This document shows positions 1-51,058 of a DNA stretch of 51,058 nucleotides, one piece after another. The notes under the pieces were generated by a model. The model was not told the origin of the DNA. It saw only the letters and a list, made by a program, of their open reading frames with translations, and did no database searches. The translations under genes and the position numbers were made by a program. Within the stretch, counting starts at the first letter, position 1, and every line of letters begins with the position of its first letter. Source of the DNA: a virus; IMG/VR virus record IMGVR_UViG_3300015203_000011, positions 1 to 51,058 of that record. The stretch is one strand, 5' to 3'.

Positions 1-99
1 TTGTTGGCAAAGAGTTCTTTCAATTTTTCTTCGGCTTTTTCTAATGTTCGGTAAATGCCTAAACAATTTTCTTTTTGGTATTTCAAGTATTCCCATACT
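1..99. repeat. Terminal direct repeat copy 1 (identical to 50960-51058)
   Basis: The first 99 nt and last 99 nt of the window match exactly when read side by side. Confidence 0.97.
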
Positions 100-113
100 T
101 CGTAGTACTTCAT
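1..113 (-). CDS. 5' part of a 61-aa hypothetical ORF crossing the circular junction (continues 50959 to 50887)
   Basis: ATG at 113-111 with GGAGG at 121-125. The frame stays open to nt 1 and, through the overlap, to TGA at 50889-50887. Confidence 0.5.
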   Translation of the reverse strand, partial: MKYYEVWEYLKYQKENCLGIYRTLEKAEEKLKELFAN

Positions 114-116
114 TTT

Positions 117-386
117 TTACCTCCTTGCTGAACATACGTAACTTCGTGGGTGTTCGGGAATGAAGTTACTAGTAATAAATCTATTGGTAAACTTTTGTAT
201 ATATAGCTTTGCGGAAACGGAGAGAGATGAGCAAAGGGACTTGGCTATTCGTTCAGCCTCTTCTTTTGAGTCTGATATTCCCGCTGTGACACAGATCTTT
301 TCTTTACATGCTTCTATGGCGTAAAGTTCTTGTGTCCTTGTATTGCATGCTGTTAAACCTAGTAGTAAAATAAGTACTTTTTTCAT
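117..386 (-). CDS. Small secreted lipoprotein
   Basis: N-terminus MKKVLILLLGLTAC has a signal peptide and a lipobox-like LTAC. It is coupled to the upstream ORF by an ATGA overlap. Confidence 0.6.
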   Translation of the reverse strand: MKKVLILLLGLTACNTRTQELYAIEACKEKICVTAGISDSKEEAERIAKSLCSSLSVSAKLYIQKFTNRFITSNFIPEHPRSYVCSARR

Positions 387-511
387 TTTTTACCTACCTT
401 GAACTCTAGCATCCTTACGAATGCTCTAGTTACTGCAATAAATACGGCTAATCCGAACCCGAAAAACAGTATTGGAACCATGAACAGTAATAACATCGTG
501 ATAAGTATCAT
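383..511 (-). CDS. 42-aa small membrane protein (below ORF-track cutoff)
   Basis: ATG at 511-509 is preceded by GGAG. Product is MILITMLLLFMVPILFFGFGLAVFIAV... The stop overlaps the ATG of the 386 gene (ATGA). Confidence 0.45.
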   Translation of the reverse strand: MILITMLLLFMVPILFFGFGLAVFIAVTRAFVRMLEFKVGKK

Positions 512-514
512 CTT

Positions 515-895
515 TTACTCCTGACCTATTTTACCTATTAATTGTAAATAACCAAAGCAAAAGAAGCTTTGGCAACGATTGACCATTATTTCGATGTCTC
601 CTTTGTTTGTTAAAATTGTATATAGAAGGGTATTTGGTAAACGTTGTTCATCATCTAAGTAATCTAATGTAACCAACGTCAGTTTAACTTTGAAAATTTG
701 AAAATTTATTTCTTTAGATGGAAAATCATGGCTTTTAATTTTGCAATTACTACATTCCATTTTGATATTTATTTTTTCATTTCTATCTGCTAGTAATAAA
801 ATTTTATGTTTCTCAATAATAATTTGATGTATCATTCGGTTATGTAGATAGAATTTGGCTTCTTCGGATTCTAGAGGGGTTGTAAAATATATCAT
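515..895 (-). CDS. Hypothetical protein
   Basis: 126-aa ORF in the leftward operon with no recognisable motifs. Confidence 0.55.
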   Translation of the reverse strand: MIYFTTPLESEEAKFYLHNRMIHQIIIEKHKILLLADRNEKINIKMECSNCKIKSHDFPSKEINFQIFKVKLTLVTLDYLDDEQRLPNTLLYTILTNKGDIEIMVNRCQSFFCFGYLQLIGKIGQE

Positions 896-978
896 AACAT
901 CCTCCTATGCTTTGTATTCTGAAAAGACCAATAACAGTACGAAAATTAGGCCAAAAACCAAAATTCCGCTTGCGAGAC

Positions 979-1152
979 TTATTCCCATAGATCCTCCGCA
1001 TTAAATTCCTGTTCATCTGCCTTTTTAAGGGCCTGGCAGCCTTTACAAGCTTCACATTCATCTTGTGTACAGGCTTCACAGGACTCATTCTCACAATCGC
1101 ATCCTTGACTCTCATCCTCTGTGTACCATTCCGGTGGTAGTGAACCGTTCAT
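979..1152 (-). CDS. 57-aa acidic Cys-rich protein (not in ORF track)
   Basis: Manual translation gives MNGSLPPEWYTEDESQGCDCENESCEACTQDECEACKGCQALKKADEQEFNAEDLWE. Its ATG overlaps the TGA of the upstream gene (ATGA at 1152-1149). Confidence 0.5.
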   Translation of the reverse strand: MNGSLPPEWYTEDESQGCDCENESCEACTQDECEACKGCQALKKADEQEFNAEDLWE

Positions 1153-1367
1153 AGTGTCTCACCTTTGACCATGAACTTAGGACTCGGTGTGATGAACATC
1201 GCAAGCTTAGCACGAAGAGTCTTTTTACGCTCTTCTAGTGGGATATTGAACTTCTCCCACTCATCAATTCCGATGTGTCCGTTCCTCATTAGGTCGTATT
1301 CTACCATGATTTCACATTCTACATCTTCTAGCTCTACTTGAATCTGTCCTTTTGATTGCTTTGTCAT
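1149..1367 (-). CDS. Hypothetical protein
   Basis: 72-aa ORF coupled to neighbouring genes. Confidence 0.6.
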   Translation of the reverse strand: MTKQSKGQIQVELEDVECEIMVEYDLMRNGHIGIDEWEKFNIPLEERKKTLRAKLAMFITPSPKFMVKGETL

Positions 1368-1378
1368 TTTCTTCTCCT

Positions 1379-1561
1379 CTAGTTAATAGTATAGCAATAA
1401 CTCACTAACACCGCAAGTCCTGCAAGGATAAAAAAGATATTCCCTGCATAAACCCACCATGGAGTCCTTTCGCCTACGTCTCTCATTACGTAGACTGAAC
1501 CTAGACTCACGCTGAACAGGAAAACTACGAAAAATGCGAATACGAACGTTGCGTCTATCAT
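1379..1561 (-). CDS. Small membrane protein (2 predicted TM segments)
   Basis: The ORF-track entry is 1379..1597. The internal ATG at 1561 is preferred because AAGGAG lies 7 nt upstream. Hydrophobic stretches are FVFAFFVVFLFSVSLGSVYV and IFFILAGLAVLVSY. Confidence 0.55.
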   Translation of the reverse strand: MIDATFVFAFFVVFLFSVSLGSVYVMRDVGERTPWWVYAGNIFFILAGLAVLVSYCYTIN

Positions 1562-1562
1562 A

Positions 1563-1652
1563 TCATTCTCCTTCATCTGTGTAGTAGTATATAGCAACTA
1601 TCACTGCGAGAAACAAGATCCCTACGAAAAAATTTTTAAGCTTGTTCCACAT
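1563..1652 (-). CDS. 29-aa hydrophobic peptide (tentative)
   Basis: Manual translation gives MWNKLKNFFVGILFLAVIVAIYYYTDEGE, which overlaps both neighbours. Confidence 0.3.
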   Translation of the reverse strand: MWNKLKNFFVGILFLAVIVAIYYYTDEGE

Positions 1653-1797
1653 TTCGGGTTTCCTTTCGTGCGAGGCTTAAATCGTTGTTAATGGCTGTCA
1701 GTAGTTCAGCTGACTCAGTTGTTGTGATGGTTCCTTCGGCCAGTAAGCTGATTACCCATCTAATCTGATTTTCTAGTTCTTCTATTTTCGTTTTCAT
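1636..1797 (-). CDS. 53-aa hypothetical protein, first gene of the leftward arm
   Basis: ATG at 1797-1795 lies 5 nt downstream of AGGAGG (reverse complement of 1803-1808). Confidence 0.45.
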   Translation of the reverse strand: MKTKIEELENQIRWVISLLAEGTITTTESAELLTAINNDLSLARKETRNVEQA

Positions 1798-1825
1798 CTT
1801 GTCCTCCTATTAATACTATGACCCT

Positions 1826-1854
1826 ATTTCGAAAAAGATACAAGTATTTGTCAA
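1826..1854 (-). promoter_or_regulatory. Candidate leftward promoter (TTGACA-17-CGAAAT)
   Basis: Perfect -35 (reverse complement of 1849-1854) but a weak -10. It mirrors the rightward promoter at 2968. Confidence 0.3.
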
Positions 1855-2037
1855 ATATTTTTAATATTACCATAAGTAACTGTATTTATAGTACTTTGTA
1901 TCAAAACGGTCAGTAGATCGATTAAAATTCGACATTCTGGTCAGTTAATGTCACTTTTCGCTCATTTCTGACCATTTGTAGATTCTAGCTTACATTACAT
2001 GTCTTTCTGATAAGTTTATCTAACGAAAAACTTGTCA

Positions 2038-2086
2038 GAGTGAGACACTTTTCAGGGGTGTTTTGAATGACTGAGTGAGACACTTT
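2038..2086 (+). repeat. 14-bp perfect direct repeat GAGTGAGACACTTT (2038-2051 and 2073-2086)
   Basis: Read directly. The two copies start 35 bp apart. Confidence 0.9.
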
Positions 2087-2130
2087 AGATGCCTGTTTAC
2101 CTTTGAAAGGCGTGTAGGTCTGTACAGGAA

Positions 2131-2175
2131 TTAGGTCGTTTTTGAGTGATTTTGGTAATGTTGTACTGCGAATTA
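2131..2175. repeat. Inverted-repeat arm L: TTAGGTCGTTTTT + 20 nt + TACTGCGAATTA
   Basis: Both boxes recur as exact reverse complements in mirrored order at 2538-2582. Confidence 0.85.
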
Positions 2176-2337
2176 TGGATTTGTCGCACTACGAATTCGC
2201 ATCCATATTAGGTTAAAACGGAAAATCACGTACGACATATTTTAGGTTTTCTTGAAAAAAGTGAGCGCAAAAGTTTTTGAGAGGGGGGTCAAAGTGCAAC
2301 CGGATCCTACTAATATGGATCGTTTTTGCCCAAAATG

Positions 2338-2373
2338 GCAAAGGTTACAAAGGTAACCTTTGCAAAGGTTACC
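2338..2373. repeat. Overlapping palindromes: a 26-bp site with 11-bp arms (2338-2363) and a 22-bp perfect palindrome GGTAACCTTTGCAAAGGTTACC (2352-2373)
   Basis: Reverse complement checked base by base. Confidence 0.9.
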
Positions 2374-2419
2374 AACATGTTGTTTTAATTCAATAGGTTA
2401 TAAGGTTTTGTCAGAAAAG

Positions 2420-2440
2420 GTTGCAACAAAAAAGGTTACC
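2420..2440 (-). repeat. Composite site GGTAACC-N7-TTGCAAC (reverse orientation)
   Basis: The plus strand reads GTTGCAACAAAAAAGGTTACC. Confidence 0.8.
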
Positions 2441-2530
2441 TTTTTCCTAGCTAGAATCAGGTACTTAGCTCTCTTTTTAATAGAGGTTGTCACAAATTTG
2501 ATATTTCAAGTCTATATAGGTTGTATGCGA

Positions 2531-2546
2531 TGCGAATTAATTCGCA
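2531..2546. repeat. 16-bp perfect palindrome TGCGAATTAATTCGCA
   Basis: Read directly. The same two 8-mers occur 19 bp apart at 2167-2174 and 2194-2201. Confidence 0.9.
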
Positions 2547-2582
2547 GTAGCAGCAAGGCTCCTATAGTAAAAAACGACCTAA
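2538..2582. repeat. Inverted-repeat arm R: TAATTCGCAGTA + 20 nt + AAAAACGACCTAA
   Basis: Exact reverse complement of the two boxes of arm L, with identical 20-nt spacing. Confidence 0.85.
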
Positions 2583-2638
2583 AATTTGCAACCTCTCTGT
2601 TTTTCCCTTGTAACCCTATGAATAATAACAGGAAAACA

Positions 2639-2659
2639 GGTAACCCCTGTAGTTGCAAC
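2639..2659 (+). repeat. Composite site GGTAACC-N7-TTGCAAC
   Basis: Reads GGTAACCCCTGTAGTTGCAAC. Confidence 0.8.
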
Positions 2660-2695
2660 CTCCTCACTTAAGTACTTGATTAATAACAACAAAGC

Positions 2696-2716
2696 GGTAA
2701 CCTTTGACTTTGCAAC
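2696..2716 (+). repeat. Composite site GGTAACC-N7-TTGCAAC
   Basis: Reads GGTAACCTTTGACTTTGCAAC. Confidence 0.8.
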
Positions 2717-2721
2717 TTGAA

Positions 2722-2800
2722 GTGAGACTAAACGTTTGTATGATGAGACATTGTTTGGCTAAAATGAGACCCCTGTTTCAATGAGGAAATAGTGTCTCAT
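2722..2800. repeat. Phased TGAGAC iteron cluster (starts 2723, 2744, 2765; inverted copy 2792-2800)
   Basis: The three direct copies are spaced 21 bp apart. The inverted copy reads ATGAGACAC. Confidence 0.75.
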
Positions 2801-2967
2801 CAAACCCTAGTTGCGTTGGTTGTTCAGTTGCCCATATTATATAGGAGGGCCCTAATAGGTAAACTTTTCGGGGCCCCCCGCCCATCTAAGAGCACAACTA
2901 ACCCACGTGAGAATTTTCGGCCAAAATTTTCCAGAAAAAATTTTCTATAAAAATAATTTTAGGGGGC

Positions 2968-2999
2968 TTGACAAAGTTTAAGCCTTGGCGCAATATAAT
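2968..2999 (+). promoter_or_regulatory. Candidate rightward promoter
   Basis: TTGACA at 2968-2973. CAATAT lies at 17-bp spacing and TATAAT at 20-bp spacing. AGGAGG follows at 3010-3015 and ATG at 3021. Confidence 0.4.
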
Positions 3000-3020
3000 A
3001 CCAGAGAGTAGGAGGATGAG

Positions 3021-3362
3021 ATGAGAAACAGGATGTTCGATTTCACAGACCAAGCAAGAGCGGCATTAGGAAGCCGTAGAGAGTCTAGGACCTACCTCAC
3101 CCGTCTGGCAAGGCAATACGGCACCCCAGAGCCCACCCTGCGCTCCTACGGCCCCTCAAAGGGCGTTTCGGAGGTTGGGTTCTACAATCCAGTACTTCAC
3201 ACCATATTCTATCTGAGGGACCAAACCCCAGAAGAGACCGAAACAACTATACTTCATGAGTTCGTTCATGCAATCTACGATAGCAAAGGCTACGTAGAAG
3301 AACTTCACGGCCAAGCCTTCCACCTGACCCTGGCTCACCTACTAACCCAGGAACTGAAATGA
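3021..3362 (+). CDS. SprT-like zinc metallopeptidase domain protein
   Basis: Has HEFVH (HExxH) followed by HGQAF, the SprT-like pattern HExxH...HGxxF. Confidence 0.55.
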   Translation: MRNRMFDFTDQARAALGSRRESRTYLTRLARQYGTPEPTLRSYGPSKGVSEVGFYNPVLHTIFYLRDQTPEETETTILHEFVHAIYDSKGYVEELHGQAFHLTLAHLLTQELK

Positions 3363-3742
3363 CAAACTTTCGAAAAATCAATATAATGGAAAGTTCACCA
3401 ATAGAAATTCCATATATAGATCAAGCATGTAAAGAACTAAATATGCCCGTCTGCCCCACAAGATCTTTTCCAAAATTAAGAAAAATAGATAAAGAGGCCT
3501 TCTGCTGTGGTATGTTCGACCCAAAGTTCAATACAATTTTCATTTATGAGAACCTAAGTGAAAAAGAACGAAAGATCACAGCTATACACGAATTGGCACA
3601 TGCATTAGTTTATGCAAACGGAAGTACTTATGGGTATCACGGACCCGAGTTTCAGAAGGCTCTATCGCAAGTAGTAAAAACACAACCAGACATGAAATAC
3701 GATCCTTTTTGGGGTATGACATATGTACGGCCGACTAATTGA
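3359..3742 (+). CDS. SprT-like zinc metallopeptidase domain protein (paralog)
   Basis: Has HELAH followed by HGPEF. ATGA overlap with the upstream paralog. Confidence 0.6.
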   Translation: MTNFRKINIMESSPIEIPYIDQACKELNMPVCPTRSFPKLRKIDKEAFCCGMFDPKFNTIFIYENLSEKERKITAIHELAHALVYANGSTYGYHGPEFQKALSQVVKTQPDMKYDPFWGMTYVRPTN

Positions 3743-3917
3743 ATTAATCTCAAAAATTCCAGGGGTTACGGAAGTCCGCGTTTCAATAGGCAAGGAAAAG
3801 CACGGTATTTCCTATCATTTTACGGTTTTTATGGGGGATAAAGCCGAAGTTCAATCAATTCTTGACAAGCATCCTATCAAAGGTGTAACATATTACTTGA
3901 TGCACTACAGTGAGTAA
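3723..3917 (+). CDS. Hypothetical protein
   Basis: 64-aa ORF. Confidence 0.45.
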   Translation: MYGRLIELISKIPGVTEVRVSIGKEKHGISYHFTVFMGDKAEVQSILDKHPIKGVTYYLMHYSE

Positions 3918-3928
3918 GGAGGTTTAGT

Positions 3929-4474
3929 ATGAAAATAGGTTACGCTAGAGTAAGTACCGACAATCAAACACTCGACCCACAACTCGACGCCCTCAAAAAA
4001 GAGGGATGTGAAAAAATTTTTACGGATGTAGGTTCCGGAAAGAGATCAGATCGACCCGGACTCGAAGAAGCCGTCACGTCCGCGAGCACAGGGGATGTAA
4101 TCTGTGTAGTGAGGCTAGACCGCCTAGGCCGATCCTTACAAAACCTTACGGAAACTGTAACCAAACTTAAGGAAAAGGAAGTCGGGTTTAAAAGTCTCAC
4201 CGAATTAATAGACACAACCACTTCAACTGGAACACTCATGTTCCACATGTTAGGTTCGATAGCTCAATTCGAAAGAGATCTTATGAGAGAGCGTGTTATG
4301 GAAGGTCTAGAATCAGCACGACTTAGAGGGCGGGTAGGTGGCCGACGAATAACAGACCAATCAGCAAGATTAAACGTTCTAAATGCCGTACCAGATGAAA
4401 CGATTAAAGAAACCTGCCACCGTTTAGATATTAGTCGAGCAACCTACTACAGGATACTCAAGAGTGAAAAATAA
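3929..4474 (+). CDS. Small serine recombinase (resolvase/invertase family) with C-terminal HTH
   Basis: Has MKIGYARVSTDNQ, DRPGL, RLDRLGRS, FERDL..ER and a C-terminal ISRATYYRILK. AAGGAGG lies 6 nt upstream. Confidence 0.9.
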   Translation: MKIGYARVSTDNQTLDPQLDALKKEGCEKIFTDVGSGKRSDRPGLEEAVTSASTGDVICVVRLDRLGRSLQNLTETVTKLKEKEVGFKSLTELIDTTTSTGTLMFHMLGSIAQFERDLMRERVMEGLESARLRGRVGGRRITDQSARLNVLNAVPDETIKETCHRLDISRATYYRILKSEK

Positions 4475-4670
4475 TCTATGGACATACAAGAAAAAAAATT
4501 ACACAGAAACAGAATGGATTAATCTTCTAACAGGACCTATGTTTAAACGTCTAACACAATTGCTAGAAGACTCAAGACAAATAAGCAAAGAAAAGGTAGT
4601 TGAGGTAACACTAAATTCAGAAACGGAAGAAGTAAAATACACCTGGAAAAGTTCAGCATACTTAAAATAA
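4464..4670 (+). CDS. Hypothetical protein (GTG start)
   Basis: 68-aa ORF overlapping the end of the recombinase gene. Confidence 0.4.
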   Translation: MKNNLWTYKKKNYTETEWINLLTGPMFKRLTQLLEDSRQISKEKVVEVTLNSETEEVKYTWKSSAYLK

Positions 4671-4698
4671 CATGTACAATCCCGGCAGAGAGGACTGA

Positions 4699-4929
4699 AT
4701 GCACATATATAACGAAAGTTACCTGATAGATGAGTACACAACAGACGACTGGGATGCCCTAGTCAATACCCCGATTACAGAAGCCGTAATCGTATTACAT
4801 GATAACAAATCCTTTATCTCCACCCGAGGTCTGTTCGAACGTATTACGAACAAAGACCGAACTAAAACGACCTATTTTTGGGAAATTGAAGACAAAAAAG
4901 ACACCTACGGAGAGAATTTCTTAGATTAA
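4699..4929 (+). CDS. Hypothetical protein
   Basis: 76-aa ORF with a GAGAGGA ribosome-binding site. Confidence 0.5.
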   Translation: MHIYNESYLIDEYTTDDWDALVNTPITEAVIVLHDNKSFISTRGLFERITNKDRTKTTYFWEIEDKKDTYGENFLD

Positions 4930-4931
4930 TC

Positions 4932-4960
4932 TTGACTTTAACCGAAAATAGAGGTATTTT
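4932..4960 (+). promoter_or_regulatory. Candidate promoter TTGACT-17-TATTTT
   Basis: The -10 ends 6 nt before the ATG at 4966. Confidence 0.45.
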
Positions 4961-4965
4961 TAGCT

Positions 4966-5166
4966 ATGACCAATCGAGTTTACATTGTAGTCCTAGAAAA
5001 TTCTGCATGGGGTAATTTAATCGACATAGTCGGTGTTTTTACTTCAAAGGCCAGAGCTAAAAAAATTAAAGACAACTACGAGACTGGAAACTTGAAACAC
5101 GTCGTCGTAATTTACGAAACTGATTTTTATTCTAGTGCAACTAAAGTTGAAACGAAAGAAGGGTAA
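4966..5166 (+). CDS. Hypothetical protein
   Basis: 66-aa ORF. Confidence 0.5.
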   Translation: MTNRVYIVVLENSAWGNLIDIVGVFTSKARAKKIKDNYETGNLKHVVVIYETDFYSSATKVETKEG

Positions 5167-5168
5167 AC

Positions 5169-5291
5169 ATGACCCAAGATGAATACTACAAAAAATCTCT
5201 TTTCTTCAAAAGAGCTACCCTATTCATGCAGATCGTTAGTTCATTCACGGGCATAACCTCACTTATTATTCTATTACTGAAAGTATTATGA
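5169..5291 (+). CDS. 40-aa small membrane protein (not in ORF track)
   Basis: Product is MTQDEYYKKSLFFKRATLFMQIVSSFTGITSLIILLLKVL. The stop overlaps the ATG at 5288 (ATGA). Confidence 0.4.
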   Translation: MTQDEYYKKSLFFKRATLFMQIVSSFTGITSLIILLLKVL

Positions 5292-5869
5292 GCATATTCG
5301 AAACACCCACAAATACATCCAATAACATCCATTTCAAGCCAATTCGAAATGAGAGTAAGGAAGAATACGCGCAGTTCGATTACTACCTGAAGTCTTCTAG
5401 TAGAGACTTGAACGAAGTGGGCATGAAGTTTAAACTTCGCGAATCCGTAGTTAGAAACCTAGCCAAAAAGAACAGATGGGAAGAACGTGCCGCGGCTTAC
5501 GATATTCAGGAACTTGACCTACAAACCCAACTGTCCGTTGAGGTCTTAACCAGTCAAGAGATGAACGTCCATACAATGGTCGAACAACATCTCAAGATTT
5601 CAGCCCTAGCCCAGGAACTTGGGGTTAAAGGCCTTAAATACCTAAACTACGCCCTTTCACAAGCCGAAACCAGTAATCCGATTAAACCCATAATCACTCC
5701 AGCAGACGTTGTTAGATTATTAGATTTCGGTGTCCGCTTAGCGAGATTAACACATGGTGAGGCGACATCTATAACACAAACCAAAAAAGACGTTGATTAC
5801 AGCAAGTTAAGTACCGAAGAACTGCATCTGCTTAAACAGTTAACCGAAAAGAGTAACACCAGTGATTGA
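5288..5869 (+). CDS. Putative DNA-binding protein / terminase small subunit candidate
   Basis: Lies upstream of terL and has an HTH-like segment LNEVGMKFKLRESVVRNLAKKNRWEER. No firm family match by eye. Confidence 0.35.
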   Translation: MSIFETPTNTSNNIHFKPIRNESKEEYAQFDYYLKSSSRDLNEVGMKFKLRESVVRNLAKKNRWEERAAAYDIQELDLQTQLSVEVLTSQEMNVHTMVEQHLKISALAQELGVKGLKYLNYALSQAETSNPIKPIITPADVVRLLDFGVRLARLTHGEATSITQTKKDVDYSKLSTEELHLLKQLTEKSNTSD

Positions 5870-5908
5870 AACGTGGTTACTTTCCAGTGGGAAAGTAATC
5901 CACACAAT

Positions 5909-5950
5909 CCGGCATTTTTCCCATATAAATATGGAAATTGCCGGTTTTTT
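5909..5950 (+). terminator. Intrinsic terminator-like hairpin plus T6
   Basis: CCGGCA at 5909-5914 pairs with TGCCGG at 5939-5944 and is followed by TTTTTT at 5945-5950. Confidence 0.5.
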
Positions 5951-5972
5951 CGTATTAGAGAGTGGATTATAC

Positions 5973-6001
5973 TTGACTTTGAAAGAGTTCAAGAGTATGA
6001 T
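5973..6001 (+). promoter_or_regulatory. Promoter TTGACT-17-TATGAT
   Basis: Spacing counted directly. It precedes the ATG at 6059. Confidence 0.55.
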
Positions 6002-6058
6002 AGTCTCAAATACTGGAAATCTTGTTTCCAATGAATACTTAAAAACAAAGAGAATATT

Positions 6059-6280
6059 ATGAAAGAAGTCGATGGAGAGAAGCTTAAAGAACAGATATTC
6101 TTAACAGAATTAGCATTAGATATCAACTACGCCGAATTAGAAGTAATATGTAAACATCTAAAAGAGTATAATTCATCCTCCTTAGCTAAAAAAAATCGAG
6201 ACTTCATGCTTAGGGTAAAAATAGCGAAAAATAATGCAAAGTTACAAAAACTAAAAACACTTCACGATCCATACGTATAG
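6059..6280 (+). CDS. Hypothetical protein
   Basis: 73-aa ORF. Confidence 0.5.
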   Translation: MKEVDGEKLKEQIFLTELALDINYAELEVICKHLKEYNSSSLAKKNRDFMLRVKIAKNNAKLQKLKTLHDPYV

Positions 6281-6296
6281 TAATACAAAAGATAAA

Positions 6297-6524
6297 ATGC
6301 TGATTAATGAACTTCCAGACCAACTAACTTTCGATGAGCTTGAATTGTTCATAGAAGACCTGCATTTTGAAGTGGAAGACTTTGATCGAAATCATGTAAT
6401 AGCATTTTGTTCACAGTTTCCCGAGTTGTATAGCATTAGTAATTCCCCTCAAATAGCACTGCGAGATAGCTTAGCCCAAGTCGAGAACTTCTTGTATACA
6501 ATTTATGGATTCATACCAAGTTGA
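6297..6524 (+). CDS. Hypothetical protein
   Basis: 75-aa acidic ORF. Confidence 0.5.
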   Translation: MLINELPDQLTFDELELFIEDLHFEVEDFDRNHVIAFCSQFPELYSISNSPQIALRDSLAQVENFLYTIYGFIPS

Positions 6525-7978
6525 AAAAAGTAAATGCCATACAACTAGATGCAGAAATATGTAAACGCTCATTTAAAGAGTTTGTTAAGGGGGCATGGCC
6601 TACACTTGAACCCGGAAAACCATTTGTTGATAACTTCCACATTGATGCGATATGTAATCATCTCGAGGCAGTCTATAATGGTGATATGAAACGTCTTGTA
6701 ATTAACGTTCCACCAGGGTTCATGAAAAGTCTACTTGTATCCGTAATGTTCACTGGATGGGTTTGGACGACCAAACCACACATGAAGATCGGTGTGCTTT
6801 GCTATAATGCCGCTCTTTCAGTAGATAGCCAAGAAAAATTAATGTCACTGATAGAAAGTGACTGGTATCAAATTAGGTTCGGTTCAGTATTCCAACCGAA
6901 CAAAGAAACATGGAACAAAACAAAACTGATAAATGATAAAATGGGAGTTCGTACTTCAGGAAGTCTTTATGGGTCATTAACGGGGAGACATTGGGACATA
7001 ATTGTAATAGATGATCCAATCAAAGCAGGCGATGCAATGGGTTCTGCGGGTGAGTTAAAGACCATGCTTGAAAAATGCTCTACGTCATTCATCGGCACTG
7101 TTCGTTCACGCTTAACAGATGCAAAAACCACATCAATCATTTTGGTGATGCAGAGATTAAGTGAAATAGACTTGAGTGGAGTTCTACTTGAATCAGGATA
7201 TGACCATCTCTGCTTCCCAGTCTACTTTGTTGAAGGTAGATACACTAGCAATCGTCTAGGACGGTATGATCCACGAACAAAAGATGGCGAACTCCTCTGG
7301 CCCGAAAGATTCCCAGAAGAACATTTAAAATCTGAACAACTTGCAATAGGGCCATATACATTTGCATCGCAATATCAGCAACAACCGATTCCGATTTTAG
7401 GATCGATCATTAAACGCGAATGGATACATTACTGGACCGAACTTCCCAGAAACCAAGTGCAAATGATTCAATCCTGGGACACTACACTCTCTAATTCCAG
7501 TACAAGTGACTACGTCGTAGGTCAAGTCTGGTTGAAACACCAAAGTGGATTTTACTTATTAGATCAAGTCAGAGCCCGAATGGATTTTGAACAAACTAAA
7601 AATGCCATAAAAATGCTTTCAGCGAAATGGCCTAAAGCCATGACCAAGTATATTGAAAATAAGGCATCCGGACCTGACGTAATCAACAGCCTCAAAAAAG
7701 AAGGCGTAATCGGTCTAATTCCGGTTAAGATCGGAAGTTCAGATAAGGAACAACGATTAGTAGCCGTAAGCGGCCTGTTCGCGGCCGGAAACGTTTTTTT
7801 ACCACCCGCAGATAAATGCAGTTGGGTGCTGGATTACGTAACAGAACTATGCGGCTTTCCTAAAGGTTCAAAGAATGACGACCAAGTGGATGCTACATCA
7901 CAAGCCCTAATACAATTACATAAACGATCTTTACATACTATAACAGAAAACCTTAGAAGCATGATGAGTTGGAGATAA
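6521..7978 (+). CDS. terL: Terminase large subunit
   Basis: ATPase-like VINVPPGFMKSLL and IIVIDDP, plus a C-terminal nuclease-like DDQVDATSQAL. It sits immediately upstream of the portal gene. TTG start. Confidence 0.85.
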   Translation: MKKVNAIQLDAEICKRSFKEFVKGAWPTLEPGKPFVDNFHIDAICNHLEAVYNGDMKRLVINVPPGFMKSLLVSVMFTGWVWTTKPHMKIGVLCYNAALSVDSQEKLMSLIESDWYQIRFGSVFQPNKETWNKTKLINDKMGVRTSGSLYGSLTGRHWDIIVIDDPIKAGDAMGSAGELKTMLEKCSTSFIGTVRSRLTDAKTTSIILVMQRLSEIDLSGVLLESGYDHLCFPVYFVEGRYTSNRLGRYDPRTKDGELLWPERFPEEHLKSEQLAIGPYTFASQYQQQPIPILGSIIKREWIHYWTELPRNQVQMIQSWDTTLSNSSTSDYVVGQVWLKHQSGFYLLDQVRARMDFEQTKNAIKMLSAKWPKAMTKYIENKASGPDVINSLKKEGVIGLIPVKIGSSDKEQRLVAVSGLFAAGNVFLPPADKCSWVLDYVTELCGFPKGSKNDDQVDATSQALIQLHKRSLHTITENLRSMMSWR

Positions 7979-7979
7979 A

Positions 7980-9401
7980 ATGACCGAAATCAAAAAGAAA
8001 ACCCCAGGCGAAAAAGTTAAACGTTTTAAACAACGTTTCGATAGTTACTCCAACCCATTGACCGGTATTGGTTTCGCAGGACGAGATAAACTTCTAGCTA
8101 GTCAATTCTACCGTACTGATAAAATGAACGACGATGTTCTAGAAAACATGTATCATGACAATGACATTGCCGCCCGCGTGTGTGATGCTATCCCAGACCA
8201 TATTCTTAGACAAGGCTTCGATATTATAGTTGGAACCGAAACCTATAGCGATGATCTAGAAGATCTTCGCGATAATAATGAAGACCAAGTAAAATATGCC
8301 GATCAAGTCAATAAATTATTGATGCAACTTGATGAACTAGAAGCAAAAGAAAAGATAACTGATGCACTAGTCTGGGCTAACGTATTCGGCGGTTGCGCTA
8401 TCTATGTAGGTGTAGATGACGGCCGAGCACAAGACCAACCTATTGATATGAATAACATTAAAAATGTTACTTTTCTAAAGGTTGTTGATAAGCGATACAT
8501 TTTCCCAACACAATTCTACGAAGACCCATTGGATCCTAAGTTTGCGCAACCTCTTATCTACACCGTGTTCCCAGCTAGTAACACTTTAGCAGATGTTACT
8601 TTACAGAATTACGAAGCTCAAGTCCACGAATCGCGTATCATTCCATTCTATGGGACTCGTACCTCCAATAGACGAAGTCGCGAAAATCGAGGTTGGGCAG
8701 AATCAATACTCCAAAAACTTGATGAGGTGCTTCGTCAATTCTCAGTCAGTTGGCAATCAACCGCTCACCTTATGCAAGATGCTGCTCAGGCAGTCTTTAA
8801 AATGTATGGTGTAGTTGAATCTATGAGTGCCAACATGCCAGACTACCGAGCTAATCGACTCGCTGATATGGACATGAATCGTTCAAACGTCAGAACCATT
8901 CTAGTGGATGCCGAACTAGGCGAAGATTTTAGACGAGATACCTACTCATTCAATGGTATTCCACAAATCCTCGAACTGTTCATGTCACGTCTCGCAGCGG
9001 CAGTCGATATTCCAGTGACCTTGCTTTTCGGTATCTCACCTGGCGGACTTAATGCCACTGGCGAAAGCGAAATGCGAATTTTCTACGATAGGATTAAAGC
9101 CGCCCAAAAATATAAGGTCAAACCAAAAATTGAATATATTCTTCGCTTACTTATGTTAGCACGAAAAGGACCAATGAAGGGCAAAGAGTTCGATGTATGG
9201 TCAGTAAGTTTTCCATCACCATGGCAATCAACGGATCTTGAAAAGAGTGAGATCCACAAGAATAAAGCCATGACCAAAAAGCTACTTGCTGAGGCAGATG
9301 CTATTGAACACGGACGAATTCCAGTACCGGGGGATAAACTATCCGCTCCACCAAATAACAAACCAATTCCTACGGACTTAAACGAAACATCTAAAAAGTA
9401 G
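7980..9401 (+). CDS. Portal protein (DUF1073-like)
   Basis: 473 aa, directly after terL, with portal-like composition. Confidence 0.75.
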   Translation: MTEIKKKTPGEKVKRFKQRFDSYSNPLTGIGFAGRDKLLASQFYRTDKMNDDVLENMYHDNDIAARVCDAIPDHILRQGFDIIVGTETYSDDLEDLRDNNEDQVKYADQVNKLLMQLDELEAKEKITDALVWANVFGGCAIYVGVDDGRAQDQPIDMNNIKNVTFLKVVDKRYIFPTQFYEDPLDPKFAQPLIYTVFPASNTLADVTLQNYEAQVHESRIIPFYGTRTSNRRSRENRGWAESILQKLDEVLRQFSVSWQSTAHLMQDAAQAVFKMYGVVESMSANMPDYRANRLADMDMNRSNVRTILVDAELGEDFRRDTYSFNGIPQILELFMSRLAAAVDIPVTLLFGISPGGLNATGESEMRIFYDRIKAAQKYKVKPKIEYILRLLMLARKGPMKGKEFDVWSVSFPSPWQSTDLEKSEIHKNKAMTKKLLAEADAIEHGRIPVPGDKLSAPPNNKPIPTDLNETSKK

Positions 9402-9430
9402 TTGACAAAAAGAAAATGTTGTACTACAAT
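9402..9430 (+). promoter_or_regulatory. Promoter TTGACA-17-TACAAT
   Basis: Perfect -35 and 17-bp spacer, counted directly. Confidence 0.7.
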
Positions 9431-9459
9431 AAAGAAGAAAACTAACGGAGATATCCTAA

Positions 9460-11175
9460 ATGAAGTTAAAATTACTCGTATCTGGTTTGTTGTTATTTTC
9501 TACAGCCAGTCTCGCGGTGTCGACAAACTACGAATTGAATGCCCAATCAAAAGCAGAATTGTCAGTGGTTAAATCTGCAGGTGGCGCAGAAAACGATATG
9601 TCAGTTTCTGGTAGCTATAGTGCAACAGCAGATCACACTTACGATGTTGTTATTCTAGATAATACCGGCCCATTTGATACCATTAAATGGAGAAAAGATG
9701 CAGGTTCATACGTAACTGGCGCCGCCATTAGTGGACAAGCAATTCCACTTGCAGATGGACTGAGTGTAAACTTTAGTAATCTTCATGGTCACGTCATTAA
9801 TGATTCGTGGCACGTCGTGGCACAACTGACCCAACTGCTTAAGTTGCTTGATGCAGCTGGAGTTGTTAAGCTATCACTCTCTAATGCAGGCGTGCTGGTT
9901 GTCAGTGGGGCAACAATGTCAGGTAGTAATAGTGGGGATGTAACACTAGGAACTGCAAATGGTTTGTCACTCAGTGGACAGATTCTTTCACTTCAAGTAG
10001 CATCAAATTCAGTCCCTGGCGCCCTGAGTGCAGCAGACCACACGACATTTGCAGCTACCAGCGCGGCGAATACTCTAGATGTGAGTCTGGGAACAAGTAA
10101 CGGATTGTCATTGACAGCTCAAACACTCTCACTAGTAGCAGCTACAGATTCAGTGCCAGGAGCACTTAGTGCTTCAGATCATGCCGCCTTTTCTGCGAAA
10201 CAAGCAGCTGGTAACTACATTACAGCGCTCACGGGTGATGTGACGGCCTCAGGCCCAGGTTCAGTCGCAGCAACTATTGCAAATGGCGCGGTCACTGGAG
10301 CCAAATTAGCAAGTAATATCGCAATCAACACGTCTGTCGATGCTGTAATCCACTCTCTAGCGATTGGTGAAGGCGCTGGTTCCATCACAGGTAACTCGGC
10401 CTTAGGTATTTCTGCACTGAATGTAAACACAACCGGAAATCACAATACAGGGCTTGGTTATCTTGCACTTCGTTTTAACACAACTGGGCAATATAACACG
10501 GGTGCAGGTTGGGGTGCACTTGGAAATGTCGTATCATCTACAGACAATACTGCATTTGGCGCAGCAGCCGGCCTTGGTATGACCTCTGGCGGAGACAACA
10601 CCCATGTTGGATCTACTGCCGGATACATGGGCACAACTGGAAGTAGCAATACATCCGAAGGGTATGCTGCATCATATTATAACGTTACAGGTAGTAATAA
10701 CGTTGGTATTGGAAGTTCGGCACTCTACGGGGTAACTGGAAACAGTCAATCAGGAAACGTAGCCGTAGGTTCAAGTGCCATGGTAGCAGTAACGACAGGT
10801 TCCAATAACGTAGTGATTGGGTTCAATGCTGGACTTATTTTAACAAGTGGTGGAACCAACGTATTAATCGGCCATGCGTCAAATGCAGCAGCTGCTACAG
10901 ACACAAATAGTATTGTTATTGGTGATAGTGCACTTGGACTTGGCTCTAATATCACAGTGTTAGGTAATTCCAGCACAGTTCAAACTCAGATCTTTGGAGC
11001 AGTAACACAGAACGTACTAACAGTAAAACCAAGCTGTGCTGCAGGCCTTGCTGGTGCTAGGATTGTCTATCGTAAAGGTTCCGGTGGTTCAGAAGCAACC
11101 TCTGTATGCGATTGCGTAGAAGTCACTGGTTCCTATGCATGGGCTGCAACAACGACCCTTGGCGATTGCACCTAA
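9460..11175 (+). CDS. Secreted repeat protein with fibre-like repeats and YadA-head-like Gly/Asn repeats
   Basis: Signal peptide MKLKLLVSGLLLFSTASLA. Two tandem ~42-aa repeats containing SVPGALSA(A/S)DH. Many NxxxG repeats such as NSIVIGDSALG. It has its own promoter and terminator. Confidence 0.7.
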   Translation: MKLKLLVSGLLLFSTASLAVSTNYELNAQSKAELSVVKSAGGAENDMSVSGSYSATADHTYDVVILDNTGPFDTIKWRKDAGSYVTGAAISGQAIPLADGLSVNFSNLHGHVINDSWHVVAQLTQLLKLLDAAGVVKLSLSNAGVLVVSGATMSGSNSGDVTLGTANGLSLSGQILSLQVASNSVPGALSAADHTTFAATSAANTLDVSLGTSNGLSLTAQTLSLVAATDSVPGALSASDHAAFSAKQAAGNYITALTGDVTASGPGSVAATIANGAVTGAKLASNIAINTSVDAVIHSLAIGEGAGSITGNSALGISALNVNTTGNHNTGLGYLALRFNTTGQYNTGAGWGALGNVVSSTDNTAFGAAAGLGMTSGGDNTHVGSTAGYMGTTGSSNTSEGYAASYYNVTGSNNVGIGSSALYGVTGNSQSGNVAVGSSAMVAVTTGSNNVVIGFNAGLILTSGGTNVLIGHASNAAAATDTNSIVIGDSALGLGSNITVLGNSSTVQTQIFGAVTQNVLTVKPSCAAGLAGARIVYRKGSGGSEATSVCDCVEVTGSYAWAATTTLGDCT

Positions 11176-11194
11176 TATAAACAGATAATAATAG

Positions 11195-11220
11195 AAAAGG
11201 GCGCATTTAGCGCCCTTTTT
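11195..11220 (+). terminator. Intrinsic terminator
   Basis: GGGCGC-ATTTA-GCGCCC followed by TTTTT. Confidence 0.8.
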
Positions 11221-11227
11221 GCATTAC

Positions 11228-11256
11228 TTGACAATTTATTGAAAGTATGGTATAAT
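11228..11256 (+). promoter_or_regulatory. Consensus promoter TTGACA-17-TATAAT
   Basis: Both hexamers are perfect. The -10 ends 6 nt before the ATG at 11263. Confidence 0.75.
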
Positions 11257-11262
11257 ATTCGC

Positions 11263-11481
11263 ATGCCACCAGTTCGTAAACCATTGGCTAAAAAAGCCAG
11301 CTTATTTATTAGATACCCAGTGCCAGTATTGGCAGTAAGTACTCTTGTAAGCATGTTTGTAACGATGGGCGCTGTGTGGGGAAATTGGACAAGTAGAGTT
11401 GTTTCTTTAGAGGATCAAATCCATAAAGTTGAACAAAAACTGGATGTTATATCCAATAAGATAGACAATCTATCTCACTAA
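11263..11481 (+). CDS. 72-aa membrane-anchored coiled-coil protein, probably on a leaderless mRNA
   Basis: The ATG at 11263 sits at the expected transcription start with no SD upstream. The ORF-track TTG start at 11239 lies inside the promoter spacer. TM segment is VPVLAVSTLVSMFVTMGAVWG. Confidence 0.5.
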   Translation: MPPVRKPLAKKASLFIRYPVPVLAVSTLVSMFVTMGAVWGNWTSRVVSLEDQIHKVEQKLDVISNKIDNLSH

Positions 11482-11646
11482 GTCATCGTCCCAATTAATC
11501 GGATTATGCACGTCATCATCGATTGGCATAATAACAGCAACAATTTTATTGTAGCGTTTTATGTAAACTGGAATCTTCTGAATCTCGACTAGTTCGATAA
11601 CTTTCTTCCAGTGTTTACGAGCTTCAGTAATACTATAGATTATCAT
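11470..11646 (-). CDS. Phd/YefM-like antitoxin domain protein (58 aa), no adjacent toxin
   Basis: MIIYSITEARKHWKKVIELVEIQKIPVYIKRYNKIVAVIMPIDD fits the Phd/YefM N-terminal pattern. The internal ATG at 11646 is preferred. Confidence 0.6.
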   Translation of the reverse strand: MIIYSITEARKHWKKVIELVEIQKIPVYIKRYNKIVAVIMPIDDDVHNPINWDDDLVR

Positions 11647-11718
11647 TGTACGCCTTTTAAAGGGTAGAAAATCGCATAAGTTCGCGATTTTTAACATTTA
11701 TTGAAAATAAATAAAATA

Positions 11719-13041
11719 ATGCCTTATAATTCTATATCACAACTTCCCGAAAATGTCAAGACTTCTTTGACACCCGAAGAAGAAAAACAATTTTTAGCAG
11801 TTTTCAACTCCGTCTTTGGACGACATGGCGATGAAACCTCAGCCTTTAAGGTTGCCTGGGCCGCTGTAAATAAGCCAAAGAAAAAGGATGCAATGGACGA
11901 AATAAGACGATACGACTCAGTTGCCTTTTCCTCAAAACCTACTAAAACGAGTCAAGGTTTTTTGAAGGTAAGTGCCAATCTGAGCCGAACAGGCGTTTTT
12001 GTATATACAAACGCAGACGGTTCCAAACGTAGGGAACTTAGACATCCAGACGAAGTCTTCAAAACTGAAGTCATGGATTCGCTTCAAAGTGCTCCCGTAA
12101 CCTTCGGTCACCCAACAGACGGTAAAGATTACGTTCTAGTGAACTCAAAGAATTCGAAAAAATATACTGTTGGTATGCTCGGCGAAGAAATCAAACGAGA
12201 TGATAATTTCATCTCAGGTGGCATCACCATTATGGATTCAGAAGCAATCGAAGCCGTAGAAAAAGGTCACCGCAGAGAAATTTCCCTAGGGTACACCTGC
12301 GACCTGATCCCAGAATCCGGGGAATTCAATGGCGAAAAGTACGATTGCCGACAAACAAATATCTCTTATAACCATGCAGCCATTGTCCCACGTGGGCGAG
12401 CTGGCGCTGAAGTGGCTATAAGGATGGACTCCCAGGATGCGTGCACCGAGTACGTAACCGAAATAAACCTAAATGAGGAAGTAAAAATGGAAACCCAAAC
12501 GTTACATGTGGATGGAGTAGATTACGATCTACCTAAATCAACATCGCAAGCGATTGAGTTGGCCCTTAACAACCGATCCAAAGAACTGGCTGACATTAAA
12601 GCTGAATTGGATTCGACTAAAGGTCAGTTCGATGCAATGAAAGACGAACTCGCAAAGGCCAATCAATCCCGTGCCGATGCAGAAGATCCGAAACGCATTC
12701 AAGAAGCAGTGACCGCTCGTGTTGAGTTGTTGTCGAAAGCTTCAAAAGTTCTTGGAAATACGAATGATTTATCAGCACTTAATGATCGACAGGTCAAAGA
12801 AGCTGTTATTTTGAACGCAAGTCCAGATACGAAATTCGATTCACTTAGTGATGATTATGTAAATGGAAGATTCGACATGGTTGTTGAATCGCATAAAGCA
12901 ACTACGGAATCCCTTGCAAACGCCCGTCGGGCGGTCGATACTGCCGCTAGTGGTTCTGCTGATAAAGCAACGCCAGCTCAGGCCCGACAAGTCAAGCTAG
13001 ACGCTTATGCGAATGCTTGGAAAAAAACTTTAAATAAATAG
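11719..13041 (+). CDS. Head scaffold/maturation protein: ChaB-like N-terminus, DUF2213-like core, coiled-coil C-terminus
   Basis: LPENVKTSLTPEEEKQFLAVFNSV...AFKVAWAAVNK is ChaB-like. RRYDSVAF..GFLKV..RTGVFVY..RHPDEVF..PVTFGHP is DUF2213-like. Confidence 0.65.
   Translation: MPYNSISQLPENVKTSLTPEEEKQFLAVFNSVFGRHGDETSAFKVAWAAVNKPKKKDAMDEIRRYDSVAFSSKPTKTSQGFLKVSANLSRTGVFVYTNADGSKRRELRHPDEVFKTEVMDSLQSAPVTFGHPTDGKDYVLVNSKNSKKYTVGMLGEEIKRDDNFISGGITIMDSEAIEAVEKGHRREISLGYTCDLIPESGEFNGEKYDCRQTNISYNHAAIVPRGRAGAEVAIRMDSQDACTEYVTEINLNEEVKMETQTLHVDGVDYDLPKSTSQAIELALNNRSKELADIKAELDSTKGQFDAMKDELAKANQSRADAEDPKRIQEAVTARVELLSKASKVLGNTNDLSALNDRQVKEAVILNASPDTKFDSLSDDYVNGRFDMVVESHKATTESLANARRAVDTAASGSADKATPAQARQVKLDAYANAWKKTLNK
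11731..11759 (-). promoter_or_regulatory. Candidate promoter TTGACA-17-TATAGA for the Phd-like gene
   Basis: The reverse complement of 11754-11759 is TTGACA and of 11731-11736 is TATAGA. Confidence 0.5.
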
Positions 13042-13050
13042 GAGATTATT

Positions 13051-13842
13051 ATGGCTCAACTTTCATATAGCCTAAATCCTTCCGTAGCCTACGAAGGTGG
13101 ACTTGCGGATCAAGGGTTTAAAGATGTTATTTCGAAAATTAACAGCACCAACGAACTGATCCTTGTTACAGTAGTCAATGCTGTGAATAGTGCAGTTTAT
13201 ACCATTAATGTCAATGATGGCATTAATGCAGCTGCTAATGCAACTTATACCGCAGACGGTTCTGCTACCAAAACTGAAGCTGTTAACGGCCTCATTTCTG
13301 CAATCAATGCTCTTGCATTGAAAGTGAAATGCACCGTTGTCTCGTTGACCGGTGGTACTTTCAATGTTGAATTGGAAGATGAATCAGCAGCGGGTTCGCT
13401 TACCTTGCTTTCGACTGGTGATACACCTTCAGACGTAACTTTCAGCGTGAAAGTTGCTCAAGGTCAAGAAATCCCATTCGGTCGTTTCGTCTGTTTAGAT
13501 GAAGCACGCGGTGACGGTTTCGCACGACTTCCCCGCGTAAGTGGTGATGTTGGTGGTTTGACCTTCGGTGTTGTTCTTGCTGCTTCAGCACGTCAACCCA
13601 ATGCGGGTGGTTTCCCACACGCAAGCGTTTTGCCAGTGTTGAACAAAGGCCGAGTCTGGATGCGCGTTGAAGACGTTGCAACTGTTGGCGCTGCCGTTTA
13701 TGTCCGCTACACCGCAAATGGTGCAGGTCTTCCAGGTATGGTCCGTTCAGACGGTGATTCCAGTAAAGCTGCAGCCCTTGCTAAAGCAACCTTCAAATCA
13801 AGTGGCGGTGCTGGCGCACTAGTCATCGTTGAATTGGCTTAA
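13051..13842 (+). CDS. Putative head decoration/cement protein
   Basis: Lies between the scaffold and major capsid genes. Ala/Gly/Val-rich. Confidence 0.4.
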   Translation: MAQLSYSLNPSVAYEGGLADQGFKDVISKINSTNELILVTVVNAVNSAVYTINVNDGINAAANATYTADGSATKTEAVNGLISAINALALKVKCTVVSLTGGTFNVELEDESAAGSLTLLSTGDTPSDVTFSVKVAQGQEIPFGRFVCLDEARGDGFARLPRVSGDVGGLTFGVVLAASARQPNAGGFPHASVLPVLNKGRVWMRVEDVATVGAAVYVRYTANGAGLPGMVRSDGDSSKAAALAKATFKSSGGAGALVIVELA

Positions 13843-13853
13843 GGAGAATTATC

Positions 13854-14789
13854 ATGAGTGAAATTAGAAATGACGCTAATGAGGTAGCCTTTTTGGCACT
13901 TCAACTCGAGTTCATGCGTCAAAGAGAAATTGAAATCGAGTACGCCCTCCCCAAAGCACTCTCATTTGTAAGTGTGAAATCCGACGTGCCAGCTGGTGCC
14001 GAAGCTTTTGCTTACTATGAACTGGACAAACGTGCTGAAGCAGCATGGTTGGCCAACGGCGCAACGGACATTCCACTTGCAGACGTGTCAGGCGCTAAAA
14101 AAGTATCGCCTTTGGCTCGTATGGCTTCAGGTTATCGTTATACGTTTGATGACGTTCAACGTGCTCTTATGGCAGGTTTGAACTTAGATCAAAAACGTCG
14201 TGACGCTGCCCGTGATGCACTTAATCGCAAAATGGACTCAGTTGCCGCTCTTGGTGATGTTGAATTGGGTTTCCCAGGTCTTTTGAATCATCCAAACGTC
14301 CCAGTGTTGTCAGCAGCCGCTGCAGCGGCTGGTTCGCATGCTAAACCATGGGATGGCGCTGATAAAGTTCCATTGGAAATCCTTGCTGACATGAATGCAT
14401 TGGTAAACAAAATTGCAGATCAAACCCTTGATTTGCATGCAGCCAATGTTCTTTTGTTGCCATCAACCCACTATCGTTTGATCAGTGATACCCCGCTTGC
14501 TGCTAACGGATACAACTCTGACAGCATCTTGAATGCTTTCAAGAAGAACCATCCCGAAGTTTCAGTTTTGCCATGGATCTTGTTGGCAAATGCTGATGCA
14601 GCCGGAACTGGCCAACGCGCAATGGCTTACGAAATGAGTCCTAATAACATGGAATTCGTTGTCGCTGATCCAATCTCTGAAGATGCTCCGGAACGCAAAG
14701 GTCGATCCTATGAAATCGCTATGACTGCTAAAGTCGGTGGTTGCGTAGTGTATCGTCCTCTCGCCGCTGCCTATATGGATCTTATCTAA
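13854..14789 (+). CDS. Major capsid protein (DUF2184-type)
   Basis: FLALQLEFMRQREIEIEY, GYRYTFDDVQRA and GFPGLLNHPNV match the family pattern as I recall it. Confidence 0.8.
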   Translation: MSEIRNDANEVAFLALQLEFMRQREIEIEYALPKALSFVSVKSDVPAGAEAFAYYELDKRAEAAWLANGATDIPLADVSGAKKVSPLARMASGYRYTFDDVQRALMAGLNLDQKRRDAARDALNRKMDSVAALGDVELGFPGLLNHPNVPVLSAAAAAAGSHAKPWDGADKVPLEILADMNALVNKIADQTLDLHAANVLLLPSTHYRLISDTPLAANGYNSDSILNAFKKNHPEVSVLPWILLANADAAGTGQRAMAYEMSPNNMEFVVADPISEDAPERKGRSYEIAMTAKVGGCVVYRPLAAAYMDLI

Positions 14790-14801
14790 ATCGAGTAGCA
14801 A

Positions 14802-15083
14802 ATGGCTGTATCCGTAGCGAATTTTCAAGCACGATTCCCTGAGTTTGCCTCCACTGATACTGGGTTGATCACCTTAGTATTGGCGGAAGCCTCTGCTCAA
14901 ATCGAGACTAGTGTTTGGAGTACGAGACGGGATGAGGGTATTAAATACCTTACAGCCCATTTGCTTGCGATTTCTCCTATGGGAGAACCTGCACGATTAG
15001 GTGCAGACAAGATGGAAACCATTTATGGAAAACATTTCGAACGTTTGATGAAACAAGTAACATTTGGATTACGTAATGCCTAG
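14802..15083 (+). CDS. Head-tail connector (DUF4054-like)
   Basis: FQARFPEF motif, and it follows the capsid gene. Confidence 0.55.
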   Translation: MAVSVANFQARFPEFASTDTGLITLVLAEASAQIETSVWSTRRDEGIKYLTAHLLAISPMGEPARLGADKMETIYGKHFERLMKQVTFGLRNA

Positions 15084-15567
15084 ATCCGCAGTTGTCATAA
15101 GTGACATTGATCGCGGATTTAATCAATACAAATCTTTGTTATACAAACTAGAAAAAAAACCTGCAGTTGTTACTATCGGTATTCTTGAAGAAGATGCCAA
15201 TAAAACTGAAGGTACTTCTGGAGCAAGACTTTTAGATGTAGCTATTTGGAATGAGTTTGGAACTTCAAAAATTCCCGCTCGATCTTTCATACGCGAACCG
15301 TTTGAACGACATGATCATTACGAAAAATTACAAATAAGTGTTTTGAAAAGATATCTCTCAGGAAATATTACATTAGAATCTGCTTTGAATATTGTCGGAG
15401 CAGCAGTAGTAAAATCCTTTAAGAAAAATATTTTTGATTTCATTGCACCAGAAAATGCTGTCAGTACGGTAGATAAAAAAGGATTTAATCATCCTTTAAT
15501 TGGATTAGGTTCACCCGACGGTGAACATCTCCTAAATGCAATAAATTATAGATTGGATAAGTTGTAA
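15076..15567 (+). CDS. HK97 gp10-like head-tail joining protein
   Basis: WNEFGTSKIPARSFIREPFE motif. The ATG at 15076 is preferred over the TTG at 15064. Confidence 0.55.
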   Translation: MPRSAVVISDIDRGFNQYKSLLYKLEKKPAVVTIGILEEDANKTEGTSGARLLDVAIWNEFGTSKIPARSFIREPFERHDHYEKLQISVLKRYLSGNITLESALNIVGAAVVKSFKKNIFDFIAPENAVSTVDKKGFNHPLIGLGSPDGEHLLNAINYRLDKL

Positions 15568-16169
15568 TGGATTGGTCAAGCATACGAACTGGAATAAAAG
15601 GATGGTTCGCAGGTGCGACAGGTCTTCCAGTAGTATGGATGAATGAAGCCAGACCCATGACTACAAAGCCAATGGGAATATTACAAATAATTTCCACTAG
15701 CGCATTTGGTCCAGACATAATTCAAAATACCTATATTGATACAAATCCAGTTGGAACTCCACCAACAATTATCGGGCAAGAAATCGTTACATCGGTTCAT
15801 GGACTTAGAAAAATTACAGTAAGTTGCATGGTAGTTTCACGAGATCAGACCTCAAACCACGATGCTCTTTATTACCTAGAACAAGCAAGAGGTCAACTGT
15901 ATAGACCTTCTCTTTTAGCACTATTAAAAACAGCAAATCTCAGTGTTTTGAATATGAATAATGCTATTAAAATTTCTGATGGTATCTTCCAAGATAGATA
16001 TGAGTCAAAAGCAGTATTGGATATTACATTCAGCACCGCAGAAAATCTGACCTTCGATGATGTGCAAGACAACAGCACCTATATTGATACCATCTCCCTT
16101 TCTTCAGAATTAGAAAACCCAGATGATGAGCAACTTGAATTAGATAATGCCATCATTGGAAACATTTAA
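15567..16169 (+). CDS. Neck / tail terminator candidate
   Basis: Position only. Confidence 0.35.
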   Translation: MDWSSIRTGIKGWFAGATGLPVVWMNEARPMTTKPMGILQIISTSAFGPDIIQNTYIDTNPVGTPPTIIGQEIVTSVHGLRKITVSCMVVSRDQTSNHDALYYLEQARGQLYRPSLLALLKTANLSVLNMNNAIKISDGIFQDRYESKAVLDITFSTAENLTFDDVQDNSTYIDTISLSSELENPDDEQLELDNAIIGNI

Positions 16170-16181
16170 CAGGAGTCTACA

Positions 16182-17495
16182 ATGAGTTTAGATAGTATTG
16201 TCAGTGTGACAATCTCACAACAGACCTCCGCAGTATCCGTAGCAGGTTTCGGTATTCCGCTTATTGCAGGGTATCATACACACTACAGTGATCGCGTTAG
16301 GTCATATGCAGCATCCGGAATGCTCGCACAATTAGTAACAGATGGCTTTTCAACTAAAGATCCAATCTACATGGCAGCCAATGCCATATTAAATCAACAA
16401 CCTTCAGTCTCGACTGTCATGGTTGGTAAGTTAGCTACTTCATCCTCAAGATTTTTATCAGTCGTACCCGTAGCAATTAATTCGCATGTCTATAGTATAA
16501 CAATAGATGGACATATCTGTACGTATACCTCGGATGGAAGTGCGACTGTTGCAGAAATATGCGCAGGTATGGCAAGTGCCATTACAACAGCAGCAATTTC
16601 TGGTGTAACCGCTACCGATAACACAACTAATTTTTCAATTGCATTGTCTGCTAATACCCTGCTCGTCTTTAAAGATTACAATCTTAATGATCTACATGTG
16701 TCTGATAGCACAACTGCAAATGCAAGTTTAGCAACTGAACTGAGTGCAATCCAAACAGCTAATAATGATTGGTATTGTTTGCTATTGGCATCACAGGGAA
16801 CCTCTGACATTCTAGCAGCCGCAGCCTGGGCCGAAGCCGCAAAGAAGATCTTTGGGTACAGCACCGCAGATTGGGGAGTCACCGATTCAGGAACCAGCAA
16901 TGACGTTGCTAGTTCACTAAGCGGATCTGCATATCTCCGAACCTTTGGTGTATATACAGCTAATATTGGTGAGTTTGCAGCAGCAGCTTTAGCAGGAAAG
17001 AGACTTTCACTACAACCCGGTTCAGAAACTTGGGCCTTCGCTCACCTGTCCGGAGTAACTCCAGCCGACATTACCGAAGCTCAAAGACTTATTATAGAAG
17101 GCAAACATTGCAATACCTATATGAAACTTGCAGGTAATAATATCATTCGATCTGGTGTAACAGCTAAACCTGAATATATCGATGTTGTTCGATTTATCGA
17201 TTACATTACTTCAGGTATCCAAGTCGCTGTATTTAGTGCACTTATTAATAACAACAAAATTGCCTATACGGATGCTGGAATCTCAACCATCAAAGGTTTG
17301 ATTTTGGGTGTATTGCAAAATGGCATTAATGTAGGTGGTTTTGCCTCATCCCCAGCACCAACAGTTACTGCACCCTTAGCTGCATCGGTTAGTACGAACG
17401 ATAAAGCTACTCGCAACCTTCCCAATGTCGTATTTAAAGCCACCCTCGCAGGTGCCATCCACACAGTCGCTGTATCTGGCGTTGTGAGTCTATAA
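16182..17495 (+). CDS. Tail sheath protein (DUF3383-like)
   Basis: N-terminus MSLDSIVSVTISQQTSAVSVAGFGIPLIAG, a size of 437 aa, and its position upstream of the tube gene. Confidence 0.7.
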   Translation: MSLDSIVSVTISQQTSAVSVAGFGIPLIAGYHTHYSDRVRSYAASGMLAQLVTDGFSTKDPIYMAANAILNQQPSVSTVMVGKLATSSSRFLSVVPVAINSHVYSITIDGHICTYTSDGSATVAEICAGMASAITTAAISGVTATDNTTNFSIALSANTLLVFKDYNLNDLHVSDSTTANASLATELSAIQTANNDWYCLLLASQGTSDILAAAAWAEAAKKIFGYSTADWGVTDSGTSNDVASSLSGSAYLRTFGVYTANIGEFAAAALAGKRLSLQPGSETWAFAHLSGVTPADITEAQRLIIEGKHCNTYMKLAGNNIIRSGVTAKPEYIDVVRFIDYITSGIQVAVFSALINNNKIAYTDAGISTIKGLILGVLQNGINVGGFASSPAPTVTAPLAASVSTNDKATRNLPNVVFKATLAGAIHTVAVSGVVSL

Positions 17496-17505
17496 GGAGT
17501 AACCA

Positions 17506-17934
17506 ATGGCTGATTTAAAGAATTACGGTCTTGACAATTTATTCTTCAGTTTCAACGGTATTCCGTTCGGACTTGGTGGATCTATTCAATCCTTGAAGAT
17601 TGCTCAAGCTAGCAATGGTTTCGAAGATGAAGTGGGTTCAGGTGGAGAAGTTGTTCGCATTAAGAAACTTGATGGAAGAGCTTCAGTAACCTTAACACTT
17701 ACCGGATACTCTTCAGACAATCTAATTCTCTCGGCTTTACACGAAGCCGATCTCTTGGCCCCTAACGGAGTCGGTGTTGGGATTTTGTTCGCTGAGCAAG
17801 GTAACGATAAGTTCATGGCTGCCAAAGCTTGGATCCAGAAGGCCCCAGATCGTGACTATGCCGGTGATAAAATTGGTGATTGTGAATGGGTATTTCGTTG
17901 TGCTGATCTAGTACGTATCGATGGTGGCAACTAA
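17506..17934 (+). CDS. Tail tube protein (DUF3277-like)
   Basis: 142 aa after the sheath gene. Motif VGSGGEVVRIKKLDGRASVTLTL. Confidence 0.6.
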   Translation: MADLKNYGLDNLFFSFNGIPFGLGGSIQSLKIAQASNGFEDEVGSGGEVVRIKKLDGRASVTLTLTGYSSDNLILSALHEADLLAPNGVGVGILFAEQGNDKFMAAKAWIQKAPDRDYAGDKIGDCEWVFRCADLVRIDGGN

Positions 17935-17972
17935 GTCGTTAATTTACCTACTCTTTTAACTTTCTACTAAAC

Positions 17973-18003
17973 AAAAAGAGCAGGCGAAATCCTGCTTTTT
18001 TTA
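17973..18003 (+). terminator. Intrinsic terminator
   Basis: AGCAGG-CGAAAT-CCTGCT followed by a T7 run. Confidence 0.8.
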
Positions 18004-18004
18004 G

Positions 18005-18033
18005 TTGACAATACTTCAAGTATCTGCTAAACT
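18005..18033 (+). promoter_or_regulatory. Promoter TTGACA-17-TAAACT
   Basis: Spacing counted directly. Confidence 0.5.
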
Positions 18034-18064
18034 TACTAGTTACCAAAATAATATAGGTTAAAAA

Positions 18065-18490
18065 ATGCGCGGATCAGAAGAAAAAAAGATCGGTGAGTAT
18101 ACGTTTGAAGTCTACCCACTGAGTTATGCAGATGGCCAAAAAGTTTTAGCTAAGGCTAAAGACTTGTTAATGCTTAAGATAGCAGATGAAGGTCAGTTCG
18201 ATGAGGGCGTATCCCCCCTCTGCGCCTCAGTCTTCATGAATCTGGATCCAGAGAATCTGGAGTTTGTAGTTAATAAACTAGCAGAAAAGAGTCGAGTCAA
18301 GTCCGATGGCGGAAACTACATGCCACTCGCTAGTCAAAAAGAGCTAGTGTTTGCCGGTGCCTATGAGATCATGTTCGAATTTCTAGACTTCGCCCTGGAG
18401 GTGAGTTACAGAAATTTTTTAGAAGGTCTAAAAAAGACAAGCAAAAGAAAACTCAGTCAGGCCGCGGAGTCGAACTCCCCGAAGGATTAG
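18065..18490 (+). CDS. Tail assembly chaperone (short, G-like product)
   Basis: Lies immediately upstream of the tape measure gene and contains a slippery site near its 3' end. Confidence 0.65.
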   Translation: MRGSEEKKIGEYTFEVYPLSYADGQKVLAKAKDLLMLKIADEGQFDEGVSPLCASVFMNLDPENLEFVVNKLAEKSRVKSDGGNYMPLASQKELVFAGAYEIMFEFLDFALEVSYRNFLEGLKKTSKRKLSQAAESNSPKD

Positions 18491-18675
18491 ACTGGGCTGC
18501 CCATCGAATAGCATCCTATAAAAGTCCATGGGCCGAATCTGGGTGCGGCTACTCAGTCAGTCTGCATGACATCTATGAAAAATGGACATTAGATGATGTC
18601 CTAGATGCCAATGATGTTTTAGATTTATATGATTCCTTACATGAAAAGAATATGCAAGAGTTGAAGAATAAGTAA
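18065..18675 (+). CDS. Frameshifted chaperone extension (GT-like, about 203 aa; -1 shift at 18430-18436)
   Basis: The -1 frame continuation KKDKQKKTQSGRGVELPEGLDW...MQELKNK ends exactly at the tape-measure ATG. Confidence 0.55.
18430..18436 (+). promoter_or_regulatory. -1 programmed frameshift slippery heptamer A_AAA_AAG
   Basis: It is in the zero frame as cta aaa aag. The -1 frame is open from 18367 to the TAA at 18673-18675. Confidence 0.6.
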
Positions 18676-20207
18676 TGAATGAAGCACTTCGCGAACTCGT
18701 AGTAAAAGTCAAAACATTCGCTGATACGAGTGGTCTAACTTCCTATGGGAAGAATATAGATTCCGTCATAGCTAAGGTAAATGGACTAGGTCTTGCACTT
18801 GGCGCAGGCGCAGCACTCTACGGAATGAAACGACTTGTCGAGAGTGGAGTCCAATTTGGCTCTTCTATAGTAGATAGCTCGAGAAAAGTTGGACTCTCTG
18901 CAGAGGAGTTTCAGAAATGGGGTTACGTAGCCGAACGTGCCGGAGTCTCAACAGAATCTGTGCAAAAGGCTATGGGGTTCTTAAATGCGAATCTCGGTGA
19001 AGCACAATTAGGAAGTGCAAAAGCAATTAAAGTTTTTGCAGCTTTACATATAGGTCTAAAAAATCAAGATGGAACTTGGAAAGATACAACCCAAGTCATT
19101 AATGAATTTTCTGATTCCCTAGCAGCACTACCAAACATAGCTCAGAAAACTGACTACGCTAAAAAATTAGGCGGAAAGGGAGCAAAAGAACTTGCTCAAA
19201 CATTTGGATTAGGTTCTAAGGCTATAGAAGAACAAAGAAAAGAACTAGAACGATTCGGCGGACTCCTTGATGGAAAAACAGCATCCGCACTTAAAGAACA
19301 CGAACATAAAATACTGCTAGTTCATAAAGCATGGGACGTTCTAAAAGCTAGGATTGCTTATGGAATGCTTCCGGTATTGGGTCAAATAACAGAAAAGATT
19401 GGTATGGTATCCAGATTTTTTCAGGAGCTAGAGGGCAAGACTGGTGCAGTTTCATTTGCATTTATTGCGATAGGTGCAGCGATGACAGCTACATTGATCC
19501 CGTCGTTCGCTCGATTCCTACCTTACATATTGCCTTTTAGTAAATTTCTATTGATTTTTACGGCAATAACTGCAGTAGTTCAAGAATTCATGGCCATCTT
19601 CGATCCTACAAAGATCGGCGTAATTGAAGTACTATTTCAAAAAATTTACGGTGATTCGGAAACCGCAAAACGTATGCAAGATATTCGAGATTCCTTTCAG
19701 GGGCTTTTTGACATCTTCACAAATAAAGAAAACACGAGTGCAATGTTGGAATTATTAGGGGATATGGCCTACGCATTAGAAAAGATTGCAGAAATAATAG
19801 TCCGTATAATACCATTATTTGTAAAACTGAGAAATTCAATTCAGTCCCTTCCCTCCTTGGATAAGATGTTGGGAAATCCAGAGGGAACGGGGAAATCTGC
19901 ATACGACGCAGCTATGGCAGCTAGACGCGGAGAAGCTACACCATACCATATCGCAAGACCAGGAAAGAGAGAATCAACGACTACACTAGATGGCGTAATC
20001 CCACTTTCAATGCAATCACCCGACAGTCCAGGCAATGTAGCATTCAATAAAAGTTCTGCATCCTACAACTCAGCCTCCTCAGTAACTAACCATAATACAA
20101 TAAATATCAATGGTGGAAATTTAGTTGAAGTTAGAAAAGTTATTGAAGATACGATCAATGGTAAATTAATATTTACTAAAGAAGATTTCGTTACGGCGGT
20201 GCCCTGA
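18675..20207 (+). CDS. Tail tape measure protein
   Basis: SRKVGLSAEEFQKWGYVAERAGVSTESVQKAMGFLNANLG resembles a tape-measure core. Internal hydrophobic segments. Position fits. Confidence 0.8.
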   Translation: MNEALRELVVKVKTFADTSGLTSYGKNIDSVIAKVNGLGLALGAGAALYGMKRLVESGVQFGSSIVDSSRKVGLSAEEFQKWGYVAERAGVSTESVQKAMGFLNANLGEAQLGSAKAIKVFAALHIGLKNQDGTWKDTTQVINEFSDSLAALPNIAQKTDYAKKLGGKGAKELAQTFGLGSKAIEEQRKELERFGGLLDGKTASALKEHEHKILLVHKAWDVLKARIAYGMLPVLGQITEKIGMVSRFFQELEGKTGAVSFAFIAIGAAMTATLIPSFARFLPYILPFSKFLLIFTAITAVVQEFMAIFDPTKIGVIEVLFQKIYGDSETAKRMQDIRDSFQGLFDIFTNKENTSAMLELLGDMAYALEKIAEIIVRIIPLFVKLRNSIQSLPSLDKMLGNPEGTGKSAYDAAMAARRGEATPYHIARPGKRESTTTLDGVIPLSMQSPDSPGNVAFNKSSASYNSASSVTNHNTININGGNLVEVRKVIEDTINGKLIFTKEDFVTAVP

Positions 20208-20833
20208 TGTCAAACCCCCTTTCGACAATTGCACTTCTAGTTCAAAATCCTACGACGATAGGTTCTATATCCCTAGACGCATCTATAAATGAAACGCATC
20301 ACTCATCTGCATTGATCACAGACCACCCAGTTGAGGTGGGCGTAAACATTACCGATCATGTCGTTGTGCAACCCGACACACTAGAAATACATGGTATTAT
20401 TTCTAATACTTCCTTACTATTCCCAGCCGCACTACCCGGCGTAGCTTTAGTTCAGAGTATAGGTAATCTGATAACGGGCGTTTCGAACGATCACGCTCAG
20501 ACATCCTATCTAGCACTGAAGGATTTAGTATCTGGTAATGCCCTCGTAACCATTGTTACGACCCTTAGACAATATGAAAATATGCTTCTAGAAGATTTAT
20601 CAGTTGACCGAAATGCTCAGTATGCGGATGCAATAAAGTTTACAGTTAGGGCAAAAGAAGTTCGAATTATTAGTACGTCAAGTACCCCTCTTGCCGCTCA
20701 GGTCAAACCGCAAAAAATAACTAAAGCAGCAAAAAAAGGTCTTGGTACTCAGGCACCCATATCATCGACCCCATCAGCACCAATACGCACACCTACTTTC
20801 CTAGGTGGTATTGTAAAAGGTATTGCAAAATGA
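20207..20833 (+). CDS. Tail/baseplate protein
   Basis: Position after the tape measure gene. Confidence 0.4.
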   Translation: MSNPLSTIALLVQNPTTIGSISLDASINETHHSSALITDHPVEVGVNITDHVVVQPDTLEIHGIISNTSLLFPAALPGVALVQSIGNLITGVSNDHAQTSYLALKDLVSGNALVTIVTTLRQYENMLLEDLSVDRNAQYADAIKFTVRAKEVRIISTSSTPLAAQVKPQKITKAAKKGLGTQAPISSTPSAPIRTPTFLGGIVKGIAK

Positions 20834-21162
20834 GTTTACAAATACCTACAAGTCAGACTCTACCCTTCTATAGTGAAACAGTATTGTTAGAAGGAACAAG
20901 TTACAATTTATTTTTTAAATGGAATGTTCGAGATTCTGCCTGGTACATGAGTATTCAAACTAGCAACCAAGTAGATATTGTAGATGGGATTAAAATAGTT
21001 TGTGATTGGGGACTTCTCAGACGCTACCGATCCTTAGCTGTACCCCCAGGTGAGATAGTTGCAGTAGATACCACAGGTGCTGGTATTGATCCGGGATTAA
21101 ATGATCTCGGTACTCGAGTCATTCTAACCTATGTAACATCCCCAGAATTGAGTTCTACTTAA
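20830..21162 (+). CDS. Baseplate-associated protein
   Basis: Position, with overlapping stop/start. Confidence 0.4.
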   Translation: MSLQIPTSQTLPFYSETVLLEGTSYNLFFKWNVRDSAWYMSIQTSNQVDIVDGIKIVCDWGLLRRYRSLAVPPGEIVAVDTTGAGIDPGLNDLGTRVILTYVTSPELSST

Positions 21163-22064
21163 TGATAGCAAACTATCAACTATTTAATAGATACATCAAG
21201 ATCTCAGTGGGACCATTGGATATAGAATCCCTACATGCATCATTCACAGTGGAAAAAGACCTTTCGCGAGTTGCAAATAAAGCCGAATTGATGGTCTACA
21301 ATTTAAATCCCGCTCACAGAAAAGCCTTCGATAGTGTCCCAAGTGGAATAACTCCCATTAAGATTAACACTGGCTATAGTGGATTTCCTACCATTGGTAG
21401 TGTCGGTGGTAGTTTAAATGTAGGTTCATCACCTATCGTAAACTCACTAGATAGTAGTTCACAGATTTTTTCAGGTGACGTAGTTCAGATTTTCAGTACT
21501 AAGTCTGGACCAGACTGGATTACAGTTTTCAGAACTGCGGATGGTGTAGATGCTGATCAGAAATCTAGAATAAATACAAGCTATAAAAAGGGACATGTTT
21601 ACAAAACTATAGCCCTTGACTTGATCAAAGCTTATAGAGTTTCTGGTGGTAAGGCCATAACAAAAATTAGTGAAAGTCAGTTTGACTCTGCTGCAACTAG
21701 TGTCCTTAGTAACTATACAGTGAGTGGTAAGGTGAACGAAGAGCTGCATGCCCTACTGACAAAAATGAAACTCACAGGTTCAGTTCAAGATGGCGAGTTA
21801 ATCATTCTCGGCGATAAAGAGTTTCTAGGAACCGATGCAATAGTACTCACCCCAGATACTGGATTACTTGGAAGCCCGGAATACCAGACAAATGGTTACG
21901 TAAAATGTCGAACTTTAGTTCGCCCAGAAATTAAACCAGGATATCAAATTAATATTCAATCCGATGCTGTGAACGGAAATTTTCGAGTTGAACGAGTTGT
22001 CTACACCGGCACTACTTACGATAACACCTGGTACACAGACATCGAAGCGAAACCAATAACTTAA
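21162..22064 (+). CDS. Baseplate hub candidate
   Basis: Position and size (300 aa). Confidence 0.45.
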   Translation: MIANYQLFNRYIKISVGPLDIESLHASFTVEKDLSRVANKAELMVYNLNPAHRKAFDSVPSGITPIKINTGYSGFPTIGSVGGSLNVGSSPIVNSLDSSSQIFSGDVVQIFSTKSGPDWITVFRTADGVDADQKSRINTSYKKGHVYKTIALDLIKAYRVSGGKAITKISESQFDSAATSVLSNYTVSGKVNEELHALLTKMKLTGSVQDGELIILGDKEFLGTDAIVLTPDTGLLGSPEYQTNGYVKCRTLVRPEIKPGYQINIQSDAVNGNFRVERVVYTGTTYDNTWYTDIEAKPIT

Positions 22065-22065
22065 T

Positions 22066-22779
22066 ATGCCATTAACAACTACACCTACATTGAGTCAGTT
22101 GCTACGAATCGCAAATAAGTCATTTGTCGATGAGATACATACGGCTTTTCCATGTGTAGTTCAGAGTTACGATTCTGGACATCAAACCGTAGATGTTCAG
22201 CCGCAGATTAAAAGACCAATACAAAAACAAGACGGTAGTACTACCTACGAATCCTATCCGGTTATTTCGAATGTTCCAGTTGCCTTCCCGAGAGCTGGTC
22301 AATGGTTCATGTCCTTCCCAATAACGACAGGCGATTGCATTTTCGTAGTCTGCTCTGAACGCTCACTTGATGAGTGGCGAGCTAATGGGTTCGAAACGGA
22401 AACATCTGATCTTCGAACACACGTCATTGATGGTGCAGTAGCATTCCCGGTAAATGTCTATCCAACAAGTTCACCTATTCAAAATGTGAGTGCAACAAAG
22501 TTAGTTATTGGTAATGATACAACTTCACGTATTTATATTGATACAAATCTAATAAATCTCTATGAAGAGAATGCAAATCAATTTGTAGCTCTAGGGCAAA
22601 AAACTGAAGATAGATTGTCTGCTCTTGAGGGAAAATTAAATGAGTTTATTGGAATATATAATGGGCACGTTCACGGTGGTGTGTTTGCAGGCGCAAGTTC
22701 AACGACCACTACCCCAGCAGTAGAAACAACATTGACTCCAGGCGCAACAGTCTCAGCAATTCACGTTAAGGCATCTTAA
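22066..22779 (+). CDS. Baseplate spike (gpV / gp5 N-terminal OB-like)
   Basis: FPCVVQSYDSGHQTVDVQPQIK is a typical spike N-terminus. Confidence 0.55.
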   Translation: MPLTTTPTLSQLLRIANKSFVDEIHTAFPCVVQSYDSGHQTVDVQPQIKRPIQKQDGSTTYESYPVISNVPVAFPRAGQWFMSFPITTGDCIFVVCSERSLDEWRANGFETETSDLRTHVIDGAVAFPVNVYPTSSPIQNVSATKLVIGNDTTSRIYIDTNLINLYEENANQFVALGQKTEDRLSALEGKLNEFIGIYNGHVHGGVFAGASSTTTTPAVETTLTPGATVSAIHVKAS

Positions 22780-23147
22780 TGGACTTAAAGTTAAATACTA
22801 GTGGCGATTTAGATACGACCAACAATAAATTCTCTGTTGTCGATGGTTATGATGCTATTAATCAAAATCTAAAAGTCAGATTTAGAACATTCCTTGGCGA
22901 GTGGTTTTTAGATACTTCAATTGGAATGCCCTGGTTTCAAGAGTTTCTAGTTAAGAATCCCAATAAGCTAATCATGGATGCTAGAATTCGAGCATGTATA
23001 CTTGGAACACCCGGTATTATAGCTCTTCAAAGTATCAATTATGATTTCAATCCATCTACCAGAAATATGGCAATTAGTTTCGTAGCTAAATTGCAATCTG
23101 GAACTAACTTTACATTCGTTTACGAACCCTTTGTGATAGGCGGTTAA
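22779..23147 (+). CDS. Baseplate wedge protein (gp25/W-like)
   Basis: 122 aa. Motif DAINQNLKVRFRTFLGEWFLDTSIGMPW. Confidence 0.55.
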   Translation: MDLKLNTSGDLDTTNNKFSVVDGYDAINQNLKVRFRTFLGEWFLDTSIGMPWFQEFLVKNPNKLIMDARIRACILGTPGIIALQSINYDFNPSTRNMAISFVAKLQSGTNFTFVYEPFVIGG

Positions 23148-23148
23148 T

Positions 23149-24321
23149 ATGACATATGGAATAACAAGTAGTGGTTTCGTAATCAAACCCCTCGAAAATG
23201 TCATCTCAGATGTGAGCGCATCTATTCAAGCTAATATAGACCCAGGTATTGATGTCGGAGCAACCTCCGTCATTGGTAACATCATTGCTCCACTCTCGAA
23301 CGAGATTGCAGATCTCTGGGATGTAGCTAACGCCATTTACTCTGCCTTCGATCCCGCCGCAGCTAGTGGCGTTCCATTGGACAATCTTTGCGATCTTACT
23401 GGCGTAGTTCGGCTACCTGCCACCTATAGCACTGTCACAGGAACCGCAAGACTAACAAATGGCACAACTCTCCCAGTGAACTCTCAGGCCAGCGTCAGTG
23501 GCGATACCTCGACTATTTTTACTACGATCGAGCAAATAGTCAACTCAAGCGGGATTACCGCTAATTTTCCAGTTAAAATGAGAGCCGTAGTTACTGGTCC
23601 ACAAGTAGCCAATTCCGGTACTTTAACCGTCATACAAACCCCAGTATCTGGTTGGGTAAGCATTACAAATGCCGCAGATGCCATACTCGGTACCAACATT
23701 GAATCAGATTCAGCACTGAGACTCCGCAGGTTTGAAGAGCTTACAGCCCAGGGTAAATCAACATTAGAGGCCGTTAAAGCCGACCTTTTAGCCGTAGCCG
23801 CTGTTACAGATGTAGTGGTTTTCGAAAACCAGACTTTAGTTACAGATGGCAATAGTACTCCGGGCAAGGCCTTTCAAAGTGTGGTACTTGGTGGTACAAA
23901 CGCAGATGTAGCGGCAGCCATCCTCGCCTCAGGGCCCTTAGGCATTCAACCCTACGGCACCACCTCAGTAAACGTTACTGATTCGCAAGGAATTGTTCAT
24001 GCCATAGGCTTTACAAGACCTACAACCATTCGACTTTATTGCGAAACTACTGTATTAACTGACCCTGCCCTATTCCCAGCAGATGGAGTCACTAAAATCA
24101 AGGCAGCATTAGCAGCTAAATTATCGAGCATGTGTCGTATTGGTGATGACGCAATCCGAACACAACTCTACTCCCCAATTTATACAGTTCCAGGGATCCT
24201 TAATGTGACTGTTTTGAAAATTGATAATGTGACCCCTACTGTAGCAACTGGAGACTTTACTGTAGCGGCAAAGTCCATTGCCCAATTAGCCACTGGCGAT
24301 ATTACGGTTACGGTGACCTGA
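23149..24321 (+). CDS. Baseplate J-like protein
   Basis: Size and position. ESDSALRLRR motif. Confidence 0.65.
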   Translation: MTYGITSSGFVIKPLENVISDVSASIQANIDPGIDVGATSVIGNIIAPLSNEIADLWDVANAIYSAFDPAAASGVPLDNLCDLTGVVRLPATYSTVTGTARLTNGTTLPVNSQASVSGDTSTIFTTIEQIVNSSGITANFPVKMRAVVTGPQVANSGTLTVIQTPVSGWVSITNAADAILGTNIESDSALRLRRFEELTAQGKSTLEAVKADLLAVAAVTDVVVFENQTLVTDGNSTPGKAFQSVVLGGTNADVAAAILASGPLGIQPYGTTSVNVTDSQGIVHAIGFTRPTTIRLYCETTVLTDPALFPADGVTKIKAALAAKLSSMCRIGDDAIRTQLYSPIYTVPGILNVTVLKIDNVTPTVATGDFTVAAKSIAQLATGDITVTVT

Positions 24322-24322
24322 T

Positions 24323-24877
24323 ATGACTATTGCGAATGATGCAAATCACGTTAGTGAAGGACTAGCATTACTGCTAGAGCAATTTAAAGGTAAACCTAAA
24401 ATTGCCGCAGTCTTGAGTTCCTTTTTAAAAGAGATTCAAGATTTAGAGGTAGTTCTACAATCCCTACTCAATTCTAGAACGATCGATAATGCAAGTGATT
24501 CTACACTCGATCTTATTGGACGTATTGTAAATCAACCTCGTGACATTCTAACAGATGCTGAGTATAGGCTCTGGTTAAAAGCCAGAATCATCATCAACAA
24601 AAGTTCCGGGGATATCGGAGAGATTTACAAAGTCTTGCAACTGATCTCAGGCAATTTTGATGTTGGAACATTTGGACTTGTGAGTGCCTACCCAGCATCC
24701 TTTGTAGCTACATCCTATGTTGCTAACGTAGCCGATCCAGTTACCCTTTACAATATTTTGAATGAGATGCGAGCTGTTACTATTTCATTCAACTATGTAT
24801 ATTATATTTCAAACCCTCTTTTCCGTCTTGATATTGGCCCGGGTTACGACCAAGGCCACATCGCTGGTATTCTTTAG
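24323..24877 (+). CDS. Baseplate / fibre-attachment protein (DUF2612-like)
   Basis: Lies between the J-like gene and the fibre gene. Confidence 0.4.
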   Translation: MTIANDANHVSEGLALLLEQFKGKPKIAAVLSSFLKEIQDLEVVLQSLLNSRTIDNASDSTLDLIGRIVNQPRDILTDAEYRLWLKARIIINKSSGDIGEIYKVLQLISGNFDVGTFGLVSAYPASFVATSYVANVADPVTLYNILNEMRAVTISFNYVYYISNPLFRLDIGPGYDQGHIAGIL

Positions 24878-24888
24878 GAGCTACTTAA

Positions 24889-27036
24889 ATGACTAAACCT
24901 ACACAGAATTTAACATGGGATAGCAATGGAACTAATCTCACTACACCACGCTCTGGGTGGAGAAGTGATGGATTTGCTACTAACGATATCCCAACTTCTG
25001 GCGAAGACAACTATCTCCGTAAAGGGTACGCTGCATGGCAAGCATATTTAGATGCACAAAATGATACGAATGTCTCAAACATAAATACTGCAGATGGCCG
25101 TATTAATTTCAATCAATACGATGCGACAGTTACGCCCTTTGAAGCTAACGATTTTTATGCCATATCTTACAATTCCGGCGGTGGTTTTTATCTTGTAACT
25201 GGCAGTGCCGGAGTCACCTATCGCTCTGTAGATGCCGGATTAACTTGGGTAAAGCAAGTCGTAGGTGCCGGTGATTTTCTTTGTAATGCTTCGAATGGAA
25301 CAACAACTGTTATTGCTGATACTAATGGAGCAATTTGGAATACGACAGACGGCTTAACATTCACTTCTCGAACCCCAGGATATAGCACCGCAGCTTACGC
25401 AATCGCATATGGTGGTGGTGCTTATATTATCGGAAGCGCTACTGGAAATTATCAAACATCAGTAGATGGCGGTACCACTTGGGTATGGCAAGATGGTCCC
25501 TTTGCTGCGGATATTAGATCTATAGCAGTTGGTGCAGCATATTTTGCTCTCGGACTATCAAATGGCAAGACAATCTATGTCGCTCAGAATCTTGGGGTAT
25601 TAGGTAGCCCAAGCGTAACCGCATCAGCTCAAGGTATTTACAATATTGCCTACAAACCAGGTTTTGGTTTTATTGCTTATGGTCACGGCGGTAAAATCTC
25701 AACATCTATAGATGACGGTCTTACATGGTCATACGATGTCGCAACTCTTTCGGATACCGGATATCCAGTAGGTTCAGTCGTAAATGAGTATGGTATCGTT
25801 GGATTAATAAGTGATTCTAATAATATTTTTTGGACATCCGATGGCTTGAATTTTACTAAACAACCTACAAAACTTCTTACAAGTTTCTATGGTTCAAGTC
25901 AAGCAGCATATCTAAATGGACTTTATTTCCTTTTAGGATTTACTGGACAAATATTACGTTGTGATACCTACACTTCAATCCGCAATGATTTACAGACCGC
26001 TCTAGTAACAAATAAAAATGCAGCACTCGCAGCATCCCAATCAGCCTCAGCAATGTCTATGCTTCATAGCATATTACAGTCTGTTAATTCAGCTCAAGCC
26101 CCTGGAAATACCGTAGGCGCACAGAATACGGTATCTTTTGCCAATCCTACCGGCGGCTATTCCGTAGCATCAATAGGTGCCTCGAACAACATCTTTTTTT
26201 CGACACCTACAAACACTTATAATATAGGTGGTACACTTCCGGCCCTAACTGGAACTCAAACTGGCTCTGCGCATACCTTTTATGACATTTGTTGCGATGG
26301 TACAACGTATCTAGTTGCTTGTGGCGCAGCTGGTATTATCTATACTATGCCAATTGCGAGTGGACCGGCTACATTAACTGCCGCAACATCCGGTACGGCA
26401 AATGCGCTTACTGCCATAGCAACAGATGGTGTAAATTATTGTGCAGTTTCTGGAACAACCTCAACAAGTACCATGCGCTATAAAGGAAGCACCCTACCTA
26501 CTGGAACTTGGTCAGGAGCCACTACAGGTTTAACAAGTAAAGCATTGGTCGGTGTGGCTTACGGAAATGGGGTATGGGTATCTATTTCCTCTGATGGCAT
26601 CCCTATTACGGCTTCAACACCTGGCGGCACTTGGACTACGCAAACAACATTAGCTAGTTTTACTTGCCAAGGTATGAAATTTATTGGTGGTTTATTTGTA
26701 GCTTACGGAAATGCAGGAAAAATATTCACAAGCACCAATGGCGTTACCTGGAGTGCTAAAGTCGACCCATCGGTTAATGCGGCATTAGGTACCTTAGTTG
26801 GAGCAACAGCGATACCACTATCCACCGGAGGATATTTGTATCTTTTCAATGCTTTTTACTCCAGTCAATTCTGGATAGTATATACATACGATAGTTTTTC
26901 TACAATGAAATCCTCCGCTCTTTCAAATTTCTCATGGCAGAGTGCATTATTTAATTATGTACCCTTGGCAAAATGTATGGTATTCGAAGAACTTACAACG
27001 TCAAAAATTTTCATTTCTCCACAACTCGTATTTTAA
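24889..27036 (+). CDS. Tail fibre / receptor-binding protein with BNR (Asp-box) repeats
   Basis: Asp-boxes SVDAGLTW, SVDGGTTW and SIDDGLTW. Degenerate copies TTDGLTF, TSDGLNF, STPGGTW and STNGVTW. Confidence 0.65.
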   Translation: MTKPTQNLTWDSNGTNLTTPRSGWRSDGFATNDIPTSGEDNYLRKGYAAWQAYLDAQNDTNVSNINTADGRINFNQYDATVTPFEANDFYAISYNSGGGFYLVTGSAGVTYRSVDAGLTWVKQVVGAGDFLCNASNGTTTVIADTNGAIWNTTDGLTFTSRTPGYSTAAYAIAYGGGAYIIGSATGNYQTSVDGGTTWVWQDGPFAADIRSIAVGAAYFALGLSNGKTIYVAQNLGVLGSPSVTASAQGIYNIAYKPGFGFIAYGHGGKISTSIDDGLTWSYDVATLSDTGYPVGSVVNEYGIVGLISDSNNIFWTSDGLNFTKQPTKLLTSFYGSSQAAYLNGLYFLLGFTGQILRCDTYTSIRNDLQTALVTNKNAALAASQSASAMSMLHSILQSVNSAQAPGNTVGAQNTVSFANPTGGYSVASIGASNNIFFSTPTNTYNIGGTLPALTGTQTGSAHTFYDICCDGTTYLVACGAAGIIYTMPIASGPATLTAATSGTANALTAIATDGVNYCAVSGTTSTSTMRYKGSTLPTGTWSGATTGLTSKALVGVAYGNGVWVSISSDGIPITASTPGGTWTTQTTLASFTCQGMKFIGGLFVAYGNAGKIFTSTNGVTWSAKVDPSVNAALGTLVGATAIPLSTGGYLYLFNAFYSSQFWIVYTYDSFSTMKSSALSNFSWQSALFNYVPLAKCMVFEELTTSKIFISPQLVF

Positions 27037-27058
27037 TAAACAACAAAAGGAAAATAAT

Positions 27059-27502
27059 ATGTTATCAACCGTTCTATATAGTCTACTTCTAGCCCTCGGT
27101 GGCAGTTTACTCGCTCTCGCAGTCTACGGAGTAGCAAAATTAAATGCACTCGTTAGTGCAAAAGTCAAAAGTGCCTATCTTCAAAGCGCAATTCTTCGTC
27201 TTGACAACGCAGCCATGAATGCTACGAAGTCTGTGTATCAGACTTTCGTTTCGCCCCTTAAAGCAGCCGGTGGTCTTTCCGATGCTAACAAAGCAGCAGC
27301 TAAGGCAGCAGCTCTTGCAGAAATGAAAAGTTACTTAGGCGAAAAGGGTCTTCAAGAGATCATGTTCGTGTTAGGTTTGGGTTCAGCTAAGGATCCCAAT
27401 GCAGCACAAGCCGCTCCAGTAGCCCCACCCGCAGCCGTCCCTAGTTCGGTAGATGCCGTTTTGAGCACTAGCATCGAAGCAGCAGTTTCGAACTTGAAGT
27501 AG
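27059..27502 (+). CDS. Holin-like protein (single N-terminal TM, LL-H-like architecture)
   Basis: ATG at 27059 after AAGGAAA. TM segment is VLYSLLLALGGSLLALAVYGV. The ORF-track start at 26942 overlaps the fibre gene. Confidence 0.4.
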   Translation: MLSTVLYSLLLALGGSLLALAVYGVAKLNALVSAKVKSAYLQSAILRLDNAAMNATKSVYQTFVSPLKAAGGLSDANKAAAKAAALAEMKSYLGEKGLQEIMFVLGLGSAKDPNAAQAAPVAPPAAVPSSVDAVLSTSIEAAVSNLK

Positions 27503-27504
27503 TT

Positions 27505-27918
27505 ATGTTGGCTTCAATATTAGCCTTAATAACACTTCTAGGACCTATTTTTGGGTACATCGTCAACAAGATTGTTGGCGGACTAAACTCGGCAGATGAC
27601 GCAGTGGCAGCTAACGTAGCTCTAGCTGCTCATCTTGCTGACGTTAAGAATAGTGCCCTTAAAGCCGTCAAAGAAATAGATATTACCTTCGTCTCTCCGG
27701 CAAAGGTTCGTGGAACGTTTACTTCAGACACGGCAATCGAAGCTAAGGCTTTAGCCCTAGAAAAGTTCAAGTCGAACATGGGTACAAACGAACTAGTTAA
27801 CCTAGCCATGGTCTTCCAAACCAACGCAGACGGCCTGAATGGCATCCTAAATACCATGATAGAAGCTGCTATTTACGATAATAGCGGACAAAAAATGGGC
27901 TCTATAGCCCTGAATTGA
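27505..27918 (+). CDS. Holin-like protein (paralog of 27059 gene)
   Basis: It shares the TM segment, an FVSP(L/A)K motif and an ALAE/ALEKFKS segment with the upstream gene. Confidence 0.4.
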   Translation: MLASILALITLLGPIFGYIVNKIVGGLNSADDAVAANVALAAHLADVKNSALKAVKEIDITFVSPAKVRGTFTSDTAIEAKALALEKFKSNMGTNELVNLAMVFQTNADGLNGILNTMIEAAIYDNSGQKMGSIALN

Positions 27919-27959
27919 TTGATTTTTTCATTATTTTTAGCGGATCATGACGATTTTTC

Positions 27960-27989
27960 TTGACTTGGATACCTTTAGTTTGATATAAT
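27960..27989 (+). promoter_or_regulatory. Promoter TTGACT-18-TATAAT with extended -10 (TGATATAAT)
   Basis: Counted directly. No ORF follows. Confidence 0.7.
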
Positions 27990-27995
27990 ATACTC

Positions 27996-28094
27996 AGAAA
28001 GGGAAGGAGCTCTGGAAACGGACCCTGACACCAGTACCACCGGCCTCCCTTTCGAAGATGCCAGAAGAAGCCCCAGAAGAGGGGCTTTATTTTT
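27996..28094 (+). ncRNA. Candidate ~100-nt structured small RNA
   Basis: It lies between a strong promoter and a terminator. A 10-bp closing helix pairs GAAAGGGAAGG (27998-28008) with CCTCCCTTTC (28044-28053). There is no start codon with an SD. Confidence 0.35.
28068..28094 (+). terminator. Intrinsic terminator 1
   Basis: AAGCCCC-AGAAGA-GGGGCTT followed by TATTTT. Confidence 0.65.
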
Positions 28095-28117
28095 ACCCTC
28101 TAATGGAGGGTTTTTTT
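28095..28117 (+). terminator. Intrinsic terminator 2
   Basis: ACCCTC-TAATG-GAGGGT followed by T7. The T-run overlaps the endolysin stop codon on the other strand. Confidence 0.75.
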
Positions 28118-28544
28118 ATGCCAAAAATAAGCACATTTCAGCTTTTCGCCTACGCGTCAGGCCATTGTTCACGATTGAGTGGATCTTATTCCACTTGATG
28201 AACTCGTTGGCAGCTGCATTGAAGTTATTTTGATTTACTTGGTGGAGCAAGGTGGAAGTCTCTATGGCCCCTAAACCGATGTTATAGGCTAGGCAAACTA
28301 AGGCACTGAATTCATTTTCTGTAACATCTACTTTCAGTAGTTTCGTTATGCCCAATTCAGTCCTGGCTAGATCATTTTCCAGTAATCTATCAGCCTCACA
28401 TTGACTAATTTCTTGCCCCAGATGTACCTCAGGACCAGTATGCCCATAACCTATCGTAGGTTTTCCACCTTGATCAAGATAGGCTTTAAATTTACAACCT
28501 TCGAAATCCTTAATTAATTTACGGCCAGCTACGTTCGTTTTCAT
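28116..28544 (-). CDS. Endolysin, GH24 (T4/lambda-type) lysozyme
   Basis: LIKDFEGCKFKAYLDQGGKPTIGYGHT carries the Glu-Asp-Thr catalytic pattern. Confidence 0.85.
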   Translation of the reverse strand: MKTNVAGRKLIKDFEGCKFKAYLDQGGKPTIGYGHTGPEVHLGQEISQCEADRLLENDLARTELGITKLLKVDVTENEFSALVCLAYNIGLGAIETSTLLHQVNQNNFNAAANEFIKWNKIHSIVNNGLTRRRKAEMCLFLA

Positions 28545-28548
28545 TTAG

Positions 28549-28806
28549 TCACCATTTGCAGTTCGTTCCTTGCTCAATAAGCCAAGATTGTAGAGCGGTA
28601 TCATTATCACAGACCAGAATAGTTACCGGGACTAGATTACCATTCGGTTGTAACTCTAGATATGAGCATAGTCTACCATACCCACTAGAGCACGGCACGT
28701 CTTCATGGGCCTGCAAATGCGTGCAACCTGCCATTGAATAGGTTAATAAAAAACCAACTATGAGAAGCCCTGCTGCTAGAAGTGCCATTTTCAATTCCAG
28801 TTTCAT
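28549..28806 (-). CDS. Lipoprotein adjacent to endolysin (possible outer-membrane spanin-like component)
   Basis: The internal ATG at 28806 has an AAGGA site upstream. Signal peptide plus lipobox is LLTYSMAGC. No C-terminal TM. Confidence 0.5.
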   Translation of the reverse strand: MKLELKMALLAAGLLIVGFLLTYSMAGCTHLQAHEDVPCSSGYGRLCSYLELQPNGNLVPVTILVCDNDTALQSWLIEQGTNCKW

Positions 28807-28991
28807 TCTTGATCCTTTTTCACGGTTGGCATTGATTTTATATGTTCCGTGTGCCGGGCTTGGCTTGTACGAAAACACTCTAGTGAGATGAGGTATTGTC
28901 CATTTTCCTTAGTTATGCTAGGGTTGTCAGAGTATAGCCATAGCATATACCCTGGATGGGCTTTAACTCTACATAGCACTAGTTCCCTCAT
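28803..28991 (-). CDS. Hypothetical protein
   Basis: 62 aa, with ATGA coupling on both sides. Confidence 0.4.
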   Translation of the reverse strand: MRELVLCRVKAHPGYMLWLYSDNPSITKENGQYLISLECFRTSQARHTEHIKSMPTVKKDQE

Positions 28992-29500
28992 TCTGCGTCC
29001 CTAACAACCACACTTATGATATTTGTTGGTTTTATTCCGGGTATCTCAACACCAGATGAGAGTCGGTCCTTTACTGCATCCTTATCGATACTTTTAACTA
29101 CGAACTCTTCGGGCACAAGTGCCTCATCTTCGATTACGAAGGATGGGTAGGTCCTATAGAACACCGCACCGTCAGTTGTAATAATGGCAGATGAGGATTC
29201 CAATGTGGATTCCATAACTACATCCATGTTCCCGGTCTCGTAACCTACTACGGCCTTATCATGGGCAGTATTCTGAACTTCTCTAGCGAGTTCGAAAAGG
29301 AACTTAAGTTTGCCCCGTACCTCTTGATCCTTGAGTTTCAAGGCCGAGTACTCATCGGCATATTTATCTTGAGCTTCTTTAATAGCTTTACGATGTTCCA
29401 AAGTTTCGAGATTGTATTTTTCTTCGAAAGCCTTTATTTCTTTGTTCGTATTCTGCATTTCGGCAGATAGTTCTTCATATTGTTTTTGCATTTTCGACAT
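28988..29500 (-). CDS. Gp157-like protein
   Basis: N-terminal coiled coil. C-terminal VPEEFVVKSIDKDAVKDRLSSGVEIPGIK...VVVR resembles the siphovirus Gp157 family. Confidence 0.55.
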   Translation of the reverse strand: MSKMQKQYEELSAEMQNTNKEIKAFEEKYNLETLEHRKAIKEAQDKYADEYSALKLKDQEVRGKLKFLFELAREVQNTAHDKAVVGYETGNMDVVMESTLESSSAIITTDGAVFYRTYPSFVIEDEALVPEEFVVKSIDKDAVKDRLSSGVEIPGIKPTNIISVVVRDAE

Positions 29501-30044
29501 TTTTTATCCTTTTATTAAATCTATCTCTTGCCCATAAACCAATTCCGATACTGTCAAAACCGTTGTGTCTAAGTGCCTCTGGAACTCTCGATAACTCCCA
29601 GGATAGCACATCGATCTCTTGTTTGCTCAACTGACTGCAGGTTTTTTTAGTCATTACATTTTTAGGAACTTGACCCTTCCATTCCTTAGGGGTCGGTAAC
29701 ATCAAGTTCTTTGGTTTGAATTTTTCCCAAAGTACTCCGGACATTAAGGCTAAGGGGATTAGGTCATTCGGATCACCTTTAAGTTGAGCCTGTTGGTAAA
29801 TCTGAGGTTTCTCAACAACCAATAACTCTGGTCTTAGAGAATCAGAAATCGTAGTTTGCCAGATATGATGAAGTTTATCACAGATCTCTTGGATGGCTTG
29901 AGCTTGATTTACTACAGCCATCGTACGAATAACGTCAACGTAAACTAATTTACCTTTCAAAAATATAGCTACGCCACAAGCACGGATGCTCGGGTCTATG
30001 GCCAGAATACTCTCGGATTTAAAAGAGTTTGATGTTTCGTTCAT
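29475..30044 (-). CDS. RuvC-like Holliday junction resolvase
   Basis: Motifs ILAIDPSIRACGVAIF, LVVEKPQ and DSIGIGLWA. Confidence 0.7.
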   Translation of the reverse strand: MNETSNSFKSESILAIDPSIRACGVAIFLKGKLVYVDVIRTMAVVNQAQAIQEICDKLHHIWQTTISDSLRPELLVVEKPQIYQQAQLKGDPNDLIPLALMSGVLWEKFKPKNLMLPTPKEWKGQVPKNVMTKKTCSQLSKQEIDVLSWELSRVPEALRHNGFDSIGIGLWARDRFNKRIKNVENAKTI

Positions 30045-30267
30045 TTAATATCTCGTAAAATAGATCGGAGATTTCTTTGGCTAATGCGGACTCTTCCGAG
30101 GTCAATTCCCTTCCACTTATACCGGGATGACAATCCCTCTTCGTCATACGACGCAATACTTCCTGTGAAAATTCATGTAATGCTAAATAGTAATCTATAG
30201 CATGACTTGCTCTATCGAATTCCTCTTGTTCTTCAGGTAGGTTAAACTTTAATATTCCTTTAGCCAT
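30019..30267 (-). CDS. Hypothetical protein
   Basis: 82-aa ORF. Confidence 0.45.
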   Translation of the reverse strand: MAKGILKFNLPEEQEEFDRASHAIDYYLALHEFSQEVLRRMTKRDCHPGISGRELTSEESALAKEISDLFYEILNERNIKLF

Positions 30268-32065
30268 TTTTTCTCCAAGGTATTAGTTTTCCATTTTCGT
30301 AAACTGGTTTCGAATCTTTCGACCAGCAAGTCGCTAACTCGGGAGCCGCTTTTATTGGAACATCTGGAGTCCATCTATTGAAAGTCTGAATCATAACTTT
30401 CGTTAGTTCCTCAGCGGCCTCTGCTGCTCCGTCTTCTGGGGATTCCAAAATGATCTGATCGTGAACAAAGTTAGTAGGTCTACTTCCGTAAAGTGGTGAT
30501 TCTTGATCAATATAGCATCTTTTACAGACTTCGTAAAGTGCATTTTTTGCACCATCTGCTGCCAATCCTTGAAAAAATGAGTTGCAAGCTTCGGTGTAAC
30601 GCACATTTCCCCGATACCGATTGCTAAAAAATTGTTTTATGGGTTCTCCGGACCGGGTTATTGTGTTAATCCATTTAAAGTAATCGTTCATTTCTGGCCA
30701 ATTCTGAAGCCAGGCGGCCTTTAGTTTCTTTACTTCATCAACGGAGATAACTAGTCCAGTACCTTTCGCATAAAGTGAAAACTTTTCTGCGCCCATACCA
30801 CCGGGAAATCCGAAATTTGCGGCTTTCGAACGCTGTCTAGCTTCCTTTATTTCTACTGTTTCCTTACGTTCAACTGCAGATTCGTAGCTTATTCCTAACA
30901 TTTGCGCTGCAAAATCTAGATGTAAGTCCTTACCTTCAAGTAAGGAATCACGCATCTTGCTATACCCAAAAAGGGTATAGCAGATCTGTGCTAGGGTATA
31001 GAGTTCGGCTGAGTTGTAGTCGCAGGAGGCGTACACGTACCCAGGTCTCGGAACGTAGCATTCCCTAACACCAGGCTCTCTACGAGGGTTTTGGATGTTT
31101 GGCTTACTAGAACTGGTTCTTCCGGTTTCAAGTAGGCTCTCGAACCTCGTATGAATCGGTTCTGTGTTACCTCTTCGAAGAACAAGGATGTCTTTTGTTA
31201 TCAAAGTCTGAAGTTTACGGTAACGTGAGAGTTTTAGAAGAACTTCGTTATTAGAATCGTCACAAGCCTCTTCATCACACTTCGGTTTGCCAGTGGGTGT
31301 TCTAGGGCAGTTTGGATAACTTTGTTCCATCAACTGCTCAACTAACTTCATATTTCGAGTGCCATCTTCACGAACGACTTTCGCTTCTTTCAGAAAATCT
31401 CTCAGCAAATCTATCTCATTACGAGTTTTTAATTCTAAATCATCGACGGCTTCCTTAGAGGTTACAAGACCCCAAGCCGAAGTAAGGTAGAGTGCGAATG
31501 CTGTTCTAGTTTGTTCCGGTTCATTTTCGAACAAATTTAACTTTTGAGCCGGCTCTTCTTGCATTTCATACACTTTTCCTGTAGTTACGGCATCTTCAAT
31601 AGCGTAATCAACGGCACCTTGAGGCCATAGTTTTATTGGAAGGTTTTTTAGTTCCTTGTATCGAAGACGCCAAGTATCCTTATCTAAGGAAAGACCTAAA
31701 TATCTATTGGCAACATCTTTCAATGAATAGGTATTTTCTTTGAGAGTTCCATTGGCAATATGGATTAGGCGTTCACGTTTCAACGTATCACTGACTGCAC
31801 TACGATCAAGAGTATCAAAAATTAATGGCAGTAAATCGGGAAATTGATTCCCGATTACTGCTAAATCGAATGCTGCGTTGTGAAATACAAGCGGTTTCTC
31901 TTGTGATGCCTGTTCTAGTTTATCCTTAATCCAGTCGTGAGAATCCTTCCAGTGCAACAACCCCGATTCCTTGCCATCATACCAACTTATACATATGAGG
32001 TGGGGCGCCTGATTACCAGGCGCAATCAACTCAGTTTCAGTATCGAGGGCTAAAAAGGATTTCAC
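30260..32065 (-). CDS. Family A DNA polymerase with 3'-5' exonuclease domain
   Basis: Exonuclease motifs LALDTET, FHNAAFDL and YAIEDA. Polymerase motif A CDYNSAELYTLA, motif B RQRSKAANFGFPGG, motif C FVHDQ. Confidence 0.9.
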   Translation of the reverse strand: MKSFLALDTETELIAPGNQAPHLICISWYDGKESGLLHWKDSHDWIKDKLEQASQEKPLVFHNAAFDLAVIGNQFPDLLPLIFDTLDRSAVSDTLKRERLIHIANGTLKENTYSLKDVANRYLGLSLDKDTWRLRYKELKNLPIKLWPQGAVDYAIEDAVTTGKVYEMQEEPAQKLNLFENEPEQTRTAFALYLTSAWGLVTSKEAVDDLELKTRNEIDLLRDFLKEAKVVREDGTRNMKLVEQLMEQSYPNCPRTPTGKPKCDEEACDDSNNEVLLKLSRYRKLQTLITKDILVLRRGNTEPIHTRFESLLETGRTSSSKPNIQNPRREPGVRECYVPRPGYVYASCDYNSAELYTLAQICYTLFGYSKMRDSLLEGKDLHLDFAAQMLGISYESAVERKETVEIKEARQRSKAANFGFPGGMGAEKFSLYAKGTGLVISVDEVKKLKAAWLQNWPEMNDYFKWINTITRSGEPIKQFFSNRYRGNVRYTEACNSFFQGLAADGAKNALYEVCKRCYIDQESPLYGSRPTNFVHDQIILESPEDGAAEAAEELTKVMIQTFNRWTPDVPIKAAPELATCWSKDSKPVYENGKLIPWRKNG

Positions 32066-32072
32066 AATATTC

Positions 32073-32507
32073 CTAGACTGGGTAGAAGGCCAAATTTACG
32101 TATTCCTTACCTGTTTTAGCAGAAACTTTAGAAAATGCCCGTACTCCAATGTGTTTACCAGCGAGAGGGTTCTTGTCTGATACTACTTGATCACAGACTT
32201 CTTCGGTGACTTCTGCGGCGTCTCTTCCACCACCTAGGGCACTAATAATGTACTGTGCAATATTCTTTTGGGCCATGTCTCGGATTACGAAAGTTTGAAA
32301 ATAGCTTTTTTCATCGCCTACTTTAACATCCTCATTATCACTTTCAAGGATTCTTAACTCACCTACGAATACTTTTGAACCGTCTTTTCGTTCAACAAGT
32401 TTAGATGCCAAGATTTCTGCCTTGTAGTTCCCTGGAACGAAATAACTATTTTCTTTCGGTGGTCTAACGTCAACTTTTTGTTTTTCGATACCTGTAAATA
32501 CACTCAT
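32073..32507 (-). CDS. Hypothetical protein
   Basis: 144-aa ORF between the ClpP-like gene and the polymerase gene. Confidence 0.5.
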   Translation of the reverse strand: MSVFTGIEKQKVDVRPPKENSYFVPGNYKAEILASKLVERKDGSKVFVGELRILESDNEDVKVGDEKSYFQTFVIRDMAQKNIAQYIISALGGGRDAAEVTEEVCDQVVSDKNPLAGKHIGVRAFSKVSAKTGKEYVNLAFYPV

Positions 32508-33262
32508 TTCTTTACTCCTCTTTTAGGTTTAGCTTTTGATTTTTTTGCGGGTGCTTCTTTTTCTTCATTCTCGTCTGTTAAAACTTGTCGATATTTCTTT
32601 TTACCTTTTCTATCTTTTTTGACTTCATCAAAAATATGAACGAATGCTGCTTTAGCATATTCAATCTTCATGTACCCAATCTCATCTACGACACCGAGTT
32701 CCTTAGCTTCTTTGGCACTCAACCACTTGTCTCGCTTTAGATAGTTCTTTAGACCTTCGAGCCCACCGGGGAACCCAGTATTGTCTACAAAAATCTGCAT
32801 AGCTAGATCGTTCATACGTTCAAGTTCATCTGCATGGACTCGCATGTCATCAACGTGAGGTGATCGGGGCCATCCTGAGGTCTGGTGGATCATTACCGTC
32901 GATTTAGGAGTTGCTATTCTTAGGTCTCCGTAGGCAAGCAGGTCTGCTGCTGCGCTGCAGGCCTCCCCACTAACCATTGTAATGAAGTAGAACTCCTTAG
33001 GGGCGCAGGCGGTAATAGCATCCATGCTATCGAACATCTGAAACATAGCTGCAACATCGCCACCAGGTGAGTTAATGTTGATAGTTATGGGAAGTCTGGG
33101 GTTCATTTTGAACTGTCGATTAATACGATCATGAAATTCTATAGCAGAATCGGGAGTTATTTCCTGGACCCAGATCTCATCTGCGTCCCTAAAAGCACTT
33201 GATTCATCTTCATCATCCATATCACGTCGTGGTTTTTGGTTCATCATTTTACCTTTTTCCAT
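32504..33262 (-). CDS. ClpP-family serine protease with Lys-rich C-terminal tail
   Basis: Motifs ININSPGGDV, GEACSAAADLL (Ser), VMIHQTSG (His) and LGVVDEI (Asp). The start may be an internal Met at 33247 or 33244. Confidence 0.75.
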   Translation of the reverse strand: MEKGKMMNQKPRRDMDDEDESSAFRDADEIWVQEITPDSAIEFHDRINRQFKMNPRLPITININSPGGDVAAMFQMFDSMDAITACAPKEFYFITMVSGEACSAAADLLAYGDLRIATPKSTVMIHQTSGWPRSPHVDDMRVHADELERMNDLAMQIFVDNTGFPGGLEGLKNYLKRDKWLSAKEAKELGVVDEIGYMKIEYAKAAFVHIFDEVKKDRKGKKKYRQVLTDENEEKEAPAKKSKAKPKRGVKK

Positions 33263-34968
33263 GCCCAGTCGGTTTTTTTTAGTTGTTGTATTTTAGTTTC
33301 ATCACATAACTCAATATCAGCGAAAAGTATTTTTTGTGGTTGTTTTGTTGTTGCTTCTACATATTTAGCTTGCTCAATAGCCTCGTTAAATCCTTCCAAT
33401 GATTCTCGACATCCAAACATAATTTCAAAGTTCACCTCATCGGAAGTCTGACCCGAACGATGAGTTCTTCCTATTAGCTGCTCAAAAACAGAGCCACTTG
33501 GTGGGCAACTAACTATCAAATTGTTGTTATATTGCTGCAAGTTACGCCCTTCAGAATTCGAAGCAATGGAAGCAATTATGGGCCCTTTAGCATCCTCAAT
33601 CAATTGCTTATCTCTATTCATACCATTTTGTGAGTAAAAAGGCAAGCCCGTAGTTTGAGAAAGTTTCTCTCCAAAGGCTAAATGTTCTACCCAAGCAATT
33701 CCTTCGTTATTATTCAGCCATTTAGCAACTTGTAGTATCACATTGTCAGATCGCCATACGGCTTCAGTTACTGGTTCAAAACTATCTTTAATAGCTTTCC
33801 ATGTGTGATATTCAGGACTTACGTAATCTCCGGATGTTACAGCTTTGGCTACACGAAATTCAGTATCGATCCCTTTTCTGCTATGTGATACTATATTCCT
33901 TACGAAGGATGCCCATTCCTTACGTGCTGCTAGCCATTCCGCGGGGGGTCTATTAGTCCATCTATAGTAGAAACCATTGCTCAGTTCCCTACAATGTCTC
34001 CAAAAGGCCATAGCATCCATAAAATCAACCCCATCTGGGGTTTGCCATGTAGATCTAAGTGTTTCAAAATCCGATTGAATCTCTTCAATGGTGTGATTAA
34101 GTTCACATTTTAGGTATAGACTAGATCCGGTAAAGGTGTCAGAAGTGGCAACAACGCCGGGGGAGCCTGTTAGCCTATTGCGAAATCCTAGACGCGAAAA
34201 TTCTAGGCCGGCCTTCGGTTTTGTTGTGGCGATAGCTTGCTCTTCCGCTGTGCATAGTAACAATAGGCATCCAGGTTGTAACCGTTGCCACCCGAACGGT
34301 ATTTGTTCATCTAGGGCCAATGACCAATCTTTGACCTCACGCCAGCCCGTGGGGATTGGGGCTTTGTCTTTCAGGCACCATTTAAGGATGTGCCAATAGT
34401 CCATGATAGATTTTCTGGTTATGGTACCCGAAACAGCTAGCATTTTCGTATCCGGATTTTCTTTGAAGTAACGACCTACTCGTTTTGTGCATGCAGCTTT
34501 TAGGTTCTTCAGCTTGTGGCACTCATCTGCTACTACTAGATCAGGGTTGTAACTTATCAATTCCTTTTCCCCTCGATCTCTACTCAGAAGTTCATAACTC
34601 ATGACCTTAAGGTTGTTGGGTAGTTTGAAATGCTTTCCGTAGTTTTCAAGTTCCCTGTGTGTTTTAGCGACCAACTTAGCTGGTATTAAAAGTAAGGGTC
34701 GTTCTGCATTTACGACGGTTGCTGCTAAATAACTTATTAAACTTTTTCCATAACCTACGGCTATAGAACCAAAAAGACCGTCGTTGTCATGGAACTCTGA
34801 CAAAGCAACGGTCTGAATATGTCGAAGTTTCATCTTTCCGTCTGGAGTCTTCACATGTTCTGTAAGTAGGTCAGTTAGACGTTCGAGATTTTGAGTCTCC
34901 CAGTTCCTCATCGGGAGATTGAGGATACGATCAAATTCCTTTGTTCGTGAGACTCCTCGTTTTGTCAT
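33244..34968 (-). CDS. SF2 (SNF2/DEAD-like) helicase
   Basis: Motifs GYGKSL, VVADECH, SGT and QLIGRTHRSGQ. The ATG at 34968 forms an ATGA overlap with the upstream ORF. Confidence 0.8.
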   Translation of the reverse strand: MTKRGVSRTKEFDRILNLPMRNWETQNLERLTDLLTEHVKTPDGKMKLRHIQTVALSEFHDNDGLFGSIAVGYGKSLISYLAATVVNAERPLLLIPAKLVAKTHRELENYGKHFKLPNNLKVMSYELLSRDRGEKELISYNPDLVVADECHKLKNLKAACTKRVGRYFKENPDTKMLAVSGTITRKSIMDYWHILKWCLKDKAPIPTGWREVKDWSLALDEQIPFGWQRLQPGCLLLLCTAEEQAIATTKPKAGLEFSRLGFRNRLTGSPGVVATSDTFTGSSLYLKCELNHTIEEIQSDFETLRSTWQTPDGVDFMDAMAFWRHCRELSNGFYYRWTNRPPAEWLAARKEWASFVRNIVSHSRKGIDTEFRVAKAVTSGDYVSPEYHTWKAIKDSFEPVTEAVWRSDNVILQVAKWLNNNEGIAWVEHLAFGEKLSQTTGLPFYSQNGMNRDKQLIEDAKGPIIASIASNSEGRNLQQYNNNLIVSCPPSGSVFEQLIGRTHRSGQTSDEVNFEIMFGCRESLEGFNEAIEQAKYVEATTKQPQKILFADIELCDETKIQQLKKTDWAWKKVK

Positions 34969-35177
34969 ATTTGCTCTGAAGTCTCGAGATCTCTTTTCAA
35001 AAAGAGTAGGCAAGCCAATAGTTCTATGTCCGATGTATAGAATAATTCCTTGTCTATCTGTGTATCTGATTGATAGTCTGCATACATTAAGGAGTTTTGA
35101 ATGATTTGACCTACTCGAAGTTGCTGGTCTAAATCGTGAATATCCTGTATTACTCGGAGTATTTCTTGAGCTATCAT
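34965..35177 (-). CDS. Hypothetical protein
   Basis: 70-aa ORF. Confidence 0.45.
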   Translation of the reverse strand: MIAQEILRVIQDIHDLDQQLRVGQIIQNSLMYADYQSDTQIDKELFYTSDIELLACLLFLKRDLETSEQI

Positions 35178-35395
35178 GTAATACCTCCTATACTTTGAAC
35201 AGGTTCGTCATTCAGCCAAACAGCCACGAACTTGCACTTCAGTTCTTTTTGTTTATGTTCTAGACAGGTTTGAATGTAGAGGTTCGTAACATCCGACGTT
35301 GAGAATTGTAGGTACTCAGTCAGTGAGGCGTTCTTTAGAAACTTTACATCTGCTTTTCCGTTAGCAAGTTTCGTATGTCTAGCTATGAACCACAT
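35174..35395 (-). CDS. Hypothetical protein
   Basis: 73-aa ORF. Confidence 0.5.
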   Translation of the reverse strand: MWFIARHTKLANGKADVKFLKNASLTEYLQFSTSDVTNLYIQTCLEHKQKELKCKFVAVWLNDEPVQSIGGIT

Positions 35396-35464
35396 CTTCG
35401 AAGCCTATTGTTAATTCTTCATATCCTTTGAAGTCTTTTGAGAATATCATTTTTTCAAACTCGG

Positions 35465-36211
35465 TCATATCTGTTCCTTTTTCTTTGCTCCTCGAAATAC
35501 ACTGGAACATTTTCTACACTTCTTTGTATCGTAGACTGTTTTGCCTTGGAACCAAGGTTTTTTCAAGATAATAATCCATTTGCTTGTGCAAACAGGGCAA
35601 CCGTCTTTTTGACCGAAAGCGAAATTGGGATGATTGGGAGCGAACTTGCGTTCATGCATATACAGTTCACGTAGTGTTACTACGTCGCCCTTACCGTATC
35701 GTGTCATGTCTTTCATGGCCTTCATATTACTTCGCATAACACCTACCCAAAAATCATTTTTTGACTCTAGTTTGGGGGTTAGTCTAAGTAGTTTTGCAAG
35801 ATAACGTAATGAACTGCTATTAACCCGATAGATTTGTCTGGCCATGATACATGTATCGATGAGTTTTGTTCGTTGCATGTGTTGAGCAGCATCATCTAAG
35901 CCTGAAAGAATGAAGCGAGTGCGTAAAATTGGCTTATCGAAGCCTGAACCATAATGAGCTACAAGAACATCTGCTTCTAGAATAACTTTTGCAGCTGCTT
36001 GCAAAAGTTTCTTATCATTAAATGGGTCTTTTTTGAAGTCTGCTGGAAATGCTGAAAGGTCTATAGATTGAACTTTTCCTTTGTCTCCCCAGGCGTACAG
36101 GAAGGAGCAGACTGCGGTATCCTCGGATCGGATCCTTTCGCGAGATGTAGTGAAAGGTTTCGCTATAGTCTCGAGGTCAAAGAAAAGTATTTTTAAATTA
36201 CTGGTCGTCAT
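35465..36211 (-). CDS. DEDD-type 3'-5' exonuclease with C-terminal Cys4 finger
   Basis: Motifs FFDLET, HYGSGFDKPIL, YGKGDV and CPVC...CRKC. Confidence 0.7.
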   Translation of the reverse strand: MTTSNLKILFFDLETIAKPFTTSRERIRSEDTAVCSFLYAWGDKGKVQSIDLSAFPADFKKDPFNDKKLLQAAAKVILEADVLVAHYGSGFDKPILRTRFILSGLDDAAQHMQRTKLIDTCIMARQIYRVNSSSLRYLAKLLRLTPKLESKNDFWVGVMRSNMKAMKDMTRYGKGDVVTLRELYMHERKFAPNHPNFAFGQKDGCPVCTSKWIIILKKPWFQGKTVYDTKKCRKCSSVFRGAKKKEQI

Positions 36212-36353
36212 TAGAATCCTTTATTTTTATCATGGATTTGGCAACGTCTTTCATAAATTCATCCATGTAATCGTAACCTTCTTGCGCTGTTTCGACCTCT
36301 ACTACCGGTTCCCAATGTAGAGTGTCTTCATTGAATACGCGTACTAGCCACAT
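36198..36353 (-). CDS. 51-aa hypothetical protein (not in ORF track)
   Basis: Manual translation gives MWLVRVFNEDTLHWEPVVEVETAQEGYDYMDEF... Confidence 0.35.
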   Translation of the reverse strand: MWLVRVFNEDTLHWEPVVEVETAQEGYDYMDEFMKDVAKSMIKIKDSNDDQ

Positions 36354-36356
36354 ATG

Positions 36357-36626
36357 TCAACTCCGTGTATCTTTATCCAGAACAGAGACCGGACCATTTT
36401 CCAATGCTTTTTTGTCTTCGTAAGGTGCTGCTAGCATGCGATAGCATTCCAATTTTGCGCATTCCAATACACCAATTACGGCATTTAGTGCAGTATAACT
36501 TACACCACCATTGCGTTCTAGGTAGCTATGTACCAGTTTGCTTATCAGAAAATTCAGTTCGCCAACGTTTTCTGGAGAATGTGATTCGGTTACCTGCTTG
36601 CGCTGATATGGGGCAATGTATGGCAT
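36357..36626 (-). CDS. Conserved phage hypothetical protein
   Basis: GELNFLISKL...VIGVLECAKLECYRMLAAPYEDKK looks like a recurring phage family that I cannot name. Confidence 0.5.
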   Translation of the reverse strand: MPYIAPYQRKQVTESHSPENVGELNFLISKLVHSYLERNGGVSYTALNAVIGVLECAKLECYRMLAAPYEDKKALENGPVSVLDKDTRS

Positions 36627-37042
36627 TAGACCACCTCTGCATGTACTGACTTAGCTTTTGGGGCTTTCGACTTGCGCTTAGCCCTAGGTTCATCGATTTG
36701 TTTACCTTCAACATCGAAATACTTGACAGGAATACCGGATTTAATAGCAAATTTAATTTCGGCTGTAACCCCTACAGACTCTTTCCAACCGTCCATGGTT
36801 ACTACCCATACCTCATCTGACTTGCTGATGGCGTAGAGGTCTATATCACGCCAATTAGCGAAAGAACCACCCAATGCAGGTATCATCTTCACTAGTTGGT
36901 AGGATTGGGTAATTGGTAGAAAAAAGCAGTTTCCTGTATTCAGGGTTAGGTAAGCTGCTACCTTCGTGATGAGCTTGTAGCGGCTTGTCTGGACCTTTGG
37001 GTCTTTGTCAGAATAGGGGGAGGCAAGGTATATAAGCTTCAT
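36626..37042 (-). CDS. DUF1937 / nucleoside 2-deoxyribosyltransferase-like protein
   Basis: MKLIYLASPYS start, then DEVWVV..GW..S.G...E. Confidence 0.6.
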   Translation of the reverse strand: MKLIYLASPYSDKDPKVQTSRYKLITKVAAYLTLNTGNCFFLPITQSYQLVKMIPALGGSFANWRDIDLYAISKSDEVWVVTMDGWKESVGVTAEIKFAIKSGIPVKYFDVEGKQIDEPRAKRKSKAPKAKSVHAEVV

Positions 37043-37054
37043 AGTAGGTAAACT

Positions 37055-37456
37055 CTACTCTTTTTCCAAGTTTTTGTCAAGTTTTGGTTTGATCCATCGA
37101 TCGTCGAGGTCATTTCTTCCGAAATGCGTTTGCACTGCGATGTTCATAAGATTGAAAAAGGCTGCATTTATGTGGGAACCAACTACCTTTTTACCATCTT
37201 CCAGCGTGTCTACGTAGGTGTCTTCCCCGCTATCCCAGGCTGCTAGGTGTCGCATTAAGGCAGCTTTGGATTGCATGAAAGAAATGCCTTTGAACCAATT
37301 ATGGCGATCGTAGCCCTTTTCTGAACCTGCTTCTAAAGGTTCTGCTAGCAATGCTAGCACTACCAAAGGGACCATGTCCAATTGGGCCTTTCCTTGGTTG
37401 TCTTTGCAGCCGCCGTGTTTCGTCTTTTCAATCTTAACTACGCGATTTTTTGTCAT
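37055..37456 (-). CDS. dATP/dGTP diphosphohydrolase N-terminal-like (DUF5664-like) protein
   Basis: Motifs DNQGKAQLDMVP, KGYDRHNWFKG, RHLAAW and GSHINAAFFNLMNI. Confidence 0.5.
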   Translation of the reverse strand: MTKNRVVKIEKTKHGGCKDNQGKAQLDMVPLVVLALLAEPLEAGSEKGYDRHNWFKGISFMQSKAALMRHLAAWDSGEDTYVDTLEDGKKVVGSHINAAFFNLMNIAVQTHFGRNDLDDRWIKPKLDKNLEKE

Positions 37457-37749
37457 TCTAAGGCATCTCGTGTGGCTTTTTCTTGTGTAATTAGTGGACT
37501 ATACTTTTTAATAACTTTTTCTAACTCTTCCTGAGCATGTTCAAATTCCCACATTTTGTCCTTTACTCTCGAGGAATGTATGTGAAAATCAGAATTTTCT
37601 TTAAAATACAGTTCTAGTTGCTCTCTGACTTTTTGTTTTGTATACTCGACCATGTCGGTAAAATTAGCAATTATATTTTCATACCCTTCTAGTTTTGTGA
37701 GTTCTTTTGATACTCTTTTTTTCATTTGATCAATCCCACCACAATACAA
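37453..37749 (-). CDS. Hypothetical protein
   Basis: 98-aa ORF. Confidence 0.5.
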   Translation of the reverse strand: MYCGGIDQMKKRVSKELTKLEGYENIIANFTDMVEYTKQKVREQLELYFKENSDFHIHSSRVKDKMWEFEHAQEELEKVIKKYSPLITQEKATRDALE

Positions 37750-38272
37750 TATATTTATTGAGGGTTTGGAAGAGTAGTGTTAAATCTGCTTTTTTGACTT
37801 CATTTGCCTTTTTATAGATTCTTTGAACTTCATCTGATTCTTTTTTGTAATTTTCTGGAGTTTTTACATTCGCTCTTTCAAGGAAAAGTTGAGAATGTTG
37901 ACCACCCTCTCCATCTTCAACACGTTCGAATCTCATTTCCAATTCGCCCCATTTAGCATCATGCAGTTCCATGTCATGCTTATCATACTCACCTAATTGC
38001 AATCTTTTAAGGATTGTATGGCATATTTTTATTCGATCGGCGTCCTTGTTACAACTAAGGTGGTTTCCATTACGTAGACATTTTTCCATGCGTTTCAGTT
38101 TGTGTTCCATCAAGGCAAAAAAGTAAAAGTGATCCCAGTCGTGGTCGTACCATAGAATCGGAATGTAGGCAATTACAGTTTTTATACGTTGAATCGGTGC
38201 ATAGATATGCGTCGAATGGAAATTTTTAATCCCGTAATGCACATTCCAAAATAGGTCTCGGAGTTTTTTCAT
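37730..38272 (-). CDS. Hypothetical protein
   Basis: 180-aa ORF. Confidence 0.5.
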   Translation of the reverse strand: MKKLRDLFWNVHYGIKNFHSTHIYAPIQRIKTVIAYIPILWYDHDWDHFYFFALMEHKLKRMEKCLRNGNHLSCNKDADRIKICHTILKRLQLGEYDKHDMELHDAKWGELEMRFERVEDGEGGQHSQLFLERANVKTPENYKKESDEVQRIYKKANEVKKADLTLLFQTLNKYIVLWWD

Positions 38273-38529
38273 TCCAAACTCTCCGGTCTGCCGGAATACA
38301 ATTTCTTGATTTCGGGTTGTACTAAATCTAGATGCACATCAAAGGTATCAATGACGTTTAGCATCTGTTCTCGAAGAGCCTGTCTTCGGTCAGTATAGGC
38401 ATATGTTAATGAGTACTCATGGTCGAAGTAATGTGATGCGGCATAGACTAGTTGTCTAAGATACCAATCTTCTAGTTCATGAAGGTAGGCCATTTTTTCT
38501 AGATCACCTTCGCCCTTTAAATATTCCAT
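38269..38529 (-). CDS. Hypothetical protein
   Basis: 86-aa ORF. Confidence 0.5.
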   Translation of the reverse strand: MEYLKGEGDLEKMAYLHELEDWYLRQLVYAASHYFDHEYSLTYAYTDRRQALREQMLNVIDTFDVHLDLVQPEIKKLYSGRPESLE

Positions 38530-39716
38530 TATTTTACTCCTTGAACGACCTTCCCTGCGTGAGAGATCATGATATCAATGGCATCCTGACCTTCTTTTCC
38601 ACTAGTATTCAATAGAATGGTTACATCTTCACTTTGTGGATTTTCATCTAAGTATTTATCCAAAGTTGTTAAGAAAACTGCGCGACCTTCGTAGGGGATA
38701 AAATTGTAATGTCCGACACTCTTTTCGGTTGATATTCGTTTGAAGACTGGCTTGAGAAAATCCATAAATTCTATACAATTTATACCTTTACGAGGTATGC
38801 AATCAATTAATAAAGTAAATTTTTCTGATTTTGGAGCTGTTACTGAAGCTTGTAAGGATTCATCCTTTAATAACTCAACTGGTGACGCAGTGACACCTGT
38901 TACTGCATTGGTCGGTAGTGACAGCTGCTTTGGGGGGTTTATGCCACTTGCAAGCTCTTCAAGTACTTCTGAAAGTTGTCGTTTATCTGTCATTTTCATT
39001 CCTTTGGTGCCTACCAGTACTGCCGCACACTGTCCAAACGCCCTACAACCACCTACTGGTGGGTCAAAATCTGAGGCGGTCTTGCCTTCAAGTTTAGCTT
39101 TTTGCATCTCTTTACAGTCATTCAAGACAAGACTAACATAGTTCATAACGAAAGGCAAGTCTGTTTCAATCTGCACAAGCCTTGATTCAGGTACGCCTGC
39201 GGTCTTGTAGTAAATCCATTTTAGGAATGCCTTTTCCTCTTGAAACTTTGAGAGTATGAAAGCGGCATAAATATTGGCTTGAATGTTGTTTTTTAGTGCT
39301 TGTGGGGTCAAAGCATAGTTGAAACTCTTGGTGGTCTTGTGGTCACAAACGTAGAGACCGCTATCATCCTTATAGAACATGTCGATGTAACCACCGAACT
39401 TAAATCCATCTTTTTCGAATACGAAACCTTGTTCAACTTTCGCCGTTCCTGGCTTTGGTAGGTGCTTGATGCCAGCAAGCAGCATCTGCCCGTACTTAGT
39501 GGATGGCTTGATTGGAATACCGTAATCTAGGTACTGTTCCAGTAATTTATGAAGATCCTGACCGCGCTTCGCAGCGAAGTTTTCTGGCTTTTCTCTCTTA
39601 TCTAGATACTTAAAAGCCCAGCAGATCTTGCACTGTCTATAGGTGCTTATCTGACTGGGACTGAAATAGTCTCGCTGAGACGCCTCTTGGTCAAGTATGG
39701 TTACATATTTACTCAC
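38529..39716 (-). CDS. PD-(D/E)XK (Cas4/RecB-like) nuclease, DUF2800-like
   Basis: FSPSQISTYRQCKICW, GGYIDMFY and VCDHKTTK, with a distal GGCRAFGQC cysteine pair. Confidence 0.65.
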   Translation of the reverse strand: MSKYVTILDQEASQRDYFSPSQISTYRQCKICWAFKYLDKREKPENFAAKRGQDLHKLLEQYLDYGIPIKPSTKYGQMLLAGIKHLPKPGTAKVEQGFVFEKDGFKFGGYIDMFYKDDSGLYVCDHKTTKSFNYALTPQALKNNIQANIYAAFILSKFQEEKAFLKWIYYKTAGVPESRLVQIETDLPFVMNYVSLVLNDCKEMQKAKLEGKTASDFDPPVGGCRAFGQCAAVLVGTKGMKMTDKRQLSEVLEELASGINPPKQLSLPTNAVTGVTASPVELLKDESLQASVTAPKSEKFTLLIDCIPRKGINCIEFMDFLKPVFKRISTEKSVGHYNFIPYEGRAVFLTTLDKYLDENPQSEDVTILLNTSGKEGQDAIDIMISHAGKVVQGVK

Positions 39717-40249
39717 ACTTCATTTCCCCAGCAGTCCCAACCTTCGGCCTTTTCTCTTGCGAATAGCTCGATTTTTCCTTGCATAGGAAACATTAATTCA
39801 ATACGTTTTCGTACTTCATCTGGTTTTTTACTATGCTCTCTTCTTTTTTCGCTAAGGAACTGTCGTATGTTCCTTGCACCTCGAGGTTTTGGAATACTTC
39901 CTTTACAGAAAACTAAACAAATCTCACATTCAGACATCGTGTAATAACCTGGATTTGGCCTCTCTTTATTCCAGATGAATGCAATAGTTTTATATTTAAA
40001 GCCCCATGAATTTCCTAACTCTATAGCTTCTTCGAGGTGGGGATTAGATGTCCACATAAATAGGATGCAGTTTTTTTCTGAGATTTCGGGTATTGGTAAC
40101 TTTTTTAAATCTGGGGTTGGCACTGTGGGATAGTGTACGAATGCACTACCCGTGCTTTCTTTTCCATTATGTTGGATACTGCCTTTATAGAACCATGGTG
40201 GGTCGGCGTAAATAACAGCATATTTTTTCTCTGGAAGTGCTGCAAACAT
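39713..40249 (-). CDS. MT-A70 family N6-adenine DNA methyltransferase
   Basis: VIYADPPWFY (DPPW motif). Confidence 0.85.
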   Translation of the reverse strand: MFAALPEKKYAVIYADPPWFYKGSIQHNGKESTGSAFVHYPTVPTPDLKKLPIPEISEKNCILFMWTSNPHLEEAIELGNSWGFKYKTIAFIWNKERPNPGYYTMSECEICLVFCKGSIPKPRGARNIRQFLSEKRREHSKKPDEVRKRIELMFPMQGKIELFAREKAEGWDCWGNEV

Positions 40250-40758
40250 TACACAAGTCCATTTTTCTTTTTAAACTTCAACATTTTCTTTTTTACAATA
40301 TTTTGTTTAAGGGTAGACAGCTCATCAATGAAGAGATGGCCACTTAAATGATCCATTTCGTGTTGTATAATAACGGCATTTTGCCCGTAAAAATGTCTTT
40401 CTTGAGCATTTCCTTCCAAATCAGTATATTTCAATCGAACAGTTGCATGTCGTTTTACGATGTCTGCAAATCTTGGTATTGAAAGGCAGCCCTCTTGACT
40501 ATCTACCTTCTCGACTGACATTTCTGCTATTTCTGGATTTATGAAAACTGAAGGTATTTCTTCACCATCGATTTTCGCTATGAAAATAGCATCACTCAGA
40601 AAAACTTGATTGGCAGCAAGGCCCACCCCGCCAATTCTCTCCAGCGTCTTGTTCATAAGTAATACTTTATCATTCAATAAACTATCTGGAAGGACTACCT
40701 GTTTTGCGTGTTTTCTGAGGCTAGCGTGAGGATGTAAGGATAATATTTGTTGGTTCAT
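40249..40758 (-). CDS. def: Peptide deformylase
   Basis: All three PDF motifs are present: GVGLAANQ, EGCLSIP and HEMDHL. Confidence 0.9.
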   Translation of the reverse strand: MNQQILSLHPHASLRKHAKQVVLPDSLLNDKVLLMNKTLERIGGVGLAANQVFLSDAIFIAKIDGEEIPSVFINPEIAEMSVEKVDSQEGCLSIPRFADIVKRHATVRLKYTDLEGNAQERHFYGQNAVIIQHEMDHLSGHLFIDELSTLKQNIVKKKMLKFKKKNGLV

Positions 40759-43166
40759 TGAATGTCCCTTGGTAGTGGAGGTGGTTTTTGTTCACCTCTG
40801 ACGATAGTATTGACTGAGGTCAACGAAAGTAGTTCGTCTCTTGTGGAGTAGTTATTCATTTCTGCCCATGCTACAAGATTGTCAAAATCTACATGCCAGA
40901 AACGTAATACTTCTTTGTTAATTTTAATAGATTTTTTCTCTTTTTTGCATATTCGAATCAGGGCTTTAGATGTTTTTGATGGTGTTGGTGGCAGAGTATG
41001 CGTATCGTACATCGTCCAATAATCGTTCAGGGCCTTAGCAGTTACATAAATTTCGTTGTCCCTTACCAAGACCTGACCCTTGCTCTGAGCATCCACTTTT
41101 GCTGGACTTTGAAGATAACTCACAAGCCAATGGCAGATGTTAGAAGGTAGACCTGTTCCTATGGCCATTCTGCGGTGGAACTGGGAGTTCGTAGTGTCGA
41201 TTATGAATCTACTCTTGTTTTCAATAACTCGATTTTCTACAAGCCAGAGCGCATAGGCTGCTATTCTATCGTCTTTTATGAAACTGGCAACTGTATCCCA
41301 GCCCAGACCTTCGAGGAATTCTTTGACCTCTTTGTTATTACAATTGATGTATAGGAAACGTCCTGCTATGGCGTTGATATCCTCTTGTGACAGATCCTCG
41401 TGTGTTCCTAGCAGGTCGGCGTTATTGGCTGCCAGAATGAGTCTAATGCAGCCCTTTAGCTGCATTTCTAGCTTGAACTTACGTCTCAACTGTCTAGTCT
41501 CGGCCTGAATGAACTCTCTAAGTTCACCAGTATTGCCATTTTTACGAAAAGTGGACGGCATTACTTCATCTGCAACGATTAAAGGGCACCTACTTAGGGT
41601 TTCATTGAAGCCTTCCCCCATGGCTTGACCTAGTTTTGGTGGTGCTCCTTGACCCCAAATTCTGGCAAGTCCATCAAATAGTAGACTTTTTCCATATCCG
41701 GCATCGCTATGAAGGTATAGGGCAACAGAAGGTCTTGAAAGATCTGTTATGGAGGCCATGAAATCCTTGAGCTGCCCCTCTTGTTCCCCAGCTAATAACT
41801 CAATATATTTTTCAACTAGTGGGTCATATTTCGGTTGAATGTTTCGTCTTGGGGCCGTTGCTTCAATAAAAGTTTTTATTTTTTCATTGTACTTTGATTT
41901 TTGAACTGTAAGATCAGCTTCGATAGTGAAGCATGGACTTCCGTAATCAATGGTTAATTCCGTAATTGACTTCGCTGTAACATTACCTCTTGAACGAACT
42001 GCTTCAGTGGACACTCCTGCCGTTATTGCTGGAGCTAAAAATGTATCGCATGCATTTAATAGGTCCTTCTCGGTAATAGGAGGCAGATAAGACCCATTGA
42101 AGAAGATGTAATAGGTACCACAACTGTGAATGATCCAACGTTTTTTGAACTGCTGGGAATTACACTCCGCATCGTCGTAAAACGATTGAAGTTCTTCTGG
42201 GGTATAGGGGTGTGTTCTTTGAGCATCACTTCCGAATGCTACAAGGATTTTTTGAGCTATGGCATTATCTAACTCTGCCTGTATTGCTTGCTTTTCTTCT
42301 AATAATTGTTCTTTAGCTCTGCGTAATTTATCTTCAAACCAACCTGGTTTATTGGAACTCGGGTTATCTAATTGCATTACTGCAATGCTACTCAAAAAAA
42401 TATTTGTTACATTTTGAATATCGCAAGTAGGAAATTCCTTAACGATAGCGTGCGCAATCTTGAAGAGCATGTTATCTCTTTCGCCTATTGGAGCTATTGG
42501 ATTTCCTTTCAAAGCTTGTAGTATTGCTTGAGAAATGCCCTTTGAGGAGTCGCCTAGTCTTCGTTGTAATTTATATGCTAGTTGTCTAAGATCTTCAGAG
42601 TCTAGTTTCTTAATACCCGAAAAATCTTGATTCAACAACCAATCTACATCGAAAGCGTTTCCTTCGTGTTGTTTAATCCAATGAGGCCCATCTCCATCAA
42701 CCGCGGGGAAGTAATATCCTCGTTGAATATCCTTCGCTGACTGATCTATGACTTTATCAAAATACAAATTTAACTTGTTCCAAAATTTGGACCATTCTAA
42801 TTTATCTACAGGTCTTGATAGCGGAAATAGGAATCGAACACGGTGTTGGTCATTTAATTCCTTTTCTCGGGAATGTGACCATGAAGTGTAACTAATATAG
42901 GACGTTTCTTCTAGCTTTTTTTCAATATCCCTCATTTGAGCCAATGAAACATCATCTAGATCTATAACACCTAAATGGGCTTGTATCGCTGTGTTATTGC
43001 TGTGAGGCTGTCCGGGTTTGAACTCGGCGGCTGAAAACATGGGGACATCTTTTTTGGATGTATAGCGTGTTTCGTGTTTAGAAAAAAGTTTCTTTAACTC
43101 GTCCCAAGAAATCTCCTCCTGCGCAACAACTCGACTGCTGTATGTTTCCAAAATCGATATTTTCAC
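40755..43166 (-). CDS. Primase / SF3-type helicase (D5/P4-like)
   Basis: 803 aa. The C-terminal half has a P-loop (SDAGYGKSL) and IVADEV. The N-terminal half has prim-pol-like acidic motifs (VIDLDD). Confidence 0.7.
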   Translation of the reverse strand: MKISILETYSSRVVAQEEISWDELKKLFSKHETRYTSKKDVPMFSAAEFKPGQPHSNNTAIQAHLGVIDLDDVSLAQMRDIEKKLEETSYISYTSWSHSREKELNDQHRVRFLFPLSRPVDKLEWSKFWNKLNLYFDKVIDQSAKDIQRGYYFPAVDGDGPHWIKQHEGNAFDVDWLLNQDFSGIKKLDSEDLRQLAYKLQRRLGDSSKGISQAILQALKGNPIAPIGERDNMLFKIAHAIVKEFPTCDIQNVTNIFLSSIAVMQLDNPSSNKPGWFEDKLRRAKEQLLEEKQAIQAELDNAIAQKILVAFGSDAQRTHPYTPEELQSFYDDAECNSQQFKKRWIIHSCGTYYIFFNGSYLPPITEKDLLNACDTFLAPAITAGVSTEAVRSRGNVTAKSITELTIDYGSPCFTIEADLTVQKSKYNEKIKTFIEATAPRRNIQPKYDPLVEKYIELLAGEQEGQLKDFMASITDLSRPSVALYLHSDAGYGKSLLFDGLARIWGQGAPPKLGQAMGEGFNETLSRCPLIVADEVMPSTFRKNGNTGELREFIQAETRQLRRKFKLEMQLKGCIRLILAANNADLLGTHEDLSQEDINAIAGRFLYINCNNKEVKEFLEGLGWDTVASFIKDDRIAAYALWLVENRVIENKSRFIIDTTNSQFHRRMAIGTGLPSNICHWLVSYLQSPAKVDAQSKGQVLVRDNEIYVTAKALNDYWTMYDTHTLPPTPSKTSKALIRICKKEKKSIKINKEVLRFWHVDFDNLVAWAEMNNYSTRDELLSLTSVNTIVRGEQKPPPLPRDIQ

Positions 43167-43174
43167 ATTATGGC

Positions 43175-43441
43175 CTAGTGTTTCGTAAATAAATCAATGT
43201 ATTGTTGCTCTTTCCAATCCTTGTCTTGGCAATAGAGCATAGAGTATTTCAGGTAGCCTGCTGTAAGCATCCGAGATGAGAGTGATTGCTCTTCGACAAG
43301 ATTGATGTAAAAACAGTCATCTGCAATAGTTGCTATGGGTTTTCCTTGGTTCAACAAAATCTCATACATTTCATAGATGGCTATGAGATCTGCATTTGTC
43401 TCTGGAAGGTCTACAATCTTGTCATCTTTTTTCTTTTTCAT
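43175..43441 (-). CDS. Hypothetical protein
   Basis: 88-aa ORF. Confidence 0.5.
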   Translation of the reverse strand: MKKKKDDKIVDLPETNADLIAIYEMYEILLNQGKPIATIADDCFYINLVEEQSLSSRMLTAGYLKYSMLYCQDKDWKEQQYIDLFTKH

Positions 43442-43797
43442 CCGAGGTTATTCCGACGCCAATTTGGGGCTTTTTTAGGAAAGGCTAATTGCATAGACAT
43501 GCTATCGGATATTTCTTTCAATCTATCCTCTACCTCGTCAAGATTGTAAAAATCAATCTTGTTCCGAAATGCTAAAGCTTTTACCTTTTGACCAATCAAC
43601 TGCACATCTGATATTTTCATATCTATGGAATTCAAATATTCTGCGACGTGTTCTATTGAGATGTAGAGGTTATTCTTAAATATGATTGCATCGATCTCTT
43701 TCACCTTGCTCATATCACAATAAAATCCAAATTTTCCTAACAAATCATTCAATGACAATATCACAGGGTGAGTATCATTTTTGATTGTTGTCCACAT
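43438..43797 (-). CDS. Hypothetical protein
   Basis: 119-aa ORF. Confidence 0.5.
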   Translation of the reverse strand: MWTTIKNDTHPVILSLNDLLGKFGFYCDMSKVKEIDAIIFKNNLYISIEHVAEYLNSIDMKISDVQLIGQKVKALAFRNKIDFYNLDEVEDRLKEISDSMSMQLAFPKKAPNWRRNNLG

Positions 43798-43798
43798 T

Positions 43799-44062
43799 TT
43801 ATTTGCTCTTTTTGTGCGGTTTTGGTGCTACATCTTCCTTTTTGCTGCCTGATTGAAAAATCTCTTGACTCTTATCATCAACTTTTGGTGGATTGAACTC
43901 CTCTGAAGTCCGCTCTTGGACAAGACTCGCGCGATCCACAATGCGGTGTGTCCTTAAGTCTAAAAAAACGCGATACCCAAGTGCGCCAGCAAGAAACAAT
44001 ACTGCCAAAAGAACAAACTTCCTATTCATTTTTTTCACCTTTTTCCATGTTTTTTTCTTCAT
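43799..44062 (-). CDS. Membrane-anchored protein
   Basis: TM segment FVLLAVLFLAGALGY. The start may be the internal Met at 44029. Confidence 0.45.
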   Translation of the reverse strand: MKKKTWKKVKKMNRKFVLLAVLFLAGALGYRVFLDLRTHRIVDRASLVQERTSEEFNPPKVDDKSQEIFQSGSKKEDVAPKPHKKSK

Positions 44063-44240
44063 TTTTTACTCGTGTTAAAAAGTTTAACAATCTAATAACT
44101 TTCAATTTATTGAGTTTTTCGCCTTCACGAATGGATAACTCATCTACTCTTACGTATTCAACACAACTACCATCCTCACGAACCCATGTTGTTTCGACTA
44201 TATCGAATCCGGTAGGTTGATCTCGTAAAACGAATGTCAT
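44022..44240 (-). CDS. Hypothetical protein
   Basis: 72-aa ORF. Confidence 0.45.
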   Translation of the reverse strand: MTFVLRDQPTGFDIVETTWVREDGSCVEYVRVDELSIREGEKLNKLKVIRLLNFLTRVKNEEKNMEKGEKNE

Positions 44241-44368
44241 TTTTTTGCCTTTTTTCTAGCTTTTTTCTGTTCCTGCAGAAAAAATAGCCAAGTTGTTGCT
44301 GCCAAATTTCCGATTATGATGGCTACTGCTATGGCCGTAGATTCAATAATTATTTGTACTAGTGTCAT
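44237..44368 (-). CDS. 43-aa small membrane protein (not in ORF track)
   Basis: Product is MTLVQIIIESTAIAVAIIIGNLAATTWLFFLQEQKKARKKAKK, with ATGA overlaps on both sides. Confidence 0.4.
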   Translation of the reverse strand: MTLVQIIIESTAIAVAIIIGNLAATTWLFFLQEQKKARKKAKK

Positions 44369-44544
44369 TCCCAATCCTGTATGTCTAGAAAACGTTCAAG
44401 TACGTATTCTGCTTCAGCGCGTAGTCGTTGCACATTATCATGTAAAAGGGCAGCATTTGTGCTGATTCTACCTTTAGTCTCTTGCTCAGCTTCTTCAAGA
44501 AATTCAAGGGCTTTCATAAGCGCATTTTGTGTGGTTAGGTTCAT
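44365..44544 (-). CDS. 59-aa hypothetical protein (not in ORF track)
   Basis: Product starts MNLTTQNALMKALEFLEEAEQETKG... It is the first gene after the promoter at 44568-44596. Confidence 0.4.
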   Translation of the reverse strand: MNLTTQNALMKALEFLEEAEQETKGRISTNAALLHDNVQRLRAEAEYVLERFLDIQDWE

Positions 44545-44567
44545 AAAATTTCCTATGTAGTTCTTGT

Positions 44568-44596
44568 ATCCTACTTCAAAAAATAAATCTTGTCAA
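44568..44596 (-). promoter_or_regulatory. Promoter TTGACA-17-TAGGAT (leftward replication operon)
   Basis: Reverse complement of 44591-44596 and 44568-73. Confidence 0.5.
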
Positions 44597-44647
44597 GAGT
44601 TGCTTTTCTTGGATTGGGTTGTTATCTTAACAATGGAGGCAGATTTT

Positions 44648-45070
44648 ATGATTTACATTTTGTCATTCATTGCTATGTTCGAGTCATTCACACACGACCC
44701 CTACCATGACAGGGCTCAAAATACGGTAGGTTATGGCTCCAAAGCTACTGAAAAGATGTGTATTACTGAGGATTATGCCTTGGCAATGCTGCAACGTGAT
44801 GTAATGTATCACTATTCTAGGGTCTCTAAGCTAAAAAATTTGAACGCCTGCCAAGTGGCGGCCTTAACTAGCTTCAGCTATAACGTAGGTTATGGGGCAT
44901 TTAGGGCCTCTAGGGTCTATAAAGAGGCAAAGGCTGGTAGATTACATGGTGCAGCTGATGCCCTCGATTCCTGGGTCTTTAAATCAGGCAAAAAAATGAC
45001 GGGCCTTGTAGCCCGTCGTAAGGTAGAAAAGAGGGTATTTTTGGCCTCTAATCTAAATGGATGCCGATAA
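44648..45070 (+). CDS. Second GH24 lysozyme-like protein, on the opposite strand to its neighbours
   Basis: Motifs FESFTHDPYHDRAQNTVGYG (Glu-Asp-Thr pattern), LTSFSYNVGYGAF and GLVARRKVE. GGAGG lies upstream of the ATG at 44648. Confidence 0.7.
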   Translation: MIYILSFIAMFESFTHDPYHDRAQNTVGYGSKATEKMCITEDYALAMLQRDVMYHYSRVSKLKNLNACQVAALTSFSYNVGYGAFRASRVYKEAKAGRLHGAADALDSWVFKSGKKMTGLVARRKVEKRVFLASNLNGCR

Positions 45071-45722
45071 TACGGCTTTTATTAGCCTTTTTAACTTCTG
45101 GACCTGGTAGCGTATCTGCACTACAGGCTACCATAAAGAATGACTGGGCATTTACGTCATTGAACATTGTCATGTGCGTGTGTTCAAAGTCAAAATAGGT
45201 GCTAATATACGCTTTGCTTCCCCATGAGTTCGTGATTGCTTGGCATGCTTCAACACCTACAACATCCTCAATATGTCCACCTACGTGGTCTGCAAACATA
45301 AGAACCATGGCTATGCAACCTTTGTTCATCTGGTCCGCTGCATAGAAGTATGGTTCACATTGCCCTTTTTGCATTTCTACTAGGGTTACATGCTTTCCTC
45401 TGCTTTCGTAATAGGTATAGATATCCTCAGCTTGTGCGCCACCTGTGAGTACATCAACATGTGAGTCCTTTTCTATTTGTCGCCATTCTGCTTGCGTGGG
45501 TTCCCCATCTGCCTCATGTTGTTGCCTCTTGGCAACTGCTACTGACCATGGGAAGCAGTATCCAAAGATGGTTCCCACAAGGGACTGCGGATCTGTTATG
45601 AACAAGCCTTCATATGCATGATCTATAGGTTCTCTGGATTTTGGCTTAATCCACATTTCTGAGTTCGTATGTAATGAGATCAAGCTTACTGCTAAAAATA
45701 ATCCGATTAACAATTTCTTCAT
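45048..45722 (-). CDS. Secreted papain-like (clan CA-like) cysteine peptidase candidate
   Basis: Signal peptide MKKLLIGLFLAVSLISLH. Motifs GYCFPWS (Cys), GGHIEDVVGV (His) and TNSWGS 15 aa later, resembling the papain His...NSWG spacing. Confidence 0.5.
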   Translation of the reverse strand: MKKLLIGLFLAVSLISLHTNSEMWIKPKSREPIDHAYEGLFITDPQSLVGTIFGYCFPWSVAVAKRQQHEADGEPTQAEWRQIEKDSHVDVLTGGAQAEDIYTYYESRGKHVTLVEMQKGQCEPYFYAADQMNKGCIAMVLMFADHVGGHIEDVVGVEACQAITNSWGSKAYISTYFDFEHTHMTMFNDVNAQSFFMVACSADTLPGPEVKKANKSRIIGIHLD

Positions 45723-45725
45723 TTT

Positions 45726-46457
45726 TTACTCTACATTTGTCTCTGGAGGTGTTTCATCAATTGAGGTAGGAACTGGGATAACTTGTTCTGGTTCTGCCTG
45801 TTGTGGTAAAATAGCAGTGTCATGCGAACTTCCACCATCATTGCACATTGCTAGAACTTCTACATTTACATCGACGTTATCGTATTGAGGCAGATTGTCT
45901 TGTTTGAATCGATTGTGCATTGTTACTGTTGCTAGGCTTCCGAACTGATTGGTTTTCAGGGCGCAGTCGTCTACGCCTTCGACATATTCCGTGTGATTTA
46001 AGTATGCATAGTTTTTCTGATCGTTAGCATGTATTAAAAGGAGTACGTGACAATTAGTTTTCATTTTGTCTGCTATCCAATTAAATTGATTGCAGTTGTT
46101 TTCATCTAGACTTACCCTTACTATATTACTGAAGAGAGTGTGCAAGTACTCTTCAAGGGCGATATCAGGGGTTCCGCCTTGTGGAGTGTACTGTATGTCT
46201 TTTTCTATTTTAGATATTATTTCTGGAGATAGTTCTGATTTTATGATTCCCATTTCCGTTTCCAGTGCTGCAGTAGCAAAAATAGCACATGAATTAGGAC
46301 TGCTGAGTATTTGGGGGGTTGCTTTTGGGATAGCGGGTGGCGGACTGAATGTCAGTGGTTTCATCAGCGGTAGGTTTTTTGCATCTAGAGAAACTGTAGC
46401 GCAGCTCTGAAAGAGGCAACATGTTATTGAAAGAAATAATAGTCTATTCATGGTCAT
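45726..46457 (-). CDS. Secreted paralog of the 45048 gene (possible lipoprotein)
   Basis: Hydrophobic N-terminus ending in Cys residues. Motifs NSCAIFATAA, LNHTEYVEGV and TNQFGS. It shares IEKD and C..F..AD.M...C with the paralog. Confidence 0.5.
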   Translation of the reverse strand: MTMNRLLFLSITCCLFQSCATVSLDAKNLPLMKPLTFSPPPAIPKATPQILSSPNSCAIFATAALETEMGIIKSELSPEIISKIEKDIQYTPQGGTPDIALEEYLHTLFSNIVRVSLDENNCNQFNWIADKMKTNCHVLLLIHANDQKNYAYLNHTEYVEGVDDCALKTNQFGSLATVTMHNRFKQDNLPQYDNVDVNVEVLAMCNDGGSSHDTAILPQQAEPEQVIPVPTSIDETPPETNVE

Positions 46458-46798
46458 GCTTTCATAGTGTAGATTTTAACCTGGTCAGTCAATTCTAATT
46501 GTTCCAGTTGTCCGTCAAGCATAAAATAACGTCCGTAAAGTTTCAACTTTTTAATGATGAAGCATTTACAAATTCCTTTAATCCTTGTTGGATTAGTGAC
46601 GTCGCCATCCATATCAAATCCTATGTATTTTGTAGGATTCAAATTGAATTCTTCAATCGCTTTTAGTAAGTCAAAAAGATTGAATTGAGGTTGTAAACCG
46701 CCAAACTCGCCTGTTTCAAAATCTATACTGCTATAACCATCAATCAAAAACTGAAACTCTTTATTGCCTAGATAGACTGTAAAACTACTGAATGGCAT
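46454..46798 (-). CDS. Hypothetical cytoplasmic protein coupled to the peptidase-like genes
   Basis: 114 aa with no signal peptide. ATGA overlap with the 46457 gene. Confidence 0.5.
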   Translation of the reverse strand: MPFSSFTVYLGNKEFQFLIDGYSSIDFETGEFGGLQPQFNLFDLLKAIEEFNLNPTKYIGFDMDGDVTNPTRIKGICKCFIIKKLKLYGRYFMLDGQLEQLELTDQVKIYTMKA

Positions 46799-46816
46799 AT
46801 TTTTGCCTTTCGTTAA

Positions 46817-47029
46817 TTATTTTTTGACTTTCTTTTTAGCAACTTTTTTCTTTACGGGAGCCTTCTTTTTCGCGACTACTTTTTTCTTTGGTGCTTTTTT
46901 CAACGGATTTTCATGTCTTAAGTTCAAGTCTAAATCCAGAAAATATGATTCCCAAGCTTTTTTATCAAAAAGGGATTTTTGTTTCATCAAGCCTAGTTTC
47001 CTAAGTGCATCTTTCAATTTTTCTAACAT
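46817..47029 (-). CDS. Lys-rich histone H1-like tail protein
   Basis: C-terminus is KKAPKKKVVAKKKAPVKKKVAKKKVKK. Confidence 0.6.
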   Translation of the reverse strand: MLEKLKDALRKLGLMKQKSLFDKKAWESYFLDLDLNLRHENPLKKAPKKKVVAKKKAPVKKKVAKKKVKK

Positions 47030-47048
47030 TTTATTCTCCTATTTTCAT

Positions 47049-47077
47049 ATTCTAGCAGTTACTGGTATCTCTGTCAA
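47049..47077 (-). promoter_or_regulatory. Promoter TTGACA-17-TAGAAT
   Basis: Reverse complement of 47072-47077 and 47049-47054. AGGAG and the ATG follow. Confidence 0.7.
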
Positions 47078-47079
47078 GT

Positions 47080-48399
47080 CTAAAGTAACTTCGTAGCTAA
47101 TTCTGAGAGTTCTGAACGTTCGCCTTTATCGAGTTTTACATGGCCTGCAATCTTTTCATTTCTGAAACTGTTAACTACATGAATCAAACCATTATTAGTA
47201 GCATCTACGTAGGGATTGTCAATCTGTTCTGGGTCACCTGTAAGGATGATCTTGGTTCCTTCACCTGCTCTTGAGATAATAGTCTTCACTTCATGTGGCG
47301 TGAGATTCTGTGCCTCATCTACAATCATGTATTGTGAAGCGATTGACCGTCCGCGAATGTAGGTCAGTGGTTCAATTTGCATCAAGTTCAGATCAATGAG
47401 CTCTCTGTAACTTCTATTCCCCTTTTTGCTTCCCGGGTTTAGACCCATCAAAAACTCGACGTTGTCGAATATGGGTTGCATCCAAGGGTTCAATTTATCC
47501 TCAATCTCACCGGGTAGATATCCAATATCCTTGCCTAGAGGAAAAATTGGGCGGCTTACGAGCAATCTCAGGAATGTTCGTTCCTCTGCAACCTTTTGCA
47601 GGCCTGCTGCGATGGCTAGCAGAGTCTTCCCTGTACCTGCCTTACCTACTAGTGTTACTAGCTTAATAGAGTCATCAAGGAGTAGGTCTAGGGCGAACAG
47701 TTGCTCTTTATTCTTTGGTCTGATGCCCCAAGTAGCTAGTTTAGCCGTTTTGATTACACTAACACCATTTTCACTGCGTCTTGCAACTGCGGTATGGGAA
47801 GGATTCGTATTATCGGTAAGGATTACGAAGTCGTTGGGCGGAAGGTTTGCGAATTCCTTACCTTCTAGGCTACCTTGCTTGTAAAAACTATCGATTTTTT
47901 CTGTGGTGGCTAATTTTTCAGTAAATCCAGTGGGTAGAACATCAATTTCTACATATTTTGATTCGAAGTTTTCCGTTGGGATTCCTATGGCATCTGCTCT
48001 GATCCTCAGATTGGAGTCTTGGGTAAGGAAAACTACGGGTGTTTCCTTACTTTCATGGATGTCTAGAGCTACAGCTAATATGCGGGAGTCTTGTCCACGG
48101 TCGGATGAGATATCCAGAGGCAGCGTCTTGGCGGTTGTAGCGACTCGTAGAATGCCTTTATTGGGTAATTTTACGCCGGTTGAAAGGGAACCTTTTTCTC
48201 TAAGACCGTCAAGATTTCTGCTGATTTGTCTAGCGTTACGACCACGTTCTGATAGTTCTTTTTTGAAGTTGTCGATCTCTTCCACAACGTAAATAGGGAT
48301 TATTACAGTATGTTTTCCGAAGCTGAACATGGATGCTGGGTCGTGTAGTAGGACATTGGTATCCAAAACGAAGGTCTTAAGACTCTGTTTTTTAACCAT
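47080..48399 (-). CDS. PIN-domain / PhoH-like ATPase fusion (PhoH2/YlaK-like)
   Basis: PIN motifs VLDTNVLLHD and VVEEID. PhoH motifs GKAGTGKT and MIVDEAQN. Confidence 0.85.
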   Translation of the reverse strand: MVKKQSLKTFVLDTNVLLHDPASMFSFGKHTVIIPIYVVEEIDNFKKELSERGRNARQISRNLDGLREKGSLSTGVKLPNKGILRVATTAKTLPLDISSDRGQDSRILAVALDIHESKETPVVFLTQDSNLRIRADAIGIPTENFESKYVEIDVLPTGFTEKLATTEKIDSFYKQGSLEGKEFANLPPNDFVILTDNTNPSHTAVARRSENGVSVIKTAKLATWGIRPKNKEQLFALDLLLDDSIKLVTLVGKAGTGKTLLAIAAGLQKVAEERTFLRLLVSRPIFPLGKDIGYLPGEIEDKLNPWMQPIFDNVEFLMGLNPGSKKGNRSYRELIDLNLMQIEPLTYIRGRSIASQYMIVDEAQNLTPHEVKTIISRAGEGTKIILTGDPEQIDNPYVDATNNGLIHVVNSFRNEKIAGHVKLDKGERSELSELATKLL

Positions 48400-48419
48400 T
48401 TTTTCTCACCTCTGTCTAG

Positions 48420-48448
48420 ATACTATGCTCAAAATTCATAAAGTGCAA
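48420..48448 (-). promoter_or_regulatory. Promoter TTGCAC-17-TAGTAT
   Basis: Counted directly. GAGGTGAG and the ATG at 48399 follow. Confidence 0.55.
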
Positions 48449-48453
48449 GTGAT

Positions 48454-48483
48454 TTCCCCCTTTTTCGAAGAAAAAAGGGGGAA
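48454..48483. terminator. Hairpin terminator (bidirectional type)
   Basis: TTCCCCCTTTTT-loop-AAAAAGGGGGAA. Confidence 0.55.
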
Positions 48484-48498
48484 TTTCCGTTAGTGATA

Positions 48499-48714
48499 TC
48501 ACAATTTGTAGTCAATATATTCGTTAAATTCAATCAAATCTATGGCTTTACGGTGTTCTTTGGGCATATTTTCCATCATTGTTTGATAATATAAAAGTGC
48601 AAAAAACTCATCTACATTGCATTTTTGAAAATACTCTCTGTTTGGATCATCGGGGTTTTCTAGAGCATTTTTCAATAAATTTTCAATTTTTCGTTCCTGT
48701 TTGGTTTTTTTCAA
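48499..48714 (-). CDS. Hypothetical protein
   Basis: 71-aa ORF. Confidence 0.5.
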   Translation of the reverse strand: MKKTKQERKIENLLKNALENPDDPNREYFQKCNVDEFFALLYYQTMMENMPKEHRKAIDLIEFNEYIDYKL

Positions 48715-49177
48715 AGCGAGCTCCTGTTAAATTAGCACTATAATAATTAATATTTGTAATATTAGCCTCTAAAAAATTTGAATTCTTTAGATCGGAATAT
48801 TCGAAACTGGCGTTTGTTAAATTAGCCCCTTGAAAGTCTGCATTATGGAGTATTGACTGTTCAAAATTTGCATTTTTACAATTTGCATTTTCGAAATTCG
48901 TATCGATAAGAATAGCTAAATAAAAATTTGCATTTGTTAAATTAGCAGATGAGAAATTTGCATTTCTCAAAATTGACCCATAGAAATTTATTCCTGATAA
49001 ATCGGCACTGCTAAAATCTAATCCTTTTAAATCTTTACCTTGGAAACTCACGTTTTGCCAATTTGGCCTCCTAGATTTTGTTAATCCTGATTTTAAACAT
49101 TGTTGATGTATTTCTAGGGCATCAATCAATTCTTTTTTATCTGCTTCATCGCAGATTTGGTTTAGTGTTTTTTTCAA
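48683..49177 (-). CDS. Pentapeptide-repeat protein
   Basis: About 20 consecutive A(D/N)LxX-type pentapeptides (ADLSGINFYGSILRNANFSSANLTNANF...). Confidence 0.85.
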   Translation of the reverse strand: MKKTLNQICDEADKKELIDALEIHQQCLKSGLTKSRRPNWQNVSFQGKDLKGLDFSSADLSGINFYGSILRNANFSSANLTNANFYLAILIDTNFENANCKNANFEQSILHNADFQGANLTNASFEYSDLKNSNFLEANITNINYYSANLTGARFEKNQTGTKN

Positions 49178-49449
49178 AATAAGCTCCTAATTCCGGCGAT
49201 TACCATTTCGATCGCTATCACGGCAAGTATGAATCCCATGAAACGTTCTAGAGCATTCAACGCATCTTCACTAAAGAATCGTTGCAGCCTAAATGAGAGC
49301 CATACTACCCCGAAACTGGCTGTCATGGCTAACAGAATAGCTGCAATGCATATGAGGGCGTTGGCTGAGTGTAGGACGATGTAGGCTAGAACTCCAGGTC
49401 CGGCTAGTAATGGCATGGCTATTGGGGTTACTGGAGTGTATTTTTTCAT
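49174..49449 (-). CDS. MarC-family (UPF0056) membrane protein, C-terminal half only
   Basis: TPIAMPLLAGPG and ERFMGFILAVIAIEMVIAG match the second half of MarC-family proteins. It has its own AAGGAG site. Confidence 0.75.
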   Translation of the reverse strand: MKKYTPVTPIAMPLLAGPGVLAYIVLHSANALICIAAILLAMTASFGVVWLSFRLQRFFSEDALNALERFMGFILAVIAIEMVIAGIRSLF

Positions 49450-50176
49450 AATTTACTCCTTTTTGGGCAAATGTTTCTTTTCGGAGAGTTCTTGTATGGT
49501 CTCTTCAATTTGTTTAATAGTCTCACTGAAAATTTTACTTAGCCAAGGTTCGACATCCTTTTCCCTAGCTGTACTTTCCGTGTCTTTTTCTGTCATATTT
49601 ACTCCTTTTTGAACATTATATTGTTTTGTACATAGTTGAATAGATTTTCAACTTGTTGAAATGTAAAGTTACTTTTCATAAAATTTGCTCTTGCTGAAAT
49701 GATTGCAATATTTCCTTTTATGTAGCCTTTTGTATTGTCTATTCTATCTATTGCTGGAGAATCTGATTGTAAACTTGTATTTTTTTGATTTAGTTTTATT
49801 CCTAGAATTGGGCAGTATTCAGGAATACTAATATCTGATATTTCTATATTAAATTCTAAACCTAATCTTTTTGCTCGACCTTTAGCTCGTAAGAATATAG
49901 TTAGTGGTTTATCTTCGCGTATTTTTTTATGGTATTTGGAGCATGCTTTTTTAATTTCATCTTTATTATTTTTATAATATTGAATATTATAATTCTTACT
50001 TTTTTCTTTATTTTCTTGTCTCCACTTCATACCGTATAATTGTAATTTTTTAGTATCGTCAAGAGCTTTTATTGTTCTATTATGTAAATTAAAACATTCT
50101 CTGTGGTATAACCCGCAATGTTTTTTATCTTTTGTGCTCTGGTCTTGTATTTCTATCTTGCATAAATTACAAATTC
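49450..50176 (-). mobile_element. Insertion separating the two MarC halves (HNH gene plus 47-aa ORF)
   Basis: It lies between MLFP... (the end of the N-half) and ...TPIAMPLLAGPG (the start of the C-half). It is visibly more AT-rich than the flanking sequence. Confidence 0.6.
49453..49596 (-). CDS. 47-aa hydrophilic ORF, in frame with the MarC C-half (separated by TAA ATT)
   Basis: Product is MTEKDTESTAREKDVEPWLSKIFSETIKQIEETIQELSEKKHLPKKE. Confidence 0.3.
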   Translation of the reverse strand: MTEKDTESTAREKDVEPWLSKIFSETIKQIEETIQELSEKKHLPKKE

Positions 50177-50180
50177 TCAT
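49599..50180 (-). CDS. HNH (His-Me finger) homing-endonuclease-like protein
   Basis: Has an N-terminal Cys cluster and CPILGI...SPAIDRIDNTKGYIKGNIAIISARAN, typical of phage HNH endonucleases. Confidence 0.7.
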   Translation of the reverse strand: MRICNLCKIEIQDQSTKDKKHCGLYHRECFNLHNRTIKALDDTKKLQLYGMKWRQENKEKSKNYNIQYYKNNKDEIKKACSKYHKKIREDKPLTIFLRAKGRAKRLGLEFNIEISDISIPEYCPILGIKLNQKNTSLQSDSPAIDRIDNTKGYIKGNIAIISARANFMKSNFTFQQVENLFNYVQNNIMFKKE

Positions 50181-50455
50181 ATGTTTGACCTAGGAAAAAG
50201 CATCTGCAGTGCGATGAGGAACAGGATTATTCCGCCACTGATCTGTATGCTGTAGAGACCTAGACCCATGAAACCTAGCACTGTTGAACCTGCGATTGCG
50301 AAAAATAACATGATTCCTAAAGCTATTAAAAATTCTCTACGAATTAATTTTTGCGGGTTTACTTCATTTCGCAGTAGTACTAATAGCAAGGGGATGGCGC
50401 CGAGAATATCAATTACGAGGAACAGGGTTACTGCGAGTGGAAGTATTTCTTTCAT
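50177..50455 (-). CDS. MarC-family membrane protein, N-terminal half only
   Basis: LGAIPLLLVLL, then IQISGGIILFLIALQMLFP. The stop overlaps the HNH ATG (ATGA). The start is taken at the internal Met (MKEILPL). Confidence 0.75.
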   Translation of the reverse strand: MKEILPLAVTLFLVIDILGAIPLLLVLLRNEVNPQKLIRREFLIALGIMLFFAIAGSTVLGFMGLGLYSIQISGGIILFLIALQMLFPRSNI

Positions 50456-50459
50456 TTTA

Positions 50460-50624
50460 TTATTCCTCTTGTTTATCGAGATAGTAAGCATAGATTATTG
50501 AAATTAAAAGAAAGAGAGTTCCTTGGCAAAGCAGGCATGCTCTGTAGGTAAAGTTAAGATTCATATTTCCTAGAATCAATATTGCAGTCTCTAGGATAGC
50601 TAAAATCTTTAATATTGTTATCAT
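50460..50624 (-). CDS. 54-aa small membrane protein (not in ORF track)
   Basis: AGGAG upstream. Product is MITILKILAILETAILILGN...LFLLISIIYAYYL. Confidence 0.4.
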   Translation of the reverse strand: MITILKILAILETAILILGNMNLNFTYRACLLCQGTLFLLISIIYAYYLDKQEE

Positions 50625-50773
50625 TTCAACATCTCCTTTTTCTGTTTTTCTTCTACCTCGTGAATCCGTTGAGATTCCCTCTTTGTTTCTATAGCTTCGA
50701 TCTTGCTACGAACCGATCTCATTCCTACCATCCAAAGTAACCCAACTGCTGTGATACAAAAGAATGTTGCCAT
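50621..50773 (-). CDS. 50-aa small membrane protein (not in ORF track)
   Basis: Product starts MATFFCITAVGLLWMVGM... ATGA overlap with the next ORF. Confidence 0.4.
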   Translation of the reverse strand: MATFFCITAVGLLWMVGMRSVRSKIEAIETKRESQRIHEVEEKQKKEMLK

Positions 50774-50789
50774 GTTTCCCTCTAGATAT

Positions 50790-50819
50790 AGTATAACACT
50801 TCAAACTCATGAATGTCAA
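50790..50819 (-). promoter_or_regulatory. Promoter TTGACA-18-TATACT
   Basis: Reverse complement of 50814-50819 and 50790-50795. Confidence 0.55.
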
Positions 50820-50890
50820 TGGTTTGAAAGCCATAGAATAACACCTGAAAGACCTGTAAATGCTGCGAAAGCTACTATTATTGTTATCAT
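50816..50890 (-). CDS. 24-aa hydrophobic peptide (tentative)
   Basis: Product is MITIIVAFAAFTGLSGVILWLSNH. ATGA overlap with the junction ORF. Confidence 0.2.
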   Translation of the reverse strand: MITIIVAFAAFTGLSGVILWLSNH

Positions 50891-51058
50891 TTTTCGTTCC
50901 TTATTACGCAAACATCGTGAATTGCGTAATCAATATTACATTGTGGCGTATTTGGAGGTTTGTTGGCAAAGAGTTCTTTCAATTTTTCTTCGGCTTTTTC
51001 TAATGTTCGGTAAATGCCTAAACAATTTTCTTTTTGGTATTTCAAGTATTCCCATACT
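50887..51058 (-). CDS. 3' part of the junction-spanning 61-aa ORF (5' end truncated by the window edge)
   Basis: Same ORF as 1..113. Confidence 0.5.
   Translation of the reverse strand, partial: VWEYLKYQKENCLGIYRTLEKAEEKLKELFANKPPNTPQCNIDYAIHDVCVIRNEK
50960..51058. repeat. Terminal direct repeat copy 2
   Basis: Identical to nt 1-99. Confidence 0.97.

Follow-up and report, generated by a model that had tools for sequence, protein, structure and literature searches.

The stretch of DNA analysed here, referred to as the window, is a circular phage genome of 51,058 nucleotides. Its minus strand carries a MarC/NAAT-family gene in two separately translated halves, between which lie an endonuclease-like open reading frame (ORF) and a small hydrophilic ORF of 47 codons (ORF47). 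Read 5′ to 3′ along that strand, the features of the locus are as follows:

50790..50819, minus strand: sigma-70-like promoter match from a consensus scan (TTGACA, 18 nt, TG-TATACT, 11/12)
50177..50455, minus strand: MarC/NAAT N-half, 92 aa plus stop, TMS1-3
49599..50180, minus strand: free-standing PacI-like His-Me finger endonuclease-like ORF (the “HNH” ORF), 193 aa
49597..49611, minus strand: 15-nt direct repeat CAAAAAGGAGTAAAT, copy 1, spanning the end of the HNH ORF and the ribosome-binding site of ORF47
49453..49596, minus strand: ORF47, hydrophilic, 47 aa, with its own AAGGAG site
49451..49465, minus strand: 15-nt direct repeat CAAAAAGGAGTAAAT, copy 2, spanning the end of ORF47 and the ribosome-binding site of the C-half
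49174..49449, minus strand: MarC/NAAT C-half, 91 aa plus stop, TMS4-6
48683..49177, minus strand: pentapeptide-repeat protein gene, 164 aa (Pfam Pentapeptide, E 4e-45)

The N-half is encoded at 50455-50180, with its stop codon at 50179-50177; its C-terminus reads IQISGGIILFLIALQMLFPRSNI (also written SGGIILFLIALQMLFPRSNI) directly ahead of the stop, and GAGGA lies 5′ of its ATG at 50455. Starting instead at an ATG further upstream, at 50491, this half would be 104 aa long. The ATG of the HNH-like ORF overlaps the TGA of the N-half as ATGA. Further along, ORF47 is followed by TAA ATT and then by the C-half ATG at 49449, ORF47 and the C-half being in the same frame. The C-half begins with MKKYTPVTPIAMPLLAGPG, is preceded by AAGGAG 7 nt 5′ of its ATG, and ends in a TGA that overlaps the TTG start (TTGA) of the pentapeptide-repeat gene directly 3′ of it. 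Exactly 727 nt (49450-50176) separate the halves, and the junction gaps between the ORFs of the locus are 0, 2 and 3 nt. The repeat CAAAAAGGAGTAAAT has just two exact copies in the 51-kb genome, both at this locus, and they bracket ORF47.

The sequence details in the first-pass annotation of this DNA (the ORF coordinates, the ATGA overlap, TAA ATT, AAGGAG and the 727 nt) were all confirmed, and its statement that the halves are translated separately agrees with the presence of a start codon and a ribosome-binding signal on each. An assembly artefact was rejected: an independent Logan assembly (ERR4837134) has the same arrangement on a circularly permuted contig with 100% identity. The sigma-70-like match lies upstream of the small ORFs and the MarC cluster, and no terminator-like site was found on the minus strand between it and position 48400. 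It is a possible candidate promoter for the whole co-oriented block, from a scan whose number of hits was not above that of shuffled controls.

Two halves of a MarC/NAAT protein

The two polypeptides match complementary parts of the Pfam MarC model (PF01914, 203 positions): the N-half covers positions 2-92 (E 1.5e-17, 64.2 bits) and the C-half positions 113-203 (E 7.6e-18, 65.1 bits), both above the curated cut-off of 23.9 bits. When joined, they cover positions 2-203 (E 2e-33, 116 bits), and among NCBIfam models a YhgN-type one matches them best (E 1.4e-29, short of its own cut-off). AF2 folds the joined sequence into a helical bundle with a pLDDT of 85.9 and a pTM of 0.76, in which pLDDT drops below 50 only at residues 95-100, the junction. 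Together with the alignment to intact MarC proteins, these complementary matches and the joined model uphold the initial assignment of the halves to MarC.

NAAT proteins have 3+3 TMS derived from the duplication of a 3-TMS unit, with a hydrophilic region between TMS3 and TMS4 (PMC4608589). The same architecture is predicted for the joined halves, with six TMS arranged 3+3 and a hydrophilic loop between TMS3 and TMS4; a crude Kyte-Doolittle scan gave hydrophobic stretches that overlap one another and fit roughly three TMS in each half. Direct BLASTP between the two halves is not significant (E 0.51), and their relationship as repeats is therefore taken from the literature.

The protein is interrupted within its central hydrophilic loop, which links the two 3-TMS repeat units and here lacks only about five residues relative to other family members. 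The N-half stops 4 residues past the conserved MLFP and the C-half begins 5 residues ahead of a conserved motif. The break point is flanked by the two most conserved MarC motifs, SGGIILFL and P.A.PL.AGP. Of 46 strongly conserved columns, defined by conservation of 80% or more among the other MarC proteins in the alignment, the halves keep 39, and the remaining 7 show conservative changes. The phage protein thus resembles the MarC/NAAT family (PF01914; TC 2.A.95; E. coli YhgN, YchE and MarC; SnatA) in full-length profile coverage, motifs and predicted six-helix 3+3 fold, but it is phage-borne, has shortened central and TM4-5 loops, is only 36-42% identical to any intact member, and is made as two ORFs of 92 and 91 aa where the family has a single polypeptide of about 190-280 aa.

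The ORFs between the halves

The 193-aa ORF matches none of the Pfam models and matches PHROG 3322, annotated as “endonuclease”, with an E-value of 3.4e-30. Its core motif is CPILG...AIDRIDNTKGYIKGN..IISARANFMKS. In its AF2 model (pLDDT 88.8), two strands (β142-146 and β158-162) and a helix (α163-170) form a ββα-metal core, for which the best Foldseek match in the PDB is PacI (3ldy_A; probability 1.0, with a weak E-value of 0.028); Gme HNH, ScoMcrA, ColE7/E9 and EcoKMcrA are among the other top fold matches, likewise with weak E-values. The family profile aligns the motif DR.D..GY..N...N..K to ...DRSDSFEGYSPQN...CNRIKS of PacI. The catalytic His that canonically ends the first β-strand is replaced by Arg146 (Arg in 41 of the 42 homologs, Lys in one), and PacI has the same DR at this position. 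D145, G152, Y153, N157, N166 and K169 are invariant in all 42; Tyr153, in the Ω-loop, takes the place of the His, and the Asp/Asn metal ligands are present. Absence of the His is the defining trait of His-Me finger group 20 (PMC5714182). Since Arg occupies the catalytic His position, the canonical HNH families are excluded. The first-pass description of an “HNH (His-Me finger)” endonuclease therefore stands as to the fold, on the AF2 and Foldseek evidence, and fails as to canonical HNH membership.

Compared with R.PacI and group 20 (PDB 3ldy/3m7k; PMC5714182), the phage ORF has the same ββα-metal fold, aligns residue for residue over DR.D...GY...N......N..K, and likewise combines a missing catalytic His with a conserved loop Tyr and N-terminal Cys/His pairs; group 20 is also mostly viral, giant-virus proteins included. 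The differences are that its sequence resembles PacI only marginally (profile E 0.074; Foldseek E 0.028), that it has a long helical N-terminal region absent from PacI, and that it is a putative nuclease lying outside any restriction system. PacI is the sole member of the nuclease family known to have been tested for cleavage.

Relatives of the ORF occur in 159 phage records from many hosts, as several free-standing copies per genome located between core genes (four in Ralstonia phage DU_RP_I), and those in T4-like phages are annotated as Srd “anti-sigma factor”. Within the window itself there are no paralogs of the HNH-like ORF, ORF47 or MarC elsewhere in the genome. Two signs of mobility are present, a foreign base composition and a patchy, multi-copy family distribution. 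The 193-aa ORF is most likely a mobile nuclease gene of the homing type, both nuclease activity and mobility being inferred properties.

The composition of the insert helps to separate its two occupants. In 200-nt windows it has 23-30% GC, compared with 41-46% in the MarC halves, which agrees with the earlier remark that the 727 nt as a whole are AT-rich. The AT-richness is confined, however, to the HNH-like ORF, which has less GC (26.4%; GC3 18.7%) than any other of the 77 ORFs (mean 39.7%, sd 4.7%); ORF47, at 37.6%, is like the rest of the genome. In the window, only the HNH-like ORF is compositionally foreign.

ORF47 has only a weak match to PHROG 4937 (E 0.0022) and is a singleton in a collection of 15 billion proteins. 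The first-pass annotation had drawn attention to its being in frame with the C-half across TAA ATT. The shared frame is there, but it is not conserved at the related locus described below and is probably a coincidence.

A second split MarC gene

Only one other split locus was found. It lies on L038, a 1.7-kb metagenome contig of putative viral origin, and consists of an N-half (93 aa), a 77-aa ORF (ORF77) and a C-half (88 aa, P0244), with the break at the same point and the starts coupled. The L038 halves score 74.4 and 41.4 bits against PF01914 and are 46% (N-half) and 40% (C-half) identical to those of the window. A pentapeptide-repeat gene (positions 3-470) sits beside the split MarC gene, as in the window. 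The 227-nt gap between the L038 halves is entirely coding and contains no HNH gene; ORF77 is unrelated to the window's nuclease-like ORF, and unrelated to ORF47 as well. The idea that ORF77 might be a decayed HNH gene rested on a faint 14-aa BLAST match (E 0.057) and was dropped, as it found no support from the family HMM, Pfam or PHROGs.

In a neighbour-joining tree of 79 MarC proteins, the window and L038 sequences pair as a cherry, with bootstrap values of 52% for an exact sister relationship and 71% for a clade of at most four; each is also the nearest neighbour of the other. They share a short central loop, a deletion in the TM4-5 loop and a GAIP motif. Bootstrap support for the sister group is only moderate, and the two loci may represent independent splits at the same loop.

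Uninterrupted MarC genes are the rule elsewhere: the best 80 cellular genome matches and all 10 MarC genes in IMG/VR are single ORFs. The family is rare in phages, as the first-pass annotation had suspected, with MarC genes in 3 of 50,697 phage records and at 10 loci in IMG/VR. The 3 records, recovered by tblastn with MarC, are all distant, intact and of low quality. No uninterrupted allele from a close relative was found in the collections searched. A DNA search of cultured phages for the locus returned nothing relevant, a scan of IMG/VR with the joined MarC protein gave no match to a related uninterrupted allele, and scans with the neighbouring PhoH and primase genes as anchors recovered 21 PhoH loci, none with MarC, and no primase relatives. 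Judged by its terminase, which reaches at most 39% identity, the phage lacks close relatives in culture, and the collections searched contained none either. Five MarC-cluster proteins were found in the 15-billion-protein collection, all confined to this phage's own contigs, and a hunt for further split loci with a degenerate DNA pattern for GPGV[LI]A[YF]I[VL][LV]HS, a peptide specific to the lineage, recovered nothing in IMG/VR and the L038 contig alone in the JGI metagenomes.

Natural half-size MarC genes were also considered as candidates. About 30 short C-half matches were inspected, most of them starting at a conserved internal Met (MIFP or MLFP); the three that were looked up sit at contig starts, and the short matches were set aside as fragments, with P0244 on L038 alone being genuine. 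The best cellular MarC matches are 36-42% identical and come from Enterobacterales, Chlamydiota, Chromatiales and others; because they are both distant and taxonomically scattered, no donor can be named.

Origin of the split and its occupants

Phage group I introns commonly carry HNH ORFs, and one cellular MarC gene (L023) is interrupted by a group II intron, at a different site; both observations speak for reading the 727 nt as an endonuclease-carrying intron of group I or group II that is spliced out. A split intein that ligates the halves would have a similar outcome. We consider such explanations extremely improbable. A permissive Rfam scan (E up to 10) of 48000-51058 and of L038 gave only noise and no intron family. 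The 727 nt are also occupied by ORFs to within 2-3 nt of each junction, leaving no room for a ribozyme core; the intron alternative raised in the first-pass annotation does not survive these results. Against an intron there is also the L038 gap of only 227 nt, all of it coding, and against either form of joining stands the C-half with its own ribosome-binding site and ATG. The halves sum to 183 aa, about one MarC protein, with no extra segments of intein size, which would be about 100 aa for an N-intein and about 35-50 aa for a C-intein, and no intein terminal motifs, and ORF47 ends in PKKE and a stop codon, which is no C-intein ending (HN before Cys, Ser or Thr).

With introns and inteins set aside, what lies at the locus is an endonuclease ORF between parts of a gene that is contiguous in its homologs. 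Genes in pieces of this kind, split by free-standing homing endonucleases, include nrdA of Aeromonas phage Aeh1 (mobE), the T4 topoisomerase gene 39/60 (mobA) and gene 43 of phage 25 (seg43(25)); the split genes reviewed there encode soluble DNA-metabolism enzymes, and the ATGA-type coupling seen here matches the T4 nrdA/mobE arrangement (PMC2988022). The likeness extends to the two separately translated ORFs with a free-standing His-Me-type endonuclease gene between them, to the promoterless endonuclease whose start overlaps the upstream stop codon, and to the expectation that the halves reassemble without covalent joining. In contrast to those cases, the phage gene encodes an integral membrane transporter cut at an internal 3+3 TMS repeat boundary, its endonuclease is a His-less PacI-type protein rather than an HNH of the Mob type, the gap also contains a second small ORF, and the same split occurs at a related locus that has no endonuclease. 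The nearest case is gene 43, where the seg gene may have invaded an already split gene. A literature search found no earlier description of a split membrane-protein gene in phages.

Did the nuclease make the split? In that event the HNH endonuclease or its direct ancestor would have inserted into an intact gene, as mobE did in Aeh1 nrdA, L038 would descend from the same event with its nuclease lost or replaced, and the gene would have stayed split since precise re-fusion is unlikely. The endonuclease does sit exactly at the break, with the ATGA overlap, and its family looks mobile. Homing endonucleases tend to target conserved sequence, and the MarC motifs with the highest conservation lie on either side of the break; genes for such endonucleases are also known to decay and be lost once fixed. 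Precedent exists as well in the genes split by free-standing endonucleases (PMC2988022). These points keep the insertion scenario in consideration, but we judge it unlikely: L038 has no detectable HNH remnant, ORF47, of resident composition, sits between the HNH gene and the C-half, and the HNH gene is strongly foreign in composition while the halves are 40-46% identical to those of L038, which would make the HNH gene much the younger. The first-pass annotation had attributed the split to insertion of the HNH gene, and had named as evidence against this homologous genes that occur as two with no HNH between them; L038 is partly such a case. Since L038, the nearest relative, is split at the same point without an HNH gene, the split probably predates the HNH gene; that only this ORF is compositionally foreign adds to the likelihood of its being a later occupant, and leaves the attribution doubtful.

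A further reading is that an insertion inactivated MarC, the halves being decaying, functionless pseudogene fragments. A phage could do without MarC, an accessory gene, and the central loop is shortened, but we hold this to be quite improbable: each half is a complete ORF that has a start codon and a Shine-Dalgarno signal, 39 of the 46 conserved positions are kept, the Pfam scores are strong for half-length sequences, the joined AF2 model is confident, and in a second lineage, 54-60% diverged, the two reading frames are still open, conserved and coupled in translation. Purifying selection is argued here from the retained ORFs and motifs because dS is saturated at 40-46% identity. The split has probably been kept by selection and was probably not caused by this nuclease.

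The explanation that best combines these observations, and one that we regard as rather likely, is that the split is old and the endonuclease is later cargo in a two-piece MarC gene. The cut lies where the hydrophilic loop connects the two homologous 3-TMS repeats, and TMS1-3 and TMS4-6 would be made as separate polypeptides from one transcript, their translation coupled where stop and start codons overlap or almost touch and, for the C-half, aided by its AAGGAG. We infer that the halves insert into the membrane independently and associate as a six-helix fold, like a half-transporter heterodimer. On this ordering of events the split would predate the divergence of the window and L038, with both halves intact and conserved since, and the gap would hold variable cargo: the endonuclease gene and the resident ORF47 in the window, the unrelated ORF77 in L038. 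The endonuclease would have arrived after the split and would be expressed at a low level through its coupling to the N-half. Going further, and only tentatively, this MarC/NAAT lineage could have been stable as two 3-TMS half-proteins since an ancient split, its gap serving as a recurrent landing site for unrelated cargo, a PacI-type mobile nuclease included; we put this at somewhat less than an even chance.

Half-size transporters have a counterpart in the UPF0016/CaCA2 family, in which half-size members of the 3+3 type, encoded by adjacent prokaryotic gene pairs, are thought to form a six-TMS unit. The phage halves are likewise two 3-TMS polypeptides from neighbouring genes. The UPF0016/CaCA2 pairs are regarded as pre-fusion forms, whereas each phage half is specifically homologous to the N- or the C-repeat of fused MarC and nests among fused proteins, and the phage split is on that ground secondary.

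Several consequences follow for both the transporter and the nuclease. An endonuclease gene may lie within a split gene without having caused the split. The locus provides a genomic setting, inside a conserved gene, for a widespread and uncharacterised family of PacI-like, His-less phage nucleases, and it suggests a concrete target on which such a nuclease could be tested, namely a reconstructed intact MarC allele. For the transporter, a gene cut between its ancestral repeats and apparently kept so in two lineages would be a natural test of the assembly of 3+3 TMS halves. If the lineage has indeed been stable in two pieces, this would be the first integral membrane transporter documented as a gene in pieces, and a natural experiment in which a fused 3+3 transporter has reverted to a heterodimer of its repeat units.

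Layout of the split MarC locus

The first-pass annotation described a MarC gene cut into two translated halves by insertion of an HNH endonuclease, and all four of its minus-strand ORFs lie exactly where it placed them:

50455-50177, minus, MarC N-half
50180-49599, minus, 193-aa nuclease-like ORF ("HNH"), its ATG overlapping the N-half TGA as ATGA
49596-49453, minus, 47-aa ORF (ORF47)
49449-49174, minus, MarC C-half, preceded by TAA ATT, with AAGGAG 7 nt upstream

As described, AT-rich DNA of 727 nt separates the halves. Directly downstream of the C-half is a pentapeptide-repeat gene (48683-49177, minus, 29.9% GC) whose start overlaps the C-half stop (TTGA). No minus-strand terminator-like site was found within the locus, and a sigma-70-like promoter match of good score, a match to consensus only, lies upstream of the cluster (50819-50790). 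From sequence, these five genes look like a single translationally coupled transcription unit. Two short ORFs occupy the space between the promoter-like site and the N-half, one of 54 aa and hydrophobic (50460-50624, minus), the other of 50 aa and hydrophobic in its N-terminal segment (50621-50773, minus); they may encode small membrane proteins that are expressed together with the transporter halves.

ORF47 is flanked by the two copies (49451-49465 and 49597-49611) of a perfect 15-nt direct repeat, CAAAAAGGAGTAAAT, which has no other exact copy in the genome. Each copy supplies the closing codons (KKE*) of one ORF together with the ribosome-binding site of the ORF that follows, and the repeat may be a recombination scar left by insertion of one of the two cassettes.

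The genome is that of a tailed phage, a complete 51,058-bp contig of 40.5% GC encoding terminase, portal, capsid, tape measure, family A DNA polymerase, helicase, primase and PIN-PhoH proteins. Pfam tags on the gene calls of the Logan contig add a peptide deformylase, an MT-A70 methyltransferase, a resolvase-type recombinase and a SprT-like protein (40249-40758, 39713-40249, 3929-4474 and 3359-3742, respectively). An independent Logan assembly of run ERR4837134 (contig of 50,703 bp) is a circular permutation of this genome and is 100% identical across the MarC locus, so the split arrangement is not an assembly artefact. Because the Logan contig is permuted and the contig ends overlap by ~99 bp (1-99 and 50960-51058), the genome is complete, circular or terminally redundant, and roughly 50.7-51.0 kb.

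Two halves of one MarC protein

That both halves are MarC-derived, as originally proposed, is borne out by their complementary matches to PF01914 (positions 2-92 and 113-203), which when joined span positions 2-203 (E 2e-33). The closest intact relatives are 190-205 aa long and 36-42% identical to the split protein, and alignment to them puts the break in the hydrophilic loop between ...SGGIILFLIALxM(I/L)F and P(F/I)xVP(I/L)AxPLxAGP, a central loop of which about nine residues are left against about fourteen in relatives. At 39 of 46 conserved columns (at least 80% conservation among the other aligned MarC proteins) the split protein has the conserved residue, and at the remaining seven it differs by conservative changes. 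AlphaFold models the joined halves with confidence (pLDDT 85.9, pTM 0.76), and only the junction, residues 95-100, falls below pLDDT 50. The NAAT (MarC) family has a 3+3 architecture derived from duplication of a unit of three transmembrane segments (TMS), and a hydrophilic stretch links TMS3 to TMS4 (PMC4608589); the cut falls in this stretch and therefore parts the two repeat units.

The intron-model check suggested with the original annotation, run as a permissive search of 48000-51058 against Rfam (E up to 10), returned only noise, and the gaps at the ORF junctions between the halves (0, 2 and 3 nt) leave no room for a ribozyme core; an intron was rejected. An intein was likewise rejected, since the halves total 183 aa, about one MarC, and contain no intein-sized segments or intein terminal motifs. 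That the halves are joined by splicing thus deserves almost no credence, and that they are pseudogene fragments is improbable.

All 10 IMG/VR MarC genes and the best 80 cellular genome matches are uninterrupted. One cellular MarC gene (P0070, 145 aa; L023 6001-7122, ENA ERZ1742238 NODE_1158) is truncated just after PILVPIAVPAIA and followed by an RVT_1 + GIIM ORF, so a group II intron has inserted there, at a site different from the phage split. The closest cellular relatives have two tandem full-length MarC paralogs (195 and 197 aa) adjoining methionine aminopeptidase (L036 4437-5614; L037 1621-2798), on contigs that carry Legionella_OMP porins; these hint at a Legionellales- or Chlamydiae-like source, with no donor nameable.

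A predicted PacI-type nuclease between the halves

Searches of the 193-aa ORF against Pfam, NCBIfam and PDB sequences gave nothing significant, while PHROG 3322 ("endonuclease") matched at E 3.4e-30. It has 166 homologs in a large protein collection, none with a Pfam domain, and 159 phage records carry a homolog. The family core reads CP.LG...S(L/I)DRID..KGYIKGN..(V/I)IS..AN..K, with D145, G152, Y153, K155, N157, S162, N166 and K169 invariant and Arg146 present in 41 of 42 sequences. In the AlphaFold model (pLDDT 88.8), residues 142-170 form a β-β-α unit; the PDB structures that match the model best in fold are without exception His-Me finger nucleases, PacI first (probability 1.0, E 0.028), and the family profile places PacI GVDRSDSFEGYSPQNARLACFICNRIKSN against the core motif. 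A viral fold search returned phage, giant-virus and T4-type "Srd / anti-sigma factor" proteins. Together these results support the predicted His-Me finger fold. The HNH label needs one correction, since Arg146 and the PacI alignment indicate a His-less PacI-type rather than a canonical enzyme: group 20 of the superfamily, defined by PacI and mostly viral, lacks the catalytic His, and an Ω-loop Tyr takes its role (PMC5714182). We infer nuclease and homing activity for the protein.

Mobility of the gene is supported by its extreme composition (the most AT-rich of 77 ORFs: GC 26.4%, GC3 18.7%, ~2.8 sd below the mean) and by several free-standing family copies between core genes in other phages, four of them in Ralstonia phage DU_RP_I (L043, NC_047888):

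6230-6646, PacI-like endonuclease
8888-9181, PacI-like endonuclease
15387-15836, PacI-like endonuclease
37187-37555, PacI-like endonuclease

Two genes of this T7-like phage carry two-piece annotations (20552-22011 and 11736-13874): that of the major head protein, whose pieces flank an unrelated "endonuclease VII" gene, and that of the DNA polymerase.

A second split locus and the probable order of events

An exhaustive C-half search gave many short matches, most of which start at MIFP's conserved internal Met or sit at contig starts and so are fragments, not natural half-genes. One half-size match is genuine (P0244), on the 1,671-bp JGI contig Ga0137460_1004876 (L038), which reads pentapeptide-repeat gene, ORF79, MarC N-half (93 aa, Pfam positions 3-92), ORF77, MarC C-half (88 aa, positions 109-202), with overlapping or tightly spaced stop and start codons. 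The loop is broken at the same point as in the phage gene (...LSMLFRKEE* then MIKDPILVPIA...). The 227-nt gap is coding throughout and has no Rfam match; its ORF77 has no detectable relation to the nuclease family, ORF47, Pfam or PHROG families. ORF47 does share its frame with the C-half, as first reported, but this frame relation is not conserved in L038 and chance would give it one time in three. A pentapeptide-repeat gene adjoins the split gene in both loci, in L038 two genes upstream (3-470, plus), and the association may be conserved.

Each of the two MarC proteins (N-halves 46% identical, C-halves 40%) is the other's nearest neighbour among 79 MarC sequences, and the pair makes a cherry in a neighbour-joining tree, with bootstrap 52% as exact sisters and 71% in a clade of at most four. 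They share the short central loop, a TM4-5 loop deletion and a GAIP motif; a degenerate pattern for a lineage-specific peptide found no further split loci in IMG/VR or JGI metagenomes.

On these comparisons, the most economical interpretation is a single split that preceded the divergence of the two loci, with turnover of the cargo in the gap since then. The nuclease gene does sit at the break, as a split by its insertion would have it, but L038 is split at the same loop without it. In the phage, moreover, the nuclease gene alone is compositionally foreign, ORF47 matching the genome, so it probably arrived later, at a gene already split. The first-pass model, taken as a split made by an ancestral endonuclease that the L038 lineage then lost, is unlikely, if far from negligible.

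The ATGA overlap resembles the T4 nrdA/mobE junction, where coupling is believed to keep expression of the endonuclease low, and the probable entry of an endonuclease gene into an already split gene is paralleled by gene 43 of Aeromonas phage 25, which may have been split before the seg gene entered it (PMC2988022). In mechanism the locus belongs with such phage genes in pieces, and no earlier account of a comparable split membrane-protein gene in phages came up in a literature search. Four features are new: the product of the split gene is an integral membrane transporter, from a family rare in phages, as the first-pass annotation had remarked; the cut is at the repeat-unit boundary; the associated nuclease is PacI-type; and a second lineage, with different cargo, has conserved the split. 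Since the split, both halves appear to have stayed open, conserved and coupled, and this retention is the strongest evidence available for a working two-piece protein.
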